A stretch of 64,000 bases of DNA, taken from the NCBI GenBank assembly GCA_965204465.1, contig OZ241995.1, positions 1,087,839-1,151,838 of the forward strand. Direction: 5' to 3'. The translations under genes were made by a program, and so were the position numbers. This document shows, piece by piece, positions 1 to 64,000 of this stretch. The notes under the pieces were generated by a model. The model was given only the letters and a program-made list of their open reading frames with translations, was not told where the DNA came from and searched no databases. The stretch is from Leptospiria bacterium. GTDB taxonomy: Bacteria; Spirochaetota; Leptospiria; Turneriellales; CBDBES01. Every line of letters begins with the position of its first letter. The first letter of the stretch is position 1.

Positions 1-99
1 AGACGCATCGGACAGAGTAGAGAACATAAGCTAACTCCTCAATTAAAAGGAATGTTAGATAAAGTAAATTATTTGGTTAGTGTAGAAGAAATAAAATGA
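1..99 (+). CDS. rpmD: 50S ribosomal protein L30, C-terminal part (gene begins left of the window)
   Basis: Frame 1 reads RRIGQSREHKLTPQLKGMLDKVNYLVSVEEIK-stop, which matches the L30 C-terminus. The stop overlaps the rplO ATG (ATGA). The position just before L15 is canonical. Confidence 0.7.
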   Translation, partial: RRIGQSREHKLTPQLKGMLDKVNYLVSVEEIK

Positions 100-668
100 A
101 TAACTTGCATCCTAATAAAAAAGCTAGGAGAAACAGAAAAAGATTGGGCAGGGGTATAGGTTCTTGTTTGGGAGGAACTTCTGGCAGAGGAACAAAGGGG
201 CAAAGATCCAGGAGCAGTGCAGTCATTCCAGCTTGGTTTGAAGGAGGCCAAACTCCTTTATACAGAAGAGTTCCCAAGAGAGGTTTCACTAATATATTTC
301 GACAAGAATGGAATATTTTAAATATAGAGAATTTAATTTCCGCCCTGGAGAAAATAGGCAATAATAAAGAAATACTCTTAAAGGATATTTCCAAGTCAGG
401 CATTGTAAATAAAAAAAAGTTGCCTGTTAAACTATTAGCGGGGTCGGTAGAATCAAAAGAATTGGATATTCAAAAATTAAAAGGTAAGACTATATCTATC
501 AATTATGCGAGTAAAAAAGCAACAGAACTTGTAAAATCGGCTGGTGGAACATTAAAAATAGAACCATATAAAAAGAAAAAATTCAAAAAAGGAATGTCAG
601 TTTCAGATCCATCCACCGCTAAAAATCCCTCAGAGGTAAGGAAAGAAAGTAAATCTAAATCAAAATAG
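96..668 (+). CDS. rplO: 50S ribosomal protein L15, with a Lys-rich C-terminal extension
   Basis: Contains GRGIGSCLGGTSGRGTKGQRSRS, the L15 Gly/Arg motif. It sits between L30 and secY. At 190 aa it is longer than the usual ~145 aa. Confidence 0.9.
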   Translation: MNNLHPNKKARRNRKRLGRGIGSCLGGTSGRGTKGQRSRSSAVIPAWFEGGQTPLYRRVPKRGFTNIFRQEWNILNIENLISALEKIGNNKEILLKDISKSGIVNKKKLPVKLLAGSVESKELDIQKLKGKTISINYASKKATELVKSAGGTLKIEPYKKKKFKKGMSVSDPSTAKNPSEVRKESKSKSK

Positions 669-689
669 GCATACGAGAAAGAATTTTTT

Positions 690-2066
690 ATGATCAGAAT
701 CTTAACTACTATATTTAATATACCAGATTTAAGGAATAAAATACTCTTTACCATTGGAATGTTGATCGTATTCAGAATCGGGGCGCATATCACAGTACCA
801 GGGGTTAATTTTCAGGTCTTAGATGAATATCTTCAATCCACTTATGGAGGAGAACAGGGCCTTACCTATTACATTGATCTATTTGCTGGAGGCGCTTTTA
901 AAAGGCTTTCTTTATTTGCTTTAGGAATTATGCCTTATATTTCGGCTTCCATCATAATGCAGCTATTAATGGTCATGGTACCTTCTTTACAACGTCTTCA
1001 AAAAGAAGGAGACTTTGGCAGGAGAAAAGTTAATCAATATACCCGTTATGGTACGGTATTCTTATGTGCTGCTCAATCCTATGGAATCACTATTTATATA
1101 AAATCTTTGCATGAAGAGATATTAGGCCAAAACCCAAATAGTTTTCTAATTGATGGTGGTCCCAGTATGGCTTTTATCCTAATGACAATGCTTGCTATAA
1201 CCACAGGTACGATTGTTTTGATGTGGATCGGCGAATTGATCACAGAAAGGGGTATCGGCAATGGTATTTCTTTATTGATCTTTGCAGGGATCATAGCCGG
1301 GGCTCCCCCTGCCATTGGACAATTCGTTTTAGATATTCAAAAAGATCAGGTGGAAGTGATATTGGCCTTGATCTTATTTTTAATTTTTATCATTATGATT
1401 GGGCTGTCTATTATTTTAACCGAAGGAGTTCGAAAAATTCCTTTGCAATATGGCAAACGTATTGTGGGTCGTAGGATGGTACAGGCTTCCAGCCAGTCTT
1501 TACCCATCAAAGTAAATGCAGCGAACGTAATGCCCATTATTTTTGCCTCTTCTTTGATGTTATTTCCCACTCAAATTGCCTCTTATTTAAGAGGTGATTA
1601 CCAGGAATTTGCTTCTATTTTAACAAGTTATTTAGCTCCAGGCACCATAAGTTATATGTTGATCTATGTTGTTTTGATCATATTTTTTGCTTATTTTTAT
1701 ACGGCTATCCAATATAACCCTAAAGATCTTGCTGAAGCACTCAAAAAGAATGGTGGTTATATTCCGGGTATCCGACCGGGGGTGCAAACAGAAGATTACA
1801 TTCAGAAAATATTGAATAGGATCACTCTTTCGGGAGCCATATTTCTGGCATTTATCGCCATAGCTCCTGATCTGATCATCGAAATGTGGAATCTACAGAA
1901 ATTTCGTAATATGGCATATTTATTTGGAGGGACTTCCCTTTTGATCATTGTAGGGGTTGCTTTAGATACTTTGAAGCAAATTGAATCCCAGCTTTTAATG
2001 AGACATTATGAAGGCTTTATGGATAAAAGTAGAAAAACAGTCTCGAGGCCAAGAATGGTCAGGTAA
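690..2066 (+). CDS. secY: Preprotein translocase subunit SecY
   Basis: 458 aa and multi-TM. Contains GGAFKRLSLFALGIMPYISASIIMQLL, the SecY signature, in canonical operon position. Confidence 0.97.
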   Translation: MIRILTTIFNIPDLRNKILFTIGMLIVFRIGAHITVPGVNFQVLDEYLQSTYGGEQGLTYYIDLFAGGAFKRLSLFALGIMPYISASIIMQLLMVMVPSLQRLQKEGDFGRRKVNQYTRYGTVFLCAAQSYGITIYIKSLHEEILGQNPNSFLIDGGPSMAFILMTMLAITTGTIVLMWIGELITERGIGNGISLLIFAGIIAGAPPAIGQFVLDIQKDQVEVILALILFLIFIIMIGLSIILTEGVRKIPLQYGKRIVGRRMVQASSQSLPIKVNAANVMPIIFASSLMLFPTQIASYLRGDYQEFASILTSYLAPGTISYMLIYVVLIIFFAYFYTAIQYNPKDLAEALKKNGGYIPGIRPGVQTEDYIQKILNRITLSGAIFLAFIAIAPDLIIEMWNLQKFRNMAYLFGGTSLLIIVGVALDTLKQIESQLLMRHYEGFMDKSRKTVSRPRMVR

Positions 2067-2653
2067 TGGATGATCTATTCATGAATTTAATTTTTATGGG
2101 AGCTCCGGGAGCCGGAAAAGGAACCCAGGCTGCAATTCTTTGTGACCGCTTCAATATTCCTAAAATATCTACGGGAGATATTCTAAGAGAAGCGGTAGAG
2201 AATAAAATAGACTTTAGAGAAAAAGTGAATTCCTTTATAGACAAAGGGAAATTAGTTCCGGATGACATTGTCGTTGATATTATCCGAGAGAGGATCATCC
2301 AGGAAGATTGCAAAGCTGGTTTTCTTTTAGATGGTTTTCCTCGTAATCATATCCAGGCGGAGGCCCTGGATAAAATACTAGCAGAAAATGATATTGAAAT
2401 TGATAAAGTGGTTTATTTTGATGTGGATCATGCAAATCTGATGAAAAGATTATTAAAAAGGTCTGAGTTAGAGGGCCGCTCTGATGATAATGAAGCTTCT
2501 ATTGAAAATCGCTTAAATGTATTTCATACCAGTACAAAGCCTCTTTTGAATTATTATGATACAAAAAGAAAGTTAATATGCGTACTCGGACAGGGAACCG
2601 TAGAAGAGGTATCCTTCAGAGTGCAGGAAGCGCTTAATTTACATGTCCATTAG
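2066..2653 (+). CDS. adk: Adenylate kinase (short-lid type)
   Basis: GAPGAGKGTQA P-loop and LLDGFPRN motif. The true start is more likely ATG 2081 (MNLIFMGAPG). Confidence 0.95.
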   Translation: MDDLFMNLIFMGAPGAGKGTQAAILCDRFNIPKISTGDILREAVENKIDFREKVNSFIDKGKLVPDDIVVDIIRERIIQEDCKAGFLLDGFPRNHIQAEALDKILAENDIEIDKVVYFDVDHANLMKRLLKRSELEGRSDDNEASIENRLNVFHTSTKPLLNYYDTKRKLICVLGQGTVEEVSFRVQEALNLHVH

Positions 2654-3470
2654 AATTTATACTGCTAAAGAAATCCAAAATGTAATAGACTCAGGTACTA
2701 TTGCTTATGAAACTCATATGCATTTAACAGAACATCTCTCTCCAGGTATATCCACCTATGATCTGGATCGCATTGCTTATGAATATATTTGTGAACAAGG
2801 TGGTAAACCGGCTTTTTTAGGTTACCAAGGTTATCAAGCTACTCTATGTACATCCTTAAATGATGCTGTTGTTCATGGTCTTCCGTCGGAGAATGATATT
2901 TTAAAAGAAGGAGATATATTAGGTATTGACCTTGGAGTTCTTTATAATGGATATTACTCAGATACTGCCTGGACATGGCCCATTGGGGAAATCTCTGAAA
3001 ATGCAAAAAGATTAATCAAAGTAACCCAGGAATCTCTTTATCATGGTATTAAAAATGCTCGTCCCGGGAATCGTATTGGTATGATCGGGGCAAGTGTTCA
3101 AAAACATGCAGAGTCAAATGGATATTCAGTGGTTCGCAGCCTTGTTGGACATGGAGTAGGTCGCTCCATACATGAAGAACCACAGGTTCCTAACTTTGGG
3201 AAAAAAAATGATGGTCCAAAGATCAGACCTGGAATGATACTTGCAATTGAGCCAATGATCAATGAAGGCCATTATGATGTGTTTACGGATGAGGATCAAT
3301 GGACTATAAGAACAAAAGATAATTCTTTAAGCGTTCATTTTGAGCATACAATTGCCATAAATAGTAAAGGAACATTGATTTGTACTTTACCGCATGGATC
3401 GGAAATAAATGTATTCACTATAATGGATCATCAAAAAAATAAGAAAGATACTTTGAAAAATATTAGCTGA
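2643..3470 (+). CDS. map: Methionine aminopeptidase, type I
   Basis: Metal-ligand motifs DLGV..NGYYSD, VGHGVGRSIHEEP, LAIEPMIN and HFEHT. Overlaps the adk 3' end. Confidence 0.95.
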   Translation: MSIRIYTAKEIQNVIDSGTIAYETHMHLTEHLSPGISTYDLDRIAYEYICEQGGKPAFLGYQGYQATLCTSLNDAVVHGLPSENDILKEGDILGIDLGVLYNGYYSDTAWTWPIGEISENAKRLIKVTQESLYHGIKNARPGNRIGMIGASVQKHAESNGYSVVRSLVGHGVGRSIHEEPQVPNFGKKNDGPKIRPGMILAIEPMINEGHYDVFTDEDQWTIRTKDNSLSVHFEHTIAINSKGTLICTLPHGSEINVFTIMDHQKNKKDTLKNIS

Positions 3471-3514
3471 TTTTTAGAATATGACAAATGATCGTATATT
3501 AAGAGAATTAAAAT

Positions 3515-3631
3515 ATGAAGGTTAAGACATCCGTTAAAATAATTTGCTCTTCCTGCAAAATTATTCGCAGGAAAGGTGTAGTAAGGGTTATCTGTAGCGC
3601 GAATCCAAGGCATAAGCAGCGTCAAAAATGA
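3515..3631 (+). CDS. rpmJ: 50S ribosomal protein L36 (below the ORF-track size cutoff)
   Basis: Hand translation gives [38 protein letters not shown] (38 aa), the typical L36 zinc-ribbon pattern. It lies directly upstream of rpsM. Confidence 0.9.
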
Positions 3632-3648
3632 TCCATTAAAATAGTATT

Positions 3649-4014
3649 ATGGCTAGAATTGCAGGAATCGATTTACCAGCGAATAAGAGAATGGAAATAG
3701 GACTTACCTATATCTACGGAATAGGTAAAAGTAGATCCAATGAAATATTGAAAAAAGCAGGTATTGATAAGAACATAAAAGTAAAAGACCTAACGGAAGA
3801 AAACACCACCAAGCTACGTCAGATTGTTGAAAAAGACTATAGAGTTGAAGGAGAATTGAGAAGCGCGATTGCTATAAACATTAAACGATTAGTTGATATA
3901 AATAGTTATCGTGGATCAAGACATCAAAGAAGACTTCCTGTAAGAGGGCAACGAACTAAAACAAATGCAAGGAGTAGAAAAGGTAGGCGTACTTCTGTTT
4001 CTGGAAAAAAATAA
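3649..4014 (+). CDS. rpsM: 30S ribosomal protein S13
   Basis: Starts [10 protein letters not shown]...GLTYIYGIG, with a basic C-terminus. Operon position fits. Confidence 0.95.
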
Positions 4015-4025
4015 ATGGAGAATAT

Positions 4026-4427
4026 ATGGCACAAGCAACTCAGAAAAAAAAGATAAAGAAGAGCAAAAAAGATAAGGCAAAAATAGCAAAAGGGCAACTC
4101 TATATTAATGCTACTTTTAATAATACGATCATTACTGCGACTGATATGAAGGGAGATGTACTTGCATGGGCTTCAGGAGGTTCTATGGAATTCAAGGGAT
4201 CCCGAAAATCGACTCCTTATGCGGCTCAGATGGCTGCGAGAAAAGTAGTCGAAGATGCAAAAAAGCTAGGCATGCAGGAAATAAATGTTTTTATAAAAGG
4301 CCCTGGAGTCGGTAGAGAAAGTGTGGTACGCGCAATTGCTGCTTCTGGCTTAAAGATCAAGTTCATAAAAGATGTAACTCCTATTCCACATAATGGATGC
4401 AGACCGCGCAAAAAGAGGAGAGTGTAG
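4026..4427 (+). CDS. rpsK: 30S ribosomal protein S11
   Basis: Contains [14 protein letters not shown] and [11 protein letters not shown]. Operon position fits. Confidence 0.95.
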
Positions 4428-4431
4428 TAGT

Positions 4432-5061
4432 ATGGCAAGATACAGAGGACCTGTTTGTAAACTATGTAGAAGAGAAGGCCTAAAGCTTTTCTTAAAAGGA
4501 CAGAGATGTCTTACTGAAAAATGTACTTTTAATCATCGTAAGGACCCCCCAGGGCCACCACTCAAACGAAAAACCCAGCTTACGGGTTATGCCGCCCAAT
4601 TAAGGGAAAAACAGAAAGTGAAAAGAATCTATGGCGTTCTGGAAAAGCCTTTCCATAATTATTTTAAAAAGGCTCAAAGGATGAAAGGTATAACCGGTGA
4701 AAACTTACTTATTTTGTTAGAAAAGCGCTTAGATAATACACTCTATAGAATGGGATTGGTTTCTTCCAGAGCCCAAGCCAGAAATATAATCAGTCATGGG
4801 CATGTCTATGTGAGTGGGAAAAAAGTGAATATTGCTTCCTATAGTGTTAAATTAAATGATACGATCTCAGTAAGCGAGAAAAAGTCCATTGCATCTTTGA
4901 TCGAATCAAATATTGAGGTAGCCAGGGGGATAGGTTTGATCGCAGATTGGATTGAACTTTCTGAAAATGGAAAGTCTGGAAAAATAATTAAGTATCCATC
5001 CAGGGAAAATGTTGACATACCAACCAAAGAACAAGTTATTGTGGAGTTATATTCAAAATAG
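4432..5061 (+). CDS. rpsD: 30S ribosomal protein S4
   Basis: MARYRGPVCKLCRREG is the S4 N-terminus. The track ORF start at 4393 overlaps rpsK, so the internal ATG at 4432 was chosen. Confidence 0.95.
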   Translation: MARYRGPVCKLCRREGLKLFLKGQRCLTEKCTFNHRKDPPGPPLKRKTQLTGYAAQLREKQKVKRIYGVLEKPFHNYFKKAQRMKGITGENLLILLEKRLDNTLYRMGLVSSRAQARNIISHGHVYVSGKKVNIASYSVKLNDTISVSEKKSIASLIESNIEVARGIGLIADWIELSENGKSGKIIKYPSRENVDIPTKEQVIVELYSK

Positions 5062-5100
5062 GTTAAAGTTTACTACCAAAAAATTTAAGGAGTTCATTAA

Positions 5101-6114
5101 ATGGAAATTACAGATAAAGATCAAAATGTTACAGCAAAAAATGTTCCTAAGAATCTTCTGAAAGGGCTAAAGCGCCCCAATGCAGTTGAATTCTATCATG
5201 TGGATAAAAGACAGGATTATGGCAAGTTCGTTGCAGAACCCTTTGAAAAGGGGTTTGGTACAACGATCGGTAATTCTTTGAGACGAGTACTCATGTCTTA
5301 TATTGAAGGCACTGCCATTGTTGCGGTAAAGATAGAAGGTGCTGACCATGAATTTAGTGTCATCCCAGGCGTCACAGAAGATGTTCCCAGAATTATTCTA
5401 AATTTGAAGAAAATAAGATTTCAATATGAAGAGAATGGGCCATTGACCTTAGAGATCCGTAAAAAAGGAGCTGGCTTTTTGCTGGCATCTGATTTAAATA
5501 TAGATTCTCGTATAAAGGTGGTCAATCCAGATATTATTATCGCTCACATGAATGAAAAAGCAGATATTCATATGACATTGCAAATCAATAAAGGAAGGGG
5601 ATATTTGCCTTCAGAAGTTACGAAGAAAATGATAGATGATGTAGGAGTGATTCCAATTGATGCTCTTTTTTCTCCTGTCAAAAAGGTAAATTTTGAAATC
5701 AGTGAAATACGTGTTGGCCAACGCACAGATTATGATAAACTGATTCTGGAGGTTTGGACAGATGAAACCAGTACGCCTGAAGATGTAGTGGCTTATGCTG
5801 CCAAGATATTGAAAGAACATCTTTCTGTATTCATTAATTTTGAAGAGGAATTGTATGAAGAAGAAGGTGCAGATGAAATAAACGAAGAATTAAAAGCAAT
5901 CTTGAATACTTCTTTAGAAGCATTGGAATTTTCTATAAGAACTTTTGCCGTATTGAAGAGTCTGGATATGAAAACTGTCCAAAGTCTGGTTACCAGTAGA
6001 TGTGAAGAAGATCTTAGAAAGAGCAAGCATTATTCAGATAAAGTTCTTCTTCAAATTAAAAGTAAGGTTGCTGAATTAGGACTTTCATTTGAGATGAGAG
6101 AATTGTCTGAATGA
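5101..6114 (+). CDS. rpoA: DNA-directed RNA polymerase subunit alpha
   Basis: FGTTIGNSLRRVLMSYIEG N-terminal-domain motif and a C-terminal-domain helix-hairpin-helix region (LEFSIRTFAVLKS). Confidence 0.95.
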   Translation: MEITDKDQNVTAKNVPKNLLKGLKRPNAVEFYHVDKRQDYGKFVAEPFEKGFGTTIGNSLRRVLMSYIEGTAIVAVKIEGADHEFSVIPGVTEDVPRIILNLKKIRFQYEENGPLTLEIRKKGAGFLLASDLNIDSRIKVVNPDIIIAHMNEKADIHMTLQINKGRGYLPSEVTKKMIDDVGVIPIDALFSPVKKVNFEISEIRVGQRTDYDKLILEVWTDETSTPEDVVAYAAKILKEHLSVFINFEEELYEEEGADEINEELKAILNTSLEALEFSIRTFAVLKSLDMKTVQSLVTSRCEEDLRKSKHYSDKVLLQIKSKVAELGLSFEMRELSE

Positions 6115-6120
6115 TCTATA

Positions 6121-6639
6121 ATGAGAAAGCAAAATAAAGTAAAGCAGCTACAAAGAAACAGTGAACACAGGAATGCTCTTTTAAAAGGAATGGCAGAGAG
6201 CTTATTCTACCATGAAAGAATTACAAGTACAGTTGCCAAAATCAAGACAGTAAGACGATTCAGCGAAAAACTGATCACCCGCGCTAAGAAGAATTTAGAA
6301 CAAAATATTACTCAAGAGAGTAAACTGCATAACATCAGACTGGTTAATAGATACATAAAAAACAAAGAAGTAATAAGAAAATTATTCCAGGATATCATCG
6401 TTCGTAATAAAGATAGAAATGGTGGATATACCAGAATAATTAAGTTAGGTTTTAGAAATTCTGATAAATCTGAAATGGCATTGTTGGAATTGGTGAATAA
6501 AAAAGATATTGCAGTTTTAAAAAGCGAACGCAAAGAAATGAGGTCTAATTTTTCAAAGAAAAAGAAAGGGAAATCTTTGATAGAGGATTCTAAGAAGCTT
6601 GATGAAAAAAATAAGATTGATGAAAAAAAGGAAACCTGA
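6121..6639 (+). CDS. rplQ: 50S ribosomal protein L17, with a Lys/Glu-rich C-terminal extension
   Basis: Contains LQRNSEHRNALLKGMAESLFYHERITST, then GGYTRIIKLGFR. About 50 extra charged residues at the C-terminus. Confidence 0.9.
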   Translation: MRKQNKVKQLQRNSEHRNALLKGMAESLFYHERITSTVAKIKTVRRFSEKLITRAKKNLEQNITQESKLHNIRLVNRYIKNKEVIRKLFQDIIVRNKDRNGGYTRIIKLGFRNSDKSEMALLELVNKKDIAVLKSERKEMRSNFSKKKKGKSLIEDSKKLDEKNKIDEKKET

Positions 6640-6748
6640 AAGACACTCCAAATGTTCTTGCTCTTTAAATACTTTCACCTATCCTATTTTGCAGAATTAA
6701 ATAAGAATATGAATTAAGAACCAGACCGTTATTGGTATTCTAATAAAG

Positions 6749-6834
<86 letters not shown>

Positions 6835-6851
6835 GTAATGATCAGATTGGT

Positions 6852-8795
6852 ATGGGAATTTTTTTAGACAAGATCAATTCTAATGAACATTTAAAAAAAC
6901 TTTCTTTAGATCAATTGCCTGTTCTTTGCCAAGAAATAAGGGATCTACTTGTAAATGTACTAAGCAAAACAGGGGGACATCTTGCTTCTAATTTAGGAGC
7001 TGTTGAATTCACCGTAGCTTTGCATTATGTTTTTGATTCTCCCAGGGATAAATTTTGCTGGGATGTTGGTCACCAGGCTTATGTTCATAAGATATTAACC
7101 GGTAGAAAAAATAAATTAAAAACTGTCAGAATGACTTCTGGTCTTTCTGGTTTCCCTAATATATTTGAATCAAAGCATGATCAATATAGTACAGGTCATG
7201 CGGGTACTTCTATCAGCCAGGCTCTTGGAGAAGCGGTGGCCAGAGACCATAAGTTAAAATCTAAAAAGATCAAAAAATCTTATAATGTAGTGGCTATTAC
7301 AGGTGATGCCTCCATTGCTTCTGGTCTTTCTTTTGAGGCTTTAAATCATTCGGGATATGTAAAATCTCCTTTTCTGATCATATTGAATGACAATGAAATG
7401 AGCATTTCACCCAATGTAGGAGCTTTAAATTATACTTTTAGCAATTTTATAAGTAATCAAACTTATACTCAAAAAAGAAAATTATTCTATAAAATATTAA
7501 AAAAAATTCCTGTTATTGGCTTACTTTTGGATCATTTTTTCTCTAGAGTAAGAATATCCTTAAAAAATTTTATCACCGAAAACCATTTTTTTGAAAGCTT
7601 TGGTTTCCGCTACATGGGGCCTATAGATGGACATGATGTGATCAAATTAGTTAGAATATTAAATAATCTGAAAAAACTTGAAAGCCCTACTATATTGCAT
7701 TTGATCACTAAAAAAGGGAAGGGATATAAACCAGCTGAGAAAGATCCTGTTGGTTATCATGGGGTAAAACCATTTGAAGCCAAGAAAGGCAATATGCGAT
7801 CTTCAGGGGATAAATGGCCAATGAGCAAATTTGTGGGAGAATGTATATCTGAATTGGCTAAAAAACAAAAAAAAATTTATGTCATTACACCCGCTATGAA
7901 AGAAGGATCTGGATTAGTGAATTTTGCAAAGAAACATACTAAGAATTTTTTTGATGTAGGCATTGCAGAACAACATTCAGTTACATTTTCGGGTTCGCTA
8001 GCAAAATCGGGAATGATTCCATTTCTATGTATCTATTCTACTTTCTTACAGAGAGCCTATGATCAGTTGATCCAAGACGTTGCCTTAATGAATTTTCCAG
8101 TAAGATTTGTCATCGACCGCGCTGGATGTGTAGGAGGGGATGGAGAAACCCACCAGGGTCTATATGATATTTCATACATGGCATGCATTCCTAATATGAG
8201 GATTCTGAGCGCTTCTAATCCAAAAGAATTAATGTGGATGCTCAGTTTTATGTCTAAATATAATGATCATCCCATTTCTGTGAGATTTCCTAAAAAAGAT
8301 TATAGTCCTGCTTATTTTCAGGAATGGCTGGATGATCCTGGTTATCCTAAAGATTGGTCTCCTTTTAAATCTGAAATCAAAGCAAAAGGAAAGGATGTCA
8401 TTTTATTTACAGAAGGTACCACACTGGATATTGGCATGGAAACAAGAAAAATACTTGATTCTCAATCTATTCGTTTAGAAGTAGTTTCTTTAAAATCTTT
8501 AAGGCCATTGGATGAAGATACGATCAGTAAGTGCGTTCAAGATAAATCCATGGTATTCACTCTGGAAAACCATGTTCATACAGGGGGAGTTGGCCAGATC
8601 ATGTTGAATCGCCTTTCTGCTTGTTTAAGAGATAAATATTTTCATTCTTATGCTTATCCGGAAAAGCCCATTCAACATGGTGATATCAAAGAAATTGAAC
8701 ATCAATACAGATTAGATGCAAAATCCTTAGCCTTTGATATTTATCAGAAATATTTGAAACATTTAAAGGGTTTAAAGTCAATTTCATTTGCCTAA
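6852..8795 (+). CDS. dxs: 1-deoxy-D-xylulose-5-phosphate synthase
   Basis: Contains GGHLASNLGAVEFTVALHYVFDSPRDKFCWDVGHQAYVHKILTGR and the ThDP motif GDASIASG...NDN. The track start at 6786 overlaps the tRNA, so ATG 6852 was chosen. Confidence 0.95.
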   Translation: MGIFLDKINSNEHLKKLSLDQLPVLCQEIRDLLVNVLSKTGGHLASNLGAVEFTVALHYVFDSPRDKFCWDVGHQAYVHKILTGRKNKLKTVRMTSGLSGFPNIFESKHDQYSTGHAGTSISQALGEAVARDHKLKSKKIKKSYNVVAITGDASIASGLSFEALNHSGYVKSPFLIILNDNEMSISPNVGALNYTFSNFISNQTYTQKRKLFYKILKKIPVIGLLLDHFFSRVRISLKNFITENHFFESFGFRYMGPIDGHDVIKLVRILNNLKKLESPTILHLITKKGKGYKPAEKDPVGYHGVKPFEAKKGNMRSSGDKWPMSKFVGECISELAKKQKKIYVITPAMKEGSGLVNFAKKHTKNFFDVGIAEQHSVTFSGSLAKSGMIPFLCIYSTFLQRAYDQLIQDVALMNFPVRFVIDRAGCVGGDGETHQGLYDISYMACIPNMRILSASNPKELMWMLSFMSKYNDHPISVRFPKKDYSPAYFQEWLDDPGYPKDWSPFKSEIKAKGKDVILFTEGTTLDIGMETRKILDSQSIRLEVVSLKSLRPLDEDTISKCVQDKSMVFTLENHVHTGGVGQIMLNRLSACLRDKYFHSYAYPEKPIQHGDIKEIEHQYRLDAKSLAFDIYQKYLKHLKGLKSISFA

Positions 8796-9580
8796 TGAGT
8801 CAAAATAGTATAATAAAGAAGAAAGTTTCTTTTAAAAATAATTTTGGCCTTGAATTGGCTGGTGATCTGATATTGCCTTCTGATCATTCTACTAATTCTT
8901 TTTCTCTTTTTGCTCATTGTTTTACTTGTTCCAAAAATATAAAGGCAATGCATTATCTAACCACTGCTTTGAATGCAGATGGCTTTGGTATTTTAAAATT
9001 TGATTTTACAGGACTAGGAGAAAGCAAAGGAGATTTTGCGGATACTAATTTTACCACCAACGTGCTGGATTTGATCTCTGCAGCTGATTTTCTAGAACAG
9101 CAATATGAAGCCCCCAAATTACTAGTAGGCCATTCTCTGGGAGGAGCTGCTGTTCTAGAGGCAGCATCCTGTATTCAATCTATTAAGGCAGTAGCCACAA
9201 TAGGTGCCCCTTCTGATCCTCTGCATGTAAAACATCTATTCGAATATAAAGAAGAAGAAATCAATACATTGGGAGAAGCCGAGGTGTATTTGGATGGTAG
9301 GAAATTTAATATTAAAAAACAATTTCTACAAGACCTACAGAATTCGGATATAAAGGATCGTATAGGAAATATGAAAAAGGCCTTATTGGTATTGCATTCA
9401 CCATTGGATAAAACGGTAGGCATAGAAAATGCCTCTGAAATTTTTGAAGCGGCAAAACATCCTAAGAGTTTTATATCCCTTGACAAGGCAGATCATTTAC
9501 TTATGGATAAAGAAGATGCCTTATATGCGGGATCTATGATCTCTTCTTGGGCTAAAAGATATATCCATAAGAATTCTTGA
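8795..9580 (+). CDS. Alpha/beta-fold hydrolase
   Basis: GHSLGG nucleophile elbow and a late D..H (KADHLL). 261 aa. Confidence 0.75.
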   Translation: MSQNSIIKKKVSFKNNFGLELAGDLILPSDHSTNSFSLFAHCFTCSKNIKAMHYLTTALNADGFGILKFDFTGLGESKGDFADTNFTTNVLDLISAADFLEQQYEAPKLLVGHSLGGAAVLEAASCIQSIKAVATIGAPSDPLHVKHLFEYKEEEINTLGEAEVYLDGRKFNIKKQFLQDLQNSDIKDRIGNMKKALLVLHSPLDKTVGIENASEIFEAAKHPKSFISLDKADHLLMDKEDALYAGSMISSWAKRYIHKNS

Positions 9581-9999
9581 TAAAAAGAGGGGGGTATAAA
9601 TGGAATCGCGTTCAACTTTTTATGCATATCTCTATAAAACATGGTGATTTTCTAGTAACTCCAAAATCCAATGATGCTGGTATTGATGGGATCATAAATG
9701 AAGATAAATTAGGTCTTGAAAAAATATACATTCAAGCAAAACGCTACAATGAAAACAAAGTTCGTGAAAAAGATATATGCAATTTTATCGGCGCCATGAG
9801 TGGAGATACCAGAAAAGGAGTTTTTGAAAGGACTTCTGATTTTGATGATCATGCTGTTAAAAAAGCCAGTGAAACCCATCATACAATAATTCTAATAAAT
9901 GGGAATAAACTTGTTGATTTGATGTATGAATATAATGTTGGCTTGCAAGTTCATAATATTTATGAGGTTAAAAAAATTGATGACGAATTTTTTGAGTAG
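9577..9999 (+). pseudogene. Mrr-family restriction endonuclease remnant (catalytic-domain C-terminal part only)
   Basis: DAGIDGIINEDKLGLEKIYIQAKRY...FIGAM...LINGNKLVDLMYEYNVG matches the Mrr_cat core. The N-terminal winged-helix half is absent, and the expected GVFITTS block reads GVFERTS. Confidence 0.55.
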
Positions 10000-10043
10000 A
10001 ATTAGTCTTTCTCAGATATATTGAAATATTCTATACCCTAAAA

Positions 10044-10721
10044 ATGAATGAAGTTTTAAATAGTCAAAGTGCCTTATGCATAAAGCAAATAGAATTAGGG
10101 CCAATGCAAAATTTTATCTATTTTTTGATCAATAAACAAACATCAGAAGCAGTGATCGTAGACCCTGCCTGGGATGTGATCCGGATCAAAAAAATACTGG
10201 AAGAAAATGGTCTTATATTAAAAGCACTTTTGATCACTCATGTTCATGCAGACCATACAAATGGAATTGAATCTATTCTAGAAAGTTACGATATCCCTGT
10301 ATATGTTTCTAAATACGAGGCTGAATTCTATGATAAAATTTCAGAAAATATAGTGGGGGTGGGGGTAGATTTTAATTTATCATTAAAAAATATTGAAATA
10401 GAATTTTTGCATACCCCGGGGCATACTCCTGGTTCTCAATGTTTCCTGGTGCAAGGAAACCTTATCGCGGGAGACACCCTGTTTCTAAATGGATGTGGTA
10501 GATGTGATCTCCCAGGAGGTAATGCAGATGCAATGTATGATACTATATATAAAAAACTCATGAAGCTTCCAGAGGATACGATCATATACCCCGGACATAA
10601 CTATCATACATTAAAAAAAGATTCTTTGGAACAGCAAAAAAAAAATAATCCTTATATGCAATTCTCTAATTTACATGAATTTGTAAGATACAGAATGGGT
10701 GGCCAACATAAAAAGAGTTAA
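10044..10721 (+). CDS. MBL-fold metallo-hydrolase (glyoxalase II-like)
   Basis: THVHADHTNG (HxHxDH) motif, later HTPGHTPG and GHNY. Confidence 0.85.
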   Translation: MNEVLNSQSALCIKQIELGPMQNFIYFLINKQTSEAVIVDPAWDVIRIKKILEENGLILKALLITHVHADHTNGIESILESYDIPVYVSKYEAEFYDKISENIVGVGVDFNLSLKNIEIEFLHTPGHTPGSQCFLVQGNLIAGDTLFLNGCGRCDLPGGNADAMYDTIYKKLMKLPEDTIIYPGHNYHTLKKDSLEQQKKNNPYMQFSNLHEFVRYRMGGQHKKS

Positions 10722-10743
10722 TCCTCCCACCAAAGAACCTGGA

Positions 10744-11085
10744 TCAATCTTGAAATGAATCCAGAGCATCCTCTCTATTTTTAAATATCTCAAAAACAGA
10801 AGATAATTTTGTAATATCCAATAAATCATCAATTTCAGAATTGAGTCCGCATAAGCTAAATCGACCATTCATTCTCTCTACTTCCCTAAAAATATTTAAA
10901 AATATGCCTAGAACTGCAGAATTTATGTATTCCACTTTTTTCATGTCTACAATGATCTTAGGTACTTGGCTTTGGTCTATACAAGATTCAAGCTGATCGG
11001 CAATTTCAAACTCCATTCCGCTTTTAATGAGGCCTTCTATTTCTAGCACCCATGTATTATTATTTCTTCGCATTTTAATTTTCAT
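10744..11085 (-). CDS. STAS-domain anti-sigma-factor antagonist (SpoIIAA-like)
   Basis: 113 aa. VDMKKVEYINSAVLGIFLNI resembles the phosphorylatable-Ser segment of SpoIIAA/RsbV proteins. Confidence 0.75.
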   Translation of the reverse strand: MKIKMRRNNNTWVLEIEGLIKSGMEFEIADQLESCIDQSQVPKIIVDMKKVEYINSAVLGIFLNIFREVERMNGRFSLCGLNSEIDDLLDITKLSSVFEIFKNREDALDSFQD

Positions 11086-11161
11086 ATAGATATATTTTTT
11101 ATTTTCTTATTCATCTTGATTTTTGAATAAACGTTAAACTTTTGTTACCCCGTATTTCATT

Positions 11162-12427
11162 TTATTCATTTAAAAAATGACCTAATTTTTTTGCCTTTGT
11201 GGAAAGGTACTTTTTATTGTATTCATTTACCTGGGTAACTAAAGGAGTTCTACCCACAATTTCTAAGCCATATCCTTCTAGGCCTACCACTTTTCGAGGA
11301 TTATTGGTTAAAAGCTGCATCTTCTTAACTCCCAATGAAGTTAAAATTTGCGCTCCTATGCCATAGTCTCTTAGGTCAGGGGCAAAGCCTAACTTTTCAT
11401 TTGCTTCCACGGTATCTAATCCCTTATCTTGGTATGCATATGCTTTTAATTTATTTATGATCCCTATACCGCGTCCCTCCTGCCTCATATACAAAAGAAC
11501 TCCTTTCCCGTTTTCGGCAATTTGCCTAAGAGCATTTTGCAGCTGATTTCCGCAGTCACATCGAAGAGAATGGAACACATCTCCCGTAAGACATTCTGAA
11601 TGGACCCTGACCAAGGTCGTTTCTTCTGGATCAATCTTTCCTATAGTAAGAGCCAAATGGACTTTATCATCCAAATGATTTAAAAAAGCAATTGCATTGA
11701 ATTTTCCGTAGATAGTGGGCAAAAAACTCTCACCAGCTCTATATACATATCCCTTTGTACTGCGTAAATATTGAATCAGATCTTTAATGGTTACAATTTT
11801 CATATCAAATTTATGCGCTATTTTTTTTAGTTCTGGCATCCTGGCCATAGAACCATCATCTTTCATAATTTCGCATAAAACAGCGACAGGCTTTTTATTG
11901 GCAAGCCTGGCCAAGTCCAAAGAAGCTTCCGTATGCCCTGCCCTAACCAATACTCCCCCTTTATTACATTCTAAGGGGAAAATATGCCCAGGCCTAACAA
12001 AATCGCCTGCAGTCGCCTTTTCGTTTGCCAAGAGTTTGATAGTACGTGAACGGTCATAAGCCGATATTCCTGTTGTAATGTCCTTTTTGGCATCCACAGA
12101 TACAGTAAATGCGGTTCTGCGTATATCCTGATTATTTTTTACCATTGGTTCAAGATTTAGATCCCTTGCCTTTTCAGGAGTAATGGAAACGCATATTAGA
12201 CCTCTTCCATACTTAGCCATGAAATTGACCTTCTCTGGAGAAATATTTTCAGCTGCCATAGCAAAATCGCCTTCGTTTTCTCTATCTTCTGAATCTGTTA
12301 TAATGATAATATTTCCTTTTTTTATCTCTCCCACAGCTTGTTTAACAGAACGATAAGCATCCGAATCTGTTTGTTCTTTTTTCCCTCTGTTCTTCATAAA
12401 AGGCATATTTATTTTTTCCATTAACAT
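11162..12427 (-). CDS. ribBA: Bifunctional 3,4-dihydroxy-2-butanone-4-phosphate synthase / GTP cyclohydrolase II
   Basis: DRENEGDF and GHTEASLDLARLA (RibB half). RVHSECLTGDVFHSLRCDCGNQL (RibA zinc site). Confidence 0.95.
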   Translation of the reverse strand: MLMEKINMPFMKNRGKKEQTDSDAYRSVKQAVGEIKKGNIIIITDSEDRENEGDFAMAAENISPEKVNFMAKYGRGLICVSITPEKARDLNLEPMVKNNQDIRRTAFTVSVDAKKDITTGISAYDRSRTIKLLANEKATAGDFVRPGHIFPLECNKGGVLVRAGHTEASLDLARLANKKPVAVLCEIMKDDGSMARMPELKKIAHKFDMKIVTIKDLIQYLRSTKGYVYRAGESFLPTIYGKFNAIAFLNHLDDKVHLALTIGKIDPEETTLVRVHSECLTGDVFHSLRCDCGNQLQNALRQIAENGKGVLLYMRQEGRGIGIINKLKAYAYQDKGLDTVEANEKLGFAPDLRDYGIGAQILTSLGVKKMQLLTNNPRKVVGLEGYGLEIVGRTPLVTQVNEYNKKYLSTKAKKLGHFLNE

Positions 12428-12534
12428 TTTTTATATTTTTAATTTAACCTATTCAATAATTCTATTTACCTCAATACGTTCTTCTCTTATTTAAGACACT
12501 CTGTAAATTTTATTTTCTTTAATATTTAAATTTT

Positions 12535-13389
12535 TTAAGAATGATCTAACAATCCTGCATAACCTTTTTTGTAAGTTGGGTACTTGAAATGAAATCCAGA
12601 AGATACGATTCGATCATTCCTGCACCTTTTATTTCCACTTCTGATACTCTTTATCGGATAATTTACATAACGATCAGGGCTAATTTTAAATTTTATGTTC
12701 GACGCTATCCATTCCAAGACTAATTTTATTTCCTCAGGGGCATGGTCTACCCCAATGTAAAGCGCTTGTGGATCTGTCAATTCTATAATATGCTTGATCA
12801 TCAAAGCAGAATCTTCAACATGAATACGATTCACATACCTGGGATATCTATCGCTGATCTTAATTTTATTATCCTTGACCCGCTGAATTAATGTATTCCT
12901 GCCAAGGCCATAGATACCGCCCAAACGAATAACAGTAGAATTAGATAATTTAGAATATAGTAAGGACTCTGCCTTCAGGAGTATCTTTCCCCCAAATGTT
13001 GTCGGATTTGTCTCGGAATTTTCATCAACCCATTCCCCTGTTGTTTGCCCATATACGGAAGTACTTGAAATATATATAAACCTCTTAATATTAGAAGTAT
13101 CTAAAACTTTTAATAAATTCAATAGTCCATCTATATAAACTTTTCTATATGCATCTTCTTCGTAATGATCAGGGGAAGGGCAATATAAAACAAATTCTGG
13201 TTTTTCCTTTTTTAGTTTTAAAGTAGAAATATCATTTAAGTCTGCTTGAAAAGGAACAAGGTTCTTATATTTTTGCTCCTCTTTGGATCTTCGGATGGAG
13301 GTGACCATATACTTATCTTGAGGAAGAGTCTGATAAAAATATTTGGCAACATATCCAAAACCAACAATCAAGACTCTTTGCATTGGCAA
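12535..13389 (-). CDS. NAD(P)-dependent epimerase/dehydratase-family (SDR) protein
   Basis: N-terminal VLIVGFGYVAKYF Rossmann turn and YISSTSVYG motif. Confidence 0.7.
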   Translation of the reverse strand: MPMQRVLIVGFGYVAKYFYQTLPQDKYMVTSIRRSKEEQKYKNLVPFQADLNDISTLKLKKEKPEFVLYCPSPDHYEEDAYRKVYIDGLLNLLKVLDTSNIKRFIYISSTSVYGQTTGEWVDENSETNPTTFGGKILLKAESLLYSKLSNSTVIRLGGIYGLGRNTLIQRVKDNKIKISDRYPRYVNRIHVEDSALMIKHIIELTDPQALYIGVDHAPEEIKLVLEWIASNIKFKISPDRYVNYPIKSIRSGNKRCRNDRIVSSGFHFKYPTYKKGYAGLLDHS

Positions 13390-13474
13390 CCTTCTTTTAA
13401 TATATGATCGTAATGTTTCACTTGAGCAATGGGAAATTTATTTAAGTAAACGACAATAAAATAATTAAATATTG

Positions 13475-14218
13475 CTAGAGTGTGAGTTTCAAATTCTGGA
13501 ATTTAATTTCAAGATAATCATTGCTTTGATCGTCTTTAATGATCACAAATTTTGGAAAGATTCTCTTCTGGAAATCAAAATATTCTATTATCTGACAAAC
13601 TAATATTTTTTTCGTTTTTTTATTGCGTAATAAATATCGCCTCAATTCTCCGTCCTGAAAATCTGCAATTACATCATGGGAAGACATATCGACTATGAAT
13701 TTTTGGCTTTTTTGTAAATATTTTCCACCCTTTTTAAAAATAAAATCGGGGATAAACCCTTGTATGATTGATAGAAAAAAATGCTTAGGTATCTGATGTC
13801 CTAGAATATCAAACTTATGTTGATGGGATAGCTTATATTCTTTACCTTCCAGATGATCTTTAAGAATACTGATTTTCTTGCCAGTCTGTGCGGAAAGAGA
13901 AAAAATGGAAGACTTTAGAATTGGTTCCTGTACATTGACCGTTATTTTATAAGCATTCTCTTGAGAGGGATAGATCCTGGAAGAAATTATAGATCCTATA
14001 TAAGAAAACTCGGTTTTTTTACTTTCTCCTTTCAATATAAAATAAACATATAACTTTTTATAGGGGAAATAAATTTTTTTAGTTTCTGATATTAGCTTTT
14101 CTTTAGAGAGAAATTGAACTGGTTCACGCACATTAACATCAACCGTTTTGCATGAAGTAACAACGATAACACAAAATACGATCAAATAAATTCGTGAATT
14201 CTGTTGAACTCTTTTCAT
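13475..14218 (-). CDS. Hypothetical lipoprotein
   Basis: Signal peptide ending in a lipobox-like VVTSC. No recognisable catalytic motif. Confidence 0.5.
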   Translation of the reverse strand: MKRVQQNSRIYLIVFCVIVVTSCKTVDVNVREPVQFLSKEKLISETKKIYFPYKKLYVYFILKGESKKTEFSYIGSIISSRIYPSQENAYKITVNVQEPILKSSIFSLSAQTGKKISILKDHLEGKEYKLSHQHKFDILGHQIPKHFFLSIIQGFIPDFIFKKGGKYLQKSQKFIVDMSSHDVIADFQDGELRRYLLRNKKTKKILVCQIIEYFDFQKRIFPKFVIIKDDQSNDYLEIKFQNLKLTL

Positions 14219-14223
14219 TACTT

Positions 14224-16323
14224 CTATTGTCCTTTAATTTTTTTCATCTTTTTTAAAATATAATCCTCATCTAAAGTTTCAGAAGCTTCTGATATTCTTT
14301 CTATTGTTTTTTGGAAATAAATATATGCCATGAAAAATCGGTTTAAACTATAATAAGTTTCAGCAAGATGGAAATAAATTACCGGATCCACGTTATTATT
14401 TTTTTTAGCATTATTAACAGCCATCAATAACTTTTGCAGGGCAGTATTATAATCTTTTTTTTTATATAATAACCAGCCTAAAGAATCCAGATAGGCTTCA
14501 TTCCCTGGGTCTTGTTCAAGTGCTTTCGTCAGCAACTGATCTGCTTCATCTAGTTTATCACCTCTCAGGGAATACATATAGCCAAGATAATTTAAGTAAA
14601 ATGCATTATCTGGCTCTAATTCAATTGCCTTTTTAAAATTTTTTTCTGCTTCTTCAAAATTATTGTTTTTCTCAAAGCTTATTCCAAGGTGAAAATAGTA
14701 ATTTGATGGCACCTCCTCTTCTGAAAGGATATCAATAGCTTTTTGAATATATTTGATCGACAGATCATAATTTTCTGGTTTTTTTTCTCCCAATTTATAA
14801 TATACTACACCCAGTAGAAAAGAAGCTCTGGAATTTTGCGGTAAAATCTGAATAGATTCTTTAAGACCTTGAATGGCTTCTTTATATTTCTTGAAATGAT
14901 CCGACTGTAATATCCAGCTAGTACTCAATTTGAGCTGATATTCCCTTTGTATGATGTCTTTTATTTTATTGTCGATGACACTTCTTTTTTTATCATCATT
15001 CAGAGAAGCGGCCTGATGCTCATACCATTCTTTTAATTGCAACGTATACCTTAATGCTTCTTTATAATATACCAAAGATTTTTTTAAATACTTCTTTTTT
15101 TCTATTGTATATGCATGGTTAGCATAAACATTCAAAAATTGCTCGGCTAATTTTTCTATTTCTTCGCTGATATGGTCCGACTCATTTATTTTATTTAAAA
15201 AAAATCTTTTCTGAAAATCTATTTTAGTATTCCTGTCGGATAAGATATTCAATATCAGATTTGCATGATCCTGTGCAACCGCAAGAGCATTCAATCTATG
15301 AGATAAAAAAATGACTTTGGATGCTTCTTCCATCATGGCATCGAATTTTTTTGCCTTCTTATAAATTCTTACTAAACCAATCCTGGCAGCCAAAGAATTA
15401 GGTTTTTCCTTTAAAACCTGTAAGAATAATTTTTCAGCTTTTTCTAATTTATCATCTAGTTCAAAAAATATCCCTTCTATAATAGAAAAATTAACTGGAT
15501 ATTCTTCTATAAAGTTTTTAGCCATTGACCTTGTTTGGAAATTCTTCAATATATAATAATTTGTTATGATGGATTCTAAGGCCGATCTATAATCCGGTTT
15601 TATTTCAAGGGCTTGCCTTAGCAATTGATTCGATTTCTCAAATTTCCCTTTTATTTTGTACAATTCACCTAAGATAAATAGGGTTCTTAAATTATTCTTA
15701 TTTAAAGGAAGCATTTTCTCATAATAAGAAATTGCTTTTTCATAGAGCCCCTGTTTATAATAATGATTTGCCAAATTATTATAGGCCAGGTAGATATAAT
15801 GTTGATTACCTGTATTTTCAGAAGCAACTGATAGCCTTCTGTAATAGACTATTGCTTTTTTAACATTTTTTTCAGCCTGATAAATTCGGGCTAAAGAAAA
15901 TAAGGCATCTTCATGAAAAGGCTTTTTTTTTAGTATTCTATAGTATAGTTCCTTCGCTTTGGTTAGATCTCTTTCATCTATATAAATGTCCGCCAGAATT
16001 TCAAGGGATTCATCATCATCTTTGCTTAAAAGGATGGCTTGGTGCAGATATTCTTTTGCCTTTGGTATATCTTGATCATCCAGAGAAATGATTGCCAAAT
16101 ATCGCAATGGAACAGAATGGGGCCTATGCGTTTTGATATATTGTTTAAAAAATTTTGCGGCATTACTAAGATCACCTGCATAAAAAAATTGAAAGGCCTT
16201 ACCTAAAATAAGGCTGTCTGTTTTTTGCTTTTCTGCACTGTATATTGTGCTACCATAAAATAAGAAAAAAATCGAAAAAAGAAGACTTATTCCTTTAGGG
16301 ATCATAAATGTAACCAATAACAA
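14224..16323 (-). CDS. Tetratricopeptide (TPR) repeat protein with N-terminal signal/anchor
   Basis: 699 aa with many 34-aa A..Y..A...P-type repeats, e.g. AEKNFKKAIELEPDNAFYLNYLGYMY. Confidence 0.85.
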   Translation of the reverse strand: MLLVTFMIPKGISLLFSIFFLFYGSTIYSAEKQKTDSLILGKAFQFFYAGDLSNAAKFFKQYIKTHRPHSVPLRYLAIISLDDQDIPKAKEYLHQAILLSKDDDESLEILADIYIDERDLTKAKELYYRILKKKPFHEDALFSLARIYQAEKNVKKAIVYYRRLSVASENTGNQHYIYLAYNNLANHYYKQGLYEKAISYYEKMLPLNKNNLRTLFILGELYKIKGKFEKSNQLLRQALEIKPDYRSALESIITNYYILKNFQTRSMAKNFIEEYPVNFSIIEGIFFELDDKLEKAEKLFLQVLKEKPNSLAARIGLVRIYKKAKKFDAMMEEASKVIFLSHRLNALAVAQDHANLILNILSDRNTKIDFQKRFFLNKINESDHISEEIEKLAEQFLNVYANHAYTIEKKKYLKKSLVYYKEALRYTLQLKEWYEHQAASLNDDKKRSVIDNKIKDIIQREYQLKLSTSWILQSDHFKKYKEAIQGLKESIQILPQNSRASFLLGVVYYKLGEKKPENYDLSIKYIQKAIDILSEEEVPSNYYFHLGISFEKNNNFEEAEKNFKKAIELEPDNAFYLNYLGYMYSLRGDKLDEADQLLTKALEQDPGNEAYLDSLGWLLYKKKDYNTALQKLLMAVNNAKKNNNVDPVIYFHLAETYYSLNRFFMAYIYFQKTIERISEASETLDEDYILKKMKKIKGQ

Positions 16324-16464
16324 ATAATAGTAAAATTTGACTCTAAATAACAGGCTCTTCTTACAATAAATTTAAATGGATGGTGGTGTATACTTATTTT
16401 TTGCCTTCTACTTTTAGATCAGTTCTATATAAAAATTATAGCTTTGCATGATCAGTTCTATTTA

Positions 16465-16493
16465 TTGACTTCTAAGTTTAAAATCATTATATA
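16465..16493 (+). promoter_or_regulatory. Candidate sigma70-type promoter of the UDG-family gene
   Basis: TTGACT (16465-16470), 17-nt spacer, TATATA (16488-16493). AAGGA lies 6 nt before the TTG start at 16512. A 12-bp direct repeat GATCAGTTCTAT occurs twice just upstream. Confidence 0.45.
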
Positions 16494-16511
16494 CATAAGT
16501 AAGGATACTCA

Positions 16512-17141
16512 TTGAAAAATCACATACAGAAATTATCTTCCTGTAAAAAATGTAGTGATATGCAAGGGCCTCCTATAATTGGATGTGTATTGCATAAAAG
16601 CATGGTAATGAGTGTTGGCCAGGCACCTGGAATACATGAAGCAAAATATATGAAGCCTTTCTCCTATACTGCCGGGAAAACTTTATTTAAATGGTTTGCA
16701 AGCATTCAAATTAAAGAAGAAGATTTTAGAAAAAAAGTACAAATGTCCGCAGTATGCCGTTGTTTTCCAGGCAAAATGAAATCGGGTGATCGTAAGCCTT
16801 CTAAAGCAGAAGTCCATAATTGTGAACCATTTCTTAAATTTGAGATAAAGTATCACAAGCCAGAACTAGTGATTCCCATTGGTAAACTGGCCATAGAGCA
16901 ATTTTTGACCGATAAAAATTATAAATTGGTAGAATTGGTCGGCCAGACCAAAAGAGTCGAAAAATATGGTCTTAAATTTGACTGTATATGCCTTCCCCAT
17001 CCTTCTGGAATAAATGTATGGAATCAAACCAAAATAGGTAAAAGACTGATCCATAAGGCATTAAAGAATATACAAAAACATCCTGCCATAAGACATCTTT
17101 TTTTTGATGATGGAGGGTTTCATGGAAAGAATTTTCATTGA
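16512..17141 (+). CDS. Uracil-DNA glycosylase superfamily protein
   Basis: GQAPG..E motif (VGQAPGIHEA) and the late HPSG motif. TTG start. Confidence 0.7.
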   Translation: MKNHIQKLSSCKKCSDMQGPPIIGCVLHKSMVMSVGQAPGIHEAKYMKPFSYTAGKTLFKWFASIQIKEEDFRKKVQMSAVCRCFPGKMKSGDRKPSKAEVHNCEPFLKFEIKYHKPELVIPIGKLAIEQFLTDKNYKLVELVGQTKRVEKYGLKFDCICLPHPSGINVWNQTKIGKRLIHKALKNIQKHPAIRHLFFDDGGFHGKNFH

Positions 17142-17232
17142 TTTGTATGAATTTCATCCGCATAAGTGAATATATCGTTAATGTTCAGGTTTATTCGGCA
17201 GTCCTGAAGAACGATCCGGATGTTTTTTGAAA

Positions 17233-20200
17233 CTATGCAGTTTCTTCCATTCCTTGAAGGATTATTTTTTGCAATAGCTTCTTCAGAGGAGGCAATATAG
17301 AATCTCCTTTAGAATCCTCAGGATAAAAGTAAATATTCTGGGGTCTATTGGGATCTAACTTAAATTGAGGGTCTGTCTGAACAAGATCATGGATCGTCTT
17401 AGCCGAGATTTGAGTTTCTGAAGAAGCACTTAATATAAAACATCCAGATTCCCATTTAATCTGATCCAGCCTAAGTTGATTACCTAATATGCGTATTTCT
17501 TCGTAATGGATCATTTTCATCAATAGATCAGGAAGTTTACCAAAACGATCCAATAATTGTTCTTCTACCTCAGCAATATTCTGCAGAGTATTGGCGGAAA
17601 CTAATTTTTTATAAAATTCCATCTTTTGGCGAGTGTCAGGGATAAAATCATCCAGAATATAAAAATCCTGGGGGATGATGACCGAACAGCCAAAAAATTC
17701 CTTCTCTTTATGGCGAAGACTATGGATTTTTTCCTGAAGCATTTGAATATACAATTCAAATCCAATGGCCATTATATCGCCACTTTGTTCTTTCCCTAAA
17801 ATATTACCAGCACCTCTTATTTCAAGGTCTTTCATGGCTATTTTAAATCCTGATCCCAGCTCATTATATTCTTCTAAAGTATTGAGTCTTTTTTGGGCCA
17901 CCTCAGTAATGGAAGCTCTATCCGGATAGAATAAATATGCATAGGCCTGCCTATCTGATCTACCTACCCTACCCTTTAATTGGTACAATTGGCTAAGTCC
18001 AAATGTATGGGAATTCATCACGATCAATGTATTTACATTTGCTATATCAATGCCAGACTCTATAATGGTGGTACAGACCAAAATATCATATTCATAATTC
18101 AGAAAACCAAGCATGGTCATTTCTACATCTTGTTCATTCATTTTGGCATGTAAAATGGCAATTCTTGCTCTAGGGAAGGATCTTTGGATGCTACTGGCCT
18201 GCACCTCTATCGTTTTGATCTTGTTTTGCAAAATATATATCTGTCCATTCCTATTGAGTTCTTTTTCAATGGCTTGATCTAATATCTCTTGATTATATGC
18301 CAGTACAAATGTCTCAATGCTGCGCCTGTTGCGAGGGGGAGTTTTGATCAGGCTAAGGTCACGTATATTTACCAGAGAAAGTTGCAATGTTCTGGGGATA
18401 GGAGTGGCAGTCATCGTGATAGTATCTATATTGGCTCTCATTTTCTTGATACTTTCTTTATGCACCACTCCAAATTTCTGTTCTTCATCCACAACCAGTA
18501 ATCCAAAATTTTTAAAAGAGATATTTTTAGACAAAAGAGAATGAGTACCAATGATAATATCCAATGAGCCATTTTCTAATTTTTGTAGAATTTCTTTTTT
18601 CTCGCTAGAGCTTCTAAAACGAGAAATATAATCAATGGATACAGGGTAATTATGAAATCTTTTTTTAAATGTATGGAAATGCTGAAAAGCAAGGATCGTG
18701 GTGGGGCATAAAAGTGCCACTTGTTTTCCTGCCATTACCGCCTTAAAGGAAGCTCTCATGGCGACTTCTGTTTTGCCATAGCCAACGTCTCCACAGATAA
18801 GGCGATCCATTGGCCTGGCAGATTGCATATCTTTTTTAATGTCGTTAATGGCATTGATCTGGTCATCTGTTTCTTCATGTTCAAAATTAGCTTCATATTC
18901 TTCTTGAAAAGGACTATCTGGAGGATAGATGATCCCCTTGGATTTTTCTCTTTTGGCATATAAATCTAATAACTCCTGGGCCAATTTTTCAATGGATTCC
19001 TGGGCTCTTTTTTTCGTTCTTCTCCAGGAAGATCTTTTGCCTAAATGATCCAGATCTGGATCCTCTGTAGAACCAATATAACGATGTACTAAATTGATCT
19101 GTTCTACTGGAACGTATAATTTATCCTGGCCCGCATAGGCGACCTCCAGAAAGTCTTTCTCATAGCCCCCTACCTGCATTCTGATCAGATTTATAAAGCG
19201 CCCTATACCATGATTTACATGGACTACATAGTCCCCTTCCTTTAGATCAATAAAACTTTCTATAATTTGTGTTTGATCTTTAGAAATGGCCTGCCTTTTT
19301 ACCCTTTTACCAAAAATTTCTTTTTCTGTGAGTAATATTCCATTCTTCCAGCTAAAACCAGTTTTTATTCCCAAAGATAGGAAAAAATATTGAAATTGAA
19401 TATCTTCCTGATACGCGGATAAAATATGCTGTATCCTTTCTCTTTGAGAATTTGTAGAAGGGCAGATGAATACATCCATTTGCTTAAAATTAAGATTCAT
19501 TTCTTTTACCAGATCAGATACCCTACCCCTATATAAAGGCGCTTCTTTAAACTTTGCCGAAATATGGTCTATGGATTCAGAAATAGGTAATATTTCATGC
19601 GCATTCTTTAAATGTTTTTCAATTACTTCATCCGACCAAAAAAGTTCTTCTGGCGTTAAATGAAATTTCCCTTTGCTTTTTTTAAAAAGGAAAGAATGTT
19701 CTTCCCTGATCGATCTAAGCCTCTTTAGAATAGAAAAAGAATCCTGCAATAAAATAACGGGGGGGGTATCATAATAACTAAAAATACTACTCACTTCCGT
19801 TACACTTGGATAGACATCCCAGAAACCCCTTATTTCATTCATTCTTTGGGTATCCGATTCTTCTCTAAGGAAAGGGGGAATATTCTCAGAATATCCAGAT
19901 GGATCCTCCGCAGATCGTTGGGCAATAAATTCTTGAAATTTTTTGGAGGAACGGATACTTGATATCATTTTTTCTTCAAATAATATATCTCTACGGGGGA
20001 ATATATTTATCTTCTCTACTTTTTCAATGGAAGACTGGGATAGAGGGTCGAAAAAACGGATGGATTCTATCTGATCACCTAAAAAGTCAATTCTGATCGG
20101 ATTAAAATAACCAGGACAAAATATGTCTATTAGGCTTCCTTTGATGCAGAATTCGCCTTGTTTTTCCAGGGGCATTGCTCTTTCATAACCATACTGGATA

Positions 20201-20733
20201 AGATATTCTTGTAATTTGCCCATAGAGGCATTTTCTCCTATTCTAAGACTCATCTTGCTATTCCGATAATTTTTTAGAGAAGGTGTCTTGATCAACAAAG
20301 CATCTATGGAAGTTATAAGTGCAATGGGGTTATCATGTTCCAAAAGAAGGCTAAGGGTTCGACTACGCATGCCTTCTCTAAATGGTTCAGGTTTACTATA
20401 ATTGAAATGAGGCATACCCCATGTAGGAAATATACAAAGTATTTGATCCGGTTTATTTTCTGCGGATACAGTATAAAATAACTCTAATTCTTCATAAACT
20501 TGTTTAGCCTCTCTTTCGGTGGCTAAAATGATCATCCAATCTTTTTTAGGATTCTTTTTTAATATCTGACAAAATATGAAAGTAGAAAAAGAAGAGAAAG
20601 GAACTCCGGTTATTTTTAAAGGTTCAGAATAAAAGTCAGAGTATTCAATACCATTCAGATGAACCCCTAAAGAATCCATTAATTTTAGAAAATGATTTTC
20701 TGAATGAACCTGAGGATCTGGATCTAAAGACAT
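17233..20733 (-). CDS. mfd: Transcription-repair coupling factor
   Basis: 1166 aa. GDYVVHVNHGIGRF (CarD-like domain), GDVGYGKTEVAMRA Walker A, VVDEEQKFGV (DEEQ box), and a TRCF C-terminal domain. Confidence 0.95.
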   Translation of the reverse strand: MSLDPDPQVHSENHFLKLMDSLGVHLNGIEYSDFYSEPLKITGVPFSSFSTFIFCQILKKNPKKDWMIILATEREAKQVYEELELFYTVSAENKPDQILCIFPTWGMPHFNYSKPEPFREGMRSRTLSLLLEHDNPIALITSIDALLIKTPSLKNYRNSKMSLRIGENASMGKLQEYLIQYGYERAMPLEKQGEFCIKGSLIDIFCPGYFNPIRIDFLGDQIESIRFFDPLSQSSIEKVEKINIFPRRDILFEEKMISSIRSSKKFQEFIAQRSAEDPSGYSENIPPFLREESDTQRMNEIRGFWDVYPSVTEVSSIFSYYDTPPVILLQDSFSILKRLRSIREEHSFLFKKSKGKFHLTPEELFWSDEVIEKHLKNAHEILPISESIDHISAKFKEAPLYRGRVSDLVKEMNLNFKQMDVFICPSTNSQRERIQHILSAYQEDIQFQYFFLSLGIKTGFSWKNGILLTEKEIFGKRVKRQAISKDQTQIIESFIDLKEGDYVVHVNHGIGRFINLIRMQVGGYEKDFLEVAYAGQDKLYVPVEQINLVHRYIGSTEDPDLDHLGKRSSWRRTKKRAQESIEKLAQELLDLYAKREKSKGIIYPPDSPFQEEYEANFEHEETDDQINAINDIKKDMQSARPMDRLICGDVGYGKTEVAMRASFKAVMAGKQVALLCPTTILAFQHFHTFKKRFHNYPVSIDYISRFRSSSEKKEILQKLENGSLDIIIGTHSLLSKNISFKNFGLLVVDEEQKFGVVHKESIKKMRANIDTITMTATPIPRTLQLSLVNIRDLSLIKTPPRNRRSIETFVLAYNQEILDQAIEKELNRNGQIYILQNKIKTIEVQASSIQRSFPRARIAILHAKMNEQDVEMTMLGFLNYEYDILVCTTIIESGIDIANVNTLIVMNSHTFGLSQLYQLKGRVGRSDRQAYAYLFYPDRASITEVAQKRLNTLEEYNELGSGFKIAMKDLEIRGAGNILGKEQSGDIMAIGFELYIQMLQEKIHSLRHKEKEFFGCSVIIPQDFYILDDFIPDTRQKMEFYKKLVSANTLQNIAEVEEQLLDRFGKLPDLLMKMIHYEEIRILGNQLRLDQIKWESGCFILSASSETQISAKTIHDLVQTDPQFKLDPNRPQNIYFYPEDSKGDSILPPLKKLLQKIILQGMEETA

Positions 20734-20741
20734 CTTTTAAG

Positions 20742-21569
20742 TTAATTCCCATGGTAGGGAAAATTTTTTTTATAAAGCAGGATAGCTTCCCTTCTACCCG
20801 CTATCAATCCAGTGGAAAGAATATCCCCTTTATCGAATACGATGGGATTATAATTTCGGTCTAATAGATCGTAATCGAGTCCTCTTAAAAGACTAGCCCC
20901 CCCCGCTATATCCCATTCACTCTTGGGCCTAAGGGATATTTGCAGGTCAAAATCTCCCACCGCTACCAATCCAAGTTTATAGGCCACCGATCCAATTGCA
21001 TGATCTTGTTGAATATGGATATGTCCATTTAAGAAATTAAAAAGTCCTTTTTTAATTTCACTTCTGGAAAAACATATTCTTACATTCTTTAAAGAATTTA
21101 TTTTCTTCTGAGAAGGTTTTAAAATTTGATCATTCAAAAAAATACCCGTTGCCTTCCCTCCGTAGATGAAGAAATCATTTGCCGGATTGGATATAAAACC
21201 TAATTCAGGTTTATTTTGGATCACCAGTCCAACAGAGATGGCAAATTGAGGCAACCCCTCTATAAATTCTTTCGTACCGTCAATCGGGTCAATGATCCAT
21301 GTTCTTTTGGGATCATGAGTATCTCTTTTTTGCAAATCCTTTTTAATATTATCATGGTTCTCTTCGGATAATATAATATCACCCGGAAATCTTTTTTGGA
21401 TTACATTGATCAGTATGTCATTGCAAGCCAGATCGGCCTCTGTTAAAGGATTATTTATTCCTTTCATAAAAATTTTATAATTCTTTCTATGAAAAAAATG
21501 CATTGCCTTTTTATTGGCCTCCGCAATACCTTCTTTTAAAAAGGCTATTTCATCTTGATAATCATTCAT
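20742..21569 (-). CDS. Inositol monophosphatase-family protein (SuhB/CysQ-like)
   Basis: ILSEE, WIIDPIDGTKEF and WDIAGG motifs. Confidence 0.85.
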   Translation of the reverse strand: MNDYQDEIAFLKEGIAEANKKAMHFFHRKNYKIFMKGINNPLTEADLACNDILINVIQKRFPGDIILSEENHDNIKKDLQKRDTHDPKRTWIIDPIDGTKEFIEGLPQFAISVGLVIQNKPELGFISNPANDFFIYGGKATGIFLNDQILKPSQKKINSLKNVRICFSRSEIKKGLFNFLNGHIHIQQDHAIGSVAYKLGLVAVGDFDLQISLRPKSEWDIAGGASLLRGLDYDLLDRNYNPIVFDKGDILSTGLIAGRREAILLYKKNFPYHGN

Positions 21570-21836
21570 AAATATAATTGTATCCGGAATAGAAGGTAGC
21601 GCAAATGAATTCAGCGCCTTATGACCAAAAATGAGTGTTTAGAATATCCCATGGGAAAATCTCAAGAACCATAAAGTAAAATATTTAGAATAAAGACCTT
21701 GAGATCATTTAAAAATAAGAAGATACAAAAGCAATCATATTTTTGATCAACAGTAGATTTTATCTTTTCTTCTTTGAAAGGCATTCTTCGATTGGTGACT
21801 CATAGATTTCTTATAAATTTAAAAAAATAGTTCTAT

Positions 21837-21862
21837 AGTTGAACGCCGTTCAACTTTTTTTT
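21837..21862 (+). terminator. Rho-independent terminator-like hairpin with no annotated gene upstream on this strand
   Basis: AGTTGAAC-GCC-GTTCAACT (8-bp perfect stem) followed by T8. Confidence 0.4.
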
Positions 21863-21961
21863 GTGTAAACAAAGAACCTGCGAGGGGCTTTCTAAAAAAA
21901 TTATTGTCTAACACTATGCTAAAGTAAAAAGAAAGAAATATATTGAAATCTATAAAAAGAA

Positions 21962-21992
21962 TTGACGATCATAGTATAGTAGATAGTATAGT
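21962..21992 (+). promoter_or_regulatory. Candidate promoter of fapA
   Basis: TTGACG (21962-21967), then TATAGT-like boxes 17-19 nt downstream within the direct repeat TAGTATAGT(A/C). About 15 nt before ATG 22006. Confidence 0.3.
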
Positions 21993-22005
21993 CTAAGATC
22001 AAGCA

Positions 22006-24009
22006 ATGAATTCATTAGAAAAACTAAAGAGCAATCTAATTGCATTAGAATTAGAAGAAAAAGAAGAGGAACTTCCATTCTCTAAAGATAAGATTGAAAT
22101 CATTTCAGATTCTGTGCAACAGGCATTAAAAATTGCAGCAGATAAGTTAAAAGCTTCTATTGAGCATCTGGATTATGAAATACTGCAAAAAGGGAATAAG
22201 GGTTTCCTGGGCTTTGGAAGATTCCCCTATAGAATATTAATTTCCAAAATAGATCAAGGGCATGATGCAAATTTTTCTGATATAGAAGATTGGAATGTAA
22301 ACCTGAATAAAGAAGAAGATAAAAGTATTTTAAAGGATGAGAGTGATCTAAACAAAGACGGTAAAGCAAGATTAAGAATGTATCGAAAAGGTATTTTTTT
22401 AACGATCATGCCTCCTAAGGGTTCTGGAATTCCAATTGACATTCACTCTGTATTGGATAAAATTAAATACTCAGGAATTACAGAGTTTGATCAAAAACTG
22501 GTAGAAAAAACGGTTAAGCAAAAAGAGGGGCGTCCCATTAAAATTGGCCGCTGGGATCCCAAACCAAATGCAGATTCTACTTTAGCCATGGAAGTATCCG
22601 AGGACCACATGCAGGCAATTATAAATATTCGGCCTCCTCGTCCAGGCGGTTGTCATTTAGAGGTAAACGAAATTATTTTAACTCTTGAAAAAAATGGTGT
22701 CATTTTTGGGATCAGGAAGGAATCTATCCAAGAGGCTTTGGATGAAGATAAATATGGAAGTCAAATTGTGGCCGCCGAGGGAAAAATTCCTCAAGATGGT
22801 AAAGATGGTTATATTGATTATAAAGTAAAGATCAAGAAAAATCTGGAATTTAAAGAGGACTCCCAAGGTAGAGTTAATTTTTTAGAAAGAGAACTTCCTG
22901 AAAATGTGGTGCAAGGGCAAATAATTGCTGAAATAAAGCCTCCTGAAAAAGGAATAAATGGTACAACTGTATTTAGTAAAGTGTTACCCTCTAAGGATGG
23001 TGATAAAATAGATTTGAAACTGGGCAAGGGTACGATCCTATCTGATGATCAAACAAAATTAATTGCCCAACAAAATGGACAAATAACTTTTGTTGGAGAA
23101 AAAATTAATGTTGAAAATGTATATACGGTTACGGGAGATGTAGGGTTACATACGGGGAATATATCTTTCCTGGGTTCTGTTATTGTAAGAGGTTCTGTAC
23201 AGGATAATAGCTCTATAAAAGCGATTGGTAATATACAGATTGGGGGCAATGTTCAAAAGGCTCAATTAGAGGCAGAAGGAGATGTTATCATTCGCGGCGG
23301 TGTACAAGGGAGAAATGAGGCTTCCATTGAGTCTACGAATGGTGATGTACTTGCTAAATTCATTCAAAATGTAACGGTTAAGGCAGAAAAGAATATTGTT
23401 ATAGAAGAGGCTATTGTGTATTCTAAAGTACAAGCTGTTGAGAAAGTTATCTGTCAGGGTAAAAGAGGCCAGATCGTAGGGGGGGAGGTTATAGCGGGTC
23501 AAGAGGTCCGGGTCAAACAACTTGGGGCCCATGCTTCTCCTGTAACCAAGATAGTTGTTGGCCTTAATCCAAAAGTATTGAACCAGCAAAGAGAACTTGA
23601 AAAAAGTGAAGCACACATTCTAGAAGAAATAAGTCAAATAGAACTGAGCATTAAAACCCTTCAAACGCAAAAGAAATTTAATAAAGAAGGCTTATCTTCT
23701 GAAAAAGAAGAGCTATTGGTGCGTTCTTTGGATCAAAAAGATAAATTCAAACAAAGATTAGATGAAATATCTCAAGAAAAAGAAGAATTAGAGGATCATG
23801 TTTCGGATCAATCCACATCAGGGGCAGTGCATATAGAAAAGACTCTCTATCCGGGCGTAACGATACAAGTTAATCATGCTACTTTCACTGCTAAAGATGA
23901 ATATACGAATGTAACATTAATTGAAAAGAAAGGCAATATTAAAATTGTACCTTATAGAGAAGAAAAAATAAAGAAAAATTGGAGAGAAAGATCTTTGAAT
24001 GAGAGGTAA
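22006..24009 (+). CDS. fapA: FapA-family (DUF342) flagellar-assembly protein
   Basis: 667 aa. Jag/FapA_N-like N-terminus (ILQKGNKGFLGFG), a long beta-helix-like repetitive core (G.V.I.G.V), and a C-terminal coiled coil. Confidence 0.8.
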   Translation: MNSLEKLKSNLIALELEEKEEELPFSKDKIEIISDSVQQALKIAADKLKASIEHLDYEILQKGNKGFLGFGRFPYRILISKIDQGHDANFSDIEDWNVNLNKEEDKSILKDESDLNKDGKARLRMYRKGIFLTIMPPKGSGIPIDIHSVLDKIKYSGITEFDQKLVEKTVKQKEGRPIKIGRWDPKPNADSTLAMEVSEDHMQAIINIRPPRPGGCHLEVNEIILTLEKNGVIFGIRKESIQEALDEDKYGSQIVAAEGKIPQDGKDGYIDYKVKIKKNLEFKEDSQGRVNFLERELPENVVQGQIIAEIKPPEKGINGTTVFSKVLPSKDGDKIDLKLGKGTILSDDQTKLIAQQNGQITFVGEKINVENVYTVTGDVGLHTGNISFLGSVIVRGSVQDNSSIKAIGNIQIGGNVQKAQLEAEGDVIIRGGVQGRNEASIESTNGDVLAKFIQNVTVKAEKNIVIEEAIVYSKVQAVEKVICQGKRGQIVGGEVIAGQEVRVKQLGAHASPVTKIVVGLNPKVLNQQRELEKSEAHILEEISQIELSIKTLQTQKKFNKEGLSSEKEELLVRSLDQKDKFKQRLDEISQEKEELEDHVSDQSTSGAVHIEKTLYPGVTIQVNHATFTAKDEYTNVTLIEKKGNIKIVPYREEKIKKNWRERSLNER

Positions 24010-24012
24010 ATT

Positions 24013-24363
24013 GTGCCAGTAAGACCGCTTGATTTACAAGTAAATATAAATTCTGTTCTTAAAGTTTCAAGCCATGAAGGGAGCCGTATATCCCGCATCG
24101 AAGCAGAACATAGAGCAATGGACCAGAAACTAGTGGAACAGCATATAAAATCAGGTCGGCAGGTGAACCAGCTTGAAGACGCAAATTCAAGCCATATAGT
24201 GGATGATAAAAAAAGAAGAGAAGAAGGCACAATGAATTCAAAAGACAATAAAAAGAATCAGCAGAAAAAACTTCTTGATGAAGATAAAAAAGACATAAAA
24301 GAAGAAAAAGATCAGAATGGCATTCTTCATGAGGGACACCACAAGTTGGATACATTTGCCTAA
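24013..24363 (+). CDS. Hypothetical highly charged small protein (GTG start) downstream of fapA
   Basis: GAGAGG lies 7-8 nt upstream of the GTG. 116 aa, Lys/Glu/Asp-rich, no motif recognised. Confidence 0.35.
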   Translation: MPVRPLDLQVNINSVLKVSSHEGSRISRIEAEHRAMDQKLVEQHIKSGRQVNQLEDANSSHIVDDKKRREEGTMNSKDNKKNQQKKLLDEDKKDIKEEKDQNGILHEGHHKLDTFA

Positions 24364-24368
24364 ATTTT

Positions 24369-25690
24369 TTATGCCTTTTTATGCTTTAGGGCGAATTTCT
24401 GTAGATATTTTTTTTTGTTCAACAAAGCGAAACGAATGATAATCTTATGCAATCTGTTTAATTCTTTACCAATTTCTACAGGAGCGTATCCCAATTTGAC
24501 CAGATAGGTTCCATTCAAATTCATTTCTTTCAAATACACGGGTTCTTTTCGTAGCCTTATTTTTCGCCATCTGTCGTTGAAAAATTGATTTATTTTCTCT
24601 GTAGAATAATTTGTATTTTCAAAGCTCATGATACTTGCCAGAAAGTGAATGTGATATTTTAATTCGGATATTGAAATTTTTGAAGCGGCTAATTTGATCT
24701 GATGATCTTTGATAATGGATAGATTATTTCTTTTTTTAAAACATAAAAAAGGAGACGTTAGATAAGATAAACAATTTTTTATATCTTTTGAGGGAAATTT
24801 GAATTTTCTGCCTATGGATTCTATCTTTTTTTTTAAGGGATAAGAAGCATTCATATTTGTTTCACAATAAAAAAAACAGGCCAGGTACATTCCCATATTT
24901 TGTATTGCCATATGTTTCAAGAGTTGCAATAACATAGAATATTTTTCTGCCGATGCTAAAAATTCAAAATGATTTAAAAATAAAGAAGTGATCCTGGTTT
25001 CATGCAGAAGAGACCAGAAAATATGCTTATAAGGGCTTGTTAGAGTCTTGTGCCATTCATCGTAAAATCTTTCCATTGCAATTTTTTGAATTACATGTAG
25101 AGCCTCTTGCATGGCCGTTTTTGTATTTTCAGATAATTGAAATTCCAATGTCGCTGCGAATCTGCATCCTCTGATAGGACGTAGGCCATCCTCCATAAAT
25201 CGACTCTTGGGGTTGCCAATAGTTTGAACCAACTTATTTTCAATATCCCGCATGCCTTCAACATGATCAATGAGTATTTGTTTACTCAGATCATAGGCCA
25301 TTCCATTTATAGTGAAATCTCTGCGCATAACATCTTCTTCAAGAGACTCTCCAAAAATAACCTTTTGGGGTCTTCTTCCATCTTCATATTTTATGTCTGT
25401 TCTGTAGGTTGTTACTTCTATGGAAATTTTTCCATATAATACTAATATAGTTCCATATTCAATTCCAGAAGGAAATGTTTTTGAGAAAAGTTTTAAGATT
25501 TTTTGGGGAGTGGCATTTGTAGTGAAATCCAGGTCTGAAATTTTTTTTTTAGCAGAAGGTCTCTTACACAGCCTCCCACAAGATAGGCTTCAAAACCGGC
25601 TTTTTTTATTTTACTTTCTACATAGAAAGCGGCTTCTTTTAAATTCTTTGGAATTTGAGAAATCAGATTAATTTTTGTATATGACATCAC
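24369..25690 (-). pseudogene. tRNA nucleotidyltransferase (CCA-adding) / poly(A) polymerase family gene, split by a frameshift in an A10 run
   Basis: The 5' ORF (25493..25690) has AYLVGGCVRDLLLKKK. After the A10 run (T10 on + at 25541-25550) the adjacent frame reads SDLDFTTNATPQKILKLF...GIEYGTILV...RRDFTINGMAYD and continues into ORF 24369..25328. Confidence 0.8.
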
Positions 25691-26263
25691 TTAAATTTTT
25701 TTCTTAATGATACTAACTCTAGTAGTAAGCCCATCAAAAATAGCCAGAATAGGAGAATCAAAATACAAATGATTTTCTTGCATATATTCATTTAGAGACA
25801 TCATTGTTTTCCTGGTAGCAATTGCAGGATGAGCTTCCATACTGACTTCGATGACCTTATTTCTAGTAAGACTTGTATATTTGAAATCAGCGTCGGGTAA
25901 AGATGCGCCTTTAGGAAATATACACCCCCCCCCACTTTTTAAAAATTTTTTAGGTATTTCAGGAGGGTTGCCATATACTTTTTGGGGAGGATCATAGAAC
26001 AAAGCAACGGGTTTGCACTCTATGTTTTGTTTTGCTAGTACTTCTTTTACCTTAGATATTCTTTTACCTACTTTATTATAATCTCCCTGGTGCTCCAGAA
26101 ATACTATATCTATTTTTTCTCTTTGCCTTTCAGCAATAGAGACTTTTGAGAATAATCCTATATGCAAGGCAACGAATAGGAACATTCCAGGAACCGTAAC
26201 TCCCATTAAAATTAAGATAAAAAGAGATGTGATTTTCTTTTTTTGATTATTATAATTGATCAT
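25691..26263 (-). CDS. Membrane-anchored GyrI-like (small-molecule-binding) domain protein
   Basis: N-terminal TM helix. FLEHQGDYNKVG...ALFYDPP...GGGCIF pattern is typical of GyrI-like/SOUL-like domains. Confidence 0.5.
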   Translation of the reverse strand: MINYNNQKKKITSLFILILMGVTVPGMFLFVALHIGLFSKVSIAERQREKIDIVFLEHQGDYNKVGKRISKVKEVLAKQNIECKPVALFYDPPQKVYGNPPEIPKKFLKSGGGCIFPKGASLPDADFKYTSLTRNKVIEVSMEAHPAIATRKTMMSLNEYMQENHLYFDSPILAIFDGLTTRVSIIKKKI

Positions 26264-26357
26264 GAGTATCTGGATCCATGAATTTTTTTGGCATAACAGA
26301 TATTTATAATCTATATATTTAATTTACAGAGAGAGTCAAGCCATTTTAATGTGATAC

Positions 26358-27350
26358 ATGGATAAAAAATATCCCTACCTGACCCTCTCTAAAATAAAAC
26401 AGGATGTATTGGGAACAGGATTTGCGAAAGTGGTTTTTTTAAAATTTAAAAACCCGGATTCTTCTTTTAGGCGCTTTTATCTAAAGTATATTCGTAATTT
26501 TTGGCATGCGGATATGAAATATTTAGAAAAAACATCTGTGAAATTTAATATAAAAAAACTATGGCCGTACCCTGGTAAACCAGGGAGCATGATGATCTGT
26601 ATACATCCCTATAAAAATCAAAATACAGAGATCATCCTAAAAAAGTCTAAGCATAAAATTGCCCGCTATGCCTGGGGAAAAGATTATCATAATATACTCA
26701 AAAAGAAACTCCAAAGAATAGTCAAGCCTTATGGTCTCTATCGGATCATAATAGATTCCGCGCCCATGCCAGAAAGATATTATGCCAGACTGGCCGGTAT
26801 GGGATTCATTGGCCGGAATGGAATGTTGATCCATCCTTCTATGGGTAGTTATTTTTTGATCAGCACGGTTTTATTGGAAAGGAAATGGAGCAGAAGCATA
26901 CTAAAGAAAGAAAGGCAACATAATACATCCATCCCAAAAACCTCATTCACTATTTTTAAAAAGAAGAACAAAAACGATATGTTGCATTGGTGTGCCGATT
27001 GTACTAAATGTATGGACTCCTGTCCCACAAACGCTATTTTAGAAAATGGGATCGTGGATTCAAATCGATGTATCTCTTATTGGACGATTGAATCCAAAAA
27101 GGATCAAAATATACCAAAAAGTCTGAATTTTGGTAAATGGATATTTGGATGTGATATTTGTCAAATGGTATGCCCCTACAACAAAGCCTCTCTATTCACC
27201 CTGGATAAAGACTTCGCTCCAACATACACTTCATTAAAAATATCAGAAGGAAATTTTAAGGAATTGGAAGAAAAAGACCTGTATGGGCTTCCTCTTAAAA
27301 GAGCGGGTATCCATAAATTAGCCCAAAGCATTAAATTCGTTTCGTCTTAA
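26358..27350 (+). CDS. queG: Epoxyqueuosine reductase
   Basis: IIIDSAPMPERYYARLAGMGFIGRNGMLIHPSMGSYF, plus two 4Fe-4S motifs (CADCTKCMDSCP and CDICQMVCPYN). Confidence 0.85.
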   Translation: MDKKYPYLTLSKIKQDVLGTGFAKVVFLKFKNPDSSFRRFYLKYIRNFWHADMKYLEKTSVKFNIKKLWPYPGKPGSMMICIHPYKNQNTEIILKKSKHKIARYAWGKDYHNILKKKLQRIVKPYGLYRIIIDSAPMPERYYARLAGMGFIGRNGMLIHPSMGSYFLISTVLLERKWSRSILKKERQHNTSIPKTSFTIFKKKNKNDMLHWCADCTKCMDSCPTNAILENGIVDSNRCISYWTIESKKDQNIPKSLNFGKWIFGCDICQMVCPYNKASLFTLDKDFAPTYTSLKISEGNFKELEEKDLYGLPLKRAGIHKLAQSIKFVSS

Positions 27351-27477
27351 TTCACTCCGTTTATTTTATTTGAGTTATTTTCATTCTTAACTTATTTATA
27401 TAAAAATAAAATAATACTTGCGTTTCTAATTATAAATCAAATTAAAACATTATAAGTAAAAGAAATAATTTTAATAT

Positions 27478-27990
27478 ATGGGAATCATTCATGAAAAATT
27501 AGCAGAGGTAAGAAAAGAGCCCAGAGGTCATTGGTTAATGAAATCAGAACCCAGTGTTTATTCCATTCATGATCTTCAAAAAGAAAAAAAAACCTTGTGG
27601 GATGGTATACGGAATTACCAGGCCAGAAACATAATGAAAGACGATATGAGGTTAAAAGACTATGTGCTATTCTATCATTCCAGTACAAAAATCCCTGGGG
27701 TCGCTGGGATTGCCACCGTGTCTAAAGAAGCCACTACAGATCCGGAACAATTTAATCCAAAGAGTCATTATTATGACAAGGATTCAAATAGAGATGACCC
27801 CACATGGGTATGTGTGGAAATAAAATTCAGAGAAGCATTCCCCCAAATAGTTCGTTTAGAGGATATTAAAAAAAATCCTGCATTAGATGAAATGATATTG
27901 ATCCAAAAAGGAATGCGCCTTTCTATACAGCCAGTCATCCAGGAAGAATTTAATTACATTTGCAAAATGGCAGGGATTGACATAAATTGA
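27478..27990 (+). CDS. EVE (PUA-like) domain protein
   Basis: HWLMKSEPSVYSIHDL...WDGIRNYQARNIMKDDMRLKDYVLFYHS is the EVE-domain signature. Confidence 0.8.
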   Translation: MGIIHEKLAEVRKEPRGHWLMKSEPSVYSIHDLQKEKKTLWDGIRNYQARNIMKDDMRLKDYVLFYHSSTKIPGVAGIATVSKEATTDPEQFNPKSHYYDKDSNRDDPTWVCVEIKFREAFPQIVRLEDIKKNPALDEMILIQKGMRLSIQPVIQEEFNYICKMAGIDIN

Positions 27991-27993
27991 ATC

Positions 27994-28707
27994 ATGATCA
28001 ATGAAATAATAAATACATCTAAAAATCAAAATCATATCGAAAAGACTGCCAGTAAAGACCCTACTCTAGTTGTTAATGAGATATTCTATAGTATACAGGG
28101 GGAAGCAAGTTTTAGCGGCTATCCATGCATTTTTATTCGACTAACAGGATGTCATTTAAGATGCAATTGGTGCGATACCTCTTATTCTTTTTATGAAGGT
28201 ACAAAGAATACATTTCATGAAATTTTTGATCAGATCAAAAAATTTCCCTCTCATCTAGTGGAAATAACAGGCGGAGAACCTCTTCTACAGCAAAATGTAT
28301 TCTTGTTTTTTCAATTTTTATATGAAAGAAAATATAAGATTCTTTTAGAAACATCGGGCGCAAAAAGCATTTCAGAGGTACCTGAATTTGTGCATATTGT
28401 AATGGACATCAAGGCCCCTGGATCAGGAGAAGTAGAAAAGAATGATCATCAAAATCTCTATTCTATCAAACCATCGGATGATCTGAAAATAGTGGTTTCT
28501 TCGGGAATGGATTTAAAATGGGCTGAAGAGATATGCATTCAACATAATGTCCATTCTATATTAAATAAACCGCCTATTTTACAACCAGTATTTGAAAATA
28601 TTTCCCTTAAAGAAATAGGGGAATTTATCAAATATAGCTCCGTTGCTTTTAGATTGGGGATGCAAATGCATAAGTACATATATCCTGCCCATGCAAGAGG
28701 GGTTTAA
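27994..28707 (+). CDS. queE: 7-carboxy-7-deazaguanine synthase (radical SAM)
   Basis: EIFYSIQGEAS and the CHLRCNWCDT cluster motif. Confidence 0.9.
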   Translation: MINEIINTSKNQNHIEKTASKDPTLVVNEIFYSIQGEASFSGYPCIFIRLTGCHLRCNWCDTSYSFYEGTKNTFHEIFDQIKKFPSHLVEITGGEPLLQQNVFLFFQFLYERKYKILLETSGAKSISEVPEFVHIVMDIKAPGSGEVEKNDHQNLYSIKPSDDLKIVVSSGMDLKWAEEICIQHNVHSILNKPPILQPVFENISLKEIGEFIKYSSVAFRLGMQMHKYIYPAHARGV

Positions 28708-28739
28708 TCGCTGATTCTACTGCATCATTAAAAGAGATC

Positions 28740-29090
28740 ATGAAAATTGAAGTGGATTTTAGATTTGATTCAGGGCATTTTTTACCCTATGTTCCTACTG
28801 ATCATAAATGCAAAAATATACATGGGCATACCTACTGGCTGACTGTCGTACTGAAAGGAGAAACCAACGAAAAAGGCTGGCTGATGGATTTTGCAGAAAT
28901 AAAATCTCATGTGAATCCCATCATTCGCATAATCGACCATAAACTTTTGAATGCCATTCCAGGACTGGAGAATCCTACGGTTGAGAATATATCAAAGTAT
29001 CTGTATGAAAAAATTCATAAAAAGTTACCTTCTTTGGCTTACGTTACCGTAAAAGAGACCCCCTTCTCCAGATGTACCTACCCTGGTTAA
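28740..29090 (+). CDS. queD: 6-carboxy-5,6,7,8-tetrahydropterin synthase
   Basis: 116 aa. C..IHGHTY zinc/catalytic motif and the DHK.LN segment. Confidence 0.9.
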   Translation: MKIEVDFRFDSGHFLPYVPTDHKCKNIHGHTYWLTVVLKGETNEKGWLMDFAEIKSHVNPIIRIIDHKLLNAIPGLENPTVENISKYLYEKIHKKLPSLAYVTVKETPFSRCTYPG

Positions 29091-29127
29091 AATTAATCAG
29101 TGTTGTATTTTATCTGTTCTATAGAAT

Positions 29128-29844
29128 ATGGATAAAGAAAGGCAGAATCCCAAACTACGATCCGGGAAAAAAGAAAAAGCTATTGTATTATTTTCAGGAG
29201 GAGTAGATTCTACTACATGTGTATATTGGGCTAAAAAAGAATTTTATGATCCTATTCTTTTATCCATTGAATATGGGCAAAGGCATTCTTTAGAGTTACA
29301 ATATGCTGAAAAATTGGTGGAACAGATAGGCCCCATAGAGCATATTATTTTACGATTGAATTTAAGAAGAATAGGAGGTTCTGCCCTTACGGATGAGAAA
29401 AGCGTTCCCAAAGGAGGATCTGATCTGGACAAAGAAGAGCATATCCCGATCACCTATGTTCCTGGACGCAATTTAATATTTCTTTCCCTTGCTTTCTCTG
29501 TGGCAGAGGCAAGAAAATGCCAGAATATATTCATCGGTGTGAATGCCCTGGATTATTCAGGCTATCCTGATTGCAGGGCCGAATTCATTGATCAATTTGA
29601 AAAAACAGTCAATGTAGGCACTAAAATGGGAGTAGAAGGCAAAAGAATTAAAATTCATACTCCATTAGTTAATATGAGCAAAGCCGAGATTATCCAGGCG
29701 GGAATTTCTATGGGGGTTCCTTATCAATATACATGGTCATGTTACGATCCCCAGGAGAGTAAACCATGCGGTGACTGTGATTCATGCATATTGCGTAGAG
29801 AAGGATTTAAAAAGGCTGGAACAACAGACCCTGCTAGAATATAA
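29128..29844 (+). CDS. queC: 7-cyano-7-deazaguanine (preQ0) synthase
   Basis: VLFSGGVDSTT PP-loop and the C-terminal zinc site CGDCDSCILR. Confidence 0.93.
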   Translation: MDKERQNPKLRSGKKEKAIVLFSGGVDSTTCVYWAKKEFYDPILLSIEYGQRHSLELQYAEKLVEQIGPIEHIILRLNLRRIGGSALTDEKSVPKGGSDLDKEEHIPITYVPGRNLIFLSLAFSVAEARKCQNIFIGVNALDYSGYPDCRAEFIDQFEKTVNVGTKMGVEGKRIKIHTPLVNMSKAEIIQAGISMGVPYQYTWSCYDPQESKPCGDCDSCILRREGFKKAGTTDPARI

Positions 29845-29913
29845 TTTCCCTTTCTATATACTACTTTATGTCCTACTCATCCTTCTTTTTTATGCTATAT
29901 CACTATGCATTCT

Positions 29914-30204
29914 CTACGATTTCTCGATTTTTACGCCACGCCAAAAAGCAATATATCCTTTAATTTCAGCAGCAGCGGGTTTAGGATCCGGGTAATACCA
30001 AGCGGAGTCATCATTAATCTTACCATTGACTTTTAAAGAGAAGTAATTAGCGGTTCCTTTCCACGGGCAAAAAGAATTTTTATTACTCTCGACCAGGTAT
30101 TTCTTATTAACCGATTCGTTAGGGAAATAATGATTGCCTTCCACAACCACAGTATTCTCCGATTCGGCAATTATTTCATCATTCCAAATAGCTTTCATAT
30201 TCAC
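29914..30204 (-). CDS. DUF427-domain protein
   Basis: Contains AESENTVVVEGNHYFP...CPWKGTANYFSL...AWYYPDP...IAFW, the DUF427 pattern. Confidence 0.75.
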   Translation of the reverse strand: MNMKAIWNDEIIAESENTVVVEGNHYFPNESVNKKYLVESNKNSFCPWKGTANYFSLKVNGKINDDSAWYYPDPKPAAAEIKGYIAFWRGVKIEKS

Positions 30205-30550
30205 CTCCTATCAAATATACAAAAATATTTTTTTTATTGGCAAAAATTATTTCCTTTCTACTTCTCCAGCTTTTATCTTTATCTGTTCCAATTTTTGAAA
30301 GAATTTCAATTTTAGAGTCACTCAGTAACTTAAAACTTTCAGGTCTATTATCGGAGTTATCTTTTTTGATATCTACTTCAATCCACTGGTATTTCTTATA
30401 TTTCTCTATTTCATTTAATTGTCTAAAGGGAATAGGATAAATTCTTCTCCATTCTCCTTTTTCATTAATTCCGGCAGTACATACCAATTCAAAATATTTT
30501 GTAGATAAAGTAGGATAAGTTTTTACCAATACAAATACTTTTTCTTTCAT
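30179..30550 (-). CDS. Hypothetical protein, translationally coupled to the DUF488 gene
   Basis: ATG 30550 (MKEKVFVLVKTYP...) overlaps the DUF488 stop in an ATGA. The track start at 30613 lies inside the upstream gene. The 3' end overlaps the DUF427 start. Confidence 0.45.
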   Translation of the reverse strand: MKEKVFVLVKTYPTLSTKYFELVCTAGINEKGEWRRIYPIPFRQLNEIEKYKKYQWIEVDIKKDNSDNRPESFKLLSDSKIEILSKIGTDKDKSWRSRKEIIFANKKNIFVYLIGGEYESYLE

Positions 30551-31431
30551 AAATGCTCCACTTTCAGGCCATAATATGATTCCATGGCATTTGATAACGT
30601 GGAGCGATGGCAAAAATGATGGTCATTCTCAAAACAGGTAAGAGCGATTCTTTTATTCTCTTTAAACGTAGTATGAATTAAATCAAATTTATCCTTTTTT
30701 TTTAAAACATTTTTTTTATACCTTGAAAATAACTCTTCATAACTTTTTTTGTTAACCAGGTTATTTCTCAACTGACGATCAATACCAAGTTCAGGAATAT
30801 GAATATATTCTTTATTGAGATCATTACAGTATCCTTCAAGTGTTTTTTTTGAAAACCCATATTTCATGCTCACAGGGTTTCTTCTAACATCACATAGTAA
30901 TGAAATATTGTTTTCTATTAATAGGTTTAGATATTCATCGATGCTTCGATTTTCATAGCCTATAGAAAACAAAGTCTCTTCACTTTTCGAATCGATCTTC
31001 ATTTTTGCATCATCAACCAATTTTTTTTCTTCTGCATCTAGATTTCTCTTAATGTTGATGGCCATATAGGGGTAAGATTGATAAACCCTGGAAATAAGAT
31101 AGGATGTACTATGAATATTTTCTTCTTTAAATATTTTTAAAATAATACTTTGATCTTTTGCTTTTAATTGATCAAAATAATTTATATTCGTTTTTTTAAG
31201 GACCCATTTATTCTTTTCATTTTCTAATAAATGGTAAAAATCACTAAGTAAGGTCATGTCTTTATTTGCTTGGAATGAAAAACAGCCATACTTATAGGGG
31301 ATAAAATCAAAAAGTGGTTTTTCTTGAATTTGGCAAATTAAAAAAAGTACCTTCTGAAAATTTAATTTTCCCAAATTTTTTTTTCTAGTTTTTTCCAATA
31401 TTGACAAGAGTAATTTTCTGCGATAATACAT
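30547..31431 (-). CDS. DUF488-domain protein with an uncharacterised ~150-aa N-terminal domain
   Basis: C-terminal half: FSIGYENRSIDEYLNLL...LLCDVRRNPVSMKYGFSKKTL...ALTCFENDHHFCHRS, the DUF488 pattern. Confidence 0.75.
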   Translation of the reverse strand: MYYRRKLLLSILEKTRKKNLGKLNFQKVLFLICQIQEKPLFDFIPYKYGCFSFQANKDMTLLSDFYHLLENEKNKWVLKKTNINYFDQLKAKDQSIILKIFKEENIHSTSYLISRVYQSYPYMAINIKRNLDAEEKKLVDDAKMKIDSKSEETLFSIGYENRSIDEYLNLLIENNISLLCDVRRNPVSMKYGFSKKTLEGYCNDLNKEYIHIPELGIDRQLRNNLVNKKSYEELFSRYKKNVLKKKDKFDLIHTTFKENKRIALTCFENDHHFCHRSTLSNAMESYYGLKVEHL

Positions 31432-31948
31432 CCAGATTTCTATCCGTTTTCTAAAGCTCTTAAATTCCCTAACAGTCCGAGGTAAAAGACTTTCGTCTCT
31501 ATTTCTAATACTTCAAAATACTTAAAGGCACTTTGGTATTACATGTCTCATTTTGGGTCAGTCTTGCGACTATGAATATTATTATTGCCTTTTACCTCAA
31601 TAATAAAATAGTATTTATTCATTATCATTTCGCATTTCTTTTTTACAATTCCAGTATAATTGGCCTATTTCTCAATCTTCTATCATGAGTGTACTTCTTT
31701 ATTTGCATCATCAATAAAACGATAACTAAACTTATATGGCAATTTTTTTACAATTTTAATTTCCCTTTGCATTTCTTCAAATAACTTTAATTGTTTATTT
31801 TCATCTTTTATTGCATTTAATTTTACTTGATCCCATTCCTTCTCGTCATTTTTTATTATCATGTCAAGAATCTTTTGGGCTTGAATTAATAATAACCCTT
31901 CCTGAAATTACATGATCTTTACGATTTAGAAAGTAATAAACTTACTTC

Positions 31949-32254
31949 TTGTTCACCTAAAGGGCACTGCGCTGGCAGTTGCACTGCTAGCTTAGCATTT
32001 CTTTTCACCCAAGGGCACTGCGCTGGCAGTTGCACTGCTAGCTTAGCATTTCTTTTCACCCAAGGGCACTGCGCTGGCAGTTATACTGCTAGCTTAGCAT
32101 TTCTTTTCACCCAAGGGCACTGCGCTAGCAGTTGTACTGCCAGCTTAGCATTTCTTTTCACCCAAGGGCACTGCGCTAGCAGTTGCACTGCTAGCTTAGC
32201 ATTTCTTTTCACCCAAGGGCACTGCGCTAGCAGTTGCACTGCTAGCTTAGCATT
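31949..32254 (+). repeat. Array R1: about 6 tandem copies of a 51-bp GC-rich hairpin unit
   Basis: Unit TTCACCCAAGGGCACTGCGCTGGCAGTTGCACTGCTAGCTTAGCATTTCTT. Unit starts at 31960, 32011, 32062, 32113, 32164 and 32215 give a strict 51-bp period with no spacers. Confidence 0.95.
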
Positions 32255-32278
32255 CTATTCTCTTACTAACCTCTCTCT

Positions 32279-32503
32279 GTGTCATTCACCAGAGAAGAAA
32301 TAGACGAATTCTACAATACATTCAAAGAAGCCTATCTGGCTCTAGCCAGCGGAGTAAAATCCTATACGATAAACACAGGAACCAGTAGCAGGTCCGTAAG
32401 CAGAGCAGATTTACCAGAAATAAAAAAGGAAATGATGTACTGGTCTAAAATGCGCAATCCGTCAGGTGACATAGAAACCATTCAGATAGAACCCAAACTA
32501 TAA
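32279..32503 (+). CDS. Lambda gpW-like head-tail joining protein homolog (copy 1)
   Basis: 74 aa, GTG start 24 nt after R1. TREE...EAYLALASGVKSYTINTGTSSRSVSRADLPEIKKEM aligns with lambda gpW (TRQEE...[31 protein letters not shown]). The stop overlaps the next ATG (TAATG), as at phage W-B junctions. Confidence 0.7.
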   Translation: MSFTREEIDEFYNTFKEAYLALASGVKSYTINTGTSSRSVSRADLPEIKKEMMYWSKMRNPSGDIETIQIEPKL

Positions 32504-33072
32504 TGATCATTACGCATATAAAGACATACTGGAATAGATTAAGGAATATAGTAACAGGATATTATGACGCAGGACGCCGTGACATACCCTCTGTAAAGTC
32601 ATGGCAACCCAAACTATTGACCGCAGATGAAGAATACATCAAAGACTATGATCTCATAAGAGCAAGAAGTAGGGACTTAGTGCGTAACAACCATCTGAAT
32701 GTAAATAAGATCAAGGGCCAGTTATTTAGTTTTTTGCGATCAGAGGACAAGAATATGGCTGGTTATATGTCCTTTCCTGTTCAATACACACAGGAATATT
32801 ATAAGCAGCTTACGGTAGAGACATTGATCAAATCCAAAGACAGGCATGGTTTTTATCGCTATGAGTACAAAAAAGTAAGAGACAGGAATGAGGTTTTAGA
32901 TTGTACAGTATATGCAAGAGCCGCATCGATCCACCTGGGAGTCGATCATTTTACAGACCTTCAGTGGGACTATCTTAAAAAGAAAATCTTAGAAAGTAAA
33001 ACAGGATCCCTATATCATAAAAGACAAAGTTCTGCACGTGTTCAGGTCATCTCTGAAGGGATTGACGTATAA
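32503..33072 (+). CDS. Chimeric ORF: lambda-family portal N-terminal segment fused to terminase large subunit (GpA) C-terminal segment (copy 1, intact frame)
   Basis: aa ~20-70: YYDAGRRD..SVKSWQP..TADEE...IRARSRDLVRNN matches portal gpB (LRSWNP...ARADDLVRNN). aa ~85-175: GYMSFPVQYTQEYYKQLTVE...RDRNEVLDCTVYARAASIHLG matches the gpA C-terminus (GAVHFP...QQLTAEE...RRNEALDCFVYALAAL). Confidence 0.65.
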   Translation: MIITHIKTYWNRLRNIVTGYYDAGRRDIPSVKSWQPKLLTADEEYIKDYDLIRARSRDLVRNNHLNVNKIKGQLFSFLRSEDKNMAGYMSFPVQYTQEYYKQLTVETLIKSKDRHGFYRYEYKKVRDRNEVLDCTVYARAASIHLGVDHFTDLQWDYLKKKILESKTGSLYHKRQSSARVQVISEGIDV

Positions 33073-33400
33073 CAGACAAAGAGTCATAAAACAGGCAAAA
33101 CCATTGATTTTCTGGAAAAAAATCCTCACCAATTGGCACCAGATCAATTCTTTTTTGCATTAAGGTATAACTGGGTTAGAACGAAAACAGAATGCGACAC
33201 AGGGATTTTTTATTTTTTTATTAACCATCATATGTATTTATTGAAGGTGTAGGAAGTTTTTTTAAATTTTTTTGTTGACAGAATATCAAATAATAATCAT
33301 TGACTTGGATTAGACAAGCTAGCCCTAAAATTAATAAGGCTTTTGTCTTACTCTAATATCAAATAAACAAAAAGCAACAGAGTTCAGGAGGATAGTTTTT
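33073..33400 (+). promoter_or_regulatory. Conserved upstream block U1 (promoter/leader module shared by the cassettes)
   Basis: Near-identical to 35681-36026, 39340-39781 and 44401-44579. Contains TTGACA (33275-33280) and TTGACT (33300-33305) -35-like hexamers; the -10 is ambiguous. Has one 51-bp leader unit and AGGAGG (33386-33391) 9 nt before the ATG. Confidence 0.4.
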
Positions 33401-34510
33401 ATGAACAATAGTAAAAAATTTATGCCCCAAAAGTGGTTGATCATATTTTTGATGCCGTTCACTCTTTTGAGGCTTGGTTGTAGCGCTGACTCAGCTAAAT
33501 CTACGGAAAGTCCAATTAATCTGGCTCCTCCGGTTCATGAGACCATACAGGTCACCTCTCCTCCCGACGGTAGTTCCTTTGCAAAGGGAGAGAATATCGT
33601 CTTTAAATTGCAGAAAAAAGATGACAGGGATATTCGAGGGTTGAATGTTTATTTAGATGATAAAAAGGTAGATGTTAGGCATGGTGAGATGTTACCTGAA
33701 GTTTCACCAGGTGAGCATAAACTAAGGTTGGCCATAAACAACAAAACGTTAGATGAGGTGAATTTTACTGTAAAGAAATTGCCTGATGAATCAATGGAAT
33801 ATACGTTCAAATTCAAATTCAGTTACTTAAGAAGGCCATTCGATAATCTAAACTATCATCTGTTTCCAAGTGCCTGCTTACCTAGAGAAGGTATTCAAAC
33901 GAGGCTCACAAAGCAAGATGATTCCGAATGGAAAGACTTTTTACCCAATATATTCACCATGAGCAAGGAATGGAATGCCTTAACTGCTTCCTGGCAAGAG
34001 GGATGGAAAAAATATAGGCACCCTCCCTGTCTCTTGAATAGGGATAAGGCGCATGCAAATGAAGTCTTTATTGATTTCCATATAAAGGCAAACAGAAACA
34101 AGCATCTTTCTAAACCAATACGAATCAATTTTGAATATGACAGAGCATCGCTTCGTCTTAGAACCAGGCTTTTGATCCGTTCTATTTCAGAAATGCGAGA
34201 AATTCTGGGTATTAGGGACAGTATACCCAGAAGCTATCGCATAGATTTCTCAAAAAAGAGCATTCTGATTCTAAATGGTGTGCGTCTTGCCGCCACATCC
34301 GCGTTCTCGGGTTGTAATATAGTTTCTATCTATGACAACCTTGCTGCTATTTACGAATGGAATAATAAACTATACGTTATGACAAAGGCCGTAAAAGAAG
34401 AAGTATTATATGGCGTAGGCTTTTGTTTTGCAATGCTCGAAGGCTTCCATACCATCCTCATTCTTGATTACGCCAAAGACCTTCCTGTAGAGTTTATAGA
34501 GATTCCGTAG
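33401..34510 (+). CDS. Island lipoprotein paralog P1
   Basis: Signal peptide with lipobox-like LLRLGC. Ig-like N-terminal domain (VTSPPDGSSFAKGENIVF). Conserved core ACLP.EGIQTRLTKQDDSEWKDFLPNIFTMSKEWNALT. Family C-terminus DYAKDLPVEFIEIP. Strong RBS. Confidence 0.85.
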   Translation: MNNSKKFMPQKWLIIFLMPFTLLRLGCSADSAKSTESPINLAPPVHETIQVTSPPDGSSFAKGENIVFKLQKKDDRDIRGLNVYLDDKKVDVRHGEMLPEVSPGEHKLRLAINNKTLDEVNFTVKKLPDESMEYTFKFKFSYLRRPFDNLNYHLFPSACLPREGIQTRLTKQDDSEWKDFLPNIFTMSKEWNALTASWQEGWKKYRHPPCLLNRDKAHANEVFIDFHIKANRNKHLSKPIRINFEYDRASLRLRTRLLIRSISEMREILGIRDSIPRSYRIDFSKKSILILNGVRLAATSAFSGCNIVSIYDNLAAIYEWNNKLYVMTKAVKEEVLYGVGFCFAMLEGFHTILILDYAKDLPVEFIEIP

Positions 34511-34604
34511 TCTGTATTTCTCTGGAAAAGCCTACCATTGTATTTTGATCAAAGACAAGCCTAAAAATAGTGGCTTGGCAAGAGAGGATGATCCTGATCA
34601 CCCC

Positions 34605-34862
34605 TTGTTCACCCAAAGGGCACTGCACTGGCGGTTATACTGCCAGCTTAGCATTTCTTTTCACCCAGAGGGCACTGCGCTGGCAGTTGCACTGCTAGCT
34701 TAGCATTTCTTTTCACCCAAGGGCACTGCGCTGGCAGTTGCACTGCTAGCTTAGCATTTCTTTTCACCCAAGGGCACTGCGCTGGCAGTTGCACTGCTAG
34801 CTTAGCATTTCTTTTCACCCAAGGGCACTGCGCTAGCAGTTGCACTGCTAGCTTAGCATTTC
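34605..34862 (+). repeat. Array R2: about 5 copies of the 51-bp unit
   Basis: Same unit and orientation as R1. The first unit is the variant ...GGCACTGCACTGGCGGTTATACTGCC... Confidence 0.95.
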
Positions 34863-34884
34863 TTTCTCTTACTAACCTCTCTCT

Positions 34885-35109
34885 GTGTCATTCACCAGAG
34901 AAGAAATAGACGAATTCTACAATACATTCAAAGAAGCCTATCTGGCCTTAGCCAGCGGAGTAAAATCCTATACCATAAACACAGGAACCAGTAGCAGATC
35001 CGTAAACAGAGCGGATCTTCCAGAAATAAAAAAGGAAATGATGTACTGGTCTAAAATGCGCAATCCGTCAGGTGACATAGAAGCCATTCAGATAGAACCC
35101 AAACTATAA
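34885..35109 (+). CDS. gpW-like protein homolog (copy 2)
   Basis: Differs from copy 1 at 2 of 74 residues (S40N, T65A). Confidence 0.7.
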   Translation: MSFTREEIDEFYNTFKEAYLALASGVKSYTINTGTSSRSVNRADLPEIKKEMMYWSKMRNPSGDIEAIQIEPKL

Positions 35110-35680
35110 TGATCATTGCACATAAAATAAAGACATACTGGAATAGATTAAGGAATATAGTAACAGGATATTATGACGCAGGGCGTCGTGACTACCCTCT
35201 GTAAAATCATGGCAACCAAAACTATTGACCGCAGATGAAGAATACATAAAAGACTATGATCTCATAAGAGCAAGAAGCAGGGACTTAGTGCGTAACAACC
35301 ATCTGAATGTAAATAAGATCAAGGGCCAGTTATTTAGTTTTTTGCGATCAGAGGACAAGAATATGGCTGGTTATATGTCCTTTCCTGTTCAATACACACA
35401 GGAATATTATAAGCAGCTTACAGCAGAGACATTGATCAAATCCAAAGACAGGCATGGTTTCTATCGCTATGAGTACAAAAAAGTAAGAGACAGGAATGAG
35501 GTTTTAGATTGTACAGTATATGCAAGAGCCGCATCGATCCACCTGGGAGTCGATTATTTTACAGACCTTCAGTGGGACTATCTTAAAAAGAAAATCTTAG
35601 AAAGTAAAACAGGATCCCTATATCATGAAAGACAAAGTTCTGCACGTGTTCAGGTCATCTCTGAAGGGATTGACGTATAA
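35109..35680 (+). pseudogene. Portal-N::terminase-C chimeric ORF, copy 2, frameshifted
   Basis: A 1-nt deletion relative to copy 1 (GACATACCC becomes GACTACCC) gives TAA at 35202-35204. The track ORF 35225..35680 is the downstream remainder. Confidence 0.7.
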
Positions 35681-36026
35681 CAGACAAAGAGTCATAAAAC
35701 AGGCAAAACCATTGATTTTCTGGAAAAAAATCCTCACCAATTGGCACCAGATCAATTCTTTTTTGCATTAAGGTAACTGGGTTAGAACGAAAACAGAATG
35801 CGACACAGGGATTTTTTATTTTTTTATTAACCATCATATGTATTTATTGAAGGTGTAGGAAATTTTTTTTAATTTTTTTTACTTTTTTTAAATTTTTTTG
35901 TTGACAGAATATCAAATAATAATCATTGACTTGGAAAAGACAGGCTAGCCCTAAAATTAATAAGGCTTTTGTCTTACTCTAATAGCAAATAAATAAAAAG
36001 CAACAGAGTTCAGGAGGATAGTTTTT
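35681..36026 (+). promoter_or_regulatory. Conserved upstream block U2
   Basis: Same block as U1. TTGACA at 35901-35906, an extra T-rich duplication, and AGGAGG-N9-ATG. Confidence 0.4.
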
Positions 36027-37097
36027 ATGAACAACAGTAAAGAATTTATGCCCCAAAAGTGGTTGATCGTATTTTTGGTGCCTCTTGCTCTTTTATGGCT
36101 TGGTTGCACTGATGAAGCCAATACCCCCAATGAGACGAATAAAACTCAAAGGGAAGCGGGCATTAAATCCCCTGCAAATGGCAGTTCTTTTTCAAAAGGA
36201 GAAGATATTTCATTTCAATTAAGTAAAACGGATTTGGATATGCAAGGCATAGATCTTTATCTGGATAGGCGAAAAATTGATATTCATCAAGGGGATATGC
36301 TACCTGAACTTTCAGTAGGTGAGCATAAACTAAGGTTGGACATAAGCAACAAAACGGTGGATGAGGTGATTTTTACTGTAAAGAAATTGCCTGATGAATC
36401 AATGGAATATATGTTCAGGTTCAAATTCAGTTCTTTAAAGGGGGATGGTTACCTATATCCAAGTGCCTGTTTACCTAAGAAAGGTATTCAAACGAGGCTC
36501 ACAAAACAAGATGATTCCGAATGGAAAGATTTTTTACCCAATATATTCACCATGAGCAAGGAATGGAATGCCCTGACTGCTTCCTGGCAAGAGGGAAGGG
36601 GAGAATATGGCCCCCCTCCCTGTCTCTTGAATAGGGATAAGGTGCATGCAAATGAAGTTTTTATTGACTTCTATATAAAGGCAAACAGAAGCAAGCATCT
36701 TTCTAAACCAATAAGGATCAATTTTGAATCTAACAGGAGTTCACTTGGTCGTAGAGCCGGGCTTTTGATCCGCTCTATTTCAGAAATGCGAGAAATTCTG
36801 GGTATTAGGGACAGTATACCCAGAAGCTATCGCATAGATTTCTCAAAAAAGAGTATTCTGACTCTAAGTTATTTTCGTGTCGTACCCGAGTCAGGAGGTT
36901 GTCATCTAACTTCTATTTATGACAACCTTACTGCCATTTACGAATGGAATAATAAATTGTACGTTATGACGAAGGCCGTAACAAATGAAATCGTATATCC
37001 TGAAGGCCCTTGTTTTGCAATTTTGACAGGCTTCAGTAGAAGCCTAATTCTTGATTACGCCAAAGACCTTCCTGTAGAGTTTATAGAGATTCCGTAG
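36027..37097 (+). CDS. Island lipoprotein paralog P2 (patchwork of P4-like and P1-like segments)
   Basis: The signal peptide plus TDEANTPNETNKTQREAGIKSPANG... matches P4. VKKLPDESMEY and LLIRSISEMREILGIRDSIPRSYRIDF match P1. Confidence 0.85.
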   Translation: MNNSKEFMPQKWLIVFLVPLALLWLGCTDEANTPNETNKTQREAGIKSPANGSSFSKGEDISFQLSKTDLDMQGIDLYLDRRKIDIHQGDMLPELSVGEHKLRLDISNKTVDEVIFTVKKLPDESMEYMFRFKFSSLKGDGYLYPSACLPKKGIQTRLTKQDDSEWKDFLPNIFTMSKEWNALTASWQEGRGEYGPPPCLLNRDKVHANEVFIDFYIKANRSKHLSKPIRINFESNRSSLGRRAGLLIRSISEMREILGIRDSIPRSYRIDFSKKSILTLSYFRVVPESGGCHLTSIYDNLTAIYEWNNKLYVMTKAVTNEIVYPEGPCFAILTGFSRSLILDYAKDLPVEFIEIP

Positions 37098-37148
37098 CCC
37101 GTATTTTGATCAAAGACAAGCCTAAAAATAGTGGCTTGGCAAGAGAGG

Positions 37149-38225
37149 ATGATTTTAATAAAGAAGATGATACGAAATATTCTGTTTACCTTTCTGTTAC
37201 TACCTTATTTTTTAGGGTTTAGTTGCACAGACAACTCCAATATTGCTGATAACAATTCAGACGAATATGATGTGGTTCCTCAAAGGGAAGCGGGCATTAA
37301 ATCCCCTGCAAATGGTAGTTCTTTTTCAAAAGGAGAAGATATTTCATTTCAATTAAGTAAAACGGATTTGGATATGCAAGGCATAGATCTTTATCTGGAT
37401 AGACGAAAAATTGATATTCATCAAGGGGATATGCTACCTGAACTTTCAGTAGGTGAGCATAAACTAAGGTTGGACATAAACAACAAAACGGTGGATGAGG
37501 TAACCTTTAATGTAACAGAAGCGGAATATACGTTCAGATTCAAATTCAGTTATTTAAATGCGGATGGTGGCCTATATCCAAGTGCCTGTTTACCTAAGAA
37601 AGGTATTCAAACGAGGCTCACAAAACAAGATGATTCCGAATGGAAAGATTTTTTGCCAAATATATTCACCATGAGTAAGGAATGGAATGCCTTAACTACT
37701 TCCTGGCAAGAGGGAAGGGAAGAATATGGCCCCCCTCCCTGTCTCTTGAATGAAGATAAGGCGCATGCAAATGAAGTTTTTATTGACTTCTATATAAAGG
37801 CAAATAAAAGTAAGCATCTTTCTAAGTCAATATGGATCAATTTTGAATATCGTAGAATATCGCGTTATAATAATTTTAAGGCCGGGCTTTTGATCCGTTC
37901 TCTTTCAGAAATGCAAGAACTTCTGGGTTATCGTAACAGGATACCCGAAAGATATCGTATAGATTTTTCAAAAAAGAGTATTTTGACTCTAAAGGGCCCT
38001 ACTATTGATGGATGCGAAATCAGTGGTTGTGGTTTCGCTTCTGCTTATGACATCCTTGCCGCCATTTACGAGTGGAATAATAAATTATACATTATGACAA
38101 AAGTCGCACCAAAAGAAATATTATATCCCGTGGGTCCTTGTACTGCATGCTTGCAAGGTTCCAATGCCATCCTAATTCTGGATTACGCCAAAGACCTTCC
38201 CTTAGAGTTCATAGAGATTCCGTAG
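37149..38225 (+). CDS. Island lipoprotein paralog P3 (own signal peptide, no upstream U block)
   Basis: MILIKKMIRNILFTFLLLPYFLGFSC signal/lipobox. The start is ambiguous (37131 GTG, 37149 or 37167 ATG). The 5' end is built on a truncated copy of the conserved 3' flank of P2. From QREAGIK onward it is almost identical to P4. Confidence 0.8.
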   Translation: MILIKKMIRNILFTFLLLPYFLGFSCTDNSNIADNNSDEYDVVPQREAGIKSPANGSSFSKGEDISFQLSKTDLDMQGIDLYLDRRKIDIHQGDMLPELSVGEHKLRLDINNKTVDEVTFNVTEAEYTFRFKFSYLNADGGLYPSACLPKKGIQTRLTKQDDSEWKDFLPNIFTMSKEWNALTTSWQEGREEYGPPPCLLNEDKAHANEVFIDFYIKANKSKHLSKSIWINFEYRRISRYNNFKAGLLIRSLSEMQELLGYRNRIPERYRIDFSKKSILTLKGPTIDGCEISGCGFASAYDILAAIYEWNNKLYIMTKVAPKEILYPVGPCTACLQGSNAILILDYAKDLPLEFIEIP

Positions 38226-38294
38226 CCCGTATTTTGATCAAAGACAAGCCTAAAAATAGTGGCTTGGCAAGAGAGGATGATCCTGATTCACCCC

Positions 38295-38524
38295 TTGTTC
38301 ACCCAAAGGACACTGCACTGGCAGTTGCACTGCTAGCTTAGCATTTCTTTTCACCCAAGGGCACTGCGCTAGCAGTTGCACTGCTAGCTTAGCATTTCTT
38401 TTCATTTCTTAATGCTGCTTCTTAGCTAATGTTAGCATTCTTATTTGTTCACCCAAGGGCACTGCACTAGCAGTTGCACTGCTAGTTTAGTATTTCTTAA
38501 TGAAATTTTTATTTACAGCATTCT
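38295..38524 (+). repeat. Array R3: about 3 degenerate copies of the 51-bp unit, interrupted by AT-rich insertions
   Basis: Two good units (38295-38400), then interrupted or decayed units ending in ...AGCATTCTATTCTCTTAC, as in R1. Confidence 0.85.
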
Positions 38525-38546
38525 ATTCTCTTACTAACCTCTCTCT

Positions 38547-38771
38547 GTGTCATTCACCAGAGAAGAAATAGACGAATTCTACAATACATTCAAAGAAGCC
38601 TATCTGGCTCTAGCCAGCGGAGTAAAATCCTATACGATAAACACCGGAACCAGTAGCAGGTCCGTAAGCAGAGCAGATTTACCAGAAATAAAAAAGGAAA
38701 TGATGTACTGGTCTAAAATGCGCAATCCGTCAGGTGACATAGAAACCATTCAGATAGAACCCAAACTATAA
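38547..38771 (+). CDS. gpW-like protein homolog (copy 3)
   Basis: Protein identical to copy 1. Confidence 0.7.
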   Translation: MSFTREEIDEFYNTFKEAYLALASGVKSYTINTGTSSRSVSRADLPEIKKEMMYWSKMRNPSGDIETIQIEPKL

Positions 38772-39339
38772 TGATCATTACGCATATAAAGACATACTGG
38801 AATAGATTAAGGAATATAGTAACAGGATATTATGACGCAGGACGTCGTGACTACCCTCTGTAAAGTCATGGCAACCCAAACTATTGACCGCAGATGAAGA
38901 ATACATCAAAGACTATGATCTCATAAGAGCAAGAAGTAGGGACTTAGTGCGTAACAACCATCTGAATGTAAATAAGATCAAGGGCCAGTTATTTAGTTTT
39001 TTGCGATCAGAGGACAAGAATATGGCTGGTTATATGTCCTTTCCTGTTCAATACACACAGGAATATTATAAGCAGCTTACGGTAGAGACATTGATCAAAT
39101 CCAAAGACAGGCATGGTTTTTATCGCTATGAGTACAAAAAAGTAAGAGACAGGAATGAGGTTTTAGATTGTACAGTATATGCAAGAGCCGCATCGATCCA
39201 CCTGGGAGTCGATCATTTTACAGACCTTCAGTGGGACTATCTTAAAAAGAAAATCTTAGAAAGTAAAACAGGATCCCTATATCATGAAAGACAAAGTTCT
39301 GCACGTGTTCAGGTCATCTCTGAAGGGATTGACGTATAA
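38771..39339 (+). pseudogene. Portal-N::terminase-C chimeric ORF, copy 3, frameshifted
   Basis: Same 1-nt deletion as copy 2, giving TAA at 38861-38863. The remainder is ORF 38884..39339. Confidence 0.7.
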
Positions 39340-39781
39340 CAGACAAAGAGTCATAAAACAGGCAAAACCATTGATTTTCTGGAAAAAAATCCTCACCAAT
39401 TGGCACCAGATCAATTCTTTTTTGCATTAAGGTAACTGGGTTAGAACGAAAACAGAATGCGACACAGGGGATTTTTTATTTTTTTATTAACCATCATATG
39501 TATTTATTGAAGATGTAGGAAATTTTTTTAAATTTTTTTGTTGACAGAATATCAAATAATAATCATTGACTTGGAAAAGACAGGCTAGCCCTAAAATTAA
39601 TAAGGCTTTTGTCTTACTCTAATAGCAAATAAATAAAAGGCTTATTAAAAATAGGGCTTTTGTCTTACTCTAATATCAAATAAATAAAAGACTTATTAAA
39701 AATAAGGCTTTTGTCTTACTCTAATAGCACATAAATAAAAGGCTGACTAAAAAGTAGAAGATATATTAGGAGGATATACTT
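39340..39781 (+). promoter_or_regulatory. Conserved upstream block U3 with a triplicated leader unit
   Basis: TTGACA at 39541-39546. Three 51-bp leader units (39602, 39653, 39704). AGGAGG lies before ATG 39782. Confidence 0.4.
39602..39754 (+). repeat. Leader repeat: 3 x 51 bp, AT-rich
   Basis: Unit (A/G)AGGCTTTTGTCTTACTCTAATA(G/T)CA(A/C)ATAAATAAAAG(G/A)CTTATTAAAAAT. There is one copy in U1 and U2, three here, and two at 44464-44565. Confidence 0.85.
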
Positions 39782-40258
39782 ATGAGATTAAGTTTAAATT
39801 ATGGAAGATTTTCATTTAAAAATTTATTTTTTGTCGCAGTATTAGGTTTGACTATCACCTTTTCTGCATGTATACAGAGTGGGGATACTTTGGGGAATTA
39901 CTCAGATAGCAAAGCTGACATTACATTGATTGATAAAAGTAGTCGGCTATTAAGCGAATCTTTTGTATCTTTGCCTCCTGATGATGTCAATGAAGATGAA
40001 GCAATTCTGATACAAGAGAATAAAGTCGAGCATGCAGAACCTGATTATAATCTGGTAAAAAATTCAAATGGTCTAAACGGAGTAGAAGGGTGGAGGGTAA
40101 CCAAGGAAAAGGGAAATGGTTTTTTTTATCAGGGAAAAAACTCTTCTAATCTGGAATCTGGCAAGTACTTTGGCACATCTTATGGATGGAGTGTCAAAAG
40201 ACAGATCATTGATTTGGAAGCGGAGTGCGTTATGTTGTCTTTAAGCATGCAGGCGTAA
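39782..40258 (+). pseudogene. Lipoprotein signal plus the N-terminal half of an FBA (F-box-associated, glycan-binding type) domain; disrupted 5' part of the protease gene
   Basis: Signal peptide with lipobox-like TFSAC. NLVKNSNGLNGVEGW...GKYFGTSYGWSVKRQIIDLEAE parallels FBXO2 NLLRNPCGEEDLEGW...KKYFASSFEWCRKAQVIDLQAEG. The frame ends 34 nt into the next ORF. Confidence 0.6.
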
Positions 40259-42150
40259 GCAGCAGAGAAGAACCGCAAGAAGATTATTACGGCACACGAA
40301 TGAGGAATGCTACATTAAACATAAGTTTTCCACAAGAATTTTCTATGAAAGAAAGCTCTGTTATTGCAGAAGCTCTGCAAAACAAATTAAATGAGATGTC
40401 AGATCAAGAGATGATACCCGTTTCGGTTCTATGCAGGGATCCGCTGGTTAATGAAAATGATCTTTCCGCCTTTTCCGCTGGTTTCGAGGTGGACCAGGGC
40501 AATATCAAAAATGTTCAACTGGCTTCAAGTGATGAAGAGACGGTATCTGATCTAGAGCTGGTTTCTACTTTAGAGGAACAAGTAGAGATCATGAACCAAA
40601 AAGTCCTTTCTCAGATAAATCAAATGAAAAAGAAAAAAATTGAGGCTTATAGAGAAGATATTGATGAACTCACAGAGATGACGAATATAGATATAATGGG
40701 TCGTTCCTCTGGTGTAGCAGAATCCATTGGATTCGTTAAAGTTGAATTGAGCAAGGCAGAGATAGAAACCATAGCTCAATATGAAAATATCGTACAGACA
40801 ATAGATGTGCAATCAGAAGCAGACAATGACTTGGATTCTGCCTATACAGAGACAAAAATGGACCAGGCCCATCATGTCGAACATGATTCTGCCAGACAAA
40901 CAGGTTCGGGAGTCAATGTCTATATGTCTGAGGCGGATAATAACTGCTTTGACCCAAACACATATAATTTTGGGACCTGGATTCCAGGATATATTCCAGA
41001 TGTTGCATCAACAGGAAGGTATTGGGAGGATCGCCCTACTAGTGATCATGCTACACAAGTTGCTCAATCTCTAGTAGTTACTGCTCCTCATATTACTTTA
41101 TATTGTTCTACTAAGAGTTATCTATTCTCTCGCAGTTTAAAAGATCGGATACATATCATCAACTATTCTTGGACGGATCCCGGGTATGAAGGGGGTGCTG
41201 CTAATACTACTAGCTGGTTACCGCAAGACTCCTTATCCGATAGGTATGTTTGGAGAGATCGGATAGCTATATTTAAGAGTGCTGGTAATAATTGTAATAT
41301 TCCTGAGGGACACTGTCAAGTTACTTCCCCTGGAAAGGCGCACAATGTTATCACGGTTGGTGCTTATGATGATAGAACAGATAGGATGGGTACTTTTTCC
41401 CGTACAGTTGATCCAGAAACAAATGCGATCAAACCTGAGATCGTAGCCCCTGGTGTTTCTCTCCGATTTCCTGCTTCCGTTAATGCAAGTGAAGTCACAT
41501 CTTGGAATAATCATCTTCTTAGCGGTACTAGCTATTCCACTCCTCTGGCGGCCGGTATGGCTGCCTCTGTTACATCAAGATATACTCTACTCAAAAAGCA
41601 ACCTCATTTGATCAAGGCCAGTATGCTTGCTATGTCCGCCAAAGACATTCAAAGCGGGACTAGTGCCGATGGTGTAGGTGCCATTCAATGGAATGAGGAT
41701 GGAAATTATCGTTACTGGTCGAACTATAATAATAATTTTCTGGTAACAGGCGGCTGGAAATTGATTCATGAATATAATGTTTATAGAAACAACAAAAAAG
41801 TCAGGGTCGTCATATCATGGCTCAATGATGTAAATAAATGTGACAGTAGCACAGCTAAATTATGTATGGATATAGATTTAAAAGTTCATGGTCCTAATAA
41901 TGAATATATAGATCATGACTACCGGAATAGCCATGATGATGAATATGCTCCAAATAACATAACGAACAATAACTGGAGAATGGTAGAGTTCACGACAAGA
42001 AAAACAGGTAAATATAAGGTCTATGTATGGCGCCGTAGTAACTGGCATACAAAGACGAAAAGATGCTTTCTGTGGATTTGTTGGGGGCATAAGAAGCATT
42101 ACAGTAAAGTCAACCTGGGTCTTAGAATTGCCTACATTGATTATGATTAA
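40225..42150 (+). CDS. Subtilisin-like (S8) serine protease with an FBA C-terminal remnant, an I9-like propeptide and a C-terminal beta-sandwich domain
   Basis: The N-terminus VRYVVFKHAG...DYYGTRMRNATLNI matches the FBA C-terminus (VRFVRFEHGG..WFGARVTNSSV). Candidate Asp segment GSGVNVYMSEAD, His in SDHATQVAQ, Asn in FKSAGNN, Ser in SGTSYSTPLAAGMAA. No signal peptide in this frame. Confidence 0.8.
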   Translation: MRYVVFKHAGVSSREEPQEDYYGTRMRNATLNISFPQEFSMKESSVIAEALQNKLNEMSDQEMIPVSVLCRDPLVNENDLSAFSAGFEVDQGNIKNVQLASSDEETVSDLELVSTLEEQVEIMNQKVLSQINQMKKKKIEAYREDIDELTEMTNIDIMGRSSGVAESIGFVKVELSKAEIETIAQYENIVQTIDVQSEADNDLDSAYTETKMDQAHHVEHDSARQTGSGVNVYMSEADNNCFDPNTYNFGTWIPGYIPDVASTGRYWEDRPTSDHATQVAQSLVVTAPHITLYCSTKSYLFSRSLKDRIHIINYSWTDPGYEGGAANTTSWLPQDSLSDRYVWRDRIAIFKSAGNNCNIPEGHCQVTSPGKAHNVITVGAYDDRTDRMGTFSRTVDPETNAIKPEIVAPGVSLRFPASVNASEVTSWNNHLLSGTSYSTPLAAGMAASVTSRYTLLKKQPHLIKASMLAMSAKDIQSGTSADGVGAIQWNEDGNYRYWSNYNNNFLVTGGWKLIHEYNVYRNNKKVRVVISWLNDVNKCDSSTAKLCMDIDLKVHGPNNEYIDHDYRNSHDDEYAPNNITNNNWRMVEFTTRKTGKYKVYVWRRSNWHTKTKRCFLWICWGHKKHYSKVNLGLRIAYIDYD

Positions 42151-42170
42151 AGAATCTGGTTTTTAAAACA

Positions 42171-42635
42171 ATGACCATTTTTACTAAAAATATTTTTTTA
42201 TTTTATTTTACCTTTAATAGTATTCTATGCTCGGAAATTGTAGATGATCAAACATCTAGATCAGATAAAGGTCTTCCTGTCTTCATTGAAGAGATCATTG
42301 CCCCTGAACAGGTTTCCTCTTCTGAAACAAGTTTTGATATTCGATTGAAAGGCAATACTTCTAAATCTGATATAAATTGCTCAAAAATTCAATACAATGC
42401 TACAGTGACGGAAACCAGTCTAAATTTATCCGTGGAAAGAGTTGCTCCGCCGCCCTTTCGGCTAGACGATGGTTCTATTTCTACTGCTTGCAATGATCAA
42501 GTAGTCCCTTTTGGTGAAAGGATTTATACGGTAAAGGCAAATCCTCATTTTGCTTTGGGTGACTTTTTGATCACTATTCAAAATCCAGATTATCAAGGTG
42601 ATGATCTTCAAAAAGTAGTGAAGATCGTCGAATAA
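42171..42635 (+). CDS. Small secreted/lipoprotein S1 downstream of the protease
   Basis: Hydrophobic N-terminus ending in SILC. Paralog of S2, sharing the blocks SSSETSFDIRLKGNTSKSDINC and VPFGER.YTVKANP.FALGDF.ITIQNPD..GDDLQKVVKIVE. Confidence 0.65.
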   Translation: MTIFTKNIFLFYFTFNSILCSEIVDDQTSRSDKGLPVFIEEIIAPEQVSSSETSFDIRLKGNTSKSDINCSKIQYNATVTETSLNLSVERVAPPPFRLDDGSISTACNDQVVPFGERIYTVKANPHFALGDFLITIQNPDYQGDDLQKVVKIVE

Positions 42636-42711
42636 TGATCTTTCAAAAGAAACAGAATTTAATTGAAAGAAATCCATTCAATTCATCTATGATGGATCAA
42701 ATATCCCCCCC

Positions 42712-42813
42712 TTGTTCACCCAAATGGCACTGCACTAGCAGTTGCACTGCCAGCTTAGCATTTCTTTTCACCCAAGGGCACTGCGCTGGCAGTTGCACTG
42801 CCAGCTTAGCATT
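42712..42813 (+). repeat. Array R4: 2 copies of the 51-bp unit, cut mid-unit
   Basis: Ends ...GCCAGCTTAGCATT and is joined directly to AATATAATGTTTATAG, which equals 41771 onward. Confidence 0.9.
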
Positions 42814-43220
42814 AATATAATGTTTATAGAAACAACAAAAAAATCAGGGTCGTCATATCATGGCTCAATGATGTAAATAAATGTGACAGTAGCACAGCTA
42901 AATTATGTATGGATTTAGATTTAAAAGTTCATGGTCCTAATAATGAATATATAGATCATGACTACCGGAATAGCCATGATGATGTATATGCTCCAAATAA
43001 CATAACGAACAATAACTGGAGAATGGTAGAGTTCACGACAAGAAAAACAGGTAAATATAAGATTTATGTATGGCGCCGTAGTAACCGGTATTTATCAGTG
43101 AGGCTATGCAGCCCATTTTTTTCTAGTCGGCCTTTTTTTGTGGGGTGTCGTTCTACAGAAATCAGGGTCTACAATAAAGTCAACCTGGGTCTTAGAATTG
43201 CCTACATTGATTATGATTAA
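42814..43220 (+). pseudogene. Duplicated 3' fragment of the S8 protease gene (no start; corresponds to 41771-42150)
   Basis: In-frame YNVYRNNKKIRVVISWLNDVNKCDSSTAKLCMDLDLKVHGPNN... is preceded by TAA. It is identical to the parent except for a replaced in-frame segment (43086-43175 versus about 42043-42105). Confidence 0.85.
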
Positions 43221-43632
43221 GTGGATCATTTTTTCTTCTTTAATTTTTGTTTCTTCTTCATGCTCTGAGTCTCCTGAGTCTGAGACTCAATATAGCATTA
43301 AGAATATCTATATTGAAGAAGTGGATGTTCCCAGAGAAGTTTCCTCTTCTGAAACAAGTTTTGATATTCGATTGAAAGGCAATACTTCTAAATCTGATAT
43401 AAATTGCGAAGAAATCCGATATGAGTCTATAATAAGCAAAACAAGTCTGAAATTAGCAGTAAAAGGATATAGTTATCCTAGACTATGTAGTGCATTGATA
43501 GTTCCCTTTGGCGAAAGGGTTTATACGGTAAAGGCAAATCCTTATTTTGCTCTGGGTGATTTTATGATCACCATTCAAAATCCAGATCGTGCAGGTGATG
43601 ATCTTCAAAAAGTAGTGAAGATCGTCGAATAA
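43213..43632 (+). CDS. Small lipoprotein S2 (paralog of S1)
   Basis: MIKWIIFSSLIFVSSSC signal/lipobox. The ATG overlaps the stop of the protease fragment. The track start at 43138 is an upstream read-in. Confidence 0.65.
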   Translation: MIKWIIFSSLIFVSSSCSESPESETQYSIKNIYIEEVDVPREVSSSETSFDIRLKGNTSKSDINCEEIRYESIISKTSLKLAVKGYSYPRLCSALIVPFGERVYTVKANPYFALGDFMITIQNPDRAGDDLQKVVKIVE

Positions 43633-43708
43633 TGATCTTTCAAAAGAAACAGAATTTAATTAAAATAAATCCATTCAATTCATCTATGATGGATCAAATA
43701 TCCCCCCC

Positions 43709-44035
43709 TTGTTCACCCAAATGGCACTGCACTAGCAGTTGCACTGCCAGCTTAGCATTTCTTTTCACCAAAAGGGCACTGCGCTGGCAGTTGCACTGCT
43801 AGCTTAGCATTTCTTTTCACCAAAAGGGCACTGCGCTGGCAGTTGCACTGCTAGCTTAGCATTTCTTTTCACCCAAGGGCACTGCGCTGGCAGTTGTACT
43901 GCCAGCTTAGCATTTCTTTTCACCCAAGGGCACTGCGCTAGCAGTTGCACTACTAGCTTAGCATTTCTTTTCACCCAAGGGCACTGCACTGGCGGTTATA
44001 CTGCCAGTTTAGCATTTCTTTTCACCCAGAGGGCA
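43709..44035 (+). repeat. Array R5: about 6.4 copies of the 51-bp unit
   Basis: Same unit and orientation. Point variants between units, e.g. CACCAAAAGGG, TTGTACTGCC, TTGCACTACT. Confidence 0.95.
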
Positions 44036-44400
44036 TAGAAAAATGGAACACCATTCTATTTTCTGTTTTTTCTTCTTCCTAATTTACTCTTGAGTAAGAC
44101 GAACGGTTGGGAACGCAGGCAAGGATGCCTGCGAAATGGAGCGTCTTTGCCATGGATGCAAAACATGGATGTTTTGCAAGGCTGCCTGACCTTACCCCAA
44201 GCACCTGACATCCTATCAGGTCGCTTGCCCCTACAAAACATCCGTGTTTTGTAGGTTACAGGATGTAACCCGTCCAGCCGCTTGTGCAGACGAAGTCTGT
44301 GAACTTCCATGTGAAAAAAGAAAGAAAAATAGCTATTCTTTTTACACAAAAAGACCTGTGCCCGTAGGGTGAAATGGGTAGCAAAGTAGCAGGTTTTTTT
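44036..44400 (+). other. GC-rich multi-hairpin element, copy A (possible structured RNA or MITE-like element)
   Basis: A series of perfect hairpins: CGCAGGCA-AGGA-TGCCTGCG, GCAAAACAT-GG-ATGTTTTGC, ACCTGA-CATCCTA-TCAGGT, CTACAAAACA-TCCG-TGTTTTGTAG and GGTTACA-GGA-TGTAACC. It sits where the gpW module sits in cassettes 1-3. Confidence 0.6.
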
Positions 44401-44579
44401 TGTTGACAGAATATCAAATAATAATCATTGACTTGGAAAAGACAGGCTAGCCCTAAAATTAATAAGGCTTTTGTCTTACTCTAATAGCACATAAATAAAA
44501 GGCTTATTAAAAATAGGGCTTTTGTCTTACTCTAATATCAAATAAACAAAAAGCAACAGAGTTTAGGAGGATAGTCTTT
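44401..44579 (+). promoter_or_regulatory. Conserved upstream block U4 (3' part only) with a duplicated leader unit
   Basis: Starts at TGTTGACAGAATATC (TTGACA 44403-44408). Two 51-bp leader units (44464, 44515). TAGGAGG-N9-ATG. Confidence 0.4.
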
Positions 44580-45644
44580 ATGAACAATAGTAAAAAATTT
44601 ACATTCCAAAAGTGGTTGATCATATTTTTGATGCCTCTTGCTCTTTTATGGCTTGGTTGCACTGATGAAGCCAATACCCCCAATGAGACCAATAAAACTC
44701 AAAGGGAAGCGGGCATTAAATCCCCTGCAAATGGCAGTTCTTTTTCAAAAGGAGAAGATATTTCATTTCAATTAAGTAAAACGGATTTGGATATGCAAGG
44801 CATAGATCTTTATCTGGATAGGCGAAAAATTGATATTCGTCAAGGGGATATGCTACCTGAACTTTCAGTAGGTGAGCATAAACTAAGGTTGGACATAAAC
44901 AACAAAACGGTGGATGAGGTAACCTTTAATGTAACAGAAGCGGAATATACGTTCAGATTCAAATTCAGTTATTTAAATGCGGATGGTGGCCTATATCCAA
45001 GTGCCTGTTTACCTAAGAAAGGTATTCAAACGAGGCTCACAAAACAAGATGATTCCGAATGGAAAGATTTTTTGCCAAATATATTCACCATGAGTAAGGA
45101 ATGGAATGCCTTAACTACTTCCTGGCAAGAGGGAAGGGAAGAATATGGCCCCCCTCCCTGTCTCTTGAATGAAGATAAGGCGCATGCAAATGAAGTTTTT
45201 ATTGACTTCTATATAAAGGCAAATAAAAGTAAGCATCTTTCTAAACCAATATGGATCAATTTTGAATTTCATAGAGAACTGCTTAGTAATAATTTTAAGG
45301 CCGGGCTTTTGATCCGTTCTCTCTCGGAAATGCAAGAACTTCTGGGTTATCGTAACAGGATACCCGAAAGATATCGTATAGATTTTTCAAAAAAGAGTAT
45401 TCTGACTCTAAAGGGCCCTACTATTGATGGATGCGAAATCAGTGGTTGTGGTTTCGCTTCTGCTTATGACATCCTTGCCGCCATTTACGAGTGGAATAAT
45501 AAATTATACATTATGACAAAAGTCGCACCAAAAGAAATATTATATCCCGTGGGTCCTTGTGCTGCATGCTTGCAAGGTTCCAATGCCATCCTAATTCTCG
45601 ATTACGCCAAAGACCTTCCTGTAGAGTTTATAGAGATTCCGTAG
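44580..45644 (+). CDS. Island lipoprotein paralog P4
   Basis: The N-terminal ~115 aa match P2 and the rest matches P3. Lipobox-like LLWLGC. C-terminus DYAKDLPVEFIEIP. Confidence 0.85.
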   Translation: MNNSKKFTFQKWLIIFLMPLALLWLGCTDEANTPNETNKTQREAGIKSPANGSSFSKGEDISFQLSKTDLDMQGIDLYLDRRKIDIRQGDMLPELSVGEHKLRLDINNKTVDEVTFNVTEAEYTFRFKFSYLNADGGLYPSACLPKKGIQTRLTKQDDSEWKDFLPNIFTMSKEWNALTTSWQEGREEYGPPPCLLNEDKAHANEVFIDFYIKANKSKHLSKPIWINFEFHRELLSNNFKAGLLIRSLSEMQELLGYRNRIPERYRIDFSKKSILTLKGPTIDGCEISGCGFASAYDILAAIYEWNNKLYIMTKVAPKEILYPVGPCAACLQGSNAILILDYAKDLPVEFIEIP

Positions 45645-45713
45645 TCTGTATTTTGATCAAAGACAAGCCTAGGAATAGTGGCTTGGCAAGAGAGGATGAT
45701 CCTGATTCACCCC

Positions 45714-45783
45714 TTGTTCACCCAAAGGGCACTGCACTGGCAGTTGCACTGCCAGCTTAGCATTTCTTTTCACCCAGAGGGCA
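45714..45783 (+). repeat. Array R6: about 1.4 copies of the 51-bp unit
   Basis: Has the same start (CCCTTGTTCACCCAAAGGGCACTGCACTGG) and the same exit junction (CACCCAGAGGGCATAGAAAAATGG) as R5. Confidence 0.85.
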
Positions 45784-46264
45784 TAGAAAAATGGAACACC
45801 ATTCTATTTTCTGTTTTTTCTTCTTCCTAATTTACTCTTGAGTAAGACGAACGGTTGGGAACGCAGGCAAGGATGCCTGCGAAATGGAGCGTCTTTGCCA
45901 TGGATGCAAAACATGGATGTTTTGCAAGGCTGGGGATTGGGTTACAGGATGTAACCACCCAGCCTAACTTCTATGGCAAAGTAGCGGGTTTTTTTCACCC
46001 TACGGCACAGGTCTTTGTTTCTTTCTTTTTTTTACATGTAAAACATGGATGTTTTACATGGCTGCCTGACCTTACCCCAAGCACCTGACATCCTATCAGG
46101 TCGCTTGCCCCTACAAAACATCCGTGTTTTGTAGGTTACAGGATGTAACCCGTCCAGCCGCTTGTGCAGACGAAGTCTGTGAACTTCCATGTGAAAAAAG
46201 AAAGAAAAATAGCTATTCTTTTTACACAAAAAGACCTGTGCCCGTAGGGTGAAATGGGTAGCAA
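45784..46264 (+). other. GC-rich multi-hairpin element, copy B, with a ~130-bp internal partial inverted duplication
   Basis: Equals copy A plus an insert at 45933-46062. That insert contains CACCCTACGGCACAGGTCTTT...ACATG, the inverted repeat of CATGT...AAAGACCTGTGCCCGTAGGGTG at 46188-46250. Confidence 0.6.
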
Positions 46265-46524
46265 TACAGGAGAAGACTAAAAAAATAAAAAAGATCTGCA
46301 CCCGTAAATGAGAAGAAAAGTGGAATGCTATTCTAATTATAAGATAAAGTATAACAAATTGCTAGCCTTTTGGGGAGATTACTTGTGCCCACTGCAAATT
46401 ATTTTTTTACTTAAAAATTTTCCTCTGGAATTTTATCTCTTAACTAATTCTATTAGAAAAAAGAATTAGAAAAAGTAGAATAAATTTTTTGTTGAAACAA
46501 AAATATAATGTGACATAATAATTT

Positions 46525-46868
46525 CGGAGACGGCGGGATTTGAACCCGCGTCCTGTCATGCAATCGAAAGCTTTCTACATGTTTAGTTTGTATTTTATTT
46601 TAGAGAAGACCATCTCTACAAACAAAGTAAGGACTTCCTTAGCAAGAATGTCTCGGTTTTATACCCTTGCCATATAAAACCCACTCTCTATAAAAGTTAG
46701 CCATTATATCCGCCTAGAGAGAAACAGATATAACAGCGCTTGGCAAATTATGCAGCCAAAGCGTAATTTAAGTTGTCGTCGTTTATTATAGACTTCCCTT
46801 TTTAGAAGAGGGCGCTTCACATGCTTTTCTAACCATTGGATCATGACAGTCGAAGCCAATTCGTCCCC
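46525..46868 (-). ncRNA. ssrA: tmRNA (SsrA)
   Basis: The minus strand begins GGGGACGAATTGGCTTCGAC and ends GCGGGTTCAAATCCCGCCGTCTCC (tRNA-like T-arm and acceptor). The tag frame reads ...N-D-D-N-L-N-Y-A-L-A-A-stop (stop at 46748-46750). No CCA is encoded. Confidence 0.9.
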
Positions 46869-47051
46869 TTTTGATATTTATCAAAATCCAATAACAATTT
46901 TATGCTATTTGAATATTTTGTAAACTATTTTATTATTTTATTGAAATTATTTTTGCAACGAGAAATTGGAAAATTTTTAGTTGGCTTCTGCGCTTTTCCC
47001 TTTACAATTAAAAATGGATGACAATATGAAAAGTAATCTTAAATTGCCAAT

Positions 47052-49553
47052 ATGCGCTTAAAAATAAATTTAGCTATATTACTTTTTTGGCTCATTCATC
47101 TTTCTGCTTTTTCACAAGAAAAAGTTCAATTAGAAAGATTTTTACAGCGTCCCAGTATTCCAATTGATAGTATCTCAACTTCGGATGATTCTACCGCCTT
47201 GCTTTTAAATCCAGCTGGTTTAAGCATACATCCTTTACAGGCAGGCTATTTCTATGGCCACAACTTCACCGCAAATATACAGGATCATACTCTATTGCTT
47301 AATCTTTTTGGACTGGCCTTTTCTACTCAATGGCGATTTGCACCATCCAATGGAAACATTCGAAAATATACCATAGGCACTGGACTAGGAAGTACTCGTT
47401 TCTTATCTCTTGGATTTGCAGTCAATTGGTTTGACTCTCCTGACAAAGAACTGGATGGATACAGAAGCCTGGACATCGGATTGATCACCAGACCCACTCG
47501 TTATATTTCCATTGGTACGGTTGGCCGGAACTTGAACTCCTCTTCAACCAATATAGTCAACTTACAACATAGATGGGATGCATCTTTAAGTCTAAGACCT
47601 CTATACTTTTTACCCAAGTCAAGCAGAGATTACTATGAGAGCCTTACTATCTCTGTAGAAGGCACATGGGTAGCAGGAGAGTCTATTAGAACGGTAAATC
47701 CAAGATATATTTTTGGACTCTTGCCTACAGATGGCGTAACTCTATATGGAGGTGTTGATCATGAGAGAAATTTATTCATGGGTTTAAAATTTTCTCAAAA
47801 TTATGCACAACTTTCTTTTCAGGGAGATATTCTTCCAGAAGTGGCTGATGGCATAGAGGGAAAAACAAGCCGTAGAGGTAATTTTTATAATGTAGGTATT
47901 TTAGTGGGGCAAGAGAGGTTCAAAACTAAAATAGAAGCAGTGAGGTATTTCCTCGAAATAACCTTAGATATTATGTTCCAGGAAAAAAAAGAAGATGGTA
48001 TTTTCCTTTTTGATGATCATATTTCTTTTTTTGAGTTATTGAATTTGATCCGTAGGGCCATGAATGATTCTCAGATAAAAGGTATTTTAATCACTGGCAG
48101 AAAGTTTAAAGGAGGATGGGGGCAGGCAGAAGAACTCAAAGAAGCATTGATCTATTTCAGGCAGGGATCGGGTAAACCCCTTATTTCTTTTTTAGAAAAT
48201 GCAGGGAATAAAGAATATTACATAGCAAGCGCAGCAGATTACATATCCATGCCTTTTGCCGGGAGCCTTACTATCAATGGTCTTTCTGCTGAATTATATT
48301 TCGTTAAAGATCTATTGGATAAGGTAGGCATTAAGGCTGATTTTATTCAAGTCGGAAAATATAAAAGTGCTCCAGATACATTTAAACGTAGTGAGCCCAC
48401 TAAATTTGAGGAAGAACAAGTTTTATCTATTTTAGCAGACATAAGTTCTGAGATAAAAGAATCTGTTTTATTCAGCCGCAGAAATAAGGTCAAAAGAGAA
48501 GAATATGATGAGATTATTCAAAAGGGCCTTTTTACAGCGCAAGAAGCCTTAGAAAAAGGCCTTATAGATCGGGTTGAATATTTAGAGGATATAAAAAAAA
48601 GAGTCATCAAAGTAGGTATTTCTCCTTTTGGATGGAACAAATCTATTATGGATTATAAGAAGACAAAATTTTACAGAAATACATGGGGCCAGGAATCTAA
48701 AATTGCCATTGTCGTATTAGAAGGAGATATTGTATCAGGTGAATCCACTGAATCAGGTATATTCCAAACTAGTTCAGTGGCTTCTGATTCCATTCAAAAA
48801 ATTTTGGAAAGTATACGAGAAGATGGAAAAATAAAAGGAGTGATCATTCGTATAAATTCAGGGGGGGGGTCTTCTCTTGCCTCTGACATTATTTGGAAAG
48901 AGATCAATCTGCTTAAAGAGAAAAAAAGTGTTATTATTTCATTTAGTGATATTGCAGCTTCCGGAGGATATTACATTGCAGTGGGTGCGGATAATATAAT
49001 AGCGAATAGGAATTCAATTACCGGATCCATTGGCGTATTTGGAGGTAAATTTGCCCTGGGAGGCTTGTATAAAAAATTAGGCATTGAAAAGACAATTTAT
49101 AAAACAGGTGAAAAGGCATCTATTTTTTCAGAGAAAGATGAATTTACTCCAGCAGAGAAAATGCTTCTTGAAGAGCATTTGAATGATTTTTATGATCTTT
49201 TCATACAAAGAATAAGCAGAAGCCGTAAAGATCTTAATAAAGAAGAGATACTTGAAAATGCAGACGGCCGTGTATATACAGGCAAAGCTGCCTTCAGAAA
49301 AGGGATGATAGATCAGAATGGTGGTATAATGTTAGCCATAGAAATATTGATCCAAAAACTAGATTTAGATAGAAATTATCTTAGCTTTGAACTATACCCA
49401 AAAAAATTTGTTGGTTTATTGGATTTCCCTTTAAATTCAAGCTTAGTGCTGCCTTATTTTGCGAAAAAAATGATCAATCTTTGGAGCCGATCCGAAAAAT
49501 TGAAAGAGGATAAAGTCTATTTTTTAATGCCTTATAAAATTGATATCCATTAA
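47052..49553 (+). CDS. sppA: Signal peptide peptidase SppA (67K type, two S49 domains) with a ~300-aa N-terminal extension
   Basis: IRINSGGGSSLASDIIW and AASGGYYIA (S49 motifs), plus a first degenerate S49 domain (ILITGRKFKGGWGQAEEL). Signal peptide; the N-terminal region has a beta-strand-rich pattern. Confidence 0.85.
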   Translation: MRLKINLAILLFWLIHLSAFSQEKVQLERFLQRPSIPIDSISTSDDSTALLLNPAGLSIHPLQAGYFYGHNFTANIQDHTLLLNLFGLAFSTQWRFAPSNGNIRKYTIGTGLGSTRFLSLGFAVNWFDSPDKELDGYRSLDIGLITRPTRYISIGTVGRNLNSSSTNIVNLQHRWDASLSLRPLYFLPKSSRDYYESLTISVEGTWVAGESIRTVNPRYIFGLLPTDGVTLYGGVDHERNLFMGLKFSQNYAQLSFQGDILPEVADGIEGKTSRRGNFYNVGILVGQERFKTKIEAVRYFLEITLDIMFQEKKEDGIFLFDDHISFFELLNLIRRAMNDSQIKGILITGRKFKGGWGQAEELKEALIYFRQGSGKPLISFLENAGNKEYYIASAADYISMPFAGSLTINGLSAELYFVKDLLDKVGIKADFIQVGKYKSAPDTFKRSEPTKFEEEQVLSILADISSEIKESVLFSRRNKVKREEYDEIIQKGLFTAQEALEKGLIDRVEYLEDIKKRVIKVGISPFGWNKSIMDYKKTKFYRNTWGQESKIAIVVLEGDIVSGESTESGIFQTSSVASDSIQKILESIREDGKIKGVIIRINSGGGSSLASDIIWKEINLLKEKKSVIISFSDIAASGGYYIAVGADNIIANRNSITGSIGVFGGKFALGGLYKKLGIEKTIYKTGEKASIFSEKDEFTPAEKMLLEEHLNDFYDLFIQRISRSRKDLNKEEILENADGRVYTGKAAFRKGMIDQNGGIMLAIEILIQKLDLDRNYLSFELYPKKFVGLLDFPLNSSLVLPYFAKKMINLWSRSEKLKEDKVYFLMPYKIDIH

Positions 49554-50625
49554 TAACAATAAAAAACCAATTCTGGTGCATGCTCCTAATTGGGTAGGGG
49601 ATCATTCTATGGCGTTTCCTTTTTATCATACCCTTTCTGTATTATTTCAGAGAAAAGAACTTCATCTTTTAGGAAGTTCCTGGATATCTTCCCTGGTACC
49701 TGATAAAATTTTTAGTAAAGTGATCACCTTAAAGAGTAAATATCCTTCTGCTACAATAATAGATTCCCTTAAAAAAGAAGAGTATGCTTTAGGATTTACC
49801 CTATCTCCTTCTTTTAGGTCTGCATTACTTCTATGGAGAAGCAGAGTAACTTTTAGATTTGGACATAAAACAGATGGTCGTTTTTTTCTATTGAAGCATC
49901 CAAACCAAAAGGAGATGCCTAAATATAGTCCTATGGAACACAGGTCATTGAGTTATATACGGTTGCTCACTCATTTTTTTTCTAAAAACAAAATAGCAGA
50001 AGACTATTGGTCGGAGTCGGTTAAAAAAAAATGGTCATTTAAATTATACAAAAAAGAGGAAAGTAAATTACAAAAAATTTTTCATCAGAATAAGATCACA
50101 AAAAAACGTTATTGGCTTATATGTCCCGGAAGCACTGCCTCTTCCAAAAGATATCCAACAGAATATATAATTAATCTGATCAATATGATCTACTCGAAAA
50201 GACCCGATTTAAAAATTATCTTGGCAGGAAGTGACATAGAAAGAGAAATATCCATTAAGATCACCTCAGGAATATTTAATGATGCCAGGAGTATATTGAT
50301 CAATCTGACAGGAAATACAAATCTGAATGAATTAATGTATTTGATCCAAAATAGCAGTGGTGTCGTTGCAAATGATTCTGGTATTGCCCATCTTACTTCA
50401 TTGGTTCATATTCCTTTGGTTACTTTTATAGGGATGGCAAGAAAAGAAGAGACTCTTACTCTTAATCCAAATAAAGTGGTGCTGAATAAAAATCTTTCTT
50501 GTTCTCCCTGTATGAAACCAGAATGCCCCAAGGGATATTCACCTCCTAAATGTTTAGCTGAAATTCAACCTTATGAAGTATTCGAAGCAATGCTATCTAT
50601 GGATAAAAAATATTCTTATCTCTGA
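49540..50625 (+). CDS. Glycosyltransferase family 9 (LPS heptosyltransferase-like)
   Basis: ILVHAPNWVGDHSMAFPFY N-terminus and the ANDSGIAHLTS motif. Confidence 0.8.
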   Translation: MISINNNKKPILVHAPNWVGDHSMAFPFYHTLSVLFQRKELHLLGSSWISSLVPDKIFSKVITLKSKYPSATIIDSLKKEEYALGFTLSPSFRSALLLWRSRVTFRFGHKTDGRFFLLKHPNQKEMPKYSPMEHRSLSYIRLLTHFFSKNKIAEDYWSESVKKKWSFKLYKKEESKLQKIFHQNKITKKRYWLICPGSTASSKRYPTEYIINLINMIYSKRPDLKIILAGSDIEREISIKITSGIFNDARSILINLTGNTNLNELMYLIQNSSGVVANDSGIAHLTSLVHIPLVTFIGMARKEETLTLNPNKVVLNKNLSCSPCMKPECPKGYSPPKCLAEIQPYEVFEAMLSMDKKYSYL

Positions 50626-50672
50626 TCATTTTCAATGTATTTATTCATTCTGGACCAAATAATATTTCATAG

Positions 50673-52436
50673 ATGAAAAAAATCAATAAAAATATGAATT
50701 TGGTATGGTCTCAATTGATCATTGAAGAATTAGTTCGGAATCAAGTGAATCTTTTTTGTATTTCTCCTGGGCATAGATCTGCCCCTCTGGTGGCAGCAGG
50801 GGCAATGTCTAAAAAGGCAATATGCAAGGCCTTTATAGATGAAAGGGCTGCTGCGTATTATGCAGTTGGATATTCAAAAAATCATGTAAAAAACCTTACC
50901 GCCTTGATCTGTACATCGGGAACGGCGCTTGCAAATTATTTTCCGGCAGTGATTGAATCATTTTATTCCAATATCCCTTTAGTGATCTTGTCAGGAGATA
51001 GGCCGCCTGAATTAAGAGAAGCATCCTCTAATCAAACTATCGATCAATTAAAAATATTTCACAAATACTGCTGTTTCTTTGCTGACCTACCATGTCCCCA
51101 GGACCCTATGGAAGCACTGCCACTGGAATATATATTGACTACCATAGATGATGCAATAGGCAGGGCAAAATATCATAAGGCTCCCGTTCATATTAACTGC
51201 ATGTTCAGAGAACCTTTCCTGGACGAATATAATACCTTATTAGAGAGTCACAAGGATATTCTGCCTGGTAGATGGCTTTTAAACGAAGAGCCTTATACAA
51301 GAAAAATATTTCCTTCTTTTATTCCGAATGATGCATCCATCAATACAGTGGCAGAATATATAAGTAACAGTACAGCAGGATTCATTATTGTGGGAAATAT
51401 AGACCAGCAAAAAGATACTCCCGCGATCAGAAAAATTGCTTCTAAAATGAAATGGCCTGTTCATTCAGATGCGCTTTCCGGAATGAAAGATCATGAATAT
51501 TCTATAAGCCATCTGGATTCAATGATAAAAAAATCGCCCATACTGGTCGATACAGTTATTTTTTTTGGGGATAGGATCATTTCTAAAGATATGTTTTCTT
51601 TTTTGGAGAAAAATAATAATCTTCATTATATAAAAGTAATGGATAAAAATATCAGAAGTGATGTTACTCATAATGTGAGTCTTCAAATTCTTACTGATAT
51701 TTCTGCTTTTTGCAATGAACTGGAAAAAAAACTATATCAGATCCAGTATAAAGCCCCTATTCAATTACTTAGATGGGCTATGCAAAAAGAGGCTAAAATC
51801 AAAGAAGTTATCAGAAATGAAATTTCAAAATCAAATAAGAATAAAATAAATTCATTTTCTGCTGTTACCCATTTGATCCATAAACGAAGCCAAAAATTTG
51901 GTCTATTTGGTGCAAATAGCATGAGTATAAGGTTAATAAACGATTTTACCAAAACATCCCATCAAATAATGGCAAATAGAGGCGCCAGTGGAATCGATGG
52001 CAATATTGCTTCTGCCTTAGGATATTCTTACTCCATCAAAAAACCAGTGCTTTTATTGATAGGTGACCTGGCATTGATGCATGATCTGAACTCTCTATAC
52101 CTCCTTAAAAAGGCAGAATACCCGTTATTGATCATACTCTTGAATGATAGGGGGGGGGGTATATTTTCGATGCTTTCTGTAAGTAAATTAAAAAGTTATA
52201 AAAATATTTTCGAGGATTTTTTTATTGTTCCCCAGCAGGTCAAATTTCAGCACATATCTGCATCATTTGACATTGCATACCATGCAGTATCCTCTTTAAA
52301 AGAATTAAAAAATATATTTCTCAAAATAATCCAATATTCTGATCAAAAGAAAAGTTGTCTGGTTGAAATAAAAATAGATCAAAAAGAGAATTCTACTTTT
52401 CTGAAACGATTGTATAAAAAAATAAAATCAATATAA
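50673..52436 (+). CDS. menD: 2-succinyl-5-enolpyruvyl-6-hydroxy-3-cyclohexene-1-carboxylate (SEPHCHC) synthase
   Basis: WSQLIIEELVRNQVNLFCISPGHRSAPL, ICTSGTALANYFPAVIES, LSGDRPPELR and the ThDP motif GDLALMHDLNS...NDRGGGIF. Confidence 0.88.
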   Translation: MKKINKNMNLVWSQLIIEELVRNQVNLFCISPGHRSAPLVAAGAMSKKAICKAFIDERAAAYYAVGYSKNHVKNLTALICTSGTALANYFPAVIESFYSNIPLVILSGDRPPELREASSNQTIDQLKIFHKYCCFFADLPCPQDPMEALPLEYILTTIDDAIGRAKYHKAPVHINCMFREPFLDEYNTLLESHKDILPGRWLLNEEPYTRKIFPSFIPNDASINTVAEYISNSTAGFIIVGNIDQQKDTPAIRKIASKMKWPVHSDALSGMKDHEYSISHLDSMIKKSPILVDTVIFFGDRIISKDMFSFLEKNNNLHYIKVMDKNIRSDVTHNVSLQILTDISAFCNELEKKLYQIQYKAPIQLLRWAMQKEAKIKEVIRNEISKSNKNKINSFSAVTHLIHKRSQKFGLFGANSMSIRLINDFTKTSHQIMANRGASGIDGNIASALGYSYSIKKPVLLLIGDLALMHDLNSLYLLKKAEYPLLIILLNDRGGGIFSMLSVSKLKSYKNIFEDFFIVPQQVKFQHISASFDIAYHAVSSLKELKNIFLKIIQYSDQKKSCLVEIKIDQKENSTFLKRLYKKIKSI

Positions 52437-52581
52437 GCAACAAAAAATCACGATCCAGCCGCTATTTGATGAGATGCATTCCATCCTATCTATAAAGTAC
52501 ATATATCATTTGACAGAATACATAACATTAAGGAGTCATTCATTGTATTCTAATGGTTAACATTAGAGTAAATCATCTGGT

Positions 52582-55500
52582 ATGGCTAAAAAAGATATTC
52601 CATTAAAAGATCAATCTCAAAGAGACAAAGTTATTAATACGCAAGGGCATTTCTTTATTAGCGCGGGTGCGGGTACGGGTAAGAGTACAATGATCGTAAG
52701 AAAAATCATAGATTTAATTGAAAAAGGTCATATAAGTAACTTTAAAGAATTTGTAGCCATTACCTATACGAATAAGGCGGCAGAAGAATTACGCTTTAAA
52801 TTACAGGAACACATTCACAAAAAATTGAATTCACCTGGGCTAAACCCCCAAGTAATGGAAAGATATTCTCAGATCAATAAGGGACTTCATTTTACATTGA
52901 TTGGAACAATTCATCATTTCTGCACCTATTGGATACGCAAATATTCTTTGGATCTGAATTTAGACTCTCAATTTAAGATATTAGATGATCTGAATTCAAA
53001 AAAAATTTTAGCCGAAGTTTTTTTAGACTCCATATATAGGCTAGAAGTCGCCACAAAAGACCATAATTCTTCAAAGGAAGAAAAAGAGATTCATCATATT
53101 TTACAGGAATTACTTTGGCATACAAAGGGTAACTCTGAATATATAATAGATAAGCTTAAAAGCATCCATAGAAATATTCACCTCATAAAAGATGTATCTC
53201 CAGATCAATTTCTGATCACCACAAAAGAGAAATTTACACAGGTCAGTAAGATCATCATCCAGGAACACGTTAAAAATTTTCTGCGTCTACAAAAAATGTA
53301 TAAAGAACCCTCTACGAAAGAGGAAGTAAAATTTGGGGATTTCTTAAATGAATTGGCTGATTCTCTGAATACAAAAGATATTTTATCTGGAAAAAAAACA
53401 TGGGAAGATATAATTGAATTATGCTCTCATGTGTCTTCTACTAGTAAAAGAGGAAGCGCTAATTATATAGAGGCAGATCATAACTTTGGCATGGAGGCTG
53501 AAGAGATATTTAGATGCATTAAGTTATATACTAAAATGTTTTTAAATAAGAAAATAAATTCAGTTGATATTGCAAAATTAGGAATAGAGGAAAAAAAATA
53601 TTTAGAAAGCAATTACCTAAAGAAACATATTATTCTAGATCCTAAAATACTTTTCAATGAATACCTAAGGTTTCTTTGGTATAAGGTATCCCTTTATACA
53701 AGAGATCAATTCTGGAAATATAAAGCCCAATATAATTTTCTGGATTATCAGGACATACTATTAAAAATGAGAGAAATACCAGACTTTAACCTTATATTAA
53801 AAAAAGAGCTAAAGTATTTATTTGTGGATGAATATCAGGATACAGACGAACTACAGGCGAATATTTTTGAGATACTATCATCTTTAGGCGTAAATTTTAT
53901 AAGAGTGGGAGATAGAAACCAGGCAATTTATGGATTCAGAGGTGGAAATCCCAGGCTTTACTCTACAGAAGAGAAAAAGATGCCTTCTGAAAAATTAGCT
54001 TCTCTATTTGTTAATATGAGAAGTCATCCAAATATTCTGGCTTTTATCAATTGGCTGTTTTCTGGAGGAGATAATGGGTCTATAGGGAAGGGGCAAATAG
54101 ATGCTCATGAAGATATATTCATCTCAAAATATTTTAATCATTATCAGCCTTTGTATCCATCTCCCGGATCCTCTATGAAATTTAAAAATGCACGAACAAA
54201 TATAGAGGCAGGAGTCTGTTTTTCTTTTATTTGTAAACCTGAATATTCAGAAGGTGAGCCTGGGAAAGTTAAGCAGAGCTCTTATTCTTCCAGAAAAATG
54301 GAAGCTATATGGCTAGGTGAAAAGATCAAAGCCATCATGGATGAAAATTCTGAAAAAAAGCCTAAGATTGGTGTTTTATTCCGGTCTTTTACGACCGCGG
54401 ATATATATATCGACCAATTTCAAAAAAAAGGCATTTCCTATTCTACATTGAATAAAGTCTATACCAAAGAAGCCTATCCACTGTTTCCTTTATTACACAT
54501 TTTCAAGTTATTGATCCGGCCTCATGATCAAATTGCATTTACAGGTCTATTACGTTCTCCTCTAGTAGGATTAAGCGACCCCCAGATAGATGAATTTATA
54601 AAAAATAGATACATTAAATTTATAGACCTTAAAAATCCGAATGAAATTTTTAATGAAATTCCATTTTCTTCTAAAGTAAATCACTTATTGCAAAAACTAC
54701 ATTTATGTCATAATGAAATATATTCCTCTACTTTAGAAGATATATTTCATCTTGTTTTAAATTCTTTTCCTGTCTATGAAATGATACAGATACATAAAAA
54801 TAGTAATGAATTGAATCTTGCTATTCAAAATATTTTTTCTATTGCCCGGTATGTAGAAAACAATACTTTATTCAAAAAAAGATTTCAAGTACTAACCGAA
54901 TTTACAGAACTAATAGAACAGTATCTGGTGGGAGATGGCAATAAAAATCTTTTTCCAAATTCTTTGTCAAAAGAACATATTCCGCTGGAGAGTGATGTAC
55001 AGATCATCACCATACATCAATCAAAGGGTCTTGAATATGATATTGTGTTCTTATGTGATTTGAATTATGATCTGTTAAAAGCAGAAAAGAATAATATTTT
55101 TTATTTTCAGGAAAATGTCCATAATAGGTCCCTTGATTTTTATATGAAAGAAGATATAGCGGATAGCCTCATAGATCAATCCAAAACACCATCTCTTTTA
55201 CGTCAGGAAGAAGCCTTAGAAGAATTGCTTAGACTATTATATGTAGCTCTTACCCGCGCTAAGTATAAGATATATTTGCCAATTTTGTCGCCTAACAAAT
55301 CCAATTACTATTCTTATAAGAGATGGATATTACAGGCTATGGAACAAAAATTTGATCCTAATTTTATACATAGAATTCCAGATCCGCCTTCTGTTCAGAA
55401 AATAAATATAGAGAATGATCTATTCATATATGTAGAAAGTACAATAATATCTTTAGATGAAAATATAAATTTACCAGAAGAAGATATTCTTTTGAATTCA

Positions 55501-56250
55501 GGGCAAAAAAGTAAGTCTCAGGCAGAGATACTTTCTAACCATATGAATAAAGAATGGGAGAGCTTTCGTTTCATAAGCCCCACTTCTATTGCATCCATAT
55601 CCGATCCATTGGATAAACCTTCGGATCAAGAGAATATGTATTATAAAGAAGAAAATATATGGGAAAGAAATTTATTTCTTATGGGAGTTGAAACAGATCA
55701 GAAGAAACTAACGGCAAAAGAAAAAGGGGTTTTGATGCATAGAGTATTGGAATGGACGGACTTGAAATTTCCCTCTTGGACAGAAGAAATGAATCAATCT
55801 CTTTTAAGGATCCACCTAATACCATCATCCTGGAAAGATTTTATCTTTCATTTAGCGGATGGTCTATTGAATGATTATAAGAACAGTATTCTATACCAAT
55901 TGATTCAAAAGGGGATATTATTAGGAAAAGAGACTCATTTCTCCATGCTCATGGAACCTAAAAAGATAGCGACTGGCTATGTGGATCTAATTTTCAGGAT
56001 TCCTGTAGAAACAAAAATAAAACAAAAAATCTATGCAAAAGGGATCTATTTCATTGATTATAAATCAAATAAGCAGCCTTCAAAGGATAGCTGGGAAATA
56101 TTTAGTGAGGTACTCATTGAAAAATATGAAAAACAAATTTCCTTATACAAAAAAGCGTTACATCAATTTTTGATCGCACAAAATAAGGGCTCGGAAGAAA
56201 TTTTTGGGGGGATCTATCACATCCCTTCTGGAAATTTGATCTTGATGTGA
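52582..56250 (+). CDS. UvrD/Rep-type helicase fused to a PD-(D/E)XK nuclease (AddA/RecB-like)
   Basis: SAGAGTGKS Walker A, FVDEYQDTD, GDRNQAIYGFRG, TIHQSKGLEYD, LYVALTRAK, and the C-terminal nuclease motif GYVDLIF...IDYKSN. Confidence 0.85.
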   Translation: MAKKDIPLKDQSQRDKVINTQGHFFISAGAGTGKSTMIVRKIIDLIEKGHISNFKEFVAITYTNKAAEELRFKLQEHIHKKLNSPGLNPQVMERYSQINKGLHFTLIGTIHHFCTYWIRKYSLDLNLDSQFKILDDLNSKKILAEVFLDSIYRLEVATKDHNSSKEEKEIHHILQELLWHTKGNSEYIIDKLKSIHRNIHLIKDVSPDQFLITTKEKFTQVSKIIIQEHVKNFLRLQKMYKEPSTKEEVKFGDFLNELADSLNTKDILSGKKTWEDIIELCSHVSSTSKRGSANYIEADHNFGMEAEEIFRCIKLYTKMFLNKKINSVDIAKLGIEEKKYLESNYLKKHIILDPKILFNEYLRFLWYKVSLYTRDQFWKYKAQYNFLDYQDILLKMREIPDFNLILKKELKYLFVDEYQDTDELQANIFEILSSLGVNFIRVGDRNQAIYGFRGGNPRLYSTEEKKMPSEKLASLFVNMRSHPNILAFINWLFSGGDNGSIGKGQIDAHEDIFISKYFNHYQPLYPSPGSSMKFKNARTNIEAGVCFSFICKPEYSEGEPGKVKQSSYSSRKMEAIWLGEKIKAIMDENSEKKPKIGVLFRSFTTADIYIDQFQKKGISYSTLNKVYTKEAYPLFPLLHIFKLLIRPHDQIAFTGLLRSPLVGLSDPQIDEFIKNRYIKFIDLKNPNEIFNEIPFSSKVNHLLQKLHLCHNEIYSSTLEDIFHLVLNSFPVYEMIQIHKNSNELNLAIQNIFSIARYVENNTLFKKRFQVLTEFTELIEQYLVGDGNKNLFPNSLSKEHIPLESDVQIITIHQSKGLEYDIVFLCDLNYDLLKAEKNNIFYFQENVHNRSLDFYMKEDIADSLIDQSKTPSLLRQEEALEELLRLLYVALTRAKYKIYLPILSPNKSNYYSYKRWILQAMEQKFDPNFIHRIPDPPSVQKINIENDLFIYVESTIISLDENINLPEEDILLNSGQKSKSQAEILSNHMNKEWESFRFISPTSIASISDPLDKPSDQENMYYKEENIWERNLFLMGVETDQKKLTAKEKGVLMHRVLEWTDLKFPSWTEEMNQSLLRIHLIPSSWKDFIFHLADGLLNDYKNSILYQLIQKGILLGKETHFSMLMEPKKIATGYVDLIFRIPVETKIKQKIYAKGIYFIDYKSNKQPSKDSWEIFSEVLIEKYEKQISLYKKALHQFLIAQNKGSEEIFGGIYHIPSGNLILM

Positions 56251-56356
56251 TACTCCAAAAGCGGCTATCTTTTATTTTGTGGTTGTATTAAAGAAGATGC
56301 AAAAATCCCCAAAAGTCATAGAAACTATTGGAATGTATATCCACTTTCTAAATTCA

Positions 56357-57457
56357 TTAAACCAATATTTTTCCTGTGATAGATGAATCAGATAGAATCA
56401 CTTCTGGTCCATCAAATCCATTGAATCTGGAAGAATATACAGAGGTATAAGCGCCGGTACTATGGAAATAAATAGTGTCTCCTATTTTAGGGCTGGGAAT
56501 TTTTACTTTATATAATTTGTCGAATGCATCGCAACTTGGACCACATAGCATAACTTCTTCCATCGGGCCACTTCCATTGGAAGTAACTAAATAGTGAATT
56601 CCTTCCACTGTTTCTAACATTCCGTTAAATACCCCTGAATTAAGATATACCCACTTAGAATCTTCTCTATTGGCTATGCCTATTACAGTGGTTGCAAGTG
56701 TTCCTGCTGGCCCAACTATATATCTACCTGGCTCGGCGATAAAATGATCAATTTCTATGCCTTTTTGTTTCCAGATGTTTATGTTTTTTTGAATTTCTTC
56801 TGCAATTTCTTTGATATCTGGTATTTTTCTTCCCATATCTATTGGGAACCCCCCCCCTATATTTAATATATGCGGAGTTAATTGATATTCATGGCTTATG
56901 GATATGGCTTCGTATGTGTTTTGCATAGCAATTCCCCATGTTTCTAATAATTCACATTGAGACCCAACATGAAAAGTAATACCGCCTAAAGGGATTTTGT
57001 TGTCCTGCATTTTCTTAAAAATATTTCTCCAGAAACGCCTGGGACAGCCAAATTTCTTGCTCAATGGCCAAAATGCTCCATCATTAGGCACACCAATTCT
57101 AAATAGAAGAATGGCCCTATCTTTATATTCCATAAATTTATCCAATTCTTCTTCAGAGTCAAAAGAAAATATAGATACTCCATTTTGAATTGCGAATTCA
57201 ATTGCATCAGGATCCTTGATCGGATTTGAGAATATGATCTTTTCTGGCGAAACAGAAAGCTCCAGTAAATATTTTATTTCCTGATAAGATGAAATTTCAA
57301 AGGAAGAATATTTACTCATTAAGAGTTCTATGATACGACTGTCAGAATTTGACTTAATGGCATAGGCGATCTGAAAATCAGAAAAGGCTTCCTGAAATTT
57401 CTGAAAACTTTTGATCACATCCCTGGAGTTGATCCATAATTTTGCTGATTTTTCCAT
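56357..57457 (-). CDS. PLP-dependent Orn/Lys/DAP decarboxylase-family (fold type III) enzyme
   Basis: IAYAIKSNSD (PLP Lys), FHVGSQ, GGGFPI, EPGRYIVGPAG and CGPSCDAFD. Confidence 0.8.
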   Translation of the reverse strand: MEKSAKLWINSRDVIKSFQKFQEAFSDFQIAYAIKSNSDSRIIELLMSKYSSFEISSYQEIKYLLELSVSPEKIIFSNPIKDPDAIEFAIQNGVSIFSFDSEEELDKFMEYKDRAILLFRIGVPNDGAFWPLSKKFGCPRRFWRNIFKKMQDNKIPLGGITFHVGSQCELLETWGIAMQNTYEAISISHEYQLTPHILNIGGGFPIDMGRKIPDIKEIAEEIQKNINIWKQKGIEIDHFIAEPGRYIVGPAGTLATTVIGIANREDSKWVYLNSGVFNGMLETVEGIHYLVTSNGSGPMEEVMLCGPSCDAFDKLYKVKIPSPKIGDTIYFHSTGAYTSVYSSRFNGFDGPEVILSDSSITGKILV

Positions 57458-57773
57458 GAATATTTTGTTTTAGAACTTTATAGAATAAAGTTCTTTTAAA
57501 TATTTATCTCTAACGATGTTATAAGCTTGTTTCTTACCGTTACCAATAAGATGCTTAATTTCTTCATGAATTTTTCCCCAAGTTGGCATTATTTAAAAAC
57601 TACACGATTACTTTTTATTTCATAAGGGACTTGATTTTCTAAATTGAGATAGTTATTAATATTTGAAATTTCTGTAATATTCTTTGAATTTCTTCTTCTT
57701 TACTGCATTTCTTTATTTTTTTTGTAGGATTAAATATGTCCATAATTACTTTAAGCAATAATTTAAAAAGGCG

Positions 57774-58793
57774 TCAAGCATTTTTTTTATTATGGAAATC
57801 TTTTTCTTGATTGAAGGAATTTACAACCCCTATCACTCTTTTACAACTGCCCAGTGGTTTCACTGTATAGTCTAAAAAAACCTGATTGAAGATTTTATAA
57901 TCCCGACTGCTTTCGTTGCCTTCAATAAATAAAATTTTATTCCGAGAGCCTAAAATCTCCAGATACAACCTTTCTGGTATATCTTCTTTGGGTTTCAATA
58001 TTTCATAATCCCATCTACCATCTCCTGAATAAGACTTTACCCATATCTTTTCATTTTTTTGTCGAGTAAATGCGAAATCAATATCATGAGTTAAATACAC
58101 GAACATACAATCTTCTCGATGGCTTTCTAGTTGATCATACAAATTCTTTACCATTGCACGATGTAAATGAGTTTCAGGTTCATCAATAATTATTATTCGG
58201 TTTGGTTTGAGACAGACTACCTGCCCGATAATATAAAAAATGTATCGTTCACCATCGCTCATTTCAGATCCAGAATAGCCTTCAGATAGTGATACTTTTA
58301 ATCCTTCTAAAACTAACTTTCTGTGAGTTATTATAGATCCCCAAATACGTTGAACGACATCTAATTTTGTCTCAGGTACCTTATTATTATCAGTTTGATT
58401 ATTCATTTTTGTTTTCCTATATTTTATAGAAACGCTTGCTTCTTTGGCAAAAAGTAATTTTAATAAATCTTCATAATCATCCATAGAGTGTTTATGTGGA
58501 AGATGTTGATCCCGTGGCGAACGATTGCCGTAGCTAGCTTGCGAAATATTCCCTGAAAAAAAATCTTTTTCTGCTTCTTCTGGGGATTTCAAACTAAGAG
58601 CTTCAGGAATAACTAATAATCTTTGCGCAGGGATAAAAAAAGAATTGTTCTTATTCAGCGCCTTTAGTTGACTAGCGAATCTGGTTTTACCTGAACCATT
58701 TGCGCCAATAATGACAATTCTGTTACATTCTATATAATTTACTTCTGAATTAGTATCCTGTAATTTTGGGGGAAGATTTACACGCATAATCAT
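57774..58793 (-). CDS. Compact ABC-type ATPase fused to a DUF4435/Toprim-like domain (OLD-family-like)
   Basis: IIGANGSGKTRFA Walker A, SGSEMSDGERY signature-like motif, IIIIDEPETHLH Walker B, and C-terminal ILFIEGNESSRDYKIF (DUF4435-like). The ATG overlaps the stop of the RM gene (TAATG). Confidence 0.7.
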   Translation of the reverse strand: MIMRVNLPPKLQDTNSEVNYIECNRIVIIGANGSGKTRFASQLKALNKNNSFFIPAQRLLVIPEALSLKSPEEAEKDFFSGNISQASYGNRSPRDQHLPHKHSMDDYEDLLKLLFAKEASVSIKYRKTKMNNQTDNNKVPETKLDVVQRIWGSIITHRKLVLEGLKVSLSEGYSGSEMSDGERYIFYIIGQVVCLKPNRIIIIDEPETHLHRAMVKNLYDQLESHREDCMFVYLTHDIDFAFTRQKNEKIWVKSYSGDGRWDYEILKPKEDIPERLYLEILGSRNKILFIEGNESSRDYKIFNQVFLDYTVKPLGSCKRVIGVVNSFNQEKDFHNKKNA

Positions 58794-61700
58794 TATAGTT
58801 TTATTTCCTCACCCCCCCCCACAACCTTAATCTCCTCAGGTGTCAATTCGTAAAGCTCATATACAAGGCCGTCGATCTGCTTGTCGAGGATGTCGGTTTG
58901 TTGTTGATATTGCTTCTTTTGGATGGGCGAGGTGGTCTCATGTAGTTTCTTTTGGGTGGTAAGCATTTGTTCCACGAGAGAGACCATTTTGTCGTGTTGG
59001 GATTTTTGGGCGGGGTTGGAGAGATCGAGTACTTTTATTGGTAACTCTTTGACCTGACCAATCCTTATTTTAGGGAAAATATCAGTATTCGCTTTAAACT
59101 CGCTTTTATAGAAATATTGTAGTACAGTGGAATTTATTATTCCAAGTAAATATCTCAAATTAATTTCAGATGAGCGTATACAATAAAGGCTTCTATTTGT
59201 TAGTAAACCAGTTTTATTGAAAGTTGCTGTTATTCTATCTCCAGTTTCTCGTATTACTATTTTAAAATTTTCAAAAATATTCATCTCTTTTTTAAAAGTT
59301 TGATAAGTATTTTTGTCAATGAAGCTAATCGAATTTATAGCGTACCTTTTAATATCTTCCCCAAAGATAATAGGTATTCCTTCACTCACTTTTTTATTTT
59401 TACCTATTTCTAAACCACGAGTTACAGAAACTAAATCCTTGAGCTTTTTATATCGTCTGACTTTAAAACTAATAGGACCATAGCTGTAAATATATCCTTG
59501 GTTTTTGAAGTGAACTTGTTTTATCTTTGTTTCTTTAAATTGATTATTTCCCTGCTTGACATAGTATTTGATAGAAGGATAGTAATTCTTATTTTTGCTA
59601 ACTACAATTATAAAAGTTGGCATTTGAACCTCTTTAAAAACACCGTCCCCATAATCACGTATGATCTTAATACTAGCTTGTTCAAATAAAAATTTTCTAG
59701 AATCTTGATAATTCATTCCCTTTAGAAAAAGACTTGGTATAATAAAACTCAAATAGCCATTCAAATTAAGGACATTAAACCCTTTTTCTATGAATAGTTG
59801 AAAAATATCAAAGAAACCAGTAGCACATTTAAATTGTTTTTTAGCATATTTGATTAAAAAATTGTCAAGATTCTCATTTTTCACATAAGGCGGATTCCCG
59901 ATCACCACATCAAACCCTCCCGGTATTTTCTCGGGCAGATATGCCTGGTCATAACCGACAACCGCATGCTTTAGCTTGCGGTTGTCGATGGAGTCTTCGT
60001 CATGCTTATGATGATTGTTCCAGACATACTCAATAGCGTTCTTTACATATTTCTCTGTTGAAAGTTCCGTCTTGTTGGAACCCCTCGCCCAAAGACTGAC
60101 CTGCCGGCCTCTACCCACAGCCGAAAGCTGAAGCATACGGTTGTGGGTAGAGGAGGAATACCCCTTCAGGTTTCGGATGATATCAGAGATACTCTCCTGG
60201 GCTGTGACAACGACACAATGAACATGATCTGAAAGGACATTGCAGGCCAAAACCCTGTACCTCTCCCGGATAATCTTCTCTGACAAAGCATCCGCGATGA
60301 TCTGCCTGCTTTCTAAAGATAGTACCACCGGGTCTTTTACTTGAGTTCCGTATTTCACCATCTCTTCGCTGATCCTGCTTCCATAGGTGGGCCATGTAAT
60401 AAGGTAGGTCTTCCAGTCTTGCTGCACCTCTACCCCCTTCATGATTGCAGGAAAGCCTTCGGGGCCTTCCCAATCAAAGGCATTTACTTTGTGCATATCT
60501 TCCGCGCCAAATAGTGACAAATTTTTATCCTTATAGAAATCACTCCCTATCAACGAATTACCGCATTTGATATTGGTAGAGAGATCGGGCAAGAGCTGGG
60601 CTTGATCAAAACGCAAAAAACCCGCTGCGGTCTGTTCACTCTCTCCCTCCATGAGCTTTAAAAGTAGAGACAGCTTGGTCACCTCCACAGCCTGACGGTC
60701 GATGTCTACCCCGTAGATATGACGGGTCAGAATCTTCTTGTTTCATTTTAATGGAAAGACGGTAGGCATTCTCTCCTGTTTGATAGATATTACCGTCTTT
60801 TATATTTTTATTCAGAACCTGCTTTTTGGCGTAGACTGCCCAAGATACCATTTCAAAAGATAGTCGTAAGCTCTTACTAAAAAAGAACCAGAACCGCAGG
60901 CAGGGTCGAGAATGGCCAGGATATTTGAAAATGGAACGTCGTTCACCTGTGCCGGCAGGGATTTGGCTGCCTGTGACTTTTTTACCCTACCCCCTGTTTT
61001 TTGTTCAAAATCAGCAGGTTTTCTACCTTTGAGTTTTTCACCTAGTGTATTCTCTACGATGTAGTCTACTATATATTGGGGGGTATAGTATACGCCGCCT
61101 GCCTTGCGTACTTCTGGTTTTTCTTCTACCTTTGCCTGATGTGATGCGGTGAGGCGGATGGTTTTGCCTAAAAACTTTTCGTAGATAGAGCCCAAAATTT
61201 CAATGGGCAATACCGAAAACTCGTAAGGGCACTTGGGATAATAAAGTCCTCTTATAATAGAGTGGAGGGTTTTGTCTTCAATGTTCAGTTTAGAGATATA
61301 TTCCTCTGGTTTAAAAAGACTGGAATTATATTTTTCGTCTGCTTTTTTAAAAAACTCATCGAGTTGGGGGTATACCTTATTTTTGGCTTCCAGAAACTTC
61401 TTTAAGCTACCGTATTCTTCTATGTTCTGGTCTTCGGCAAAACGCAAAAAAATGATGCGGTCAATGATTTTCTGAACGGCATAATTGATGTCGTAGGTTT
61501 CCAGGTTTTTATTGTTTTTGGCGATTGTTTTGGCTAAGTCTACCCGCCATTCGTCTATGGTCTTTAAAAATTCTTTGTCAACTTCTGAGGTTCCTTTTTG
61601 GCGTTTTTTGTCAGAGATGTATTTGTCGAAGCTGCCTGTTAAAATGGCTTCTTGTGAAAAAGTGCCTTTGAGATATTCCCATTCTTTTTCATAATCAGTA

Positions 61701-62149
61701 AATTGGCAGTAGAATATCCGCCCCACAGAGGCATCGTCTCTGTGATGTGGCTTGATGCGGGTGTCGTATACGGCGAATTCTTCAAAGTCGGTTAAAATAG
61801 ACAAGGGAAGCTTGGCGGTGTAAGCATAGCGTCTGATCTGAAAGGCGGGTGAGGCAGCGTGTTTGATGTCAATTGACGGTTTTTTTGCCTCTACAAAAAA
61901 TTTACGGGTGCCTCCGATGCGAAAAGAGTAATCAGGGGCCTTGGGTTTTCCTTGTATGATGACTTTGTCTTCCCTAACCACTTCGCGGTAGTCTTCGGAA
62001 TAGCCTTTTTTATTGCTGACATCCCAGCCAAGCTGGGTAAAAAATTTGTCGATAAAATCAACCCTGACATTTGCTTCATCATACGAAGCTCTTTTATATT
62101 GTTTAAGGTTGCGTTTAAATGTTTCTATCAAGCCAGATAGATTCTGCAT
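58793..62149 (-). pseudogene. Type IIG (MmeI/Eco57I-like) restriction-modification gene: PD-ExK nuclease, gamma-class N6-adenine methyltransferase and TRD; two frameshifts and a domain insertion
   Basis: PDYSF...FFVEAKKP nuclease motif, GGVYYTPQYIV, ILDPACGSGSFL (motif I), IYGVDIDRQAVEVTKL, CGNSLIG and GGFDVVIGNPPY (motif IV). Three frames are needed across 60690-60850 (ORFs 60812..62149, 60636..60851 and 58793..60688). Confidence 0.8.
59924..60436 (-). mobile_element. IS200/IS605-type Y1 (HUH) transposase-like domain inserted in frame inside the methyltransferase
   Basis: About 170 aa between FDWEGPEGFPAIMKG and GGFDVVIGNPPY: WKTYLITWPTYG...LACNVLSDHVHCVVV (HUH), ISDIIRNLKGYSS, SLWARGSNKTEL and AIEYVWNNHHKH (Tyr motif). 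No stop codons at either junction. Confidence 0.65.
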
Positions 62150-62330
62150 AAACTCAAATACATAAGCTTAAATAAGTATGTCAAATAGAAAAATAGTTCA
62201 CGAATTTTTCAACAGAGAGCATCAAATAGCCGCTTCAAGGATTTCTCATAATCCCGCTCAATGTTCTTAATATGTATACAGAATAGATCATGAAGGTCTC
62301 CTCAAAAAGTAAATGCAATATGTTGATCAA

Positions 62331-62495
62331 TTATTTTTTCTTAATTTTTTCAATCTCCTCTACCGAAAGACCAGTGGTTTCTGAAATAACTCCCAACTCT
62401 CTTGCAAATTCTTTTTGCTTCTTATCAGACTTAAGGAATAGCTCAACAGAGCTCTTCTTAAAGTCTTCATCATATCTTTTTGCTTTTTTCTTCAT
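62331..62495 (-). pseudogene. IS3-family transposase OrfA N-terminal (HTH) remnant, 54 aa (below the track cutoff)
   Basis: Hand translation gives MKKKAKRYDEDFKKSSVELFLKSDKKQKEFARELGVISETTG..., resembling IS3/IS911 OrfA (RYSEEFK..AV.L.....S...vA.ELGIs). Truncated, with no OrfB. Confidence 0.45.
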
Positions 62496-62632
62496 GTGAA
62501 CACTCCTTATCTATGGTTCCGAGTGTCCACATTAAGAAAAAAAGAAAGAATTATTTCATAGATATAAAAGTTTTTGCATTGAAATATTTTAAAGTATTTG
62601 ACTCCTGCTGTCCGATTTAATATGTATACACA

Positions 62633-63514
62633 ATGTTCAGTAAAATCAAATATCCTATTCAATTCAGTAAACTTTTATCTTTTCTTCTTTTTTTATTTTT
62701 TTTACAAGGCGCATGGCAAAGCAGCTGGGCTTTCCCACAGATAAGCAATAGAGTCGCTAGAGTTTTTCAAGAAGTAGAGTTTGGTTTTCGTCATTCCAAA
62801 TTAGAAAATATTGAAAAATGCGGCGCTGAAAAAATTTATGGCTGTATAAGAATATTGATCAAAAGCCTGGAAGTGGATGATCTGGATATACGCCACCAGT
62901 CAGCAGTTAGTTTAGGAAAAATTGGTTTGAAAAAAGCGGTTGCGCCATTACAAAATGCTATCCAAAAAGTTGATCAAGAATTAGTAGAACAAAAAAAAGA
63001 AGCAGAAGAAGCAAAGAAGCTTTATCCAGATAAAGTAAAATCTGTGGAAGAAGCAAATAAATTTGAAAAATTATTAAAGATAAAAAGCGATATGATCCGT
63101 GCCATTGGATATACCAGAGATTCGAATGCATCGAAATATTTAGAATCCTTTTTAACAACAAGCCCATACCCTAAAATACGCGGCAGTGCTGCTTATGCTT
63201 TAAAGTTTACTAATAATGGTACCTCTACCATGGTTTTGATCGATTCCTTAAAAAAAGAAACAGTGGAATCCGTAAGAGCTGACATTTTAAGGATACTTAT
63301 AAAGTATGATCGATATAATGTGGAACATATCAATAGGATAATCAATCTATTGGCATCGGATGATCCTGTAGCCAGATACAATTCTGCTAATATTGCCTTA
63401 GATTTCCGCCTAAGTGAAGCTCAAAGAGACCTCAAAGACGCATTGACCATAGAATCTATAGAAAAAATCCGGAAGGTTCTTTATAAAGCTTATCGAAATT
63501 CATTTTATTATTGA
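62633..63514 (+). CDS. HEAT-repeat protein with signal peptide
   Basis: Repeated D..VR..A..ALG-type units (DIRHQSAVSLGKIG, KIRGSAAYALKF, PVARYNSANIALDF). Confidence 0.65.
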   Translation: MFSKIKYPIQFSKLLSFLLFLFFLQGAWQSSWAFPQISNRVARVFQEVEFGFRHSKLENIEKCGAEKIYGCIRILIKSLEVDDLDIRHQSAVSLGKIGLKKAVAPLQNAIQKVDQELVEQKKEAEEAKKLYPDKVKSVEEANKFEKLLKIKSDMIRAIGYTRDSNASKYLESFLTTSPYPKIRGSAAYALKFTNNGTSTMVLIDSLKKETVESVRADILRILIKYDRYNVEHINRIINLLASDDPVARYNSANIALDFRLSEAQRDLKDALTIESIEKIRKVLYKAYRNSFYY

Positions 63515-63524
63515 TCATTCAAGA

Positions 63525-64000
63525 TCATTTTATCTTACCGCCCGCTAATATATATTTTTCTTTAGGTTCGTAAAATACAACCGATTGTCCTGGGGTGATA
63601 GGCCATGCGGGTTCTTTTAATTTTACTTTGATGATCATTTTATTTACTGCATCAGAAAGATCTTCTTTTACGATCGTAGCCTTAACTGGTTTAGAATTAT
63701 ATCTAACCTGGGCCAAGACTTCTATTCCCGTTGTACCAAGATCATTTGAAGATAATCCCTGGAAGACAGGATATTCGCAGTAAAAATTTCTCTGATCTAA
63801 TTCATCTGCAGAACCCACTATAATATCTCCATTTTCTAATATTTGAAGTACATATAATGGCTTGCCCGTTGAGACTCCGATTCCTTTTCTTTGCCCTACT
63901 GTATAATTTTCTTTTCCCTGGTGTTTACCCAATATGCGTCCCTGAGAATCTCTGATAAATCCCTCTTGAAAATTAACATTCCTTTGCTTTAAAAAATTAC
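63525..64000 (-). CDS. mnmA: tRNA-specific 2-thiouridylase MnmA, C-terminal part (gene continues right of the window)
   Basis: ILGKHQGKENYTVGQRKGIGV and the C-terminal beta-barrel region. The frame stays open to the window edge. Confidence 0.8.
   Translation of the reverse strand, partial: NFLKQRNVNFQEGFIRDSQGRILGKHQGKENYTVGQRKGIGVSTGKPLYVLQILENGDIIVGSADELDQRNFYCEYPVFQGLSSNDLGTTGIEVLAQVRYNSKPVKATIVKEDLSDAVNKMIIKVKLKEPAWPITPGQSVVFYEPKEKYILAGGKIK

Follow-up and report, generated by a model that had tools for sequence, protein, structure and literature searches.

The window analysed here, a stretch of 64,000 nt, contains three copies of a small relic of phage packaging genes. With a probability of roughly 0.7, what is left here is the fossil of a lambda-like prophage, non-functional and copied passively along with lipoprotein genes. 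Passenger copying, three times, during the multiplication of these genes is its most likely history. As a whole the finding is ordinary, a neat instance of a remnant left by a cryptic prophage. Its host is an uncultured Leptospirales bacterium related to Leptospira. The three copies lie on the forward strand at 32279–33072, 34885–35680 and 38547–39339, where the original prediction had placed them, and are indeed nearly identical (96–99.6%). Each consists of a 74-aa head-tail adaptor ORF (32279–32503, 34885–35109 and 38547–38771) followed by a chimeric ORF (32503–33072, 35109–35680 and 38771–39339), and the two are connected by a stop/start overlap. The pairwise nucleotide identities of the adaptor ORF are 96.0% (copy 1 versus copy 2), 99.6% (1 versus 3) and 95.6% (2 versus 3), and in the chimera the corresponding comparisons give 97.7%, 99.6% and 98.1%. 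Including an intergenic stub, the relic comprises about 0.95 kb and is lodged between lipoprotein genes.

In copy 1 the chimera is intact and 189 aa long. Approximately its first 65 codons (32503 to ~32697) derive from the N-terminus of a lambda-family portal, and the last ~124 residues, beginning at about codon 66, from the C-terminus of a GpA-type large terminase. The sequence at the junction is RSRDLVRNNH/LNVNKIKGQLF. The C-terminal end (EGIDV) agrees with that of terminase P0007 (EGIDI), and the native stop codon is kept. The profile matches of the relic exceed chance by far. The GpA_nuclease profile (PF20454) matches residues 53–148 with an E-value of 8e-20 (71.6 bits compared to a cut-off of 22.5), covering only profile positions 196–290 of 294, and the large-terminase family phrog_15 is matched with an E-value of 1.5e-24. 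The Pfam search gave no match to GpA_ATPase (PF05876) in the chimera. Residues 31–65 align with positions 5–39 of the 354 positions of Phage_portal_2 (PF05136; E = 2.6e-4, 20.7 bits compared to a cut-off of 32.9). The full-length portal P0009, a PF05136 member of 496 aa, is 70% identical to residues 4–63 of the chimera over its own residues 17–76 (E = 4.8e-19). Judged by these alignments, the portal part is a fragment of a member of the PF05136 family and not a portal. Terminase P0007 shares 54% identity with residues 46–177 over its residues 422–553 (of 574). An apparent extension of the terminase homology back to residue 15, obtained by tblastn with phage WO, was rejected as a weak N-terminal extension: a residue-level comparison puts the onset near residue 66, and the portal match covers residues 1–70. 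The chimera is devoid of the ATPase domain, has lost the larger part of the nuclease domain and retains little of the portal; it cannot package DNA.

The chimeras of copies 2 and 3 have a 1-nt deletion in common (GACATACCC to GACTACCC), which leads to stop codons at 35200–35202 and 38859–38861, as had been predicted. In copy 2, moreover, an extra AAA follows codon 5 without disturbing the frame, and a 151-aa ORF starting from a TTG at 35225 is left.

The adaptor starts with GTG in each copy (32279, 34885 and 38547), and its TAA stop codon overlaps the portal-derived ATG of the chimera (TAATG). Its reading frame is unbroken in all three copies, with nine nucleotide differences from copy 1 in copy 2 and a single synonymous one in copy 3. 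The intact frame and the overlap were both anticipated in the original prediction, which had furthermore aligned the ORF with lambda gpW. The sequence does not support this assignment. The adaptor belongs to phrog_118 ('head-tail adaptor'; E = 1.2e-10, residues 1–57 on profile positions 1–52 of 76), as do its homologues in two related phages, L003 and L004 (E = 1e-9 and 3.6e-7), and neither the adaptor of the window nor these homologues gave a profile match to phrog_75, the lambda gpW family. That family ('head-tail adaptor Ad1') is matched by lambda W (2.9e-36) and by the WO adaptor (1.3e-15). The profile searches placed the chimera in the portal and GpA families and the adaptor in phrog_118, but left the gpW family unmatched. 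In the Pfam search of the adaptor only DUF6148 appeared, under the cut-off (E = 4.7e-4). A sequence link to lambda gpW was rejected, with an hhalign probability of 0.2% against lambda W and no link in the PDB profile search or in Pfam. What remains of the assignment is position and, tentatively, predicted fold. The 79-aa homologues in L003 and L004 (55–62% identical) are located downstream of the terminase gene and directly upstream of the portal gene, which they overlap. A single-sequence AlphaFold model of the adaptor (pLDDT 84) shows a helix-hairpin-helix arrangement (H5–23, E28–32, E37–41, H42–59). Foldseek against the PDB superimposed this model on lambda gpW (pdb entry 2l6q) with a target TM-score of 0.71, an rmsd of 1.7 Å and a probability of 0.82, but with an E-value of 1.5, and no match reached E ≤ 0.001. 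The adaptor is gpW-like only by position and possibly by this predicted fold.

The metagenomic phage contigs L003 (ENA ERZ25072448) and L004 (ENA ERZ26693861) are the nearest relatives of all three pieces, with about 70% identity in the portal N-terminus and 54–61% in the terminase C-terminus. They stem from the same sample, or the same ENA series, that also yielded contigs from this bacterial lineage. In both, the genes are complete and run terminase, then a gap or cargo genes, then adaptor, portal, protease and capsid; the chimera is absent, and so are the 51-bp array and the lipoprotein gene described below. In L004, the interval between terminase and adaptor is a variable cargo slot of ~2 kb with five small genes. 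The order terminase, adaptor, portal is also found in phage WO and in lambda, which confirms the A, W, B order invoked in the original prediction. By domain, the packaging module of lambda and WO (Nu1-A-W-B) comprises the same three gene families as the relic, i.e. the GpA nuclease C-terminus, the N-terminus of a lambda-family portal and a small adaptor in between, and the tight stop/start coupling of adaptor and portal is common to the relic, lambda, L003 and L004. Among deposited phages, the WO terminases are the best matches (37–52% identity). In contrast to this module, the relic retains only fragments of the portal (~65 aa) and the terminase (~124 aa) in a permuted fusion, and its adaptor is a phrog_118 and not a phrog_75 protein. 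In a comparison of L003 and L004 with the region from 31 to 47 kb of the window, only the adaptor, portal-N and terminase-C pieces were matched, and no Nu1, protease or capsid genes are present.

A second chimera was not found among 1.84 billion representative proteins, in which each of the top matches was confined to one part of it, portal or terminase; likewise, no parental phage in this set has the permuted arrangement as a normal gene. Nor did GTDB representative genomes, JGI metagenomes or IMG/VR yield any match, and a literature search on comparable joints returned nothing specific. Because the related phages are ordered terminase, adaptor, portal and no other such chimera was found in these collections, the fusion is the joint of a head-to-tail rearrangement, as the original prediction had proposed. 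The domain matches and the native order in the relatives thus bear out the proposed permuted fusion of portal and terminase ends. The parent prophage would have contained a GpA-type large terminase gene, an intergenic region, a small adaptor gene and a lambda-family portal gene in the order observed in the relatives. The rearrangement would then have fused approximately codon 65 of the portal in frame to approximately the last 124 codons of the terminase. The joint itself is visible in the DNA; the event may have been a tandem duplication ending in one of these genes on either side, or else a deletion within a concatemer or between two prophage copies in tandem, all of which yield the same joint. 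The rest of the prophage was presumably lost, leaving the adaptor, the joint and the intergenic stub downstream of the terminase.

This stub (33073–33225, forward strand) ends in a T-run. Its positions 33087–33130 align with L003 9461–9505, directly after the terminase stop codon, with a z-score of 4.5, above all 300 shuffles. A further weak match to L003 within the stub is TGCGACACAGG (z-score 3.4), and past these matches no homology to L003 was detectable. Neither was any similarity to L003 detectable upstream of the adaptor start codon, which is, according to this alignment, the left edge of the relic. On this side, unit 1 is bounded by a tandem array of six 51-bp units (31946–32254, identified by TRF), which ends 24 nt before the GTG of copy 1. 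The original prediction had proposed that this array replaced the junction between terminase and adaptor. The distance of 24 nt is correct, but approximately 45 nt of native sequence past the terminase stop survive after the chimera.

With periods of 2608 and 3659 nt, the repeat runs from chimera through intergenic region, lipoprotein gene, array and adaptor to the next chimera. The 51-bp unit was found in this lineage only and contains a 9-bp hairpin with a T-rich run behind it; the fold of a single unit is not significant (z-score −1.2). According to TRF, an array of five units lies to the left of unit 2 (34604–34865) and a short, partly degenerate one to the left of unit 3 (38294–38404). 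Lipoprotein paralogue 1 (33401–34510, forward strand) has a strong AGGAGG ribosome-binding site, and paralogues 2 and 3 are ORFs on the same strand (36027–37097 and 37131–38225). The lipoprotein genes bear this AGGAGG, unlike the adaptor: upstream of its GTG no Shine-Dalgarno motif is visible in the sequence, and the promoter scan yielded no sigma-70-like promoter ahead of it. A relic-free unit (43708–45644, forward strand) contains a 51-bp array, a GC-rich palindromic element (44036–44400), a promoter region and lipoprotein paralogue 4 (44580–45644). The 3' end of a tmRNA gene (46525–46868, reverse strand) faces the repeat region. A direct repeat of this 3' end (att) longer than 12–14 nt does not occur within the window, and no integrase was found among the ORFs of 31.9–46.5 kb scanned against Pfam. 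What is seen at the tmRNA gene is adjacency alone, and the failure to find an att repeat and an integrase, which would have proved a prophage at this site, counts against the fossil reading. Matches to Rfam families in the region are at chance level only.

A contig from a sister strain (L005) shares the left flank at 99.6% identity and has only one unit of adaptor and chimera, in which the chimera is intact. A second contig from the same sample (L087) contains at least five tandem lipoprotein units without adaptor or chimera, separated by the same type of spacer as in the relic-free unit of the window. Since the sister strain has a single relic copy, so that the copy number differs between strains, and since lipoprotein arrays exist without the relic, the latter looks like a passenger in a lipoprotein-gene amplification next to the tmRNA gene, and its copying was presumably passive. 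The remnant between the 51-bp array and the lipoprotein promoter would have been multiplied by unequal crossing-over in units of 2.6–3.7 kb.

Divergence is uneven along the unit: the copies agree at 99–99.5% in the intergenic stub, but in the adaptor copy 2 reaches no more than 96% identity with copies 1 and 3. Copy 3 resembles copy 1 over the coding region except at 32577, 32584 and 33019, and it resembles copy 2 downstream. The sites 32577 and 32584 are only 7 nt apart and are enclosed by the copy-1-like sites 32574 and 32598. This mixed pattern of shared sites identifies copy 3 as a gene-conversion mosaic. Consequently, the proposed descent of copies 2 and 3 from a common intermediate is too simple. 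The copies presumably swap patches by gene conversion, two of the three chimeras being frameshifted.

The substitutions are biased as well. Of the 22 that separate copy 1 from copy 2, 15 are synonymous, where an identical mutation spectrum would lead one to expect 6.5 (P ~1e-4); a Nei-Gojobori count gives six synonymous and three non-synonymous changes in the adaptor, for which pN/pS is 0.017/0.130, the value of the chimera being 0.009/0.078. If the L005 copy is added, the ratio becomes ~18 synonymous to 7 non-synonymous. The bias resides mainly in the adaptor and the portal N-terminus (~15 to 4–5), whereas the terminase part shows two synonymous and three non-synonymous changes, with V105 and H149 being derived relative to P0007. 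These counts suggest that the sequence was once under constraint or that an intact phage acted as donor in gene conversion. The synonymous excess counts against the reading as a fossil, because a purely neutral fossil should show none. The intact frames of the adaptor in all four known copies and of the chimera in two of them, and the uneven divergence, count in the same direction. The original description of the chimera as decaying applies to two of the three chimeras but has to be weighed against this bias among the copies.

It is possible, though hardly the favoured explanation, that the relic is a fossil in which gene conversion replaced patches of the adaptor and portal-N segment, with a related functional phage or prophage as donor whose genes had diverged under selection. 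The biased pieces are contiguous in a phage and the terminase part is free of the bias, the adjacent non-coding stub is almost invariant, and short conversion tracts between the copies are evident. Moreover, the private changes of copy 2 are clustered at 32341–32670, and none is found in 32671–32813, which spans the joint. The frameshift of copy 2, however, falls inside the supposed tract. Nor was a donor found: among 5.8 billion proteins, a collection that includes the proteins of this genome, no close intact adaptor, portal or terminase of this genome was found. The chimera and adaptor queries returned their own clusters only, and the nearest intact proteins are 55–70% identical.

The periodic structure could also point to an origin in one step. 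The lipoprotein gene and the 51-bp array would have been prophage cargo between terminase and adaptor, and the whole segment would have been amplified in tandem, so that each chimera represents a joint from unit to unit. The cargo slot of L004 fits this proposal, and the lipoprotein units that lack the relic share, in their GC-rich spacer, a hairpin motif with the terminase-adaptor intergenic region of L003. We nevertheless consider such an origin unlikely. L005 has the joint with one unit only, arrays of lipoprotein genes occur without the relic, and the repeat is flanked neither by an intact terminase gene to its left nor by an intact portal gene to its right, as this model would predict. 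The lipoprotein as phage cargo was rejected, since in distant relatives its homologues are ordinary chromosomal genes in one or two copies with no phage genes nearby. A derivation of the lipoprotein promoter from the phage terminase-adaptor intergenic promoter was rejected too, as the two regions lack significant similarity.

The synonymous excess in adaptor and portal-N could alternatively reflect domestication. The adaptor, and perhaps the chimera, would then be kept by selection, possibly as a decoy that disturbs terminase-portal docking or head completion in superinfecting relatives of the parental phage. The insertion in copy 2 comprises a whole codon and is in frame, the terminase tail is kept with its native C-terminal end, and among the known copies, including that of the sister strain, the adaptor is intact in four of four and the chimera in two of four (copy 1 and L005). 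In lambda, all three pieces touch the portal vertex, and the C-terminal residues of gpA bind the prohead portal. We regard domestication as quite improbable, though. With a divergence of at most 4%, an intact ORF of 74 codons is expected by chance. Furthermore, two of the three chimeras in this genome carry a frameshift, the substitutions in the terminase part look neutral, the adaptor has no promoter or ribosome-binding site that could be found, and homologous chimeras are lacking in the databases searched. Adaptor, chimera, lipoprotein and neighbouring proteins gave no match at E ≤ 0.1 to the defence models of PADLOC-DB 2.0. Still further down in probability, and in our opinion very improbable, is a selected, host-kept pair of adaptor and fusion protein that interferes with superinfecting relatives of the parental phage, either when their heads are completed or when terminase docks to the portal; it would constitute a defence made of packaging-machinery fragments, the copy number of which was raised together with surface lipoprotein genes.

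Proteins of satellites known to interfere with phage packaging are Ppi and Rpp of PICIs. The likeness to the relic is conceptual only, a host-resident protein facing the packaging machinery of an incoming phage, and bears solely on the speculative functional reading. In contrast to Ppi and Rpp, the relic has no sequence relationship to such proteins, no PADLOC match and no satellite genes. A further parallel is with cryptic prophage remnants and novel-joint genes from tandem duplications. As in these, a small piece of a phage late operon has been left behind in the chromosome, with a fused ORF at the head-to-tail joint and decay by frameshift. Unlike the usual remnants, the relic was re-amplified as a passenger in a lipoprotein array and displays synonymous-biased substitutions. 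This biased divergence is the sole feature that could raise the finding above the ordinary, provided that it is due to selection on the relic itself.

The relic is of modest use as a marker of lipoprotein amplification and of conversion between the units, and it is evidence that this lineage is infected by phages with GpA-type terminases and lambda-family portals, distantly similar to WO. Annotators should mark the 'proteins' of 189 aa and 151 aa as fragments of terminase and portal.

A repeat-rich block extends over 31.9-46.5 kb of the window and is bounded at its end by a tmRNA gene (46525-46868, minus strand; tag DDNLNYALAA), the 3' end of which points towards the entire block. The 3' end of tmRNA genes is a classic site for island integration; both an integrase and a repeat of the tmRNA 3' end were sought at the adjacent block and neither was found. 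Three near-identical copies of a two-ORF phage segment, as claimed in the original prediction, are present at 32279-33072 (copy 1), 34885-35680 (copy 2) and 38547-39339 (copy 3). A tandem array built from a 51-bp unit lies upstream of each copy, and ~330 bp of intergenic DNA lie downstream. Downstream of copies 1 and 2 lies a lipoprotein gene of a local paralogous family with a strong ribosome-binding site, and downstream of copy 3 lie genes for an F-box-associated (FBA) domain protein and a subtilase. Identities for copies 1 vs 2, 1 vs 3 and 2 vs 3 are 96.0%, 99.6% and 95.6% in the first ORF (adaptor) and 97.7%, 99.6% and 98.1% in the second (chimera). Since each copy differs by private substitutions, the three are truly distinct loci.

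The chimera comprises 189 aa in copy 1 and is shortened in copies 2 and 3 by an identical 1-nt deletion; copy 2 additionally carries an in-frame AAA insertion. The proposed fusion of a portal N-terminus to a terminase C-terminus was borne out, since both halves could be placed by profiles and by homologues. The first ~65 residues align with the start of lambda-family portals, with a weak Pfam match (E 2.6e-4, profile positions 5-39). For the remainder, Pfam recognised the last part of the GpA nuclease domain (8e-20, profile positions 196-290 of 294), and phrog_15 matched as well (1.5e-24). When 1.84 billion representative proteins were searched with HMMER in filter-only mode, the best terminase match was P0007 (574 aa; query 46-177, 54% identity) and the best portal match P0009 (496 aa; query 4-63, 70% identity), and no protein among the best 150 matches covered both halves. 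At the level of sequence, this search is decisive for an origin of the chimera from two proteins. Residue-level comparison places the joint between RSRDLVRNNH and LNVNKIKGQLF, at about codons 64-67. The chimera ends in EGIDV and the terminase P0007 in EGIDI, each directly before the stop; therefore, the native terminase C-terminus and stop codon were kept.

The adaptor ORF encodes 74 aa from a GTG start, is undamaged in each of the three copies and has a stop codon overlapping the ATG of the chimera. It matches phrog_118 'head-tail adaptor' (1.2e-10) and is 55-62% identical to the small genes immediately upstream of the portal in two related metagenomic phage contigs, L003 and L004. The original alignment with lambda gpW holds for position and probably for fold, but not for sequence family. 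Lambda W and the adaptor of phage WO belong to phrog_75, hhalign gave no significant match between our adaptor and lambda W, and Pfam returned DUF6148 alone, below threshold; as judged by these profiles, the adaptor lies outside the lambda gpW family. A single-sequence AlphaFold model (pLDDT 84) shows helix, hairpin and helix. Its top structural match by target-normalised TM-score is lambda gpW (2l6q; 0.71, rmsd 1.7 Å), but with an E value of 1.5.

L003 and L004 hold the nearest relatives of all three relic pieces. In L003 the terminase (7734-9458) is followed by a 240-bp gap, the adaptor (9698-9937) and the portal start (9934); in L004 the terminase (6021-7724) is separated by ~2 kb with five small genes from the adaptor (9769-10008) and the portal start (10001). 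Protease and capsid genes come after the portal in both. Phage WO and lambda have the same order of terminase, adaptor and portal, in agreement with the native order assumed originally. Between 31 and 47 kb of the window only the adaptor, the portal N-terminus and the terminase C-terminus match these contigs, together with the first ~45 nt past the terminase stop (33087-33130), which show homology to the equivalent site in L003 (z 4.5, exceeding all shuffles). The left edge of phage-derived DNA is the adaptor start codon, upstream of which no similarity to L003 was detectable. Thus, the relic order, namely adaptor, chimera and a stub of the terminase-adaptor intergenic region, is a circular permutation of the native one. 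Its joint is that expected of any head-to-tail arrangement of the packaging module. A tandem duplication ending within the portal and terminase genes would produce such a joint, and a deletion from one tandem prophage into the next, or inside a concatemer, would do so equally well.

RpoA places the host in Leptospirales, with an identity of only 65-71% to those of Turneriella and Leptospiraceae MAGs; the host lineage is therefore unrepresented. The contigs L005 and L087 of ENA ERZ25068762 represent a sister strain; both are metagenome contigs at 2x, so that repeats may have collapsed. The left flank of L005 is 99.6% identical to window 30213-31887. Beyond this flank, L005 departs from the window with a different insert and a degenerate 51-bp unit; a single adaptor precedes an intact 189-aa chimera (K37R), and one lipoprotein gene and a GC-rich element follow, the latter corresponding to the tmRNA-adjacent one in the window. 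Since L005 has the joint in a single unit, the joint predates the strain split and copy number differs (1 vs 3). L087 contains a tandem array of at least five lipoprotein units; in their spacers the GC-rich element and the common promoter region accompany just one 51-bp unit, and both adaptor and chimera are missing. With 11 clusters in a set of 5.8 billion proteins, the family of the lipoprotein is small, and in more distant relatives the gene has an ordinary chromosomal setting with no phage genes close by. The repeats are most likely driven by amplification of the lipoprotein genes, which took the relic along as a passenger in part of the units. In place of the first 51-bp array of the window, L005 has a 332-aa ORF (2242-3240), missing from the window, with about seven repeats of some 45 residues (ALYTVDTTTG.ATRVGS...GLAAIG.TLYMVG) that look like beta-propeller blades.

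The shared 1-nt deletion had suggested a common intermediate for copies 2 and 3. The deletion itself is confirmed, but the distribution of sites is a mosaic, even though three copies give no tree conflict as such. Copy 2 has ~20 private substitutions, all within 32341-32947, a stretch in which copy 3 agrees with copy 1 apart from 32577 and the deletion at 32584. These two copy-2-like sites are 7 nt apart and flanked by copy-1-like sites (32574 and 32598), and at 33019 and downstream copy 3 equals copy 2. This pattern points to gene conversion between units rather than plain descent from one intermediate. Portal homologues read RRD(I/L)xSVKSWQP over the deletion site; hence copy 1 and L005, which lack the deletion, keep the ancestral state.

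An unexpected result, and the sole feature deserving follow-up, is the synonymous bias of the divergence. Between copies 1 and 2, 15 of 22 substitutions are synonymous, compared with a mean of 6.5 when the same base changes are placed randomly (P about 1e-4). Nei-Gojobori estimates are pN 0.017 and pS 0.130 for the adaptor (Fisher P 0.003) and pN 0.009 and pS 0.078 for the chimera (Fisher P 1.7e-4); with the L005 copy included, ~18 synonymous face 7 non-synonymous changes. The bias is located in the adaptor and the portal part, whereas the terminase part has 2 synonymous and 3 non-synonymous changes, two of the latter (V105 and H149) derived relative to P0007. The non-coding stub past the chimera is near-invariant among copies (99-99.5%), which is at odds with uniform neutral divergence in place. 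Protein-level constraint after fusion fits the bias. Patches converted from a related functional phage also fit, as adaptor and portal start are contiguous in such a phage, but no close donor exists in a protein collection containing this genome's proteins. Domestication by the host is quite improbable, and several findings speak against a function: the chimera has neither the ATPase domain nor two thirds of the nuclease domain, retains very little of the portal and is frameshifted in two of the three copies; the adaptor is without its native upstream region and directly follows arrays of units with a hairpin and a T-run, and ahead of it no Shine-Dalgarno can be seen and a scan detected no promoter; PADLOC defence-system models did not match the relic; and the chimera occurs nowhere else in the 1.84 billion representative proteins, GTDB representative genomes, JGI metagenomes or IMG/VR. 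The relic is a fragment of a cryptic prophage, and its fused ORF preserves the trace of a head-to-tail rearrangement in a lambda-like packaging module. In an uncultured bacterium of the Leptospirales, the relic most likely multiplied afterwards as a passenger within a lipoprotein gene array. The original main reading as a triplicated packaging relic is supported, with the corrections given above.

The 51-bp unit TTCACCCAAGGGCACTGCGCTGGCAGTTGCACTGCTAGCTTAGCATTTCTT is lineage-specific and forms tandem arrays of 1-6 copies (31946-32254, 34604-34865, 38294-38404, 42711-42813, 43708-44035 and 45713-45775), located 70-95 nt downstream of lipoprotein and secreted-protein genes. Every unit contains a 9-bp hairpin and, after it, a T-rich run; the repeat period corresponds to 17 codons, and the arrays are open on the minus strand. 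Single copies occur in L005 and L087, and the unit is absent from JGI metagenomes. A second 51-bp tandem repeat, AATAAGGCTTTTGTCTTACTCTAATAGCAAATAAATAAAAGGCTTATTAAA, unrelated to the first, is present in 3 copies (39599-39753) in the promoter-leader region downstream of copy 3, and singly in lipoprotein-gene leaders. The GC-rich element (44036-44400 and 45780-46270) is strongly self-complementary (RNA fold z = -6), has no Rfam match and is placed between 51-bp arrays and lipoprotein promoters, also adjoining the tmRNA gene. Its hairpin motif GGTTACAGGAYGTAACC and flanking bases recur in a ~130-nt element that L003 contains twice (2540-2760 and 9500-9620), once in the terminase-adaptor intergenic region; the GC-rich element may be a small mobile palindromic element common to host and phage.

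After copy 3 the cargo switches (39782-43632) to the FBA-domain protein (Pfam 3.7e-10), a 641-aa S8 subtilase, whose ORF start is overlapped by the preceding ORF, and a small secreted protein. FBA domains are mostly eukaryotic. The subtilase 3' end and the small-protein gene are duplicated ~1 kb downstream (41767-42048 vs 42810-43091, 97% match; 42171-42635 paralogous to 43138-43632). At 58793-62149 (minus strand; GC up to 44% vs 35% background), two adjoining ORFs show similarity to parts of a PglX-type adenine methyltransferase of BREX, and one of them additionally matches a REP-associated tyrosine transposase/IS200-like domain; the pair may represent a defence methyltransferase that was split or rearranged. 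Finally, the mechanically listed dxs ORF (6786-8795, GTG at 6786) overlaps a same-strand tRNA-Leu(GAG) gene (6749-6834), and therefore the true dxs start must be further downstream.

Follow-up and report, generated by a model that had tools for sequence, protein, structure and literature searches.

Work on the F-box-associated (FBA) domain has dealt almost exclusively with eukaryotic SCF ubiquitin ligases, in which it is the unit that recognizes glycans. In the lectin-type F-box proteins FBXO2, FBXO6 and FBXO27 an N-terminal F-box provides the link to SKP1. For FBXO2 it was demonstrated that glycan binding requires Phe177, Tyr279 and Trp280 (PMC4603797). A search of the literature returned no paper discussing FBA domains on bacterial secreted enzymes. 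The second group of relevance here is the KP-43-type subtilases, represented by the Bacillus KSM-KP43 protease (1WMD) and SubHal (5FAX).

The window analyzed in this work, a stretch of 64,000 nucleotides, belongs to a 1.19-Mb contig of a metagenome assembly. It contains two overlapping reading frames, ORF1 and ORF2, which carry the pieces of an FBA domain and a KP-43-like protease. Intact relatives, the proteins P0003 (874 aa) and P0004 (889 aa), are encoded in two related genomes, one of them labelled Leptospiria. Their FBA domain is homologous over its whole length to that of FBXO2 (Fbs1), FBXO6, FBXO44 and NCCRP1 (PF04300; 1UMI, 2E31, 3WSO). In contrast to the FBXO2-type proteins, it is placed behind a putative lipoprotein signal of bacterial type and in fusion with a protease; the F-box profile gave no match in ORF1, P0003 or P0004, where the lipoprotein signal is found instead.

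An FBA domain divided between two reading frames

ORF1 (158 aa) and ORF2 (641 aa, GTG start) are offset by -1. The ORF2 frame is open only from position 40213, as a TGA at 40210-40212 blocks any upstream extension, and the overlap of the two frames amounts to 46 nt (40213-40258). The features of the locus are as follows.

39768..39774, plus strand: Shine-Dalgarno-like AGGAGGA, 7 nt 5' of the ORF1 ATG, read directly from the sequence
39782..40258, plus strand: ORF1, with signal peptide, linker, N-terminal third of FBA, 10 out-of-frame residues (CVMLSLSMQA) and stop
39782..39871, plus strand: putative lipoprotein signal peptide of ORF1, MRLSLNYGRFSFKNLFFVAVLGLTITFSA followed by the lipobox Cys (residue 30)
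40046..40225, plus strand: N-terminal FBA fragment (NLVKNSNGLNGVEGW...KRQIIDLEAE), Pfam profile positions 8-72 of 175
40216..40323, plus strand: C-terminal FBA fragment (G)VRYVVFKHAGVSSREEPQEDYYGTRMRNATLNI in the ORF2 frame, HMM positions 141-174, with its orthologous counterpart in the final FBA strands of P0003 and P0004
40219..40224, plus strand: deletion junction, from DNA and protein alignment with P0003
40225..42150, plus strand: ORF2, with FBA tail, a linker or pro-region of about 190 aa, S8 catalytic domain and C-terminal beta-barrel
40903..41724, plus strand: S8 subtilase catalytic domain, Pfam 81 bits
41047-41049, plus strand: His275, aligned to His64 of subtilisin BPN' (hhalign)
41287-41289, plus strand: Asn355, aligned to Asn155 of subtilisin BPN' (hhalign)
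41530-41532, plus strand: Ser436, aligned to Ser221 of subtilisin BPN' (hhalign)
41737..42147, plus strand: C-terminal beta-barrel of KP-43 type, family profile against 1WMD E=6.9e-21, through chain residues 330-418

In a Pfam search ORF1 matched FBA with E=3.7e-10 and 40.3 bits, exceeding the gathering cut-off of 32.4, and the 60-aa N-terminus of ORF2 searched alone gave no Pfam match. With both pieces conceptually joined, FBA matched in two stretches and the score rose to 46.6-50.8 bits. An independent FBA HMM was built from 130 domain sequences with the family of the window excluded and was searched against all 974 six-frame segments of the window. It detected the ORF1 frame (E=2.8e-15, positions 4-66 of 176) and the ORF2 frame (E=8.6e-7, positions 141-174, residues 2-37 of the frame), and none of the remaining six-frame segments at E<1. 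A preliminary description of this DNA had assigned both pieces to FBA by comparison with an FBXO2 sequence. Both are significant with the independent HMM, and the FBXO2 sequence given there was essentially right: P0003 aligns to the sugar-binding domain of mouse FBXO2 (1UMI/1UMH) over the whole domain with E=7e-17.

The window retains the first ~63 and the last ~34 profile positions, the latter in the first ~35 residues of ORF2. HMM positions 67-140 (about 74 central positions) are missing, which agrees with the earlier estimate of 70-80 lost residues. The window copy thus does not cover the complete ten-stranded beta-sandwich, whereas P0003 and P0004 do so (profile 4-173 of 175, 91.7 and 104.4 bits, respectively, in addition to S8).

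Comparison with the intact relatives

Both intact proteins show the order lipobox, full FBA, long linker, S8 and KP-43-type C-terminal beta-barrel. The order of lipobox, FBA, S8 and beta domain postulated for the ancestral gene in the preliminary description therefore exists intact. P0003 (contig L001) is the closer relative of the window. DNA alignment with its gene revealed that 232 nt of the FBA core (77 codons plus 1 nt; 3n+1) are absent from the window. A single deletion of this size would explain both the missing FBA strands (profile ~67-140) and the -1 shift of the downstream frame (from frame 2 to frame 1), in line with the earlier view of an FBA domain on a lipoprotein-subtilase broken by an internal deletion and a frame offset.

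The signal of ORF1, MRLSLNYGRFSFKNLFFVAVLGLTITFSAC, has a hydrophobic core with a mean Kyte-Doolittle hydropathy of 2.49 in the h-region; its lipobox (TFSAC) was called by eye only. Equivalent lipobox-like N-termini are present in P0003 and P0004. The export signal of these orthologs is missing in ORF2, which possesses a hydrophilic N-terminus with a maximum hydropathy of 0.62 and no hydrophobic core, as the preliminary reading had supposed. A split organization was found only in paralogs within the genome of the window, and none of these has a signal peptide of its own.

The FBA-S8 fusion was seen in three genomes only. A scan of GTDB genomes for family members yielded only the genome of P0004, and two scans of JGI metagenome contigs yielded 0 members.

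Protease domain and C-terminal barrel

ORF2 matches the Pfam Peptidase_S8 profile with 1e-22 and 81.2 bits (cut-off 21.8). Both the S8 domain and the beta-barrel of the family align to the KP-43-type subtilases, with E=6.9e-21 for 1WMD and 2.2e-19 for 5FAX. The family differs from these enzymes by its N-terminal lipobox, FBA and long linker and by a low sequence identity. A further difference, identified by eye, is an invariant Glu in the motif of the catalytic Asp. At this position (E236, 40930-40932), assigned by motif only, the window reads GSGVNVYMSEA in comparison to G-x-G-V-x-V-A-V-x-D; the Asp32 region was left unaligned by every tool.

An I9-like propeptide between FBA and S8 had also been proposed. 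It finds no support in the Inhibitor_I9 profile (PF05922), which matched neither ORF2 at E<=1 nor P0003 and P0004 at E<=0.1. The AlphaFold2 model of P0003, based on a 4-sequence alignment, has a mean pLDDT of 38.5 and is too poor to judge an I9-like fold or the Glu/His/Ser geometry. Residues 383-418 of P0003 appear as beta-alpha-beta elements in this unreliable low-confidence model.

Copies of the locus and the surrounding repeat zone

The junction recurs on the contig in three copies that are not identical to one another (P0006, P0008 and P0007 on the ORF1 side; P0001, P0002 and P0005 on the ORF2 side), with the common junction peptides ...DLEAECVMLSLSMQA followed by the stop and MRYVVFKHAGVSS... 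in the two frames. One ORF1 copy, P0007, is further shortened to 123 aa. All three ORF2 copies keep the full frame of 641-644 aa with the His, Asn and Ser motifs, and their length differences are all in-frame. P0001 differs from P0002 and P0005 by 17% in amino acid sequence. The identity between the copies is mosaic, with 98% in the 5' part versus ~50-80% in parts of the protease domain. In a relative-rate test of the S8 domain we counted 41 lineage-specific replacements for the split copies versus 18 for the intact P0003 (~2.2-fold, chi2=8.97). The acceleration is limited to the S8 domain and could reflect diversification of paralogs instead. A frameshift was rejected as the source of the variant C-terminal tail in P0002 and P0005, since DNA alignment identified an in-frame 27-nt insertion plus substitutions. 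A search of 5.8 billion proteins returned no intact copy from the contig of the window.

The immediate surroundings comprise the following elements.

39599..39753, plus strand: three tandem AT-rich 51-bp units just upstream of ORF1
42171..42635, plus strand: gene of a small lipoprotein (154 aa, C-terminal KVVKIVE) that is conserved as a partner downstream of the protease gene
42715..42813, plus strand: two GC-rich 51-bp repeats with hairpin at the junction with a truncated protease copy
42810..43220, plus strand: 3' fragment of a further protease copy, ~136 codons, 85% identical to P0002 residues 510-644 (tblastn)
43138..43632, plus strand: gene of the small partner lipoprotein, second copy

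The upstream region with the AT-rich units shares 64-70% identity with that of other cargo genes of the repeat zone. The segment from 31.9 to 46.3 kb contains triplicated fragments of phage genes and repeat arrays, and the repeat-rich zone adjoins a tmRNA gene. A duplicated 3' end of the tmRNA gene, as an att site bounding an island, was looked for and none was found. An Rfam scan of 31-47 kb detected the tmRNA only, and the 51-bp repeats remained without a match. The intact orthologs have an ordinary housekeeping neighbourhood or lie in a tandem array that is free of 51-bp repeats.

Homologs of the partner lipoprotein adjoin P0003 (L001, 8649-9101) and occur at least 15 times in an array that surrounds P0004 (L002). 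These proteins have hypervariable centres. Structure prediction gave an Ig-like beta-sandwich (pLDDT 75), and Foldseek of this model against the PDB returned nothing significant, the best hits being alpha-2-macroglobulin MG and other Ig-like domains at E 0.046.

FBA domains outside this locus

The domain had been described as eukaryote-type and glycan-binding, and the protein as a glycan-targeted protease. Neither part of this description held. An exhaustive search yielded 383 FBA representatives. A scan of 98 listed matches no longer than 1000 aa found an F-box in only 13. Many FBA matches have a signal peptide of bacterial type, a T9SS tail, or a NAGPA, PLD, trypsin, astacin or reprolysin domain, and for two of them the source could be shown to be a bacterial contig. 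Judged from their sequences, most close relatives of the FBA domain analyzed here would be bacterial secreted hydrolases without F-box. The M12B protein P0016, whose hydrothermal-vent contig also encodes FtsZ, shares 46% identity with the FBA domain of P0003 and is nearer to it than any F-box protein. These uncharacterised enzymes (NAGPA phosphodiester glycosidase, PLD, M12B reprolysin, M12A astacin and S1 trypsin) have in common with the family of the window an FBA domain on a secreted or anchored hydrolase. The fusion with S8 was seen only in the family of the window, P0003 and P0004.

In the window, P0003 and P0004 the equivalents of the pocket residues are Y/Y/R for Phe177, P/P/N for Tyr279 and Q/R/L for Trp280, with a somewhat uncertain alignment of the loop. 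A targeting to glycans is unsupported because Tyr279 and Trp280 of the chitobiose pocket of FBXO2 are not conserved here; the window copy has lost the central strands as well. In contrast, the Trp280 equivalent is kept in the bacterial FBA hydrolases and, overall, in 114 of 133 aligned FBA domains.

Discussion

The best explanation, to which we assign a probability of roughly 0.7, is that ORF1 and ORF2 are the remains of one lipoprotein protease gene which was cut by a single deletion and is now a pseudogene, and that the deleted allele was multiplied. The ancestor would have been a membrane-anchored lipoprotein consisting of lipobox, an FBA beta-sandwich as ligand-binding module, a linker or pro-region of ~190 aa, a KP-43-like S8 domain and the beta-barrel. 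After a deletion of about 232 nt the product of ORF1 would comprise the signal peptide and an FBA fragment with little prospect of folding, and the protease frame would be left with a weak internal GTG start only. ORF1 itself appears well initiated, and by comparison the GTG of ORF2 looks weak. Because ORF1 ends after 158 aa and the protease frame is signal-less and weakly started, the gene is most likely a pseudogene. Given also the intact orthologs, the 232-nt gap, the junction shared by three copies, the further 3' fragment, the faster replacement in the S8 domain of the split copies and the protein search that returned no intact copy from the contig, this conclusion of the preliminary description is still the best reading. 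The deleted allele would then have reached at least three copies on the contig, by multiplication or by gene conversion, within a recombination-prone setting of 51-bp repeats and phage-gene remnants beside the tmRNA gene. A point against a pseudogene is that three full ORF2 frames persist despite 17% divergence, which is unexpected in a long-dead gene. If the copies had diverged before gene conversion spread the deletion, the intact frames would be no surprise, and the mosaic identity is compatible with such a course.

The same intact frames, with His, Asn and Ser retained, would also be expected if the split form were functional and ORF2 were translated alone from GTG 40225, by coupling or reinitiation, as an FBA-less subtilase that stays in the cell or is otherwise exported, with ORF1 as a separate small lipoprotein. 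A GGAAG/GGAG motif (SD-like GGAAGCGGAG) lies directly before this GTG, and some independent translation of ORF2 may occur. We nevertheless consider a functional split unlikely: ORF2 has no signal peptide and starts within the two final FBA strands, a piece incapable of folding by itself; the truncation has gone further in one ORF1 copy, the intact ortholog shows slower evolution of its S8 domain, and the other genomes with the family have the fused, intact form only. A programmed -1 frameshift within 40213-40258, which would join the frames so that a lipoprotein protease is exported with a small remnant of FBA, is in agreement with the offset, the 46-nt overlap and the junction identical in three copies. 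It was rejected as highly improbable, since inspection of the overlap in the ORF1 frame revealed no slippery heptamer X XXY YYZ; the joined domain would be short of ~74 core beta-sandwich positions, and the 3n+1 deletion fully accounts for the offset. The identical junction peptides in three copies that differ elsewhere, together with a gap of 232 nt that is untypical of an indel error, leave hardly any room for an artefact of assembly or sequencing hiding an intact gene, even though the region is highly repetitive and stems from a metagenome, and the assembly correction considered in the preliminary description is unlikely to be needed.

The layout of the zone, with repeat arrays, a shared upstream region and differing cargo lipoprotein genes, resembles a set of cassettes. 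The broken copies, three in number, could accordingly be, together with the 3' fragment, silent donors for recombination-based variation of surface lipoproteins and proteases, with the 51-bp arrays as recombination sites, and both the mosaic identity and the hypervariable centres of the partner lipoproteins would suit this. On the other hand, the protein search gave no intact expression copy from this contig, no recombinase was identified in the zone, and the intact orthologs reside in housekeeping contexts or a repeat-free array. We regard donor cassettes as very unlikely. A broader combination of these ideas is also rather unlikely: the split form would be alive, and three diverged signal-less subtilase ORFs, each behind the same short lipoprotein ORF in the cassette zone of 51-bp hairpin repeats and phage remnants by the tmRNA gene, would serve a recombination-driven or otherwise regulated variation of surface proteases and their Ig-like partners; more broadly, the FBA 'lectin' of F-box proteins would belong to a bacterial module, widespread and so far unstudied, that targets secreted hydrolases.

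As a dead gene, which it most likely is, the locus in the window would be of little import. More interesting is the intact family, an FBA-bearing lipoprotein subtilase that is found in three genomes only and always beside small variable lipoproteins with a predicted Ig-like fold. Beyond this family, FBA recurs on bacterial proteases of four families (S8, S1, M12A and M12B), on NAGPA glycosidases and on PLD, and this distribution suggests that it may act as a general extracellular targeting module. The point is a modest one, as any Pfam run reveals the domain assignments. The bacterial FBA enzymes nevertheless raise the question of the origin of the eukaryotic lectin-type F-box proteins.

Two overlapping reading frames with FBA fragments

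The region 39782-42150 of the plus strand contains two overlapping ORFs.

39782-40258, + strand: ORF1, 158 aa
40225-42150, + strand: ORF2, 641 aa, GTG start, -1 frame relative to ORF1

ORF1 is preceded by AGGAGGA, located 7 nt upstream, and starts with a lipoprotein-type signal (MRLSLNYGRFSFKNLFFVAVLGLTITFSA followed by C). Directly upstream of it, an AT-rich 51-bp tandem repeat (AATAAGGCTTTTGTCTTACTCTAATAGCAAATAAATAAAAGGCTTATTAAA, three copies, 39599-39753), distinct from the hairpin repeat of this region, likely occupies the promoter region. ORF2 cannot be extended upstream because a TGA at 40210-40212 closes its frame. Its N-terminus is hydrophilic, with a hydropathy maximum (12-residue Kyte-Doolittle) of 0.62 compared with 2.49 for ORF1.

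The Pfam F-box-associated (FBA) domain (PF04300), known from FBXO2/Fbs1, matched ORF1 with E=3.7e-10 (40.3 bits, cut-off 32.4, profile positions 8-72 of 175), and Peptidase_S8 matched ORF2 with 1e-22; a Pfam scan of residues 1-60 of ORF2 alone gave no match. When ORF1 (to DLEAE) was fused with ORF2 (from GVRYVV), FBA matched in two stretches and scored higher, at 46.6-50.8 bits. An independent FBA HMM was built from 130 domain sequences (129 from an exhaustive search plus mouse FBXO2, the window family being left out) and searched against the 974 stop-to-stop segments of at least 30 aa in all six frames of the window. It identified the ORF1 frame (E=2.8e-15, HMM positions 4-66 of 176) and residues 2-37 of the ORF2 frame (E=8.6e-7, HMM positions 141-174), and none of the remaining segments at E<1. 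Since both pieces are significant against the independent HMM, they are true FBA fragments, and about 74 central HMM positions are absent, in line with the 70-80 missing central residues of the preliminary description.

Intact orthologs and the deletion

Using the repaired fusion as query, a search of 5.8 billion proteins returned four proteins only: ORF2 itself (P0001), a 644-aa paralog on the same 1.19-Mb contig (P0002, 83% identical) and two full-length orthologs from other assemblies, P0003 (874 aa, 65% identity) and P0004 (889 aa, 46% identity; from a MAG labelled 'Leptospiria bacterium'). An intact copy from the window's contig was not returned. In both orthologs the N-terminus is of the lipobox type and a full FBA domain (profile 4-173; 91.7 and 104.4 bits) accompanies an S8 domain, and the sugar-binding domain of mouse FBXO2 (1UMI) could be aligned end to end with the FBA domain of P0003 (E=7e-17). 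A DNA alignment with the P0003 gene revealed that 232 nt are absent from the window at about 40219-40224. Because 232 equals 3x77+1, a single deletion explains both the missing FBA core and the -1 offset, which supports the earlier proposal of one ancestral gene broken by an internal deletion with frameshift.

Copies of the split gene and their surroundings

According to an exact-sequence cluster look-up, three products of the ORF1 type and three of the ORF2 type are encoded on the window's contig. A further fragment was found by tblastn within the window.

ORF1-like: P0006, window copy; P0008, 158 aa, two substitutions; P0007, 123 aa, further truncated
ORF2-like: P0001, P0002 and P0005, each beginning with MRYVVFKHAGVSS
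42810-43217: fourth protease copy, 3'-only orphan fragment, about 136 codons

The junction peptides are identical across the three copies, which differ elsewhere: the ORF2 copies are 98% identical in the first 100 residues, but identity falls to about 50-80% in the C-terminal tail and in parts of the protease domain. The orphan fragment directly abuts a 51-bp repeat array. Its C-terminal tail resembles those of P0002 and P0005 and, compared with the main copy, has 27 nt inserted.

The split gene sits inside a zone of repeat arrays, phage remnants, a shared upstream region and various cargo lipoprotein genes; the surroundings of the intact gene in the other two genomes are ordinary chromosomal ones.

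31946-46300: segmentally repeated cassette zone, 51-bp arrays interleaved with repeated modules of about 1 kb and different cargo genes
31946-32254, 34608-34865, 38298-38498, 42715-42813, 43712-44035, 45718-45768: arrays of the 51-bp hairpin repeat
32249-33273, 34855-35879, 38517-39539: phage-remnant modules, about 1 kb, three copies, 98-100% identical
46525-46868, - strand: tmRNA gene, tag peptide DDNLNYALAA, bordering the end of the zone

The 51-bp unit TTCACCCAAGGGCACTGCGCTAGCAGTTGCACTGCTAGCTTAGCATTTCTT contains a 9-bp hairpin and had no match in an Rfam scan. Each phage-remnant module encodes a head-tail adaptor of 74 aa (PHROG 118) and a chimeric fragment that joins the N-terminal ~35 residues of a lambda-type portal to the C-terminal ~100 residues of a terminase GpA nuclease domain. 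The position of the tmRNA gene at the edge points to an island linked to ssrA or to a degraded prophage; a second copy of the gene's 3' end was not found within the window. The cargo position is occupied by four paralogous ORFs of 354-369 aa (33401-34510, 36027-37097, 37131-38225, 44580-45644) without a confident family match, the only hits being sub-threshold ones to Big_7 and the Leptospira LIC_12238 plasminogen-binding lipoprotein family.

Is the split gene a pseudogene?

We consider the locus a pseudogene, one of the options named in the preliminary description, with a probability of about 0.7, and most likely a multiplied one. Signal peptide and protease no longer share a reading frame, the FBA core is lost, one ORF1 copy (P0007) is further decayed, and an extra gene fragment lies in a decaying neighborhood. 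With P0004 as the outgroup of a Tajima relative-rate test, 41 lineage-specific replacements fell in the S8 domain of the window copy and 18 in that of the intact P0003 (chi2=8.97), and the regions outside S8 were balanced. Speaking against a pseudogene, none of the three ORF2 copies has lost its open frame or the His, Asn and Ser motifs. This would fit an independent translation of ORF2, which is unlikely in view of the detached signal peptide and the hydrophilic N-terminus. The mosaic identity among the copies suggests gene conversion: the 5' part, deletion included, may have been homogenized across paralogs that had diverged earlier, which would reconcile the signs of a pseudogene with the open ORF2 frames.

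Smaller weight is given to silent cassettes and to programmed frameshifting joining ORF1 and ORF2; a slippery heptamer is absent from the overlap. An artefact carries similarly little weight, given the identical junction in three copies that differ elsewhere. An assembly error in particular is implausible, as the 232-nt artefact would be needed three times in non-identical copies, which argues against the assembly correction once considered.

Distribution of the FBA domain and its putative ligand

An exhaustive phmmer search of 1.84 billion representatives with the P0003 FBA domain yielded 383 matches at E<=1e-3 and 102 at E<=1e-10. Among the 98 listed matches of up to 1000 aa that were scanned, a list biased to relatives of the bacterial query, 97 contained Pfam FBA and just 13 an F-box; others had T9SS sorting tails (4), NAGPA (3), trypsin (2), astacin (2), PLD (2), reprolysin (1) or RTX repeats. 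Many of the listed FBA proteins start with a bacterial signal peptide or lipobox. P0009 (three FBA domains and NAGPA; among TonB-system genes of a 9.5-Mb NCBI genome) and P0016 (M12B and FBA, 46% identical to the query; adjoining ftsZ on a hydrothermal-vent contig) are located on bacterial contigs. On bacterial-type secreted proteins (P0009-P0155; loci L005 and L006) FBA often occurs 2-8 times in tandem, the carriers being NAGPA glycosidases, PLD, trypsin-like, astacin and reprolysin proteases, T9SS cargo and giants of up to 6974 aa. Judged by these sequences, FBA clearly occurs outside eukaryotes as well, and the window-family domain has its nearest relatives among bacteria, the query bias of the hit list notwithstanding, so that the former label 'eukaryote-type' does not hold. 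Our literature searches found no paper discussing bacterial FBA domains.

Fbs1 requires Phe177, Tyr279 and Trp280 to bind N-glycans, and the case of FBXO44 demonstrates that belonging to the FBA family is not sufficient for such binding (PMC4603797). In an alignment of 133 domains, 114 have Trp at the Trp280 position, whereas the window copy, P0003 and P0004 have Q/R/L there, P/P/N for Tyr279 and Y/Y/R for Phe177. This leaves the idea of a glycan-targeted protease without support in this family.

The protease part and the adjacent lipoproteins

The closest solved relatives of the protease part are KP-43 (1WMD, E=6.9e-21) and SubHal (5FAX). The alignment continues through their C-terminal beta-barrel, in support of the predicted C-terminal beta-sandwich domain; the postulated I9-like propeptide was not recovered, as a profile search of ORF2, P0003 and P0004 gave no Inhibitor_I9 match. 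Subtilases carry the catalytic Asp within a conserved motif. At this position all five family members have an invariant Glu (GSGVNVYMSEA), a motif assigned by eye in a region outside every alignment.

40930-40932: putative motif Glu, E236 of ORF2 (E458 of P0003)

His, Asn and Ser of the S8 domain are canonical. A Glu-His-Ser triad is one possible reading for this subtilase family, the other being an acid residue located elsewhere. The lipobox-FBA-S8 architecture is rare, and literature searches found no description of it; it is a variation on the familiar theme of multi-domain secreted subtilases, not new in kind.

Downstream of the FBA-S8 gene, a small lipoprotein ending in KVVKIVE is encoded in all three genomes, and in the P0004 genome at least 15 such genes in tandem surround it.

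Window, 42171-42635 and 43138-43632: small KVVKIVE lipoprotein genes
P0003 locus (L001), 8649-9101: the same
P0004 locus (L002), 4649-14391: the same

These proteins (124-181 aa) are conserved at the N-terminus, hypervariable in a center rich in Cys and Asp, and end with the C-terminal KVVKIVE. An Ig-like beta-sandwich is predicted as their fold, and the model gave no significant structural match in the PDB. The role of the small lipoproteins relative to the protease could be that of a substrate, an inhibitor or a partner.

Follow-up and report, generated by a model that had tools for sequence, protein, structure and literature searches.

A GC-rich element that stands twice between lipoprotein genes in the genome of a Leptospirales bacterium is a mosaic of short hairpins, which have unrelated stems and CA(N)GGAUG loops and are paired and closed by longer stems. 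We tentatively propose that these modules resemble TwoAYGGAY RNAs and that the element may act as CsrA-binding RNA. To judge from its sequence it is most likely a candidate CsrA-binding RNA module of a kind undescribed in Leptospira relatives. SecY and SppA homologues place the host in Leptospirales; an assignment to Bacteroidota (Amoebophilus-like), suggested by G+C content and an F-box-associated domain, was rejected. Coordinates refer to the window, the whole stretch of 64 kb that was analysed.

Two copies and their cassette setting

Copy A (44020-44401) and copy B (45768-46264), both on the + strand and delimited by alignment, repeat and fold analysis, are base-for-base identical in pairwise alignment apart from a 132-bp block, confirming the two copies of the original prediction. 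The junction at which both had been said to leave a repeat array is indeed common: identity starts in the last partial unit of a 51-bp tandem array (TTTTCACCCAGAGGGCATAGAAAAATGG) and extends to GGGTGAAATGGGTAGCAA. On the + strand 6.3 array units (43712-44035) run into copy A and 1.3 units (45717-45784) into copy B. The left box of the element is the beginning of one further 51-bp unit; this box is present at the head of every unit, appears again in inverted form at the element's right end, and is found in direct orientation inside copy B.

Copy A consists, in order, of the box TTTCACCCAGAGGGCATAG, an AT-rich leader, a GC-rich hairpin core, an AT-rich right arm, the inverted box, the tail GCAAAGTAGCAGG and a T8 run. 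The core (44100-44290) has a G+C content of 52.9% against 35.2% for the window, so it is rightly called GC-rich. The 132 bp unique to copy B (45928-46059, + strand) are bounded by GGCTG direct repeats, and because GGCTG stands on both sides their placement is ambiguous by 5 nt; they agree with the extra ~130 bp noticed before at 45933-46062. Copy A is equal to copy B minus the DNA between the two GGCTG repeats.

One lipoprotein cassette always ends before the element, and the U-block of the next always comes after it. The U-block after copy A (44402-44579, + strand) contains TTGACA (44403-44408) and the ribosome binding site AGGAGG, and is followed by the lipoprotein gene 44580-45644; copy A passes directly into its TTTTTTTTGTTGACA, the fusion that had been described. 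The T-run 3′ of the element may be part of the next promoter, since it is also found before TTGACA in cassettes that have no element. In cassettes 1-3 a phage gene remnant occupies the slot of the element, and the slot therefore does not require hairpins. Four open reading frames (ORFs) cross the element; none has a Pfam match, in agreement with their having been judged implausible. Island integration at ssrA was rejected, as the window contains no second copy of the tmRNA 3′ end; the sppA loci of three relatives (L085-L087) have neither a tmRNA gene nor the island.

Hairpin anatomy

Copy A has longer, nested outer stems. The left box (44020-44038, + strand), its outermost 5′ arm, repeats the sequence with which the 51-bp array unit begins (16-19 nt) and shows 79% complementarity to 44356-44374; the non-Watson-Crick positions of this pairing on the + strand are two G.U and two mismatches. 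An AT-rich left arm, CTATTTTCTGTTTTTTCTTC (44056-44075), is 75% complementary to 44313-44332. The latter belongs to the right arm (44313-44374), composed of AT-rich GAAAAAAGAAAGAAAAATAG and then the inverted box CTGTGCCCGTAGGGTGAAA. The inner closing stem pairs CGAACGGTTGG (44100-44110) with CCAGCCGCTTG (44274-44284), and in the minimum free energy (MFE) fold it surrounds all five hairpins of copy A.

Hairpin H1, CGCAGGCA-agga-TGCCTGCG (44114-44133), has its GGA loop on the + strand; its stem is kept in a diverged homologue (L089), where the loop is tgga. At 44146-44178 (+ strand) a hairpin TTTGC-catggat-GCAAA (H1.5) overlaps H2, TGCAAAACA-tgga-TGTTTTGCA (44157-44178). The inverted module M2 (44196-44255) has its GGA loops on the - strand and is made up of H3′, CAAGCgACCTGA-taggatg-TCAGGTGCTTG (H3 at 44203-44221), and H4′, CCTACAAAACA-cgga-TGTTTTGTAGG (H4 at 44230-44255). 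H5, GGTTACA-gga-TGTAACC (44254-44270), again with its loop on the + strand, is the tip of a second hairpin with the outer stem GGCTG...CAGCC. All five perfect stems that had been named are present, and perfect, in both copies.

Copy B has the five hairpins of copy A plus H5′ (45940-45956) and H2′ (46035-46060), arranged in two units on the + strand. Unit 1, of a short type (45845-45995), recurs at 7436-7650 of a related contig (L088). Its H1 (45862-45881) precedes P1, an 11-bp stem of CTTTGCCATGG (45893-45903) with CTATGGCAAAG (45971-45981) that appears in both the MFE and the centroid folds. Enclosed by P1 are H2 (45905-45926), the linker AAG and a second hairpin (45928-45964) that is tipped by H5′; a T-run (45989-45995) ends the unit, whose GGA loops are all on the + strand. 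Unit 2 (45993-46254) is framed by inverted repeats (45993-46031 and 46194-46254), within which a hairpin scan placed H2′, H3 (46083-46101), H4 (46110-46135) and H5 (46134-46150). The inverted right end reported for copy B is found here: the arms 45993-46016 and 46230-46254 are complementary, with two perfect 13-nt blocks at a 1-nt offset, and complementarity is 89% between the AT-rich arms 46013-46031 and 46194-46212.

The nested inverted duplication of the original prediction is therefore real. It is better described as module shuffling, because copy B combines a short unit (H1, H2, H5′) with a framed second unit, the difference between the copies is bounded by GGCTG, and the related contig holds four variants. 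Folding de novo, which had been suggested as a check, gave structures more stable than chance, with z-scores of -6.05 and -3.8 for the + and - strands of copy A and of -6.9 for the short unit, which folds as P1, hairpin, AAG, hairpin.

The shared GGA loop

Stems differ from hairpin to hairpin while the loop, CA(N)GGAUG, is constant; it lies on the + strand in H1, H2 and H5 and on the - strand in H3 and H4. In its letters this loop is the CsrA/RsmA hairpin motif. Seven distinct hairpins have GGA in loops of 3-7 nt. Among perfect hairpins with a stem of at least 6, the loop contains GGA/TCC in 12 of the 14 within the element and in 25 of the 156 elsewhere in the window (Fisher p=1.5e-7), counts in which copies A and B are not independent, the distinct hairpins with such a loop being six of seven. 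GGA hairpins with GC-containing stems of at least 6 bp are nearly confined, within the 64 kb, to the two copies, apart from five hairpins elsewhere that are AT-rich or coding.

At 10 of 12 positions H2 and H4′ agree with RUACARGGAUGU, the CsrA SELEX consensus as quoted in PMC8668096. The linear consensus RTACARGGATGT with two mismatches is not enriched window-wide (19 found versus 15 expected); 5 of the 19 matches are within the two copies. On the + strand copy A presents four GGA loops (three independent) and copy B six (five independent), the independent ones being spaced 14-45 nt. Two of the five hairpins of copy A show CAUCC, not GGA, on the + strand, and one transcript therefore uses only part of the sites.

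Resemblance to TwoAYGGAY RNAs

The 20-mer of H2, GCAAAACATGGATGTTTTGC, recurs unchanged as hairpin 1 of TwoAYGGAY-like elements from other phyla. It was found at 84 loci in the genome collection, mostly in Gammaproteobacteria, with two in another Leptospirales metagenome-assembled genome (MAG). At the matches in Gammaproteobacteria and Leptospirales it is followed, within a long closing stem, by another same-strand hairpin whose loop is GGA or similar to GGA, unless that loop has been replaced by an insert. Elements with H2 are multi-copy, with tens per genome in Luteimonas and in one gammaproteobacterial MAG. One of the loci sharing H2, L070, where it is letter for letter the first hairpin, scores 46 bits, above the Rfam threshold for TwoAYGGAY (RF01731; Weinberg et al. 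2010, PMC2864571), which Gardner & Eldai proposed to be a CsrA-binding sRNA (PMC4333381).

The window itself has no match to RF01731 at the gathering score of 43 bits, and none at E<=10 in a search of 2.9 kb. Positions 45905-45964 align to the two-hairpin core of the family, in a local match of 17.1 bits (E 3.7; model positions 49-107) seen only in a 221-nt search. The covariance-model search that had been recommended gave no family for the element at threshold: Rfam found only a tmRNA and one tRNA in the whole window at gathering threshold, and only chance miRNA/snoRNA-type matches in the element region at E<=10.

The element and TwoAYGGAY have in common two adjacent hairpins with loops that resemble AYGGAY, an AAG joint, the placing of the GGA loops of one unit on one strand, and a P1, often long and at times very long in the family, that in the short unit is the 11-bp stem closing both hairpins. 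The loops of AYGGAY form are AUGGAU in H2 and H2′ and ACGGAU in H4′ (- strand); their partners are CAGGAU in H5, AAGGAU in H1 and UAGGAU in H3′. The element differs from the family in that it reaches only 17 bits, with the core alone; its second loop is CAGGAU instead of AYGGAY; its unit is preceded by the extra GGA hairpin H1; an inverted two-hairpin module is nested in its second hairpin; it is fixed in a lipoprotein cassette array; and it occurs in the order Leptospirales, whereas the family has been described from human gut, Gammaproteobacteria and Clostridiales. Of the three identities first offered (structured non-coding RNA, end of an HUH-type element, recombination site) a structured RNA fits best, although its kind had been missed, namely constant CA-N-GGA-UG loops and TwoAYGGAY architecture.

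Homologues and compensatory changes

The related contig L088 carries five copies of four structural types, always between lipoprotein genes. The seven near-identical copies of window and L088 have one left junction and one cassette slot, and the cassette content of the two is not the same. In L089, whose identity is 72-84% over most of the aligned segments, one strand carries all seven GGA hairpins, M2 there being on the same strand as H1. Stems have changed in a compensatory manner: in M2 this holds for 5 of 23 pairs, with 95.7% pairing (three sequences), and at the position of H2 the whole stem is changed (CTTTGCCA/TGGCAAAG versus TATCGACA/TGTCGATA) and the loop UGGA is kept. The closing stems of the wider family show, on the GGA strand, 108 G.T versus 67 A.C, and 41 versus 11 in the cleaner alignments by our own tally from the same output. 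No match was found in viral contigs (scanned with H2 and the 51-bp repeat), in metagenomes (H2...H3 pattern and H1 pattern) or, by blastn of copy B, in plasmid and phage collections.

A possible CsrA-binding RNA

CsrA is a global post-transcriptional regulator, and RNA decoys of it are established only in Gammaproteobacteria. In Leptospira the csrA gene lies in a flgN-flgK-flgL-fliW-csrA operon, CsrA needs GGA for binding, and no csrB or csrC homologues are known; in spirochaetes, as in Firmicutes, control is thought to be via FliW rather than RNAs (PMC8668096). The six-frame translation of the 64-kb window contains no CsrA signature.

Transcription of the element, its active strand and its binding of CsrA are what we infer, in the following form. 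Transcription of the lipoprotein cassette spacer would run on the + strand and would either continue from the upstream gene through the 51-bp array or start at an unrecognised promoter; a consensus scan found no convincing promoter upstream and no canonical terminator at either copy. The RNA fold would expose three (copy A) to five (copy B) independent GGA loops, 14-45 nt apart, and CsrA dimers would bind pairs of loops. The RNA might then either titrate CsrA, like CsrB/RsmZ, or bring CsrA to lipoprotein transcripts. The structural variety of the copies would come from recombination at, and insertion into, near-identical palindromic hairpins.

The sponge sRNAs CsrB and CsrC together with RsmX, RsmY and RsmZ are known experimentally only in Gammaproteobacteria (PMC4333381). 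The element is like them in its several GGA motifs in hairpin loops, which by sequence would lie on one transcript at a spacing compatible with a CsrA dimer bridging two, and in loops similar to RUACARGGAUGU. It differs from them in having no sequence homology, no detected GacA/UvrY-type promoter, no Rho-independent or otherwise clear terminator by consensus scan, and some sites on the opposite strand. Its density of GGA sites is also lower than that of CsrB/RsmZ. Bacillaceae-1 RNA (RF01690) is likewise formed of two hairpins with CsrA-type loops on the reverse strand (PMC4333381); the - strand of the window aligns to it weakly, with 16 bits against a 35-bit threshold, and taxon and context are not alike.

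A GGA-hairpin RNA in Leptospirales would, if true, be a concrete and easily tested candidate CsrA decoy and extend the proposal that TwoAYGGAY RNAs bind CsrA. A wider and unlikely extension is that pairs of GGA-loop hairpins could be portable CsrA-site modules, the loops of one accepting another, that have been exchanged between Gammaproteobacteria and Leptospirales. In this lineage they would form the first known spirochaete RNA antagonist or recruiter of CsrA, wired into a tandem and rapidly rearranging surface lipoprotein family, and CsrA availability and lipoprotein expression would therefore be coupled. Further hairpin modules have been inserted into the loops of these hairpins in three lineages, which suggests loop insertion as a way for multi-site decoy RNAs to grow. 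If the element is an inert palindromic repeat, the finding is ordinary.

Alternative explanations

Such a repeat, a mosaic of the REP/BIME or foldback type with no CsrA role in this genome, is the main rival, and on the unlikely side. It would spread and rearrange at the DNA level, by hairpin-loop insertion, template switching or recombination between near-identical palindromes, with at most generic effects such as a 3′ exonuclease block or transcription pausing between cassette genes. Modules that are nested and inverted, and multiple copies in other genomes, are what selfish palindromic repeats typically show, and they count against CsrA binding: related elements reach the copy numbers given above for Luteimonas and one gammaproteobacterial MAG, M2 is inverted within a + strand unit, long terminal inverted repeats bound unit 2 of copy B, and L088 has its four structural variants. 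A hairpin module or palindrome has been inserted in or beside a GGA loop in three independent cases, namely between L029 and L074, in Luteimonas copies with a ~90-nt palindromic insert in place of the loop, and at the P1 of the window, which is a simple hairpin in L089.

A purely DNA-level repeat, however, leaves unexplained the GGAUG loop kept on unrelated stems, the greater tolerance of G.T than of A.C on the GGA strand, and the recovery of H2-bearing elements essentially from Gammaproteobacteria and Leptospirales, both of which encode CsrA. In this lineage slot and left junction are common to all known copies, so that nothing points to transposition elsewhere, and no target-site duplication was seen. 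REP/BIME elements of enterobacteria and RAYT-associated REPINs are similar in their clustered short extragenic palindromes of alternating orientation, the co-directional genes around the cluster, and a mosaic, nested organisation. They differ from the window element, which has no conserved GTAG foot (CTAC...GTAG is found only in H4) and flanks no RAYT gene, and in which the loop is conserved, not the stem. A palindromic repeat and a CsrA-binding RNA are compatible, not mutually exclusive.

The rearrangements might instead be the function, the element providing sites of recombination or inversion through which lipoprotein cassettes are shuffled and the surface varied, with crossovers at the boxes TTCACCC-N3-GGGCA (direct or inverted) or at the hairpins. 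We consider this improbable; any repeat cluster is expected to rearrange. The hairpins are visibly rearrangement breakpoints, the boxes lie at the head of the 51-bp units, inverted at the right end and direct in copy B, a deletion bounded by short repeats distinguishes copy A from copy B, M1 has opposite orientations with respect to M2 and the U-block in window and L089, and cassette content differs between window and L088. Against this, no recombinase family match was found among the scanned island and flanking ORFs (the neighbouring ORF 30547-31431 is DUF488), copy B of the window and copy 4 of L088 are co-oriented with no on/off inversion seen, and conserved GGA loops would be unexplained.

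Stable hairpins just before a promoter could also serve as a passive insulator, stopping or stabilising the upstream transcript. The very stable structure, its position after the stop of one gene and before the TTGACA of the following one, and the T-run 3′ of it speak for this, but we find it very improbable: a canonical terminator was not detected, the T-run occurs in cassettes without the element too, cassettes 1-3 fill the slot with a phage gene remnant, not hairpins, and loop conservation has no place in it.

An identity as the end of an element of the IS200/IS605 type or mobilised by RAYT (HUH/Y1), or as a classic MITE, is most improbable: the consecutive hairpins, the CTAC...GTAG of H4 (GTAG being in that hairpin only), the terminal inverted repeats of unit 2 and a Y1_Tnp-like domain (31.9 bits, 58793-60688) are to be set against the absence of any transposase gene next to the element and, in or adjoining it, of tnpA and tnpB, which the subterminal hairpins of IS200/IS605 ends flank, the absence of a target duplication or any direct repeat flanking unit 2, and the lack of matches in plasmid or phage collections. 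The Y1-like domain, the only one in the window, has no GGA hairpins around it and is part of a split type IIG restriction-modification gene at a distance of ~12.5 kb from copy B and ~14.4 kb from copy A. The seven copies, all in one cassette slot, are accounted for by cassette duplication, and their shared left junction is as expected from segmental duplication. The earlier suggestions of an HUH-type end, a MITE and an IS200/IS605 end thus have no direct support, and that of an a1/a2-flanked, retron-like RNA fails, for no reverse-transcriptase family match was found among the subset of window ORFs scanned.

An integron attC site was rejected because there is no IntI and the 51-bp units are tandem instead of one per cassette, and CRISPR because the arrays have no spacers. 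In the array hairpin of the 51-bp unit the position pair 22/36 occurs in all four allele combinations; this looks like recombination between variants, not compensatory change, and we left it out of the evidence.

Anatomy of the element and its closest homologues

The original prediction of a GC-rich hairpin element in two copies, one with an internal inverted repeat, was borne out. By alignment, copy A (44020-44401) and copy B (45768-46264) are identical save for 132 bp found in B only; every listed stem is perfect, the inverted repeat within copy B is real, and the element core has 52.9% G+C in a window of ~35%. Folding energies are much lower than in shuffled sequence. Taking the DNA between two GGCTG repeats out of copy B gives copy A.

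One homologous contig from the same lineage (L088) has 98-99% identity with the window across copy A and most of the other segments they share. It carries five lipoprotein cassettes, each preceded by an element of one of four structural types: short (H1, H2, H5), short plus the inverted module M2 (H4'+H3'; 44196-44255 in the window), type A and type B. The window copies are thus two members of a set made by recombination among modules. A more diverged homologue (L089; 72-84% identity over most aligned segments) has two tandem units, and its seven GGA hairpins share one strand; compared with L089, the window element has its leader-H1-H2 portion in the opposite orientation relative to M2, right arm and U-block. 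In the three M2 sequences both partners have changed at 5 of 23 pairs, with pairing in 95.7% of cells. The hairpin at the H2 position has an entirely different stem in L089 but keeps the loop UGGA. Another Leptospirales MAG (L029) has H2 and the H3 14-mer TGACATCCTATCAG in the order and orientation of the window. In L089 the diverged hairpin element and the lipoprotein-gene U-block are separated by an inserted rve-family (IS3/IS481-like) transposase gene (2047-2895).

A constant loop on variable stems

The hairpins have no stem sequence in common, but every one presents GGA within a short loop whose context is CA(N)GGAUG: on the + strand in H1 (agga), H1.5 (catggat), H2 (tgga) and H5 (gga), and on the - strand in H3' (taggatg) and H4' (cgga). 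A GGA/TCC loop occurs in 12 of the element's 14 perfect hairpins versus 25 of 156 elsewhere in the window. GGA-loop hairpins with GC-containing stems of at least six pairs are almost confined to the element within the 64 kb, the exceptions being five AT-rich or coding hairpins. Since the stems vary and the loop is constant, the pattern points to a folded single strand whose loop is the recognised part; a double-stranded operator would not yield it.

The SELEX consensus of the regulator CsrA is RUACARGGAUGU, with GGA within a hairpin loop (quoted in PMC8668096), and CsrA sites are usually paired (PMC4383904). Judged by sequence, the element's loop motif is the motif that CsrA binds. By its SecY and SppA homologues the organism falls in Leptospirales, its named relatives belonging to Leptospiraceae and Turneriella. 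In Leptospira, csrA adjoins fliW, CsrA binding requires GGA, and no homologues of csrB or csrC are known (PMC8668096); csrA was not found in the 64-kb window. Close to sppA, a relative of the host (L086; 57% identity in SppA) has genes for an ankyrin-repeat protein and a thiol-activated cytolysin (1206-2435 and 4990-6723); with an FBA-domain ORF in the window, these hint at a host-associated lifestyle of this Leptospirales lineage.

Relation to the TwoAYGGAY family

Searched for exact matches to the H2 20-mer, the genome collection yielded 84 loci, against ~4 expected by our own estimate. Luteimonas, Marinobacter and further Gammaproteobacteria account for the majority; one locus is in a Legionellaceae MAG and two are in another Leptospirales MAG. 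A few isolated matches (Uhrbacteria, Verrucomicrobiae, Flavobacteriaceae, Marinarcus) appear to be due to chance. At the gammaproteobacterial and Leptospirales loci a second hairpin follows H2 on the same strand, with a loop that is either GGA or GGA-like unless an insert takes the loop's place, and both hairpins are enclosed by a long closing stem whose sequence varies between copies with complementarity kept. On the GGA strand, closing stems of the wider family contain 108 G.T versus 67 A.C; the greater tolerance of G.T argues that one strand would be the functional form, as RNA or single-stranded DNA.

One H2 locus (L070) scores above the Rfam threshold for TwoAYGGAY, a family described as having two AYGGAY loops and a P1 that is often very long (Weinberg et al., PMC2864571), and for which Gardner & Eldai proposed binding to CsrA (PMC4333381). 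The window is below that threshold, the two-hairpin core alone aligning at 17 bits. The simplest unit (45845-45995 in copy B), identical in layout to L088 7436-7650, folds in exactly the TwoAYGGAY architecture, with H1 in front. In nine Marinobacter loci (L009, L015, L043, L047, L055, L061, L075, L081, L082) the H2-bearing element lies at one conserved position, immediately upstream of a gene start and in divergent orientation. Between species the ~28-bp closing stem varies with complementarity kept, so that the element looks like an orthologous RNA gene of TwoAYGGAY-like type under the Rfam threshold.

We tentatively favour, at somewhat less than even odds, a putative CsrA-binding RNA module of TwoAYGGAY type in lipoprotein-array spacers; its expression, active strand and binding by CsrA are what we infer. 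Its interest is moderate, mainly because a CsrA-binding RNA has not yet been demonstrated in spirochaetes and the test is simple; for L. biflexa there is one unverified prediction (PMC4863578).

GGA loops as insertion sites

Three comparisons place an extra hairpin module or other palindrome at a GGA loop, either inside it or next to it: L029 versus L074, many Luteimonas copies, and the window P1 versus a simple hairpin at the corresponding position of L089. In many copies at Luteimonas loci (L008, L012, L014, L026, L071 and others) a ~90-nt insert of two GC-rich palindromes, starting GTGAGTACGG, replaces the second-hairpin loop (CAGG^ATG or CATGG^); the nesting of palindromic units is here targeted to loops. 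Such mosaic growth resembles that of BIME-type repeats, and mainly for this reason a mosaic, selfish palindromic repeat without a CsrA role stays a serious if less probable explanation, one compatible with the CsrA-binding reading.

The cassette array

A tandem cassette series spans 31946-46264, in the order 51-bp repeat array (one to six copies), slot, U-block (a conserved upstream block with TTGACA and a ribosome-binding site) and lipoprotein gene. The six arrays (31946-32258, 34608-34865, 38298-38498, 42715-42817, 43712-44035 and 45717-45784) consist of the unit TTCACCCAAGGGCACTGCGCTGGCAGTTGCACTGCTAGCTTAGCATTTCTT, every copy of which holds a 9-bp hairpin (GCTGGCAGT/ACTGCTAGC) with two polymorphic stem positions, all four combinations being present; the hairpin element carries the unit's first 16 nt in inverted form at its right end. 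The slot holds the element in two cassettes and a phage-gene remnant in three (32279-33072, 34885-35680, 38547-39339). One ORF of the remnant (74 aa) matches DUF6148 (gpW-like) weakly, with a score under the Pfam cut-off; a second contains the C-terminal 95 residues of the terminase gpA nuclease domain and the first residues of a lambda-type portal. Four paralogous genes (33401-34510, 36027-37097, 37131-38225, 44580-45644) encode lipoproteins of ~360 aa whose signal peptides end in LWLGC, one with a weak Big_7 match; homologues were found only on a handful of contigs, all from this lineage, with five in tandem in L088. Recombination sites for cassette shuffling are an improbable role for the element, a passive transcription insulator is slightly more so, and HUH or MITE ends are very improbable.

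The U-block contains a second 51-bp repeat (AATAAGGCTTTTGTCTTACTCTAATAG...; 39599-39753, 44436-44560), unrelated to the array repeat; it too contains an inverted repeat, AGCCCTAAAATTAATAAGGCTTTT / AAAAGGCTTATTAAAAATAGGGCT. At 39782-42150 and 42810-43632, an ORF with a eukaryote-like F-box-associated (FBA) domain precedes a subtilase, whose 3' end is duplicated in the next cassette together with the 154-aa ORF after it. The interval from copy B to the tmRNA 3' end (46265-46524; tmRNA gene at 46525-46868, - strand) contains a degenerate right-arm/leader junction repeat (AAAAGATCTGCACCCGTAAATGAGAAGAAAAGTGGAATGCTATTCTAAT) that looks like the stump of another element copy. The window holds no second tmRNA 3' end, and thus no sign of a classical ssrA-integrated island.

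Two adjacent ORFs at 58793-62149 (- strand; local G+C 41-46%) resemble a split type IIG restriction-modification enzyme, with HSDR_N in one and Eco57I methylase plus TaqI_C in the other; the latter has an IS200-like Y1 transposase domain at its N-terminus (31.9 bits).

Follow-up and report, generated by a model that had tools for sequence, protein, structure and literature searches.

Two open reading frames (ORFs) on the reverse strand of a 64,000-nucleotide stretch of DNA from a Leptospiria bacterium, here called the window, together represent a type IIG restriction-modification gene of the Eco57I/MmeI kind. Table 1 presents an overview of the features at this locus, which has a defence-island context, adjoins PARIS AriAB and has its closest genome in a Leptonemataceae MAG. 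The 445-aa ORF contains a PD-(D/E)xK nuclease (HSDR_N), a helical spacer and the N-terminal half of the methyltransferase with motif I (DPACGSGSFL). It matches the PADLOC model REase_MTase_IIG (PDLC03604) at 397 bits and is 87% identical to the database protein P0021 and 80% identical to its counterpart at locus L013. The 631-aa ORF is identical to the database protein P0001 (619 aa), with Pfam matches to Eco57I (94 bits) and TaqI_C (72.5 bits) on either side of an insert. It is only a C-terminal fragment of a gene of about 1118 aa. The nuclease, the gamma-class N6-adenine methyltransferase with motifs I and IV and TaqI_C are all present, divided between the two ORFs, and structural matches of the enzyme include CamA, BrxX/PglX, BpuSI, MmeI and M.TaqI.

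Table 1. Features of the type IIG locus and of its insert, in window coordinates.
Feature	Position	Strand	Basis or detail
N-terminal fragment of the type IIG gene (445-aa ORF)	60812..62149	-	HSDR_N, N6_Mtase, MmeI_hel (Pfam)
Frameshifted stretch splitting the type IIG gene	60725..60845 (approx.)	-	three-frame translation
631-aa ORF, C-terminal two thirds of the type IIG enzyme, with the Y1 insert	58793..60688	-	
Left host flank FDWEGPEGFPAIMKG	60434..60478	-	aligned with empty-site relatives P0021, P0020, P0062
Insert of 171 codons (VEVQQD...LPEKIP), Y1/HUH domain plus linker	59921..60433	-	Pfam, empty-site relatives
Probable core unit (codons D91-W...A-Y250)	59939..60418	-	by analogy with the stretch common to free and embedded copies
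HUH motif (His-Val-His in SDHVHCVVV)	60218..60226	-	
Hairpin S1, inside the Y1 coding sequence, codes STHNRMLQLSAVGRG	60107..60153	-	22-nt arms, 86% complementary
Putative catalytic Tyr codon, Y221 in EYVWNNHHKH	60026..60028	-	
Hairpin S2, just 3' of the Y1 domain, codes IDNRKLKHAVVG	59954..59989	-	15-nt arms, 93% complementary
Right host flank, motif IV, GGFDVVIGNPPY	59885..59920	-	
C-terminal half: methyltransferase C-part, TaqI_C target-recognition domain, C-terminal helices	58793..59884	-	

The two ORFs share a reading frame, while the stretch between them reads in another: about 36 codons homologous to relatives lie there in a different frame, with stops in the flanking frame. An alignment of the DNA with locus L094 places an excess of 2 nt near 60835-60842 and of 1 nt near 60734, and because of these two frameshifts the host gene is broken as assembled. 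The same single-polypeptide architecture is unbroken in the L013 orthologue (OZ242290.1, 1198 aa) and in P0003 (HOB26900.1, 1087 aa). The window copy is probably decaying, and since its host gene is frameshifted, nothing supports activity of this particular copy. Its two halves also differ. The C-terminal half has a GC content of 0.30 compared to 0.45-0.48 upstream. Relatives with 75-88% identity in the N-half are no more than 35-40% identical in the C-half. Homology of the window with loci L010 and L013 stops 109-112 nt past position 150 of the Y1 profile. By this comparison the C-half has a different history from the N-half.

The insert comprises aa 86-256 of the 631-aa ORF, or 513 nt, between FDWEGPEGFPAIMKG, the end of the excursion before motif IV, and GGFDVVIGNPPY. 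Searched alone, it matches Pfam Y1_Tnp (PF01797) with 34.8 bits (E=2e-8) against a gathering cutoff of 23. Its GC content is 0.483 compared to 0.352 for the window, and it brings neither a start nor a stop codon with it. A preliminary description of this DNA had proposed an in-frame Y1/HUH domain in a type IIG methyltransferase just before NPPY, and both the profile match and the existence of relatives with an empty site bear this out. The motifs it quoted (HVH, LKGYSS, LWARGS and the Tyr helix) are all present, and both junctions are, as it said, in frame and free of stops. Its coordinates of 59924-60436 identify the correct site and deviate by one codon from the exact limits in Table 1, a difference no larger than the G/GG ambiguity at the junction. 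Among NCBIfam families, the best match is REP_Tyr_transpos (NF047646) at 52.2 bits, below the curated cutoff of 80, and transpos_IS200 reaches 29.4 bits, under its cutoff of 55. When an AlphaFold model of the insert alone (moderate quality, pLDDT 67) was compared by Foldseek, the top 30 matches were all IS200/IS605 TnpA proteins (ISDra2, IS608, IS200) or TnpA_REP. The profile, the HUH and Tyr motifs and the TnpA-like fold confirm that the insert belongs to the Y1 HUH superfamily. An AAGGGGG..GTG sequence upstream in the window was considered as a signal for independent expression of the Y1 domain and rejected, being conserved in neither L013 nor L010.

Relatives that are 75-87% identical upstream have the insert-free site ...EIMKA/GGFD..., where the slash marks the point of insertion; in DNA, the pattern of an empty-site allele is ATGAAR NNN/GGNGGNTTYGAT. 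Measured against them, the insert is exactly 171 codons between ...IMK(G/A/S) and GGFD..NPPY. The usual distance from the FDW..EFPxxF excursion to motif IV is 17-29 aa in 87 of 113 homologues, and in insert-free homologues the same loop ranges from 17 to 106 aa. The place of the insert is this surface loop of variable length, directly ahead of motif IV (NPPY). In a full-length structural model the Y1 domain, seated in this permissive loop, folds autonomously with the order beta-alpha-beta-beta-alpha-beta-alpha (pLDDT 88, pTM 0.80). Because the insert is tolerated there, the host enzyme can remain functional.

While the preliminary description reported no obvious IS hairpin ends, the insert contains two strong hairpins, S1 and S2. 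As DNA, S1 folds at -16.2 kcal/mol (z=-5.8) and S2 at -15.1 kcal/mol (z=-6.2). A covariance model derived from S1 recovers S2 independently (29.6 bits, E=1.4e-5), and the two form one hairpin family with a consensus stem around GCTNNAGC, or AAGGGG..CCCCTT. The idea that the two hairpins resemble each other closely in any one gene yet diverge from gene to gene carries less weight, as both are simply members of this one family. In-frame hairpin peptides are NRxLKxSV and NKGLQPLV, and the peptide coded by S1 is modelled as a low-confidence surface loop (pLDDT below 50). Across 18 loci, 89.4% of cells at the S1 site are paired, compared to 25-52% when the partners are slid. Compensatory changes occur in 6 of 12 pairs, and none of 500 shuffles attains the observed score. 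Under synonymous-codon shuffling, the 175 Watson-Crick pairs observed compare with a mean of 95 and a maximum of 115. These comparisons indicate that the hairpins are kept by selection at the nucleotide level. G.T outnumbers A.C by 18 to 4, which argues for folding of the sense strand; an RNA hairpin would accommodate G.T wobble pairs just as well.

Hairpins also cluster around Y1 domains, with a density of 1.49/kb near Y1 and 0.27/kb elsewhere. Protein clade and hairpin family go together in free and embedded copies alike. Arrays of the module's hairpin family flank the gene in L013, outside the transcript-coding region, and copies lie just past the stop codon in L010 and L015. In the 64 kb of the window, the family is present only as S1 and S2, without amplification around the gene. 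The preliminary description had speculated on a link between the Y1 domain and the 51-bp hairpin arrays of the window (31946-44035). Those arrays belong to a different family, and for this window the link is unsupported: the covariance model, run with filters off, matches only S1 and S2, exact and degenerate hairpin searches of the window return one copy, and the ORFs adjoining the arrays are terminase gpA-nuclease fragments, with no Y1 gene beside them. A connection between Y1 and hairpins as such survives in the amplification of the module's own family around the gene in L013, L010 and L015.

The architecture is widespread. A Y1 profile search gave 971 profile hits, and 52 of the best 150 representatives exceed 400 aa. 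The preliminary description had suggested looking for a Y1 domain at the same site of other restriction-modification proteins; with clustering at 50% identity, at least 50 clusters of proteins, spread over many phyla, have one. When Pfam was applied to 28 proteins, shorter fragments included, 25 were Eco57I-type, one was type ISP, one was a type I HsdS and one had Y1 only. Public annotation of the embedded proteins reads only 'N-6 DNA methylase'. Both His residues of the HUH motif are present in 54/54 embedded and 73-75 of 75 free representatives, and the catalytic Tyr in 51/54 and 75/75, respectively. The alignments indicate a widespread architecture with conserved catalytic residues, of which the window insert is one member, and the suggestion of a chance read-through is untenable in the face of this recurrence and conservation.

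The module is found both free-standing and embedded, with sharp and reproducible ends. A free copy at locus L014 and an embedded copy at L015 are 86% identical over 494 nt between unrelated flanks, and this identity with sharp ends implies that the unit moves between contexts. Their homology begins 4 nt before profile position 8 and stops 17 nt 3' of the foot of S2; other free-embedded pairs in both clades have matching boundaries. Mapped from these other loci, the same limits would define the core unit of the window insert. Identity of the Y1 domain and identity of the flanks are incongruent in both directions. Free and embedded copies are also intermixed in a neighbour-joining tree of 146 columns, which on its own is weak because some of the 'free' proteins may be fragments and which is backed by a check of genomic loci. 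Among viral contigs and plasmids, no relatives were found. As for a target-site signature, TTAC precedes the free L014 copy and the other left junctions share nothing conserved. Homologous recombination of the ordinary kind, acting between the conserved motifs on either side, can also account for the presence or absence of the insert in close relatives, with no Y1 activity involved.

Several known systems resemble the module in part. Its best NCBIfam match, and also a Foldseek hit, is to the RAYT proteins (TnpA_REP of E. coli, PDB 4ER8), which share its Y1 HUH fold, HUH motif and lone catalytic Tyr and whose cognate palindromic repeats adjoin the gene and are amplified around it, as they are in L013, L010 and L015 and in free-standing relatives of the module. 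RAYTs have been described as single genes in conserved housekeeping synteny (PMC5581495), and the free-standing relatives of the module occur likewise. In contrast to RAYTs, the module scores 52 bits where the curated cutoff is 80, is embedded in frame in another enzyme with its hairpins in translated coding sequence, differs in the hairpin consensus given above, and is accompanied by no REP-type repeat signal within the 64 kb of the window. The IS200/IS605 TnpA proteins (IS608, ISDra2, IS200) provide the top structural matches to the same fold, and their unit of about 0.5 kb, with a subterminal 3' hairpin folding on the sense or top strand, is paralleled by the module and its boundary 17 nt past the hairpin foot. 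Right-end cleavage in IS200/IS605 elements falls a short distance 3' of the hairpin. Departing from those elements, the module lies below the NCBIfam IS200 cutoff (29 bits vs 55), and the embedded form lacks a promoter, start and stop of its own and shows no sign of occurring in multiple identical copies. In the window's clade, the search for a left-end hairpin by the 5' boundary gave none, and since S1 lies 284 nt inside the module, the geometry differs from the canonical arrangement of left and right ends.

The host shares with Eco57I/MmeI type IIG enzymes the nuclease, helical spacer, gamma-class N6-adenine methyltransferase and TaqI_C, and modular swapping of the specificity half is likewise seen in host relatives. 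It differs from the usual enzyme in that a 171-aa Y1 domain interrupts the methyltransferase before motif IV and, for the window copy, in the frameshifts. In lifestyle, the module resembles inteins, other in-frame selfish inserts and IStrons, which occupy a conserved site in a host gene without destroying that gene. Rickettsia palindromic elements are palindromic repeats translated within host proteins, and the in-frame hairpin peptides of the module are a match for them. An intein was considered and rejected: the insert starts with Val (VEVQQD) and ends with Pro before Gly (LPEKIP/G), it lacks the residues of a splice junction, and its one Pfam match is Y1_Tnp, with no Hint domain. At 513 nt it is, unlike an IStron, too short to hold an RNA-splicing ribozyme, and the mature protein presumably keeps the insert. 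The earlier alternatives of a domesticated fusion and an intein-like insertion are thus each partly right, in that the module is discrete and occurs free and embedded, and wrong as far as a true intein is concerned.

The most plausible explanation, held at a probability of about 0.6, is that the insert forms a RAYT/IS200-type module, complete in itself and equipped with two cognate hairpins, placed in frame in a permissive methyltransferase loop, and with an activity that we infer. The Y1 domain would be made as part of the restriction-modification polypeptide and would bind the sense-strand hairpins when the DNA is single-stranded. By analogy with TnpA_REP and IS608 TnpA, it may then cut and rejoin beside the hairpins through a 5'-phosphotyrosine intermediate. 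Such activity could spread REP-like hairpins around the gene and move or maintain the module. A bolder and more tentative version, somewhat short of even odds, is that of a 'Y1 plus hairpin' transposon of about 0.5 kb which lives either as a free gene or as an in-frame, unspliced insert in one specific, tolerant loop of restriction-modification enzymes, expressed by its host gene and with its recognition hairpins translated; nicking beside motif IV may then aid the rapid exchange of specificity halves.

Other explanations must be weighed against this module. The domain could have been domesticated for defence against invading single-stranded or hairpin DNA (ssDNA phages, conjugative strands, rolling-circle intermediates), with the hairpins of its own gene being incidental or regulatory. 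An exclusive association with restriction-modification proteins (Eco57I-type, type ISP, HsdS), a defence-island setting next to PARIS AriAB, conserved catalytic residues and intact full-length ORFs would all be expected of such a domain. Defence is nonetheless unlikely, as it leaves unexplained the nucleotide-level selection on hairpins in and after the domain, their amplification around the gene and the existence of a free-standing version with 86% nucleotide identity, and viral contigs and plasmids gave no relatives pointing to a specific target. A role as a built-in recombinase, in which nicking by Y1 at S2, a little ahead of motif IV, would help genes to trade their C-halves, is suggested by the place where homology among embedded genes ends, 107-125 nt past the domain and right after NPPY. 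Up to that point past NPPY the loci L016 and L017 are 95.5% identical, and beyond it they are unrelated; the GC content of the window drops there from 0.48 to 0.30; and in L010 and L015 hairpins of one family stand on both sides of the C-half, S2 ahead of it and further copies just past the stop codon. Yet L094, L095 and P0020 show the same mosaic of N-half and C-half without a Y1 domain, so that swapping does not need Y1. For homologous recombination of the ordinary kind, the conserved motif IV is an obvious place to cross over, and neither silent cassettes nor further hairpin copies were found in the window, all of which makes a recombinase improbable.

The chances are slimmer still for an inert passenger, that is, a dead relic in a permissive loop whose palindromes act on mRNA (stability or translation pausing) or not at all. 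The range of loop lengths in insert-free homologues (17 to 106 aa), the pseudogene-like state of the window gene, the L010 orthologue split by a DDE IS and the suitability of G.T pairs for RNA as well as DNA would fit such a relic. It is difficult to reconcile with an HUH motif and Tyr conserved in essentially all embedded representatives despite deep divergence, with a hairpin family that follows the protein clade, and with hairpins amplified in L013 outside the transcript-coding region. A recent IS200 insertion in frame by chance, as the preliminary description had also entertained, or an assembly chimera, has next to no probability. Beyond a superficial likeness to IS200 in size and the elevated GC content of the insert, nothing recommends either, while the insert lacks a start and a stop codon of its own, its position and frame recur in dozens of independent assemblies from many phyla, and the orthologous modules of L013 and L010 (513-528 nt) share only 66% protein identity.

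The role of RAYTs in their hosts has long been debated, and domestication has been discussed without a known function (PMC5581495). In the literature searched, whose coverage was incomplete, no account of a Y1 domain inside restriction-modification enzymes was found. The architecture described here amounts to a RAYT-like domain built into restriction-modification enzymes of many phyla, with its cognate hairpins in the reading frame. With one polypeptide and two defined hairpins, it offers a compact, expressible test system, and it links the evolution of restriction-modification systems with the field of hairpin-directed single-stranded DNA transposition. A mobile module would represent an intein-like strategy carried out at the level of DNA, with no splicing. 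If instead the module serves its host, it would constitute a new accessory activity of type IIG enzymes.

The insert in the type IIG gene carries a Y1/HUH domain. Pfam Y1_Tnp matches the 631-aa ORF over residues 86-256 (nt 59921-60433) at 34.8 bits against a cutoff of 23, and the HUH motif and tyrosine helix are both present (see table). The best NCBIfam family is the REP-associated tyrosine transposase at 52 bits, under its 80-bit cutoff; IS200 reaches 29 bits, under a cutoff of 55. When the insert was modelled with AlphaFold (pLDDT 67), the top 30 Foldseek matches were all IS200/IS605 TnpA or TnpA_REP. In a full-length model of P0003, an intact 1087-aa homologue (pLDDT 88, pTM 0.80), Y1 forms an autonomous beta-alpha-beta-beta-alpha-beta-alpha unit placed between the EFPxxF helix and the motif IV beta-strand, and the remainder of the model matches CamA, BrxX/PglX, BpuSI, MmeI and M.TaqI. 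Both the profile match and the modelled fold bear out the preliminary description, which had proposed a Y1-type domain in frame within a methyltransferase.

Features of the type IIG island and of the repeat arrays in the window
Feature	Position	Strand	Description
631-aa ORF	58793-60688	minus	C-terminal part of type IIG gene; Eco57I methyltransferase core and TaqI_C target-recognition domain (Pfam, PADLOC)
445-aa ORF	60812-62149	minus	N-terminal part, same frame, upstream; HSDR_N nuclease, helical spacer, methyltransferase motif I (Pfam, PADLOC)
HUH motif HVH	60218-60226	minus	In insert
Tyr codon of helix EYVWNNHHKH	60026-60028	minus	In insert
Hairpin S1	60107-60153		22-nt arms; codes STHNRMLQLSAVGRG
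Hairpin S2	59954-59989		15-nt arms; codes IDNRKLKHAVVG
Fused PARIS gene AriAB	57774-58793	minus	PADLOC PDLC02982, 302 bits
Five 51-bp-unit arrays	31946-32254, 34608-34865, 38298-38404, 42715-42813, 43712-44035		Hairpin GCTAGCAGT-TGC-ACTGCTAGC
Terminase gpA-nuclease fragment ORF, three copies	32503-33072, 35225-35680, 38884-39339		Interleaved with 51-bp arrays
Separate AT-rich array	39599-39753		51-bp period, 3 copies
Second hairpin family (TGCAAAACATGGATGTTTTGCA / CCTACAAAACATCCGTGTTTTGTAGG)	44157-44255, 45905-46135		Both sides of ORF 44580-45644
tmRNA	46525-46868	minus

The architecture recurs across bacteria. A search with the 631-aa ORF returned five other proteins with Y1 at the same place (33-49% identity), one of which is P0003, a single ORF. 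A Y1-domain profile gave 971 matches among 1.84 billion representatives, and 52 of the best 150 exceed 400 aa in length. When 28 proteins, shorter fragments among them, were scanned with Pfam, 25 proved to be Eco57I-type enzymes whose Eco57I domain is interrupted by Y1_Tnp immediately ahead of NPPY; the remaining three were a type ISP enzyme, a type I HsdS and Y1 alone. Among embedded representatives both His are kept in 54/54 and the Tyr in 51/54. Chance read-through, which had been entertained earlier, is ruled out by this shared placement and by the conserved His and Tyr, and a recent IS insertion by the same in-frame position across many restriction-modification enzymes. Among species-representative genomes, the embedded form occurs in, for example, Leptonemataceae, Aminicenantes, Bacteroidetes, Hyphomicrobiales, Methylomirabilis, Solirubrobacteraceae, Cytophagia, Spirochaetia and Ignavibacteria/Kapaibacterium; a search of viral contigs and plasmids found none. 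Fusions of the Y1 family also occur with a type I specificity subunit that has two Methylase_S domains (P0198, 768 aa) and with a C-terminal specificity domain of the type ISP kind (P0152, 431 aa). The association reaches beyond Eco57I-type enzymes and stays within restriction-modification proteins. One MAG, JAUWMV01 (loci L016, L032, L057), has two or more type IIG genes that contain an embedded Y1 module; these modules are of different clades, and each has its own hairpin family.

Close relatives of the window enzyme have an empty site. Over the 330 aa upstream of FDW, its identity is 87% to P0021, 80% to P0020 and 78% to P0062 (87%, 82% and 75% over the whole N-terminal part), and all three have an ordinary short loop reading ...EIMK(A/S) and then GGFDCVIGNPPY. 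This loop is permissive: in 87 of 113 homologues it is 17-29 residues long, and in others it holds unrelated inserts, the longest of 106 aa. Both the window and L013, an intact Leptonemataceae orthologue, have a Y1 insert of exactly 513 nt; in L010, an orthologue split by an IS, the insert is 528 nt long. In all three it is bounded by ATG AAR NNN on the left and GGN GGN TTT GAT on the right. Identity among the three is 79-88% for the N-halves, 66% for the Y1 modules and 39-40% for the C-halves. Across 51 embedded genes, Y1 and flank identities are incongruent in both directions (r = 0.57, 0.47). By these comparisons, the gene is a three-part mosaic.

The preliminary description had seen no obvious IS hairpin ends; two palindromes, S1 and S2, do lie in the insert. 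Folded as single-stranded DNA, they reach -16.2 kcal/mol (z = -5.8) and -15.1 kcal/mol (z = -6.2), respectively, with 0/200 shuffles as good. At the homologous site, the P0003 gene has a perfect 26-nt palindrome with a protein only ~44% identical. In 18 distinct loci from the same clade as the window, 89.4% of cells at S1 are paired, against 25-52% with the partners slid, and compensatory changes are seen in 6 of the 12 pairs, such as Arg AGA/CGA with Ser TCT/TCG, synonymous on both sides. The covariation score lies above all 500 shuffles, and 175 Watson-Crick pairs are observed against a mean of 95 and a maximum of 115 under synonymous-codon randomisation. Other-clade sequences aligned at the S1 codons pair no better than chance. 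Since G.T wobbles number 18 and A.C 4, the folding strand is the sense strand. The S1-encoded peptide is a low-confidence loop in the models of both full-length P0003 and the insert alone. In a second clade the palindrome is another one, AACAAGGGGTTGCAACCCCTTGTT with its variants; it is translated as NKGLQPLV and lies before, after or inside the Y1 domain. The hairpin family tracks the protein clade in free and embedded copies alike, and the density of hairpins with a stem of 10 bp or more is 5.6x higher within ~200 nt of Y1 than elsewhere in the same loci. Near-unchanged copies of AACAAGGGGTTGCAACCCCTTGTT occur across many phyla (L030, L032, L034, L036, L051, L072, L077, L084 and other loci), often in frame in the N-half, linker or C-half of type IIG ORFs; this is a REP-like element translated within host proteins. 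In L002 (~490-800; protein P0053), tandem hairpin copies yield a QPLVP repeat run in the post-Y1 linker that stretches the Y1-to-NPPY distance to 103 aa.

Free-standing relatives of the module also exist. Some are 150-aa genes, named RayT by JGI, in a conserved housekeeping synteny of LeuRS, Y1, glycosyltransferase, RecR and HisRS; near several others, no methyltransferase motif was found within 700 nt in any frame. A free copy (L014) and one embedded in an Aminicenantes type IIG gene (L015) share 86% nt identity over 494 nt, from the (D/N)-W-(K/Q)-A-Y codons to 17 nt past the S2 foot, with unrelated flanks. A 1-nt indel before S2 gives either a stop in the free copy or read-on into GGFD..NPPY in the embedded one. 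Further free-embedded pairs in both clades have the same boundaries. In embedded-embedded pairs, homology extends far upstream and is lost 107-125 nt after Y1, right after NPPY. In two such loci, L016 and L017, the DNA is 95.5% identical across the N-half, the Y1 module and NPPY and unrelated directly after, which marks a very recent specificity-half swap with its breakpoint just 3' of motif IV. At the same breakpoint in the window (~59870-59885), GC drops from 0.48 to 0.30. Y1 nicking may contribute to C-half swapping; such swapping is also seen in relatives without Y1.

A covariance model built from S1 and run with filters off found only S1 and S2 in the window, S2 being recovered independently (29.6 bits, E=1.4e-5). 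In L013, besides S1 and S2, it picked up no fewer than 20 other copies; these lie in tandem arrays that adjoin the gene on its upstream (203-499, 2594-3222) and downstream (7963-8769) sides. In L010 and L015, copies lie just 3' of the stop codon. This is the arrangement typical of a RAYT and its REP sequences, except that the place of the "RAYT gene" is taken by an entire restriction enzyme that contains the Y1 domain. A speculated link between Y1 and the window's own 51-bp arrays found no support: the model has no match there, the hairpin is different and weaker (-9.9 kcal/mol, z = -1.9), and the arrays sit among terminase gpA-nuclease fragments, not beside a Y1 gene. The three terminase ORF copies match the C-terminal nuclease part of gpA alone; together with the arrays they have the look of a repeated cassette, and this structure is unrelated to the hairpin family of Y1. 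By their position just upstream of the tmRNA gene, the TGCAAAACATGGATGTTTTGCA / CCTACAAAACATCCGTGTTTTGTAGG repeats suggest the edge of an integrated element.

By Pfam and PADLOC, the 631-aa and 445-aa ORFs belong to one Eco57I/MmeI-like type IIG restriction-modification gene. Between them, a stretch of ~36 codons with clear homology to relatives lies in another reading frame, with stops in the flanking frame. Aligned as DNA with the 87%-identical L094, a relative without Y1, the window gene differs by +2 nt near 60835-60842 and by +1 nt near 60734. The assembled host gene is broken, by either real decay or sequencing error. The AriAB start codon overlaps the type IIG stop. AriAB covers profile positions 35-377 of 570, including only the beginning of the DUF4435/Toprim part, and no remainder is readable downstream, where the sequence is AT-rich and stop-filled. 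It is a genuinely truncated defence gene, which makes real decay of the island plausible. Since the host gene is frameshifted despite intact Y1 motifs and hairpins, the window copy is probably a decaying member. DDE-type IS elements split its closest relatives between the N- and C-terminal parts (L010, 4301-5860; L094, 1799-2810). This type IIG family is often found inactivated.

In public records these proteins go by "N-6 DNA methylase" or a similar name and nothing more. A literature search of incomplete coverage found no Y1 or RAYT domain described inside restriction-modification enzymes, and the RAYT classification paper mentions no Y1/restriction-enzyme fusion. Domain databases may list the architecture; considered as a biological entity, it seems to be undescribed. 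The genomic comparisons show a discrete ~0.5-kb module of Y1 and hairpins that recurs in frame at one restriction-modification enzyme loop, occurs free and embedded, keeps its catalytic residues and hairpins under selection, and has its hairpin family amplified around the gene in related genomes. In the window's clade, no hairpin was found at the 5' end of the module. TnpA_REP and IS608 TnpA bind hairpins in single-stranded DNA and cut and rejoin it through a phosphotyrosine. By analogy, the Y1 domain would bind the sense-strand hairpins in single-stranded DNA and would cut and rejoin beside them through a phosphotyrosine intermediate. Such activity would explain the spread of the hairpins and the movement or persistence of the module, which may be either selfish or host-serving.
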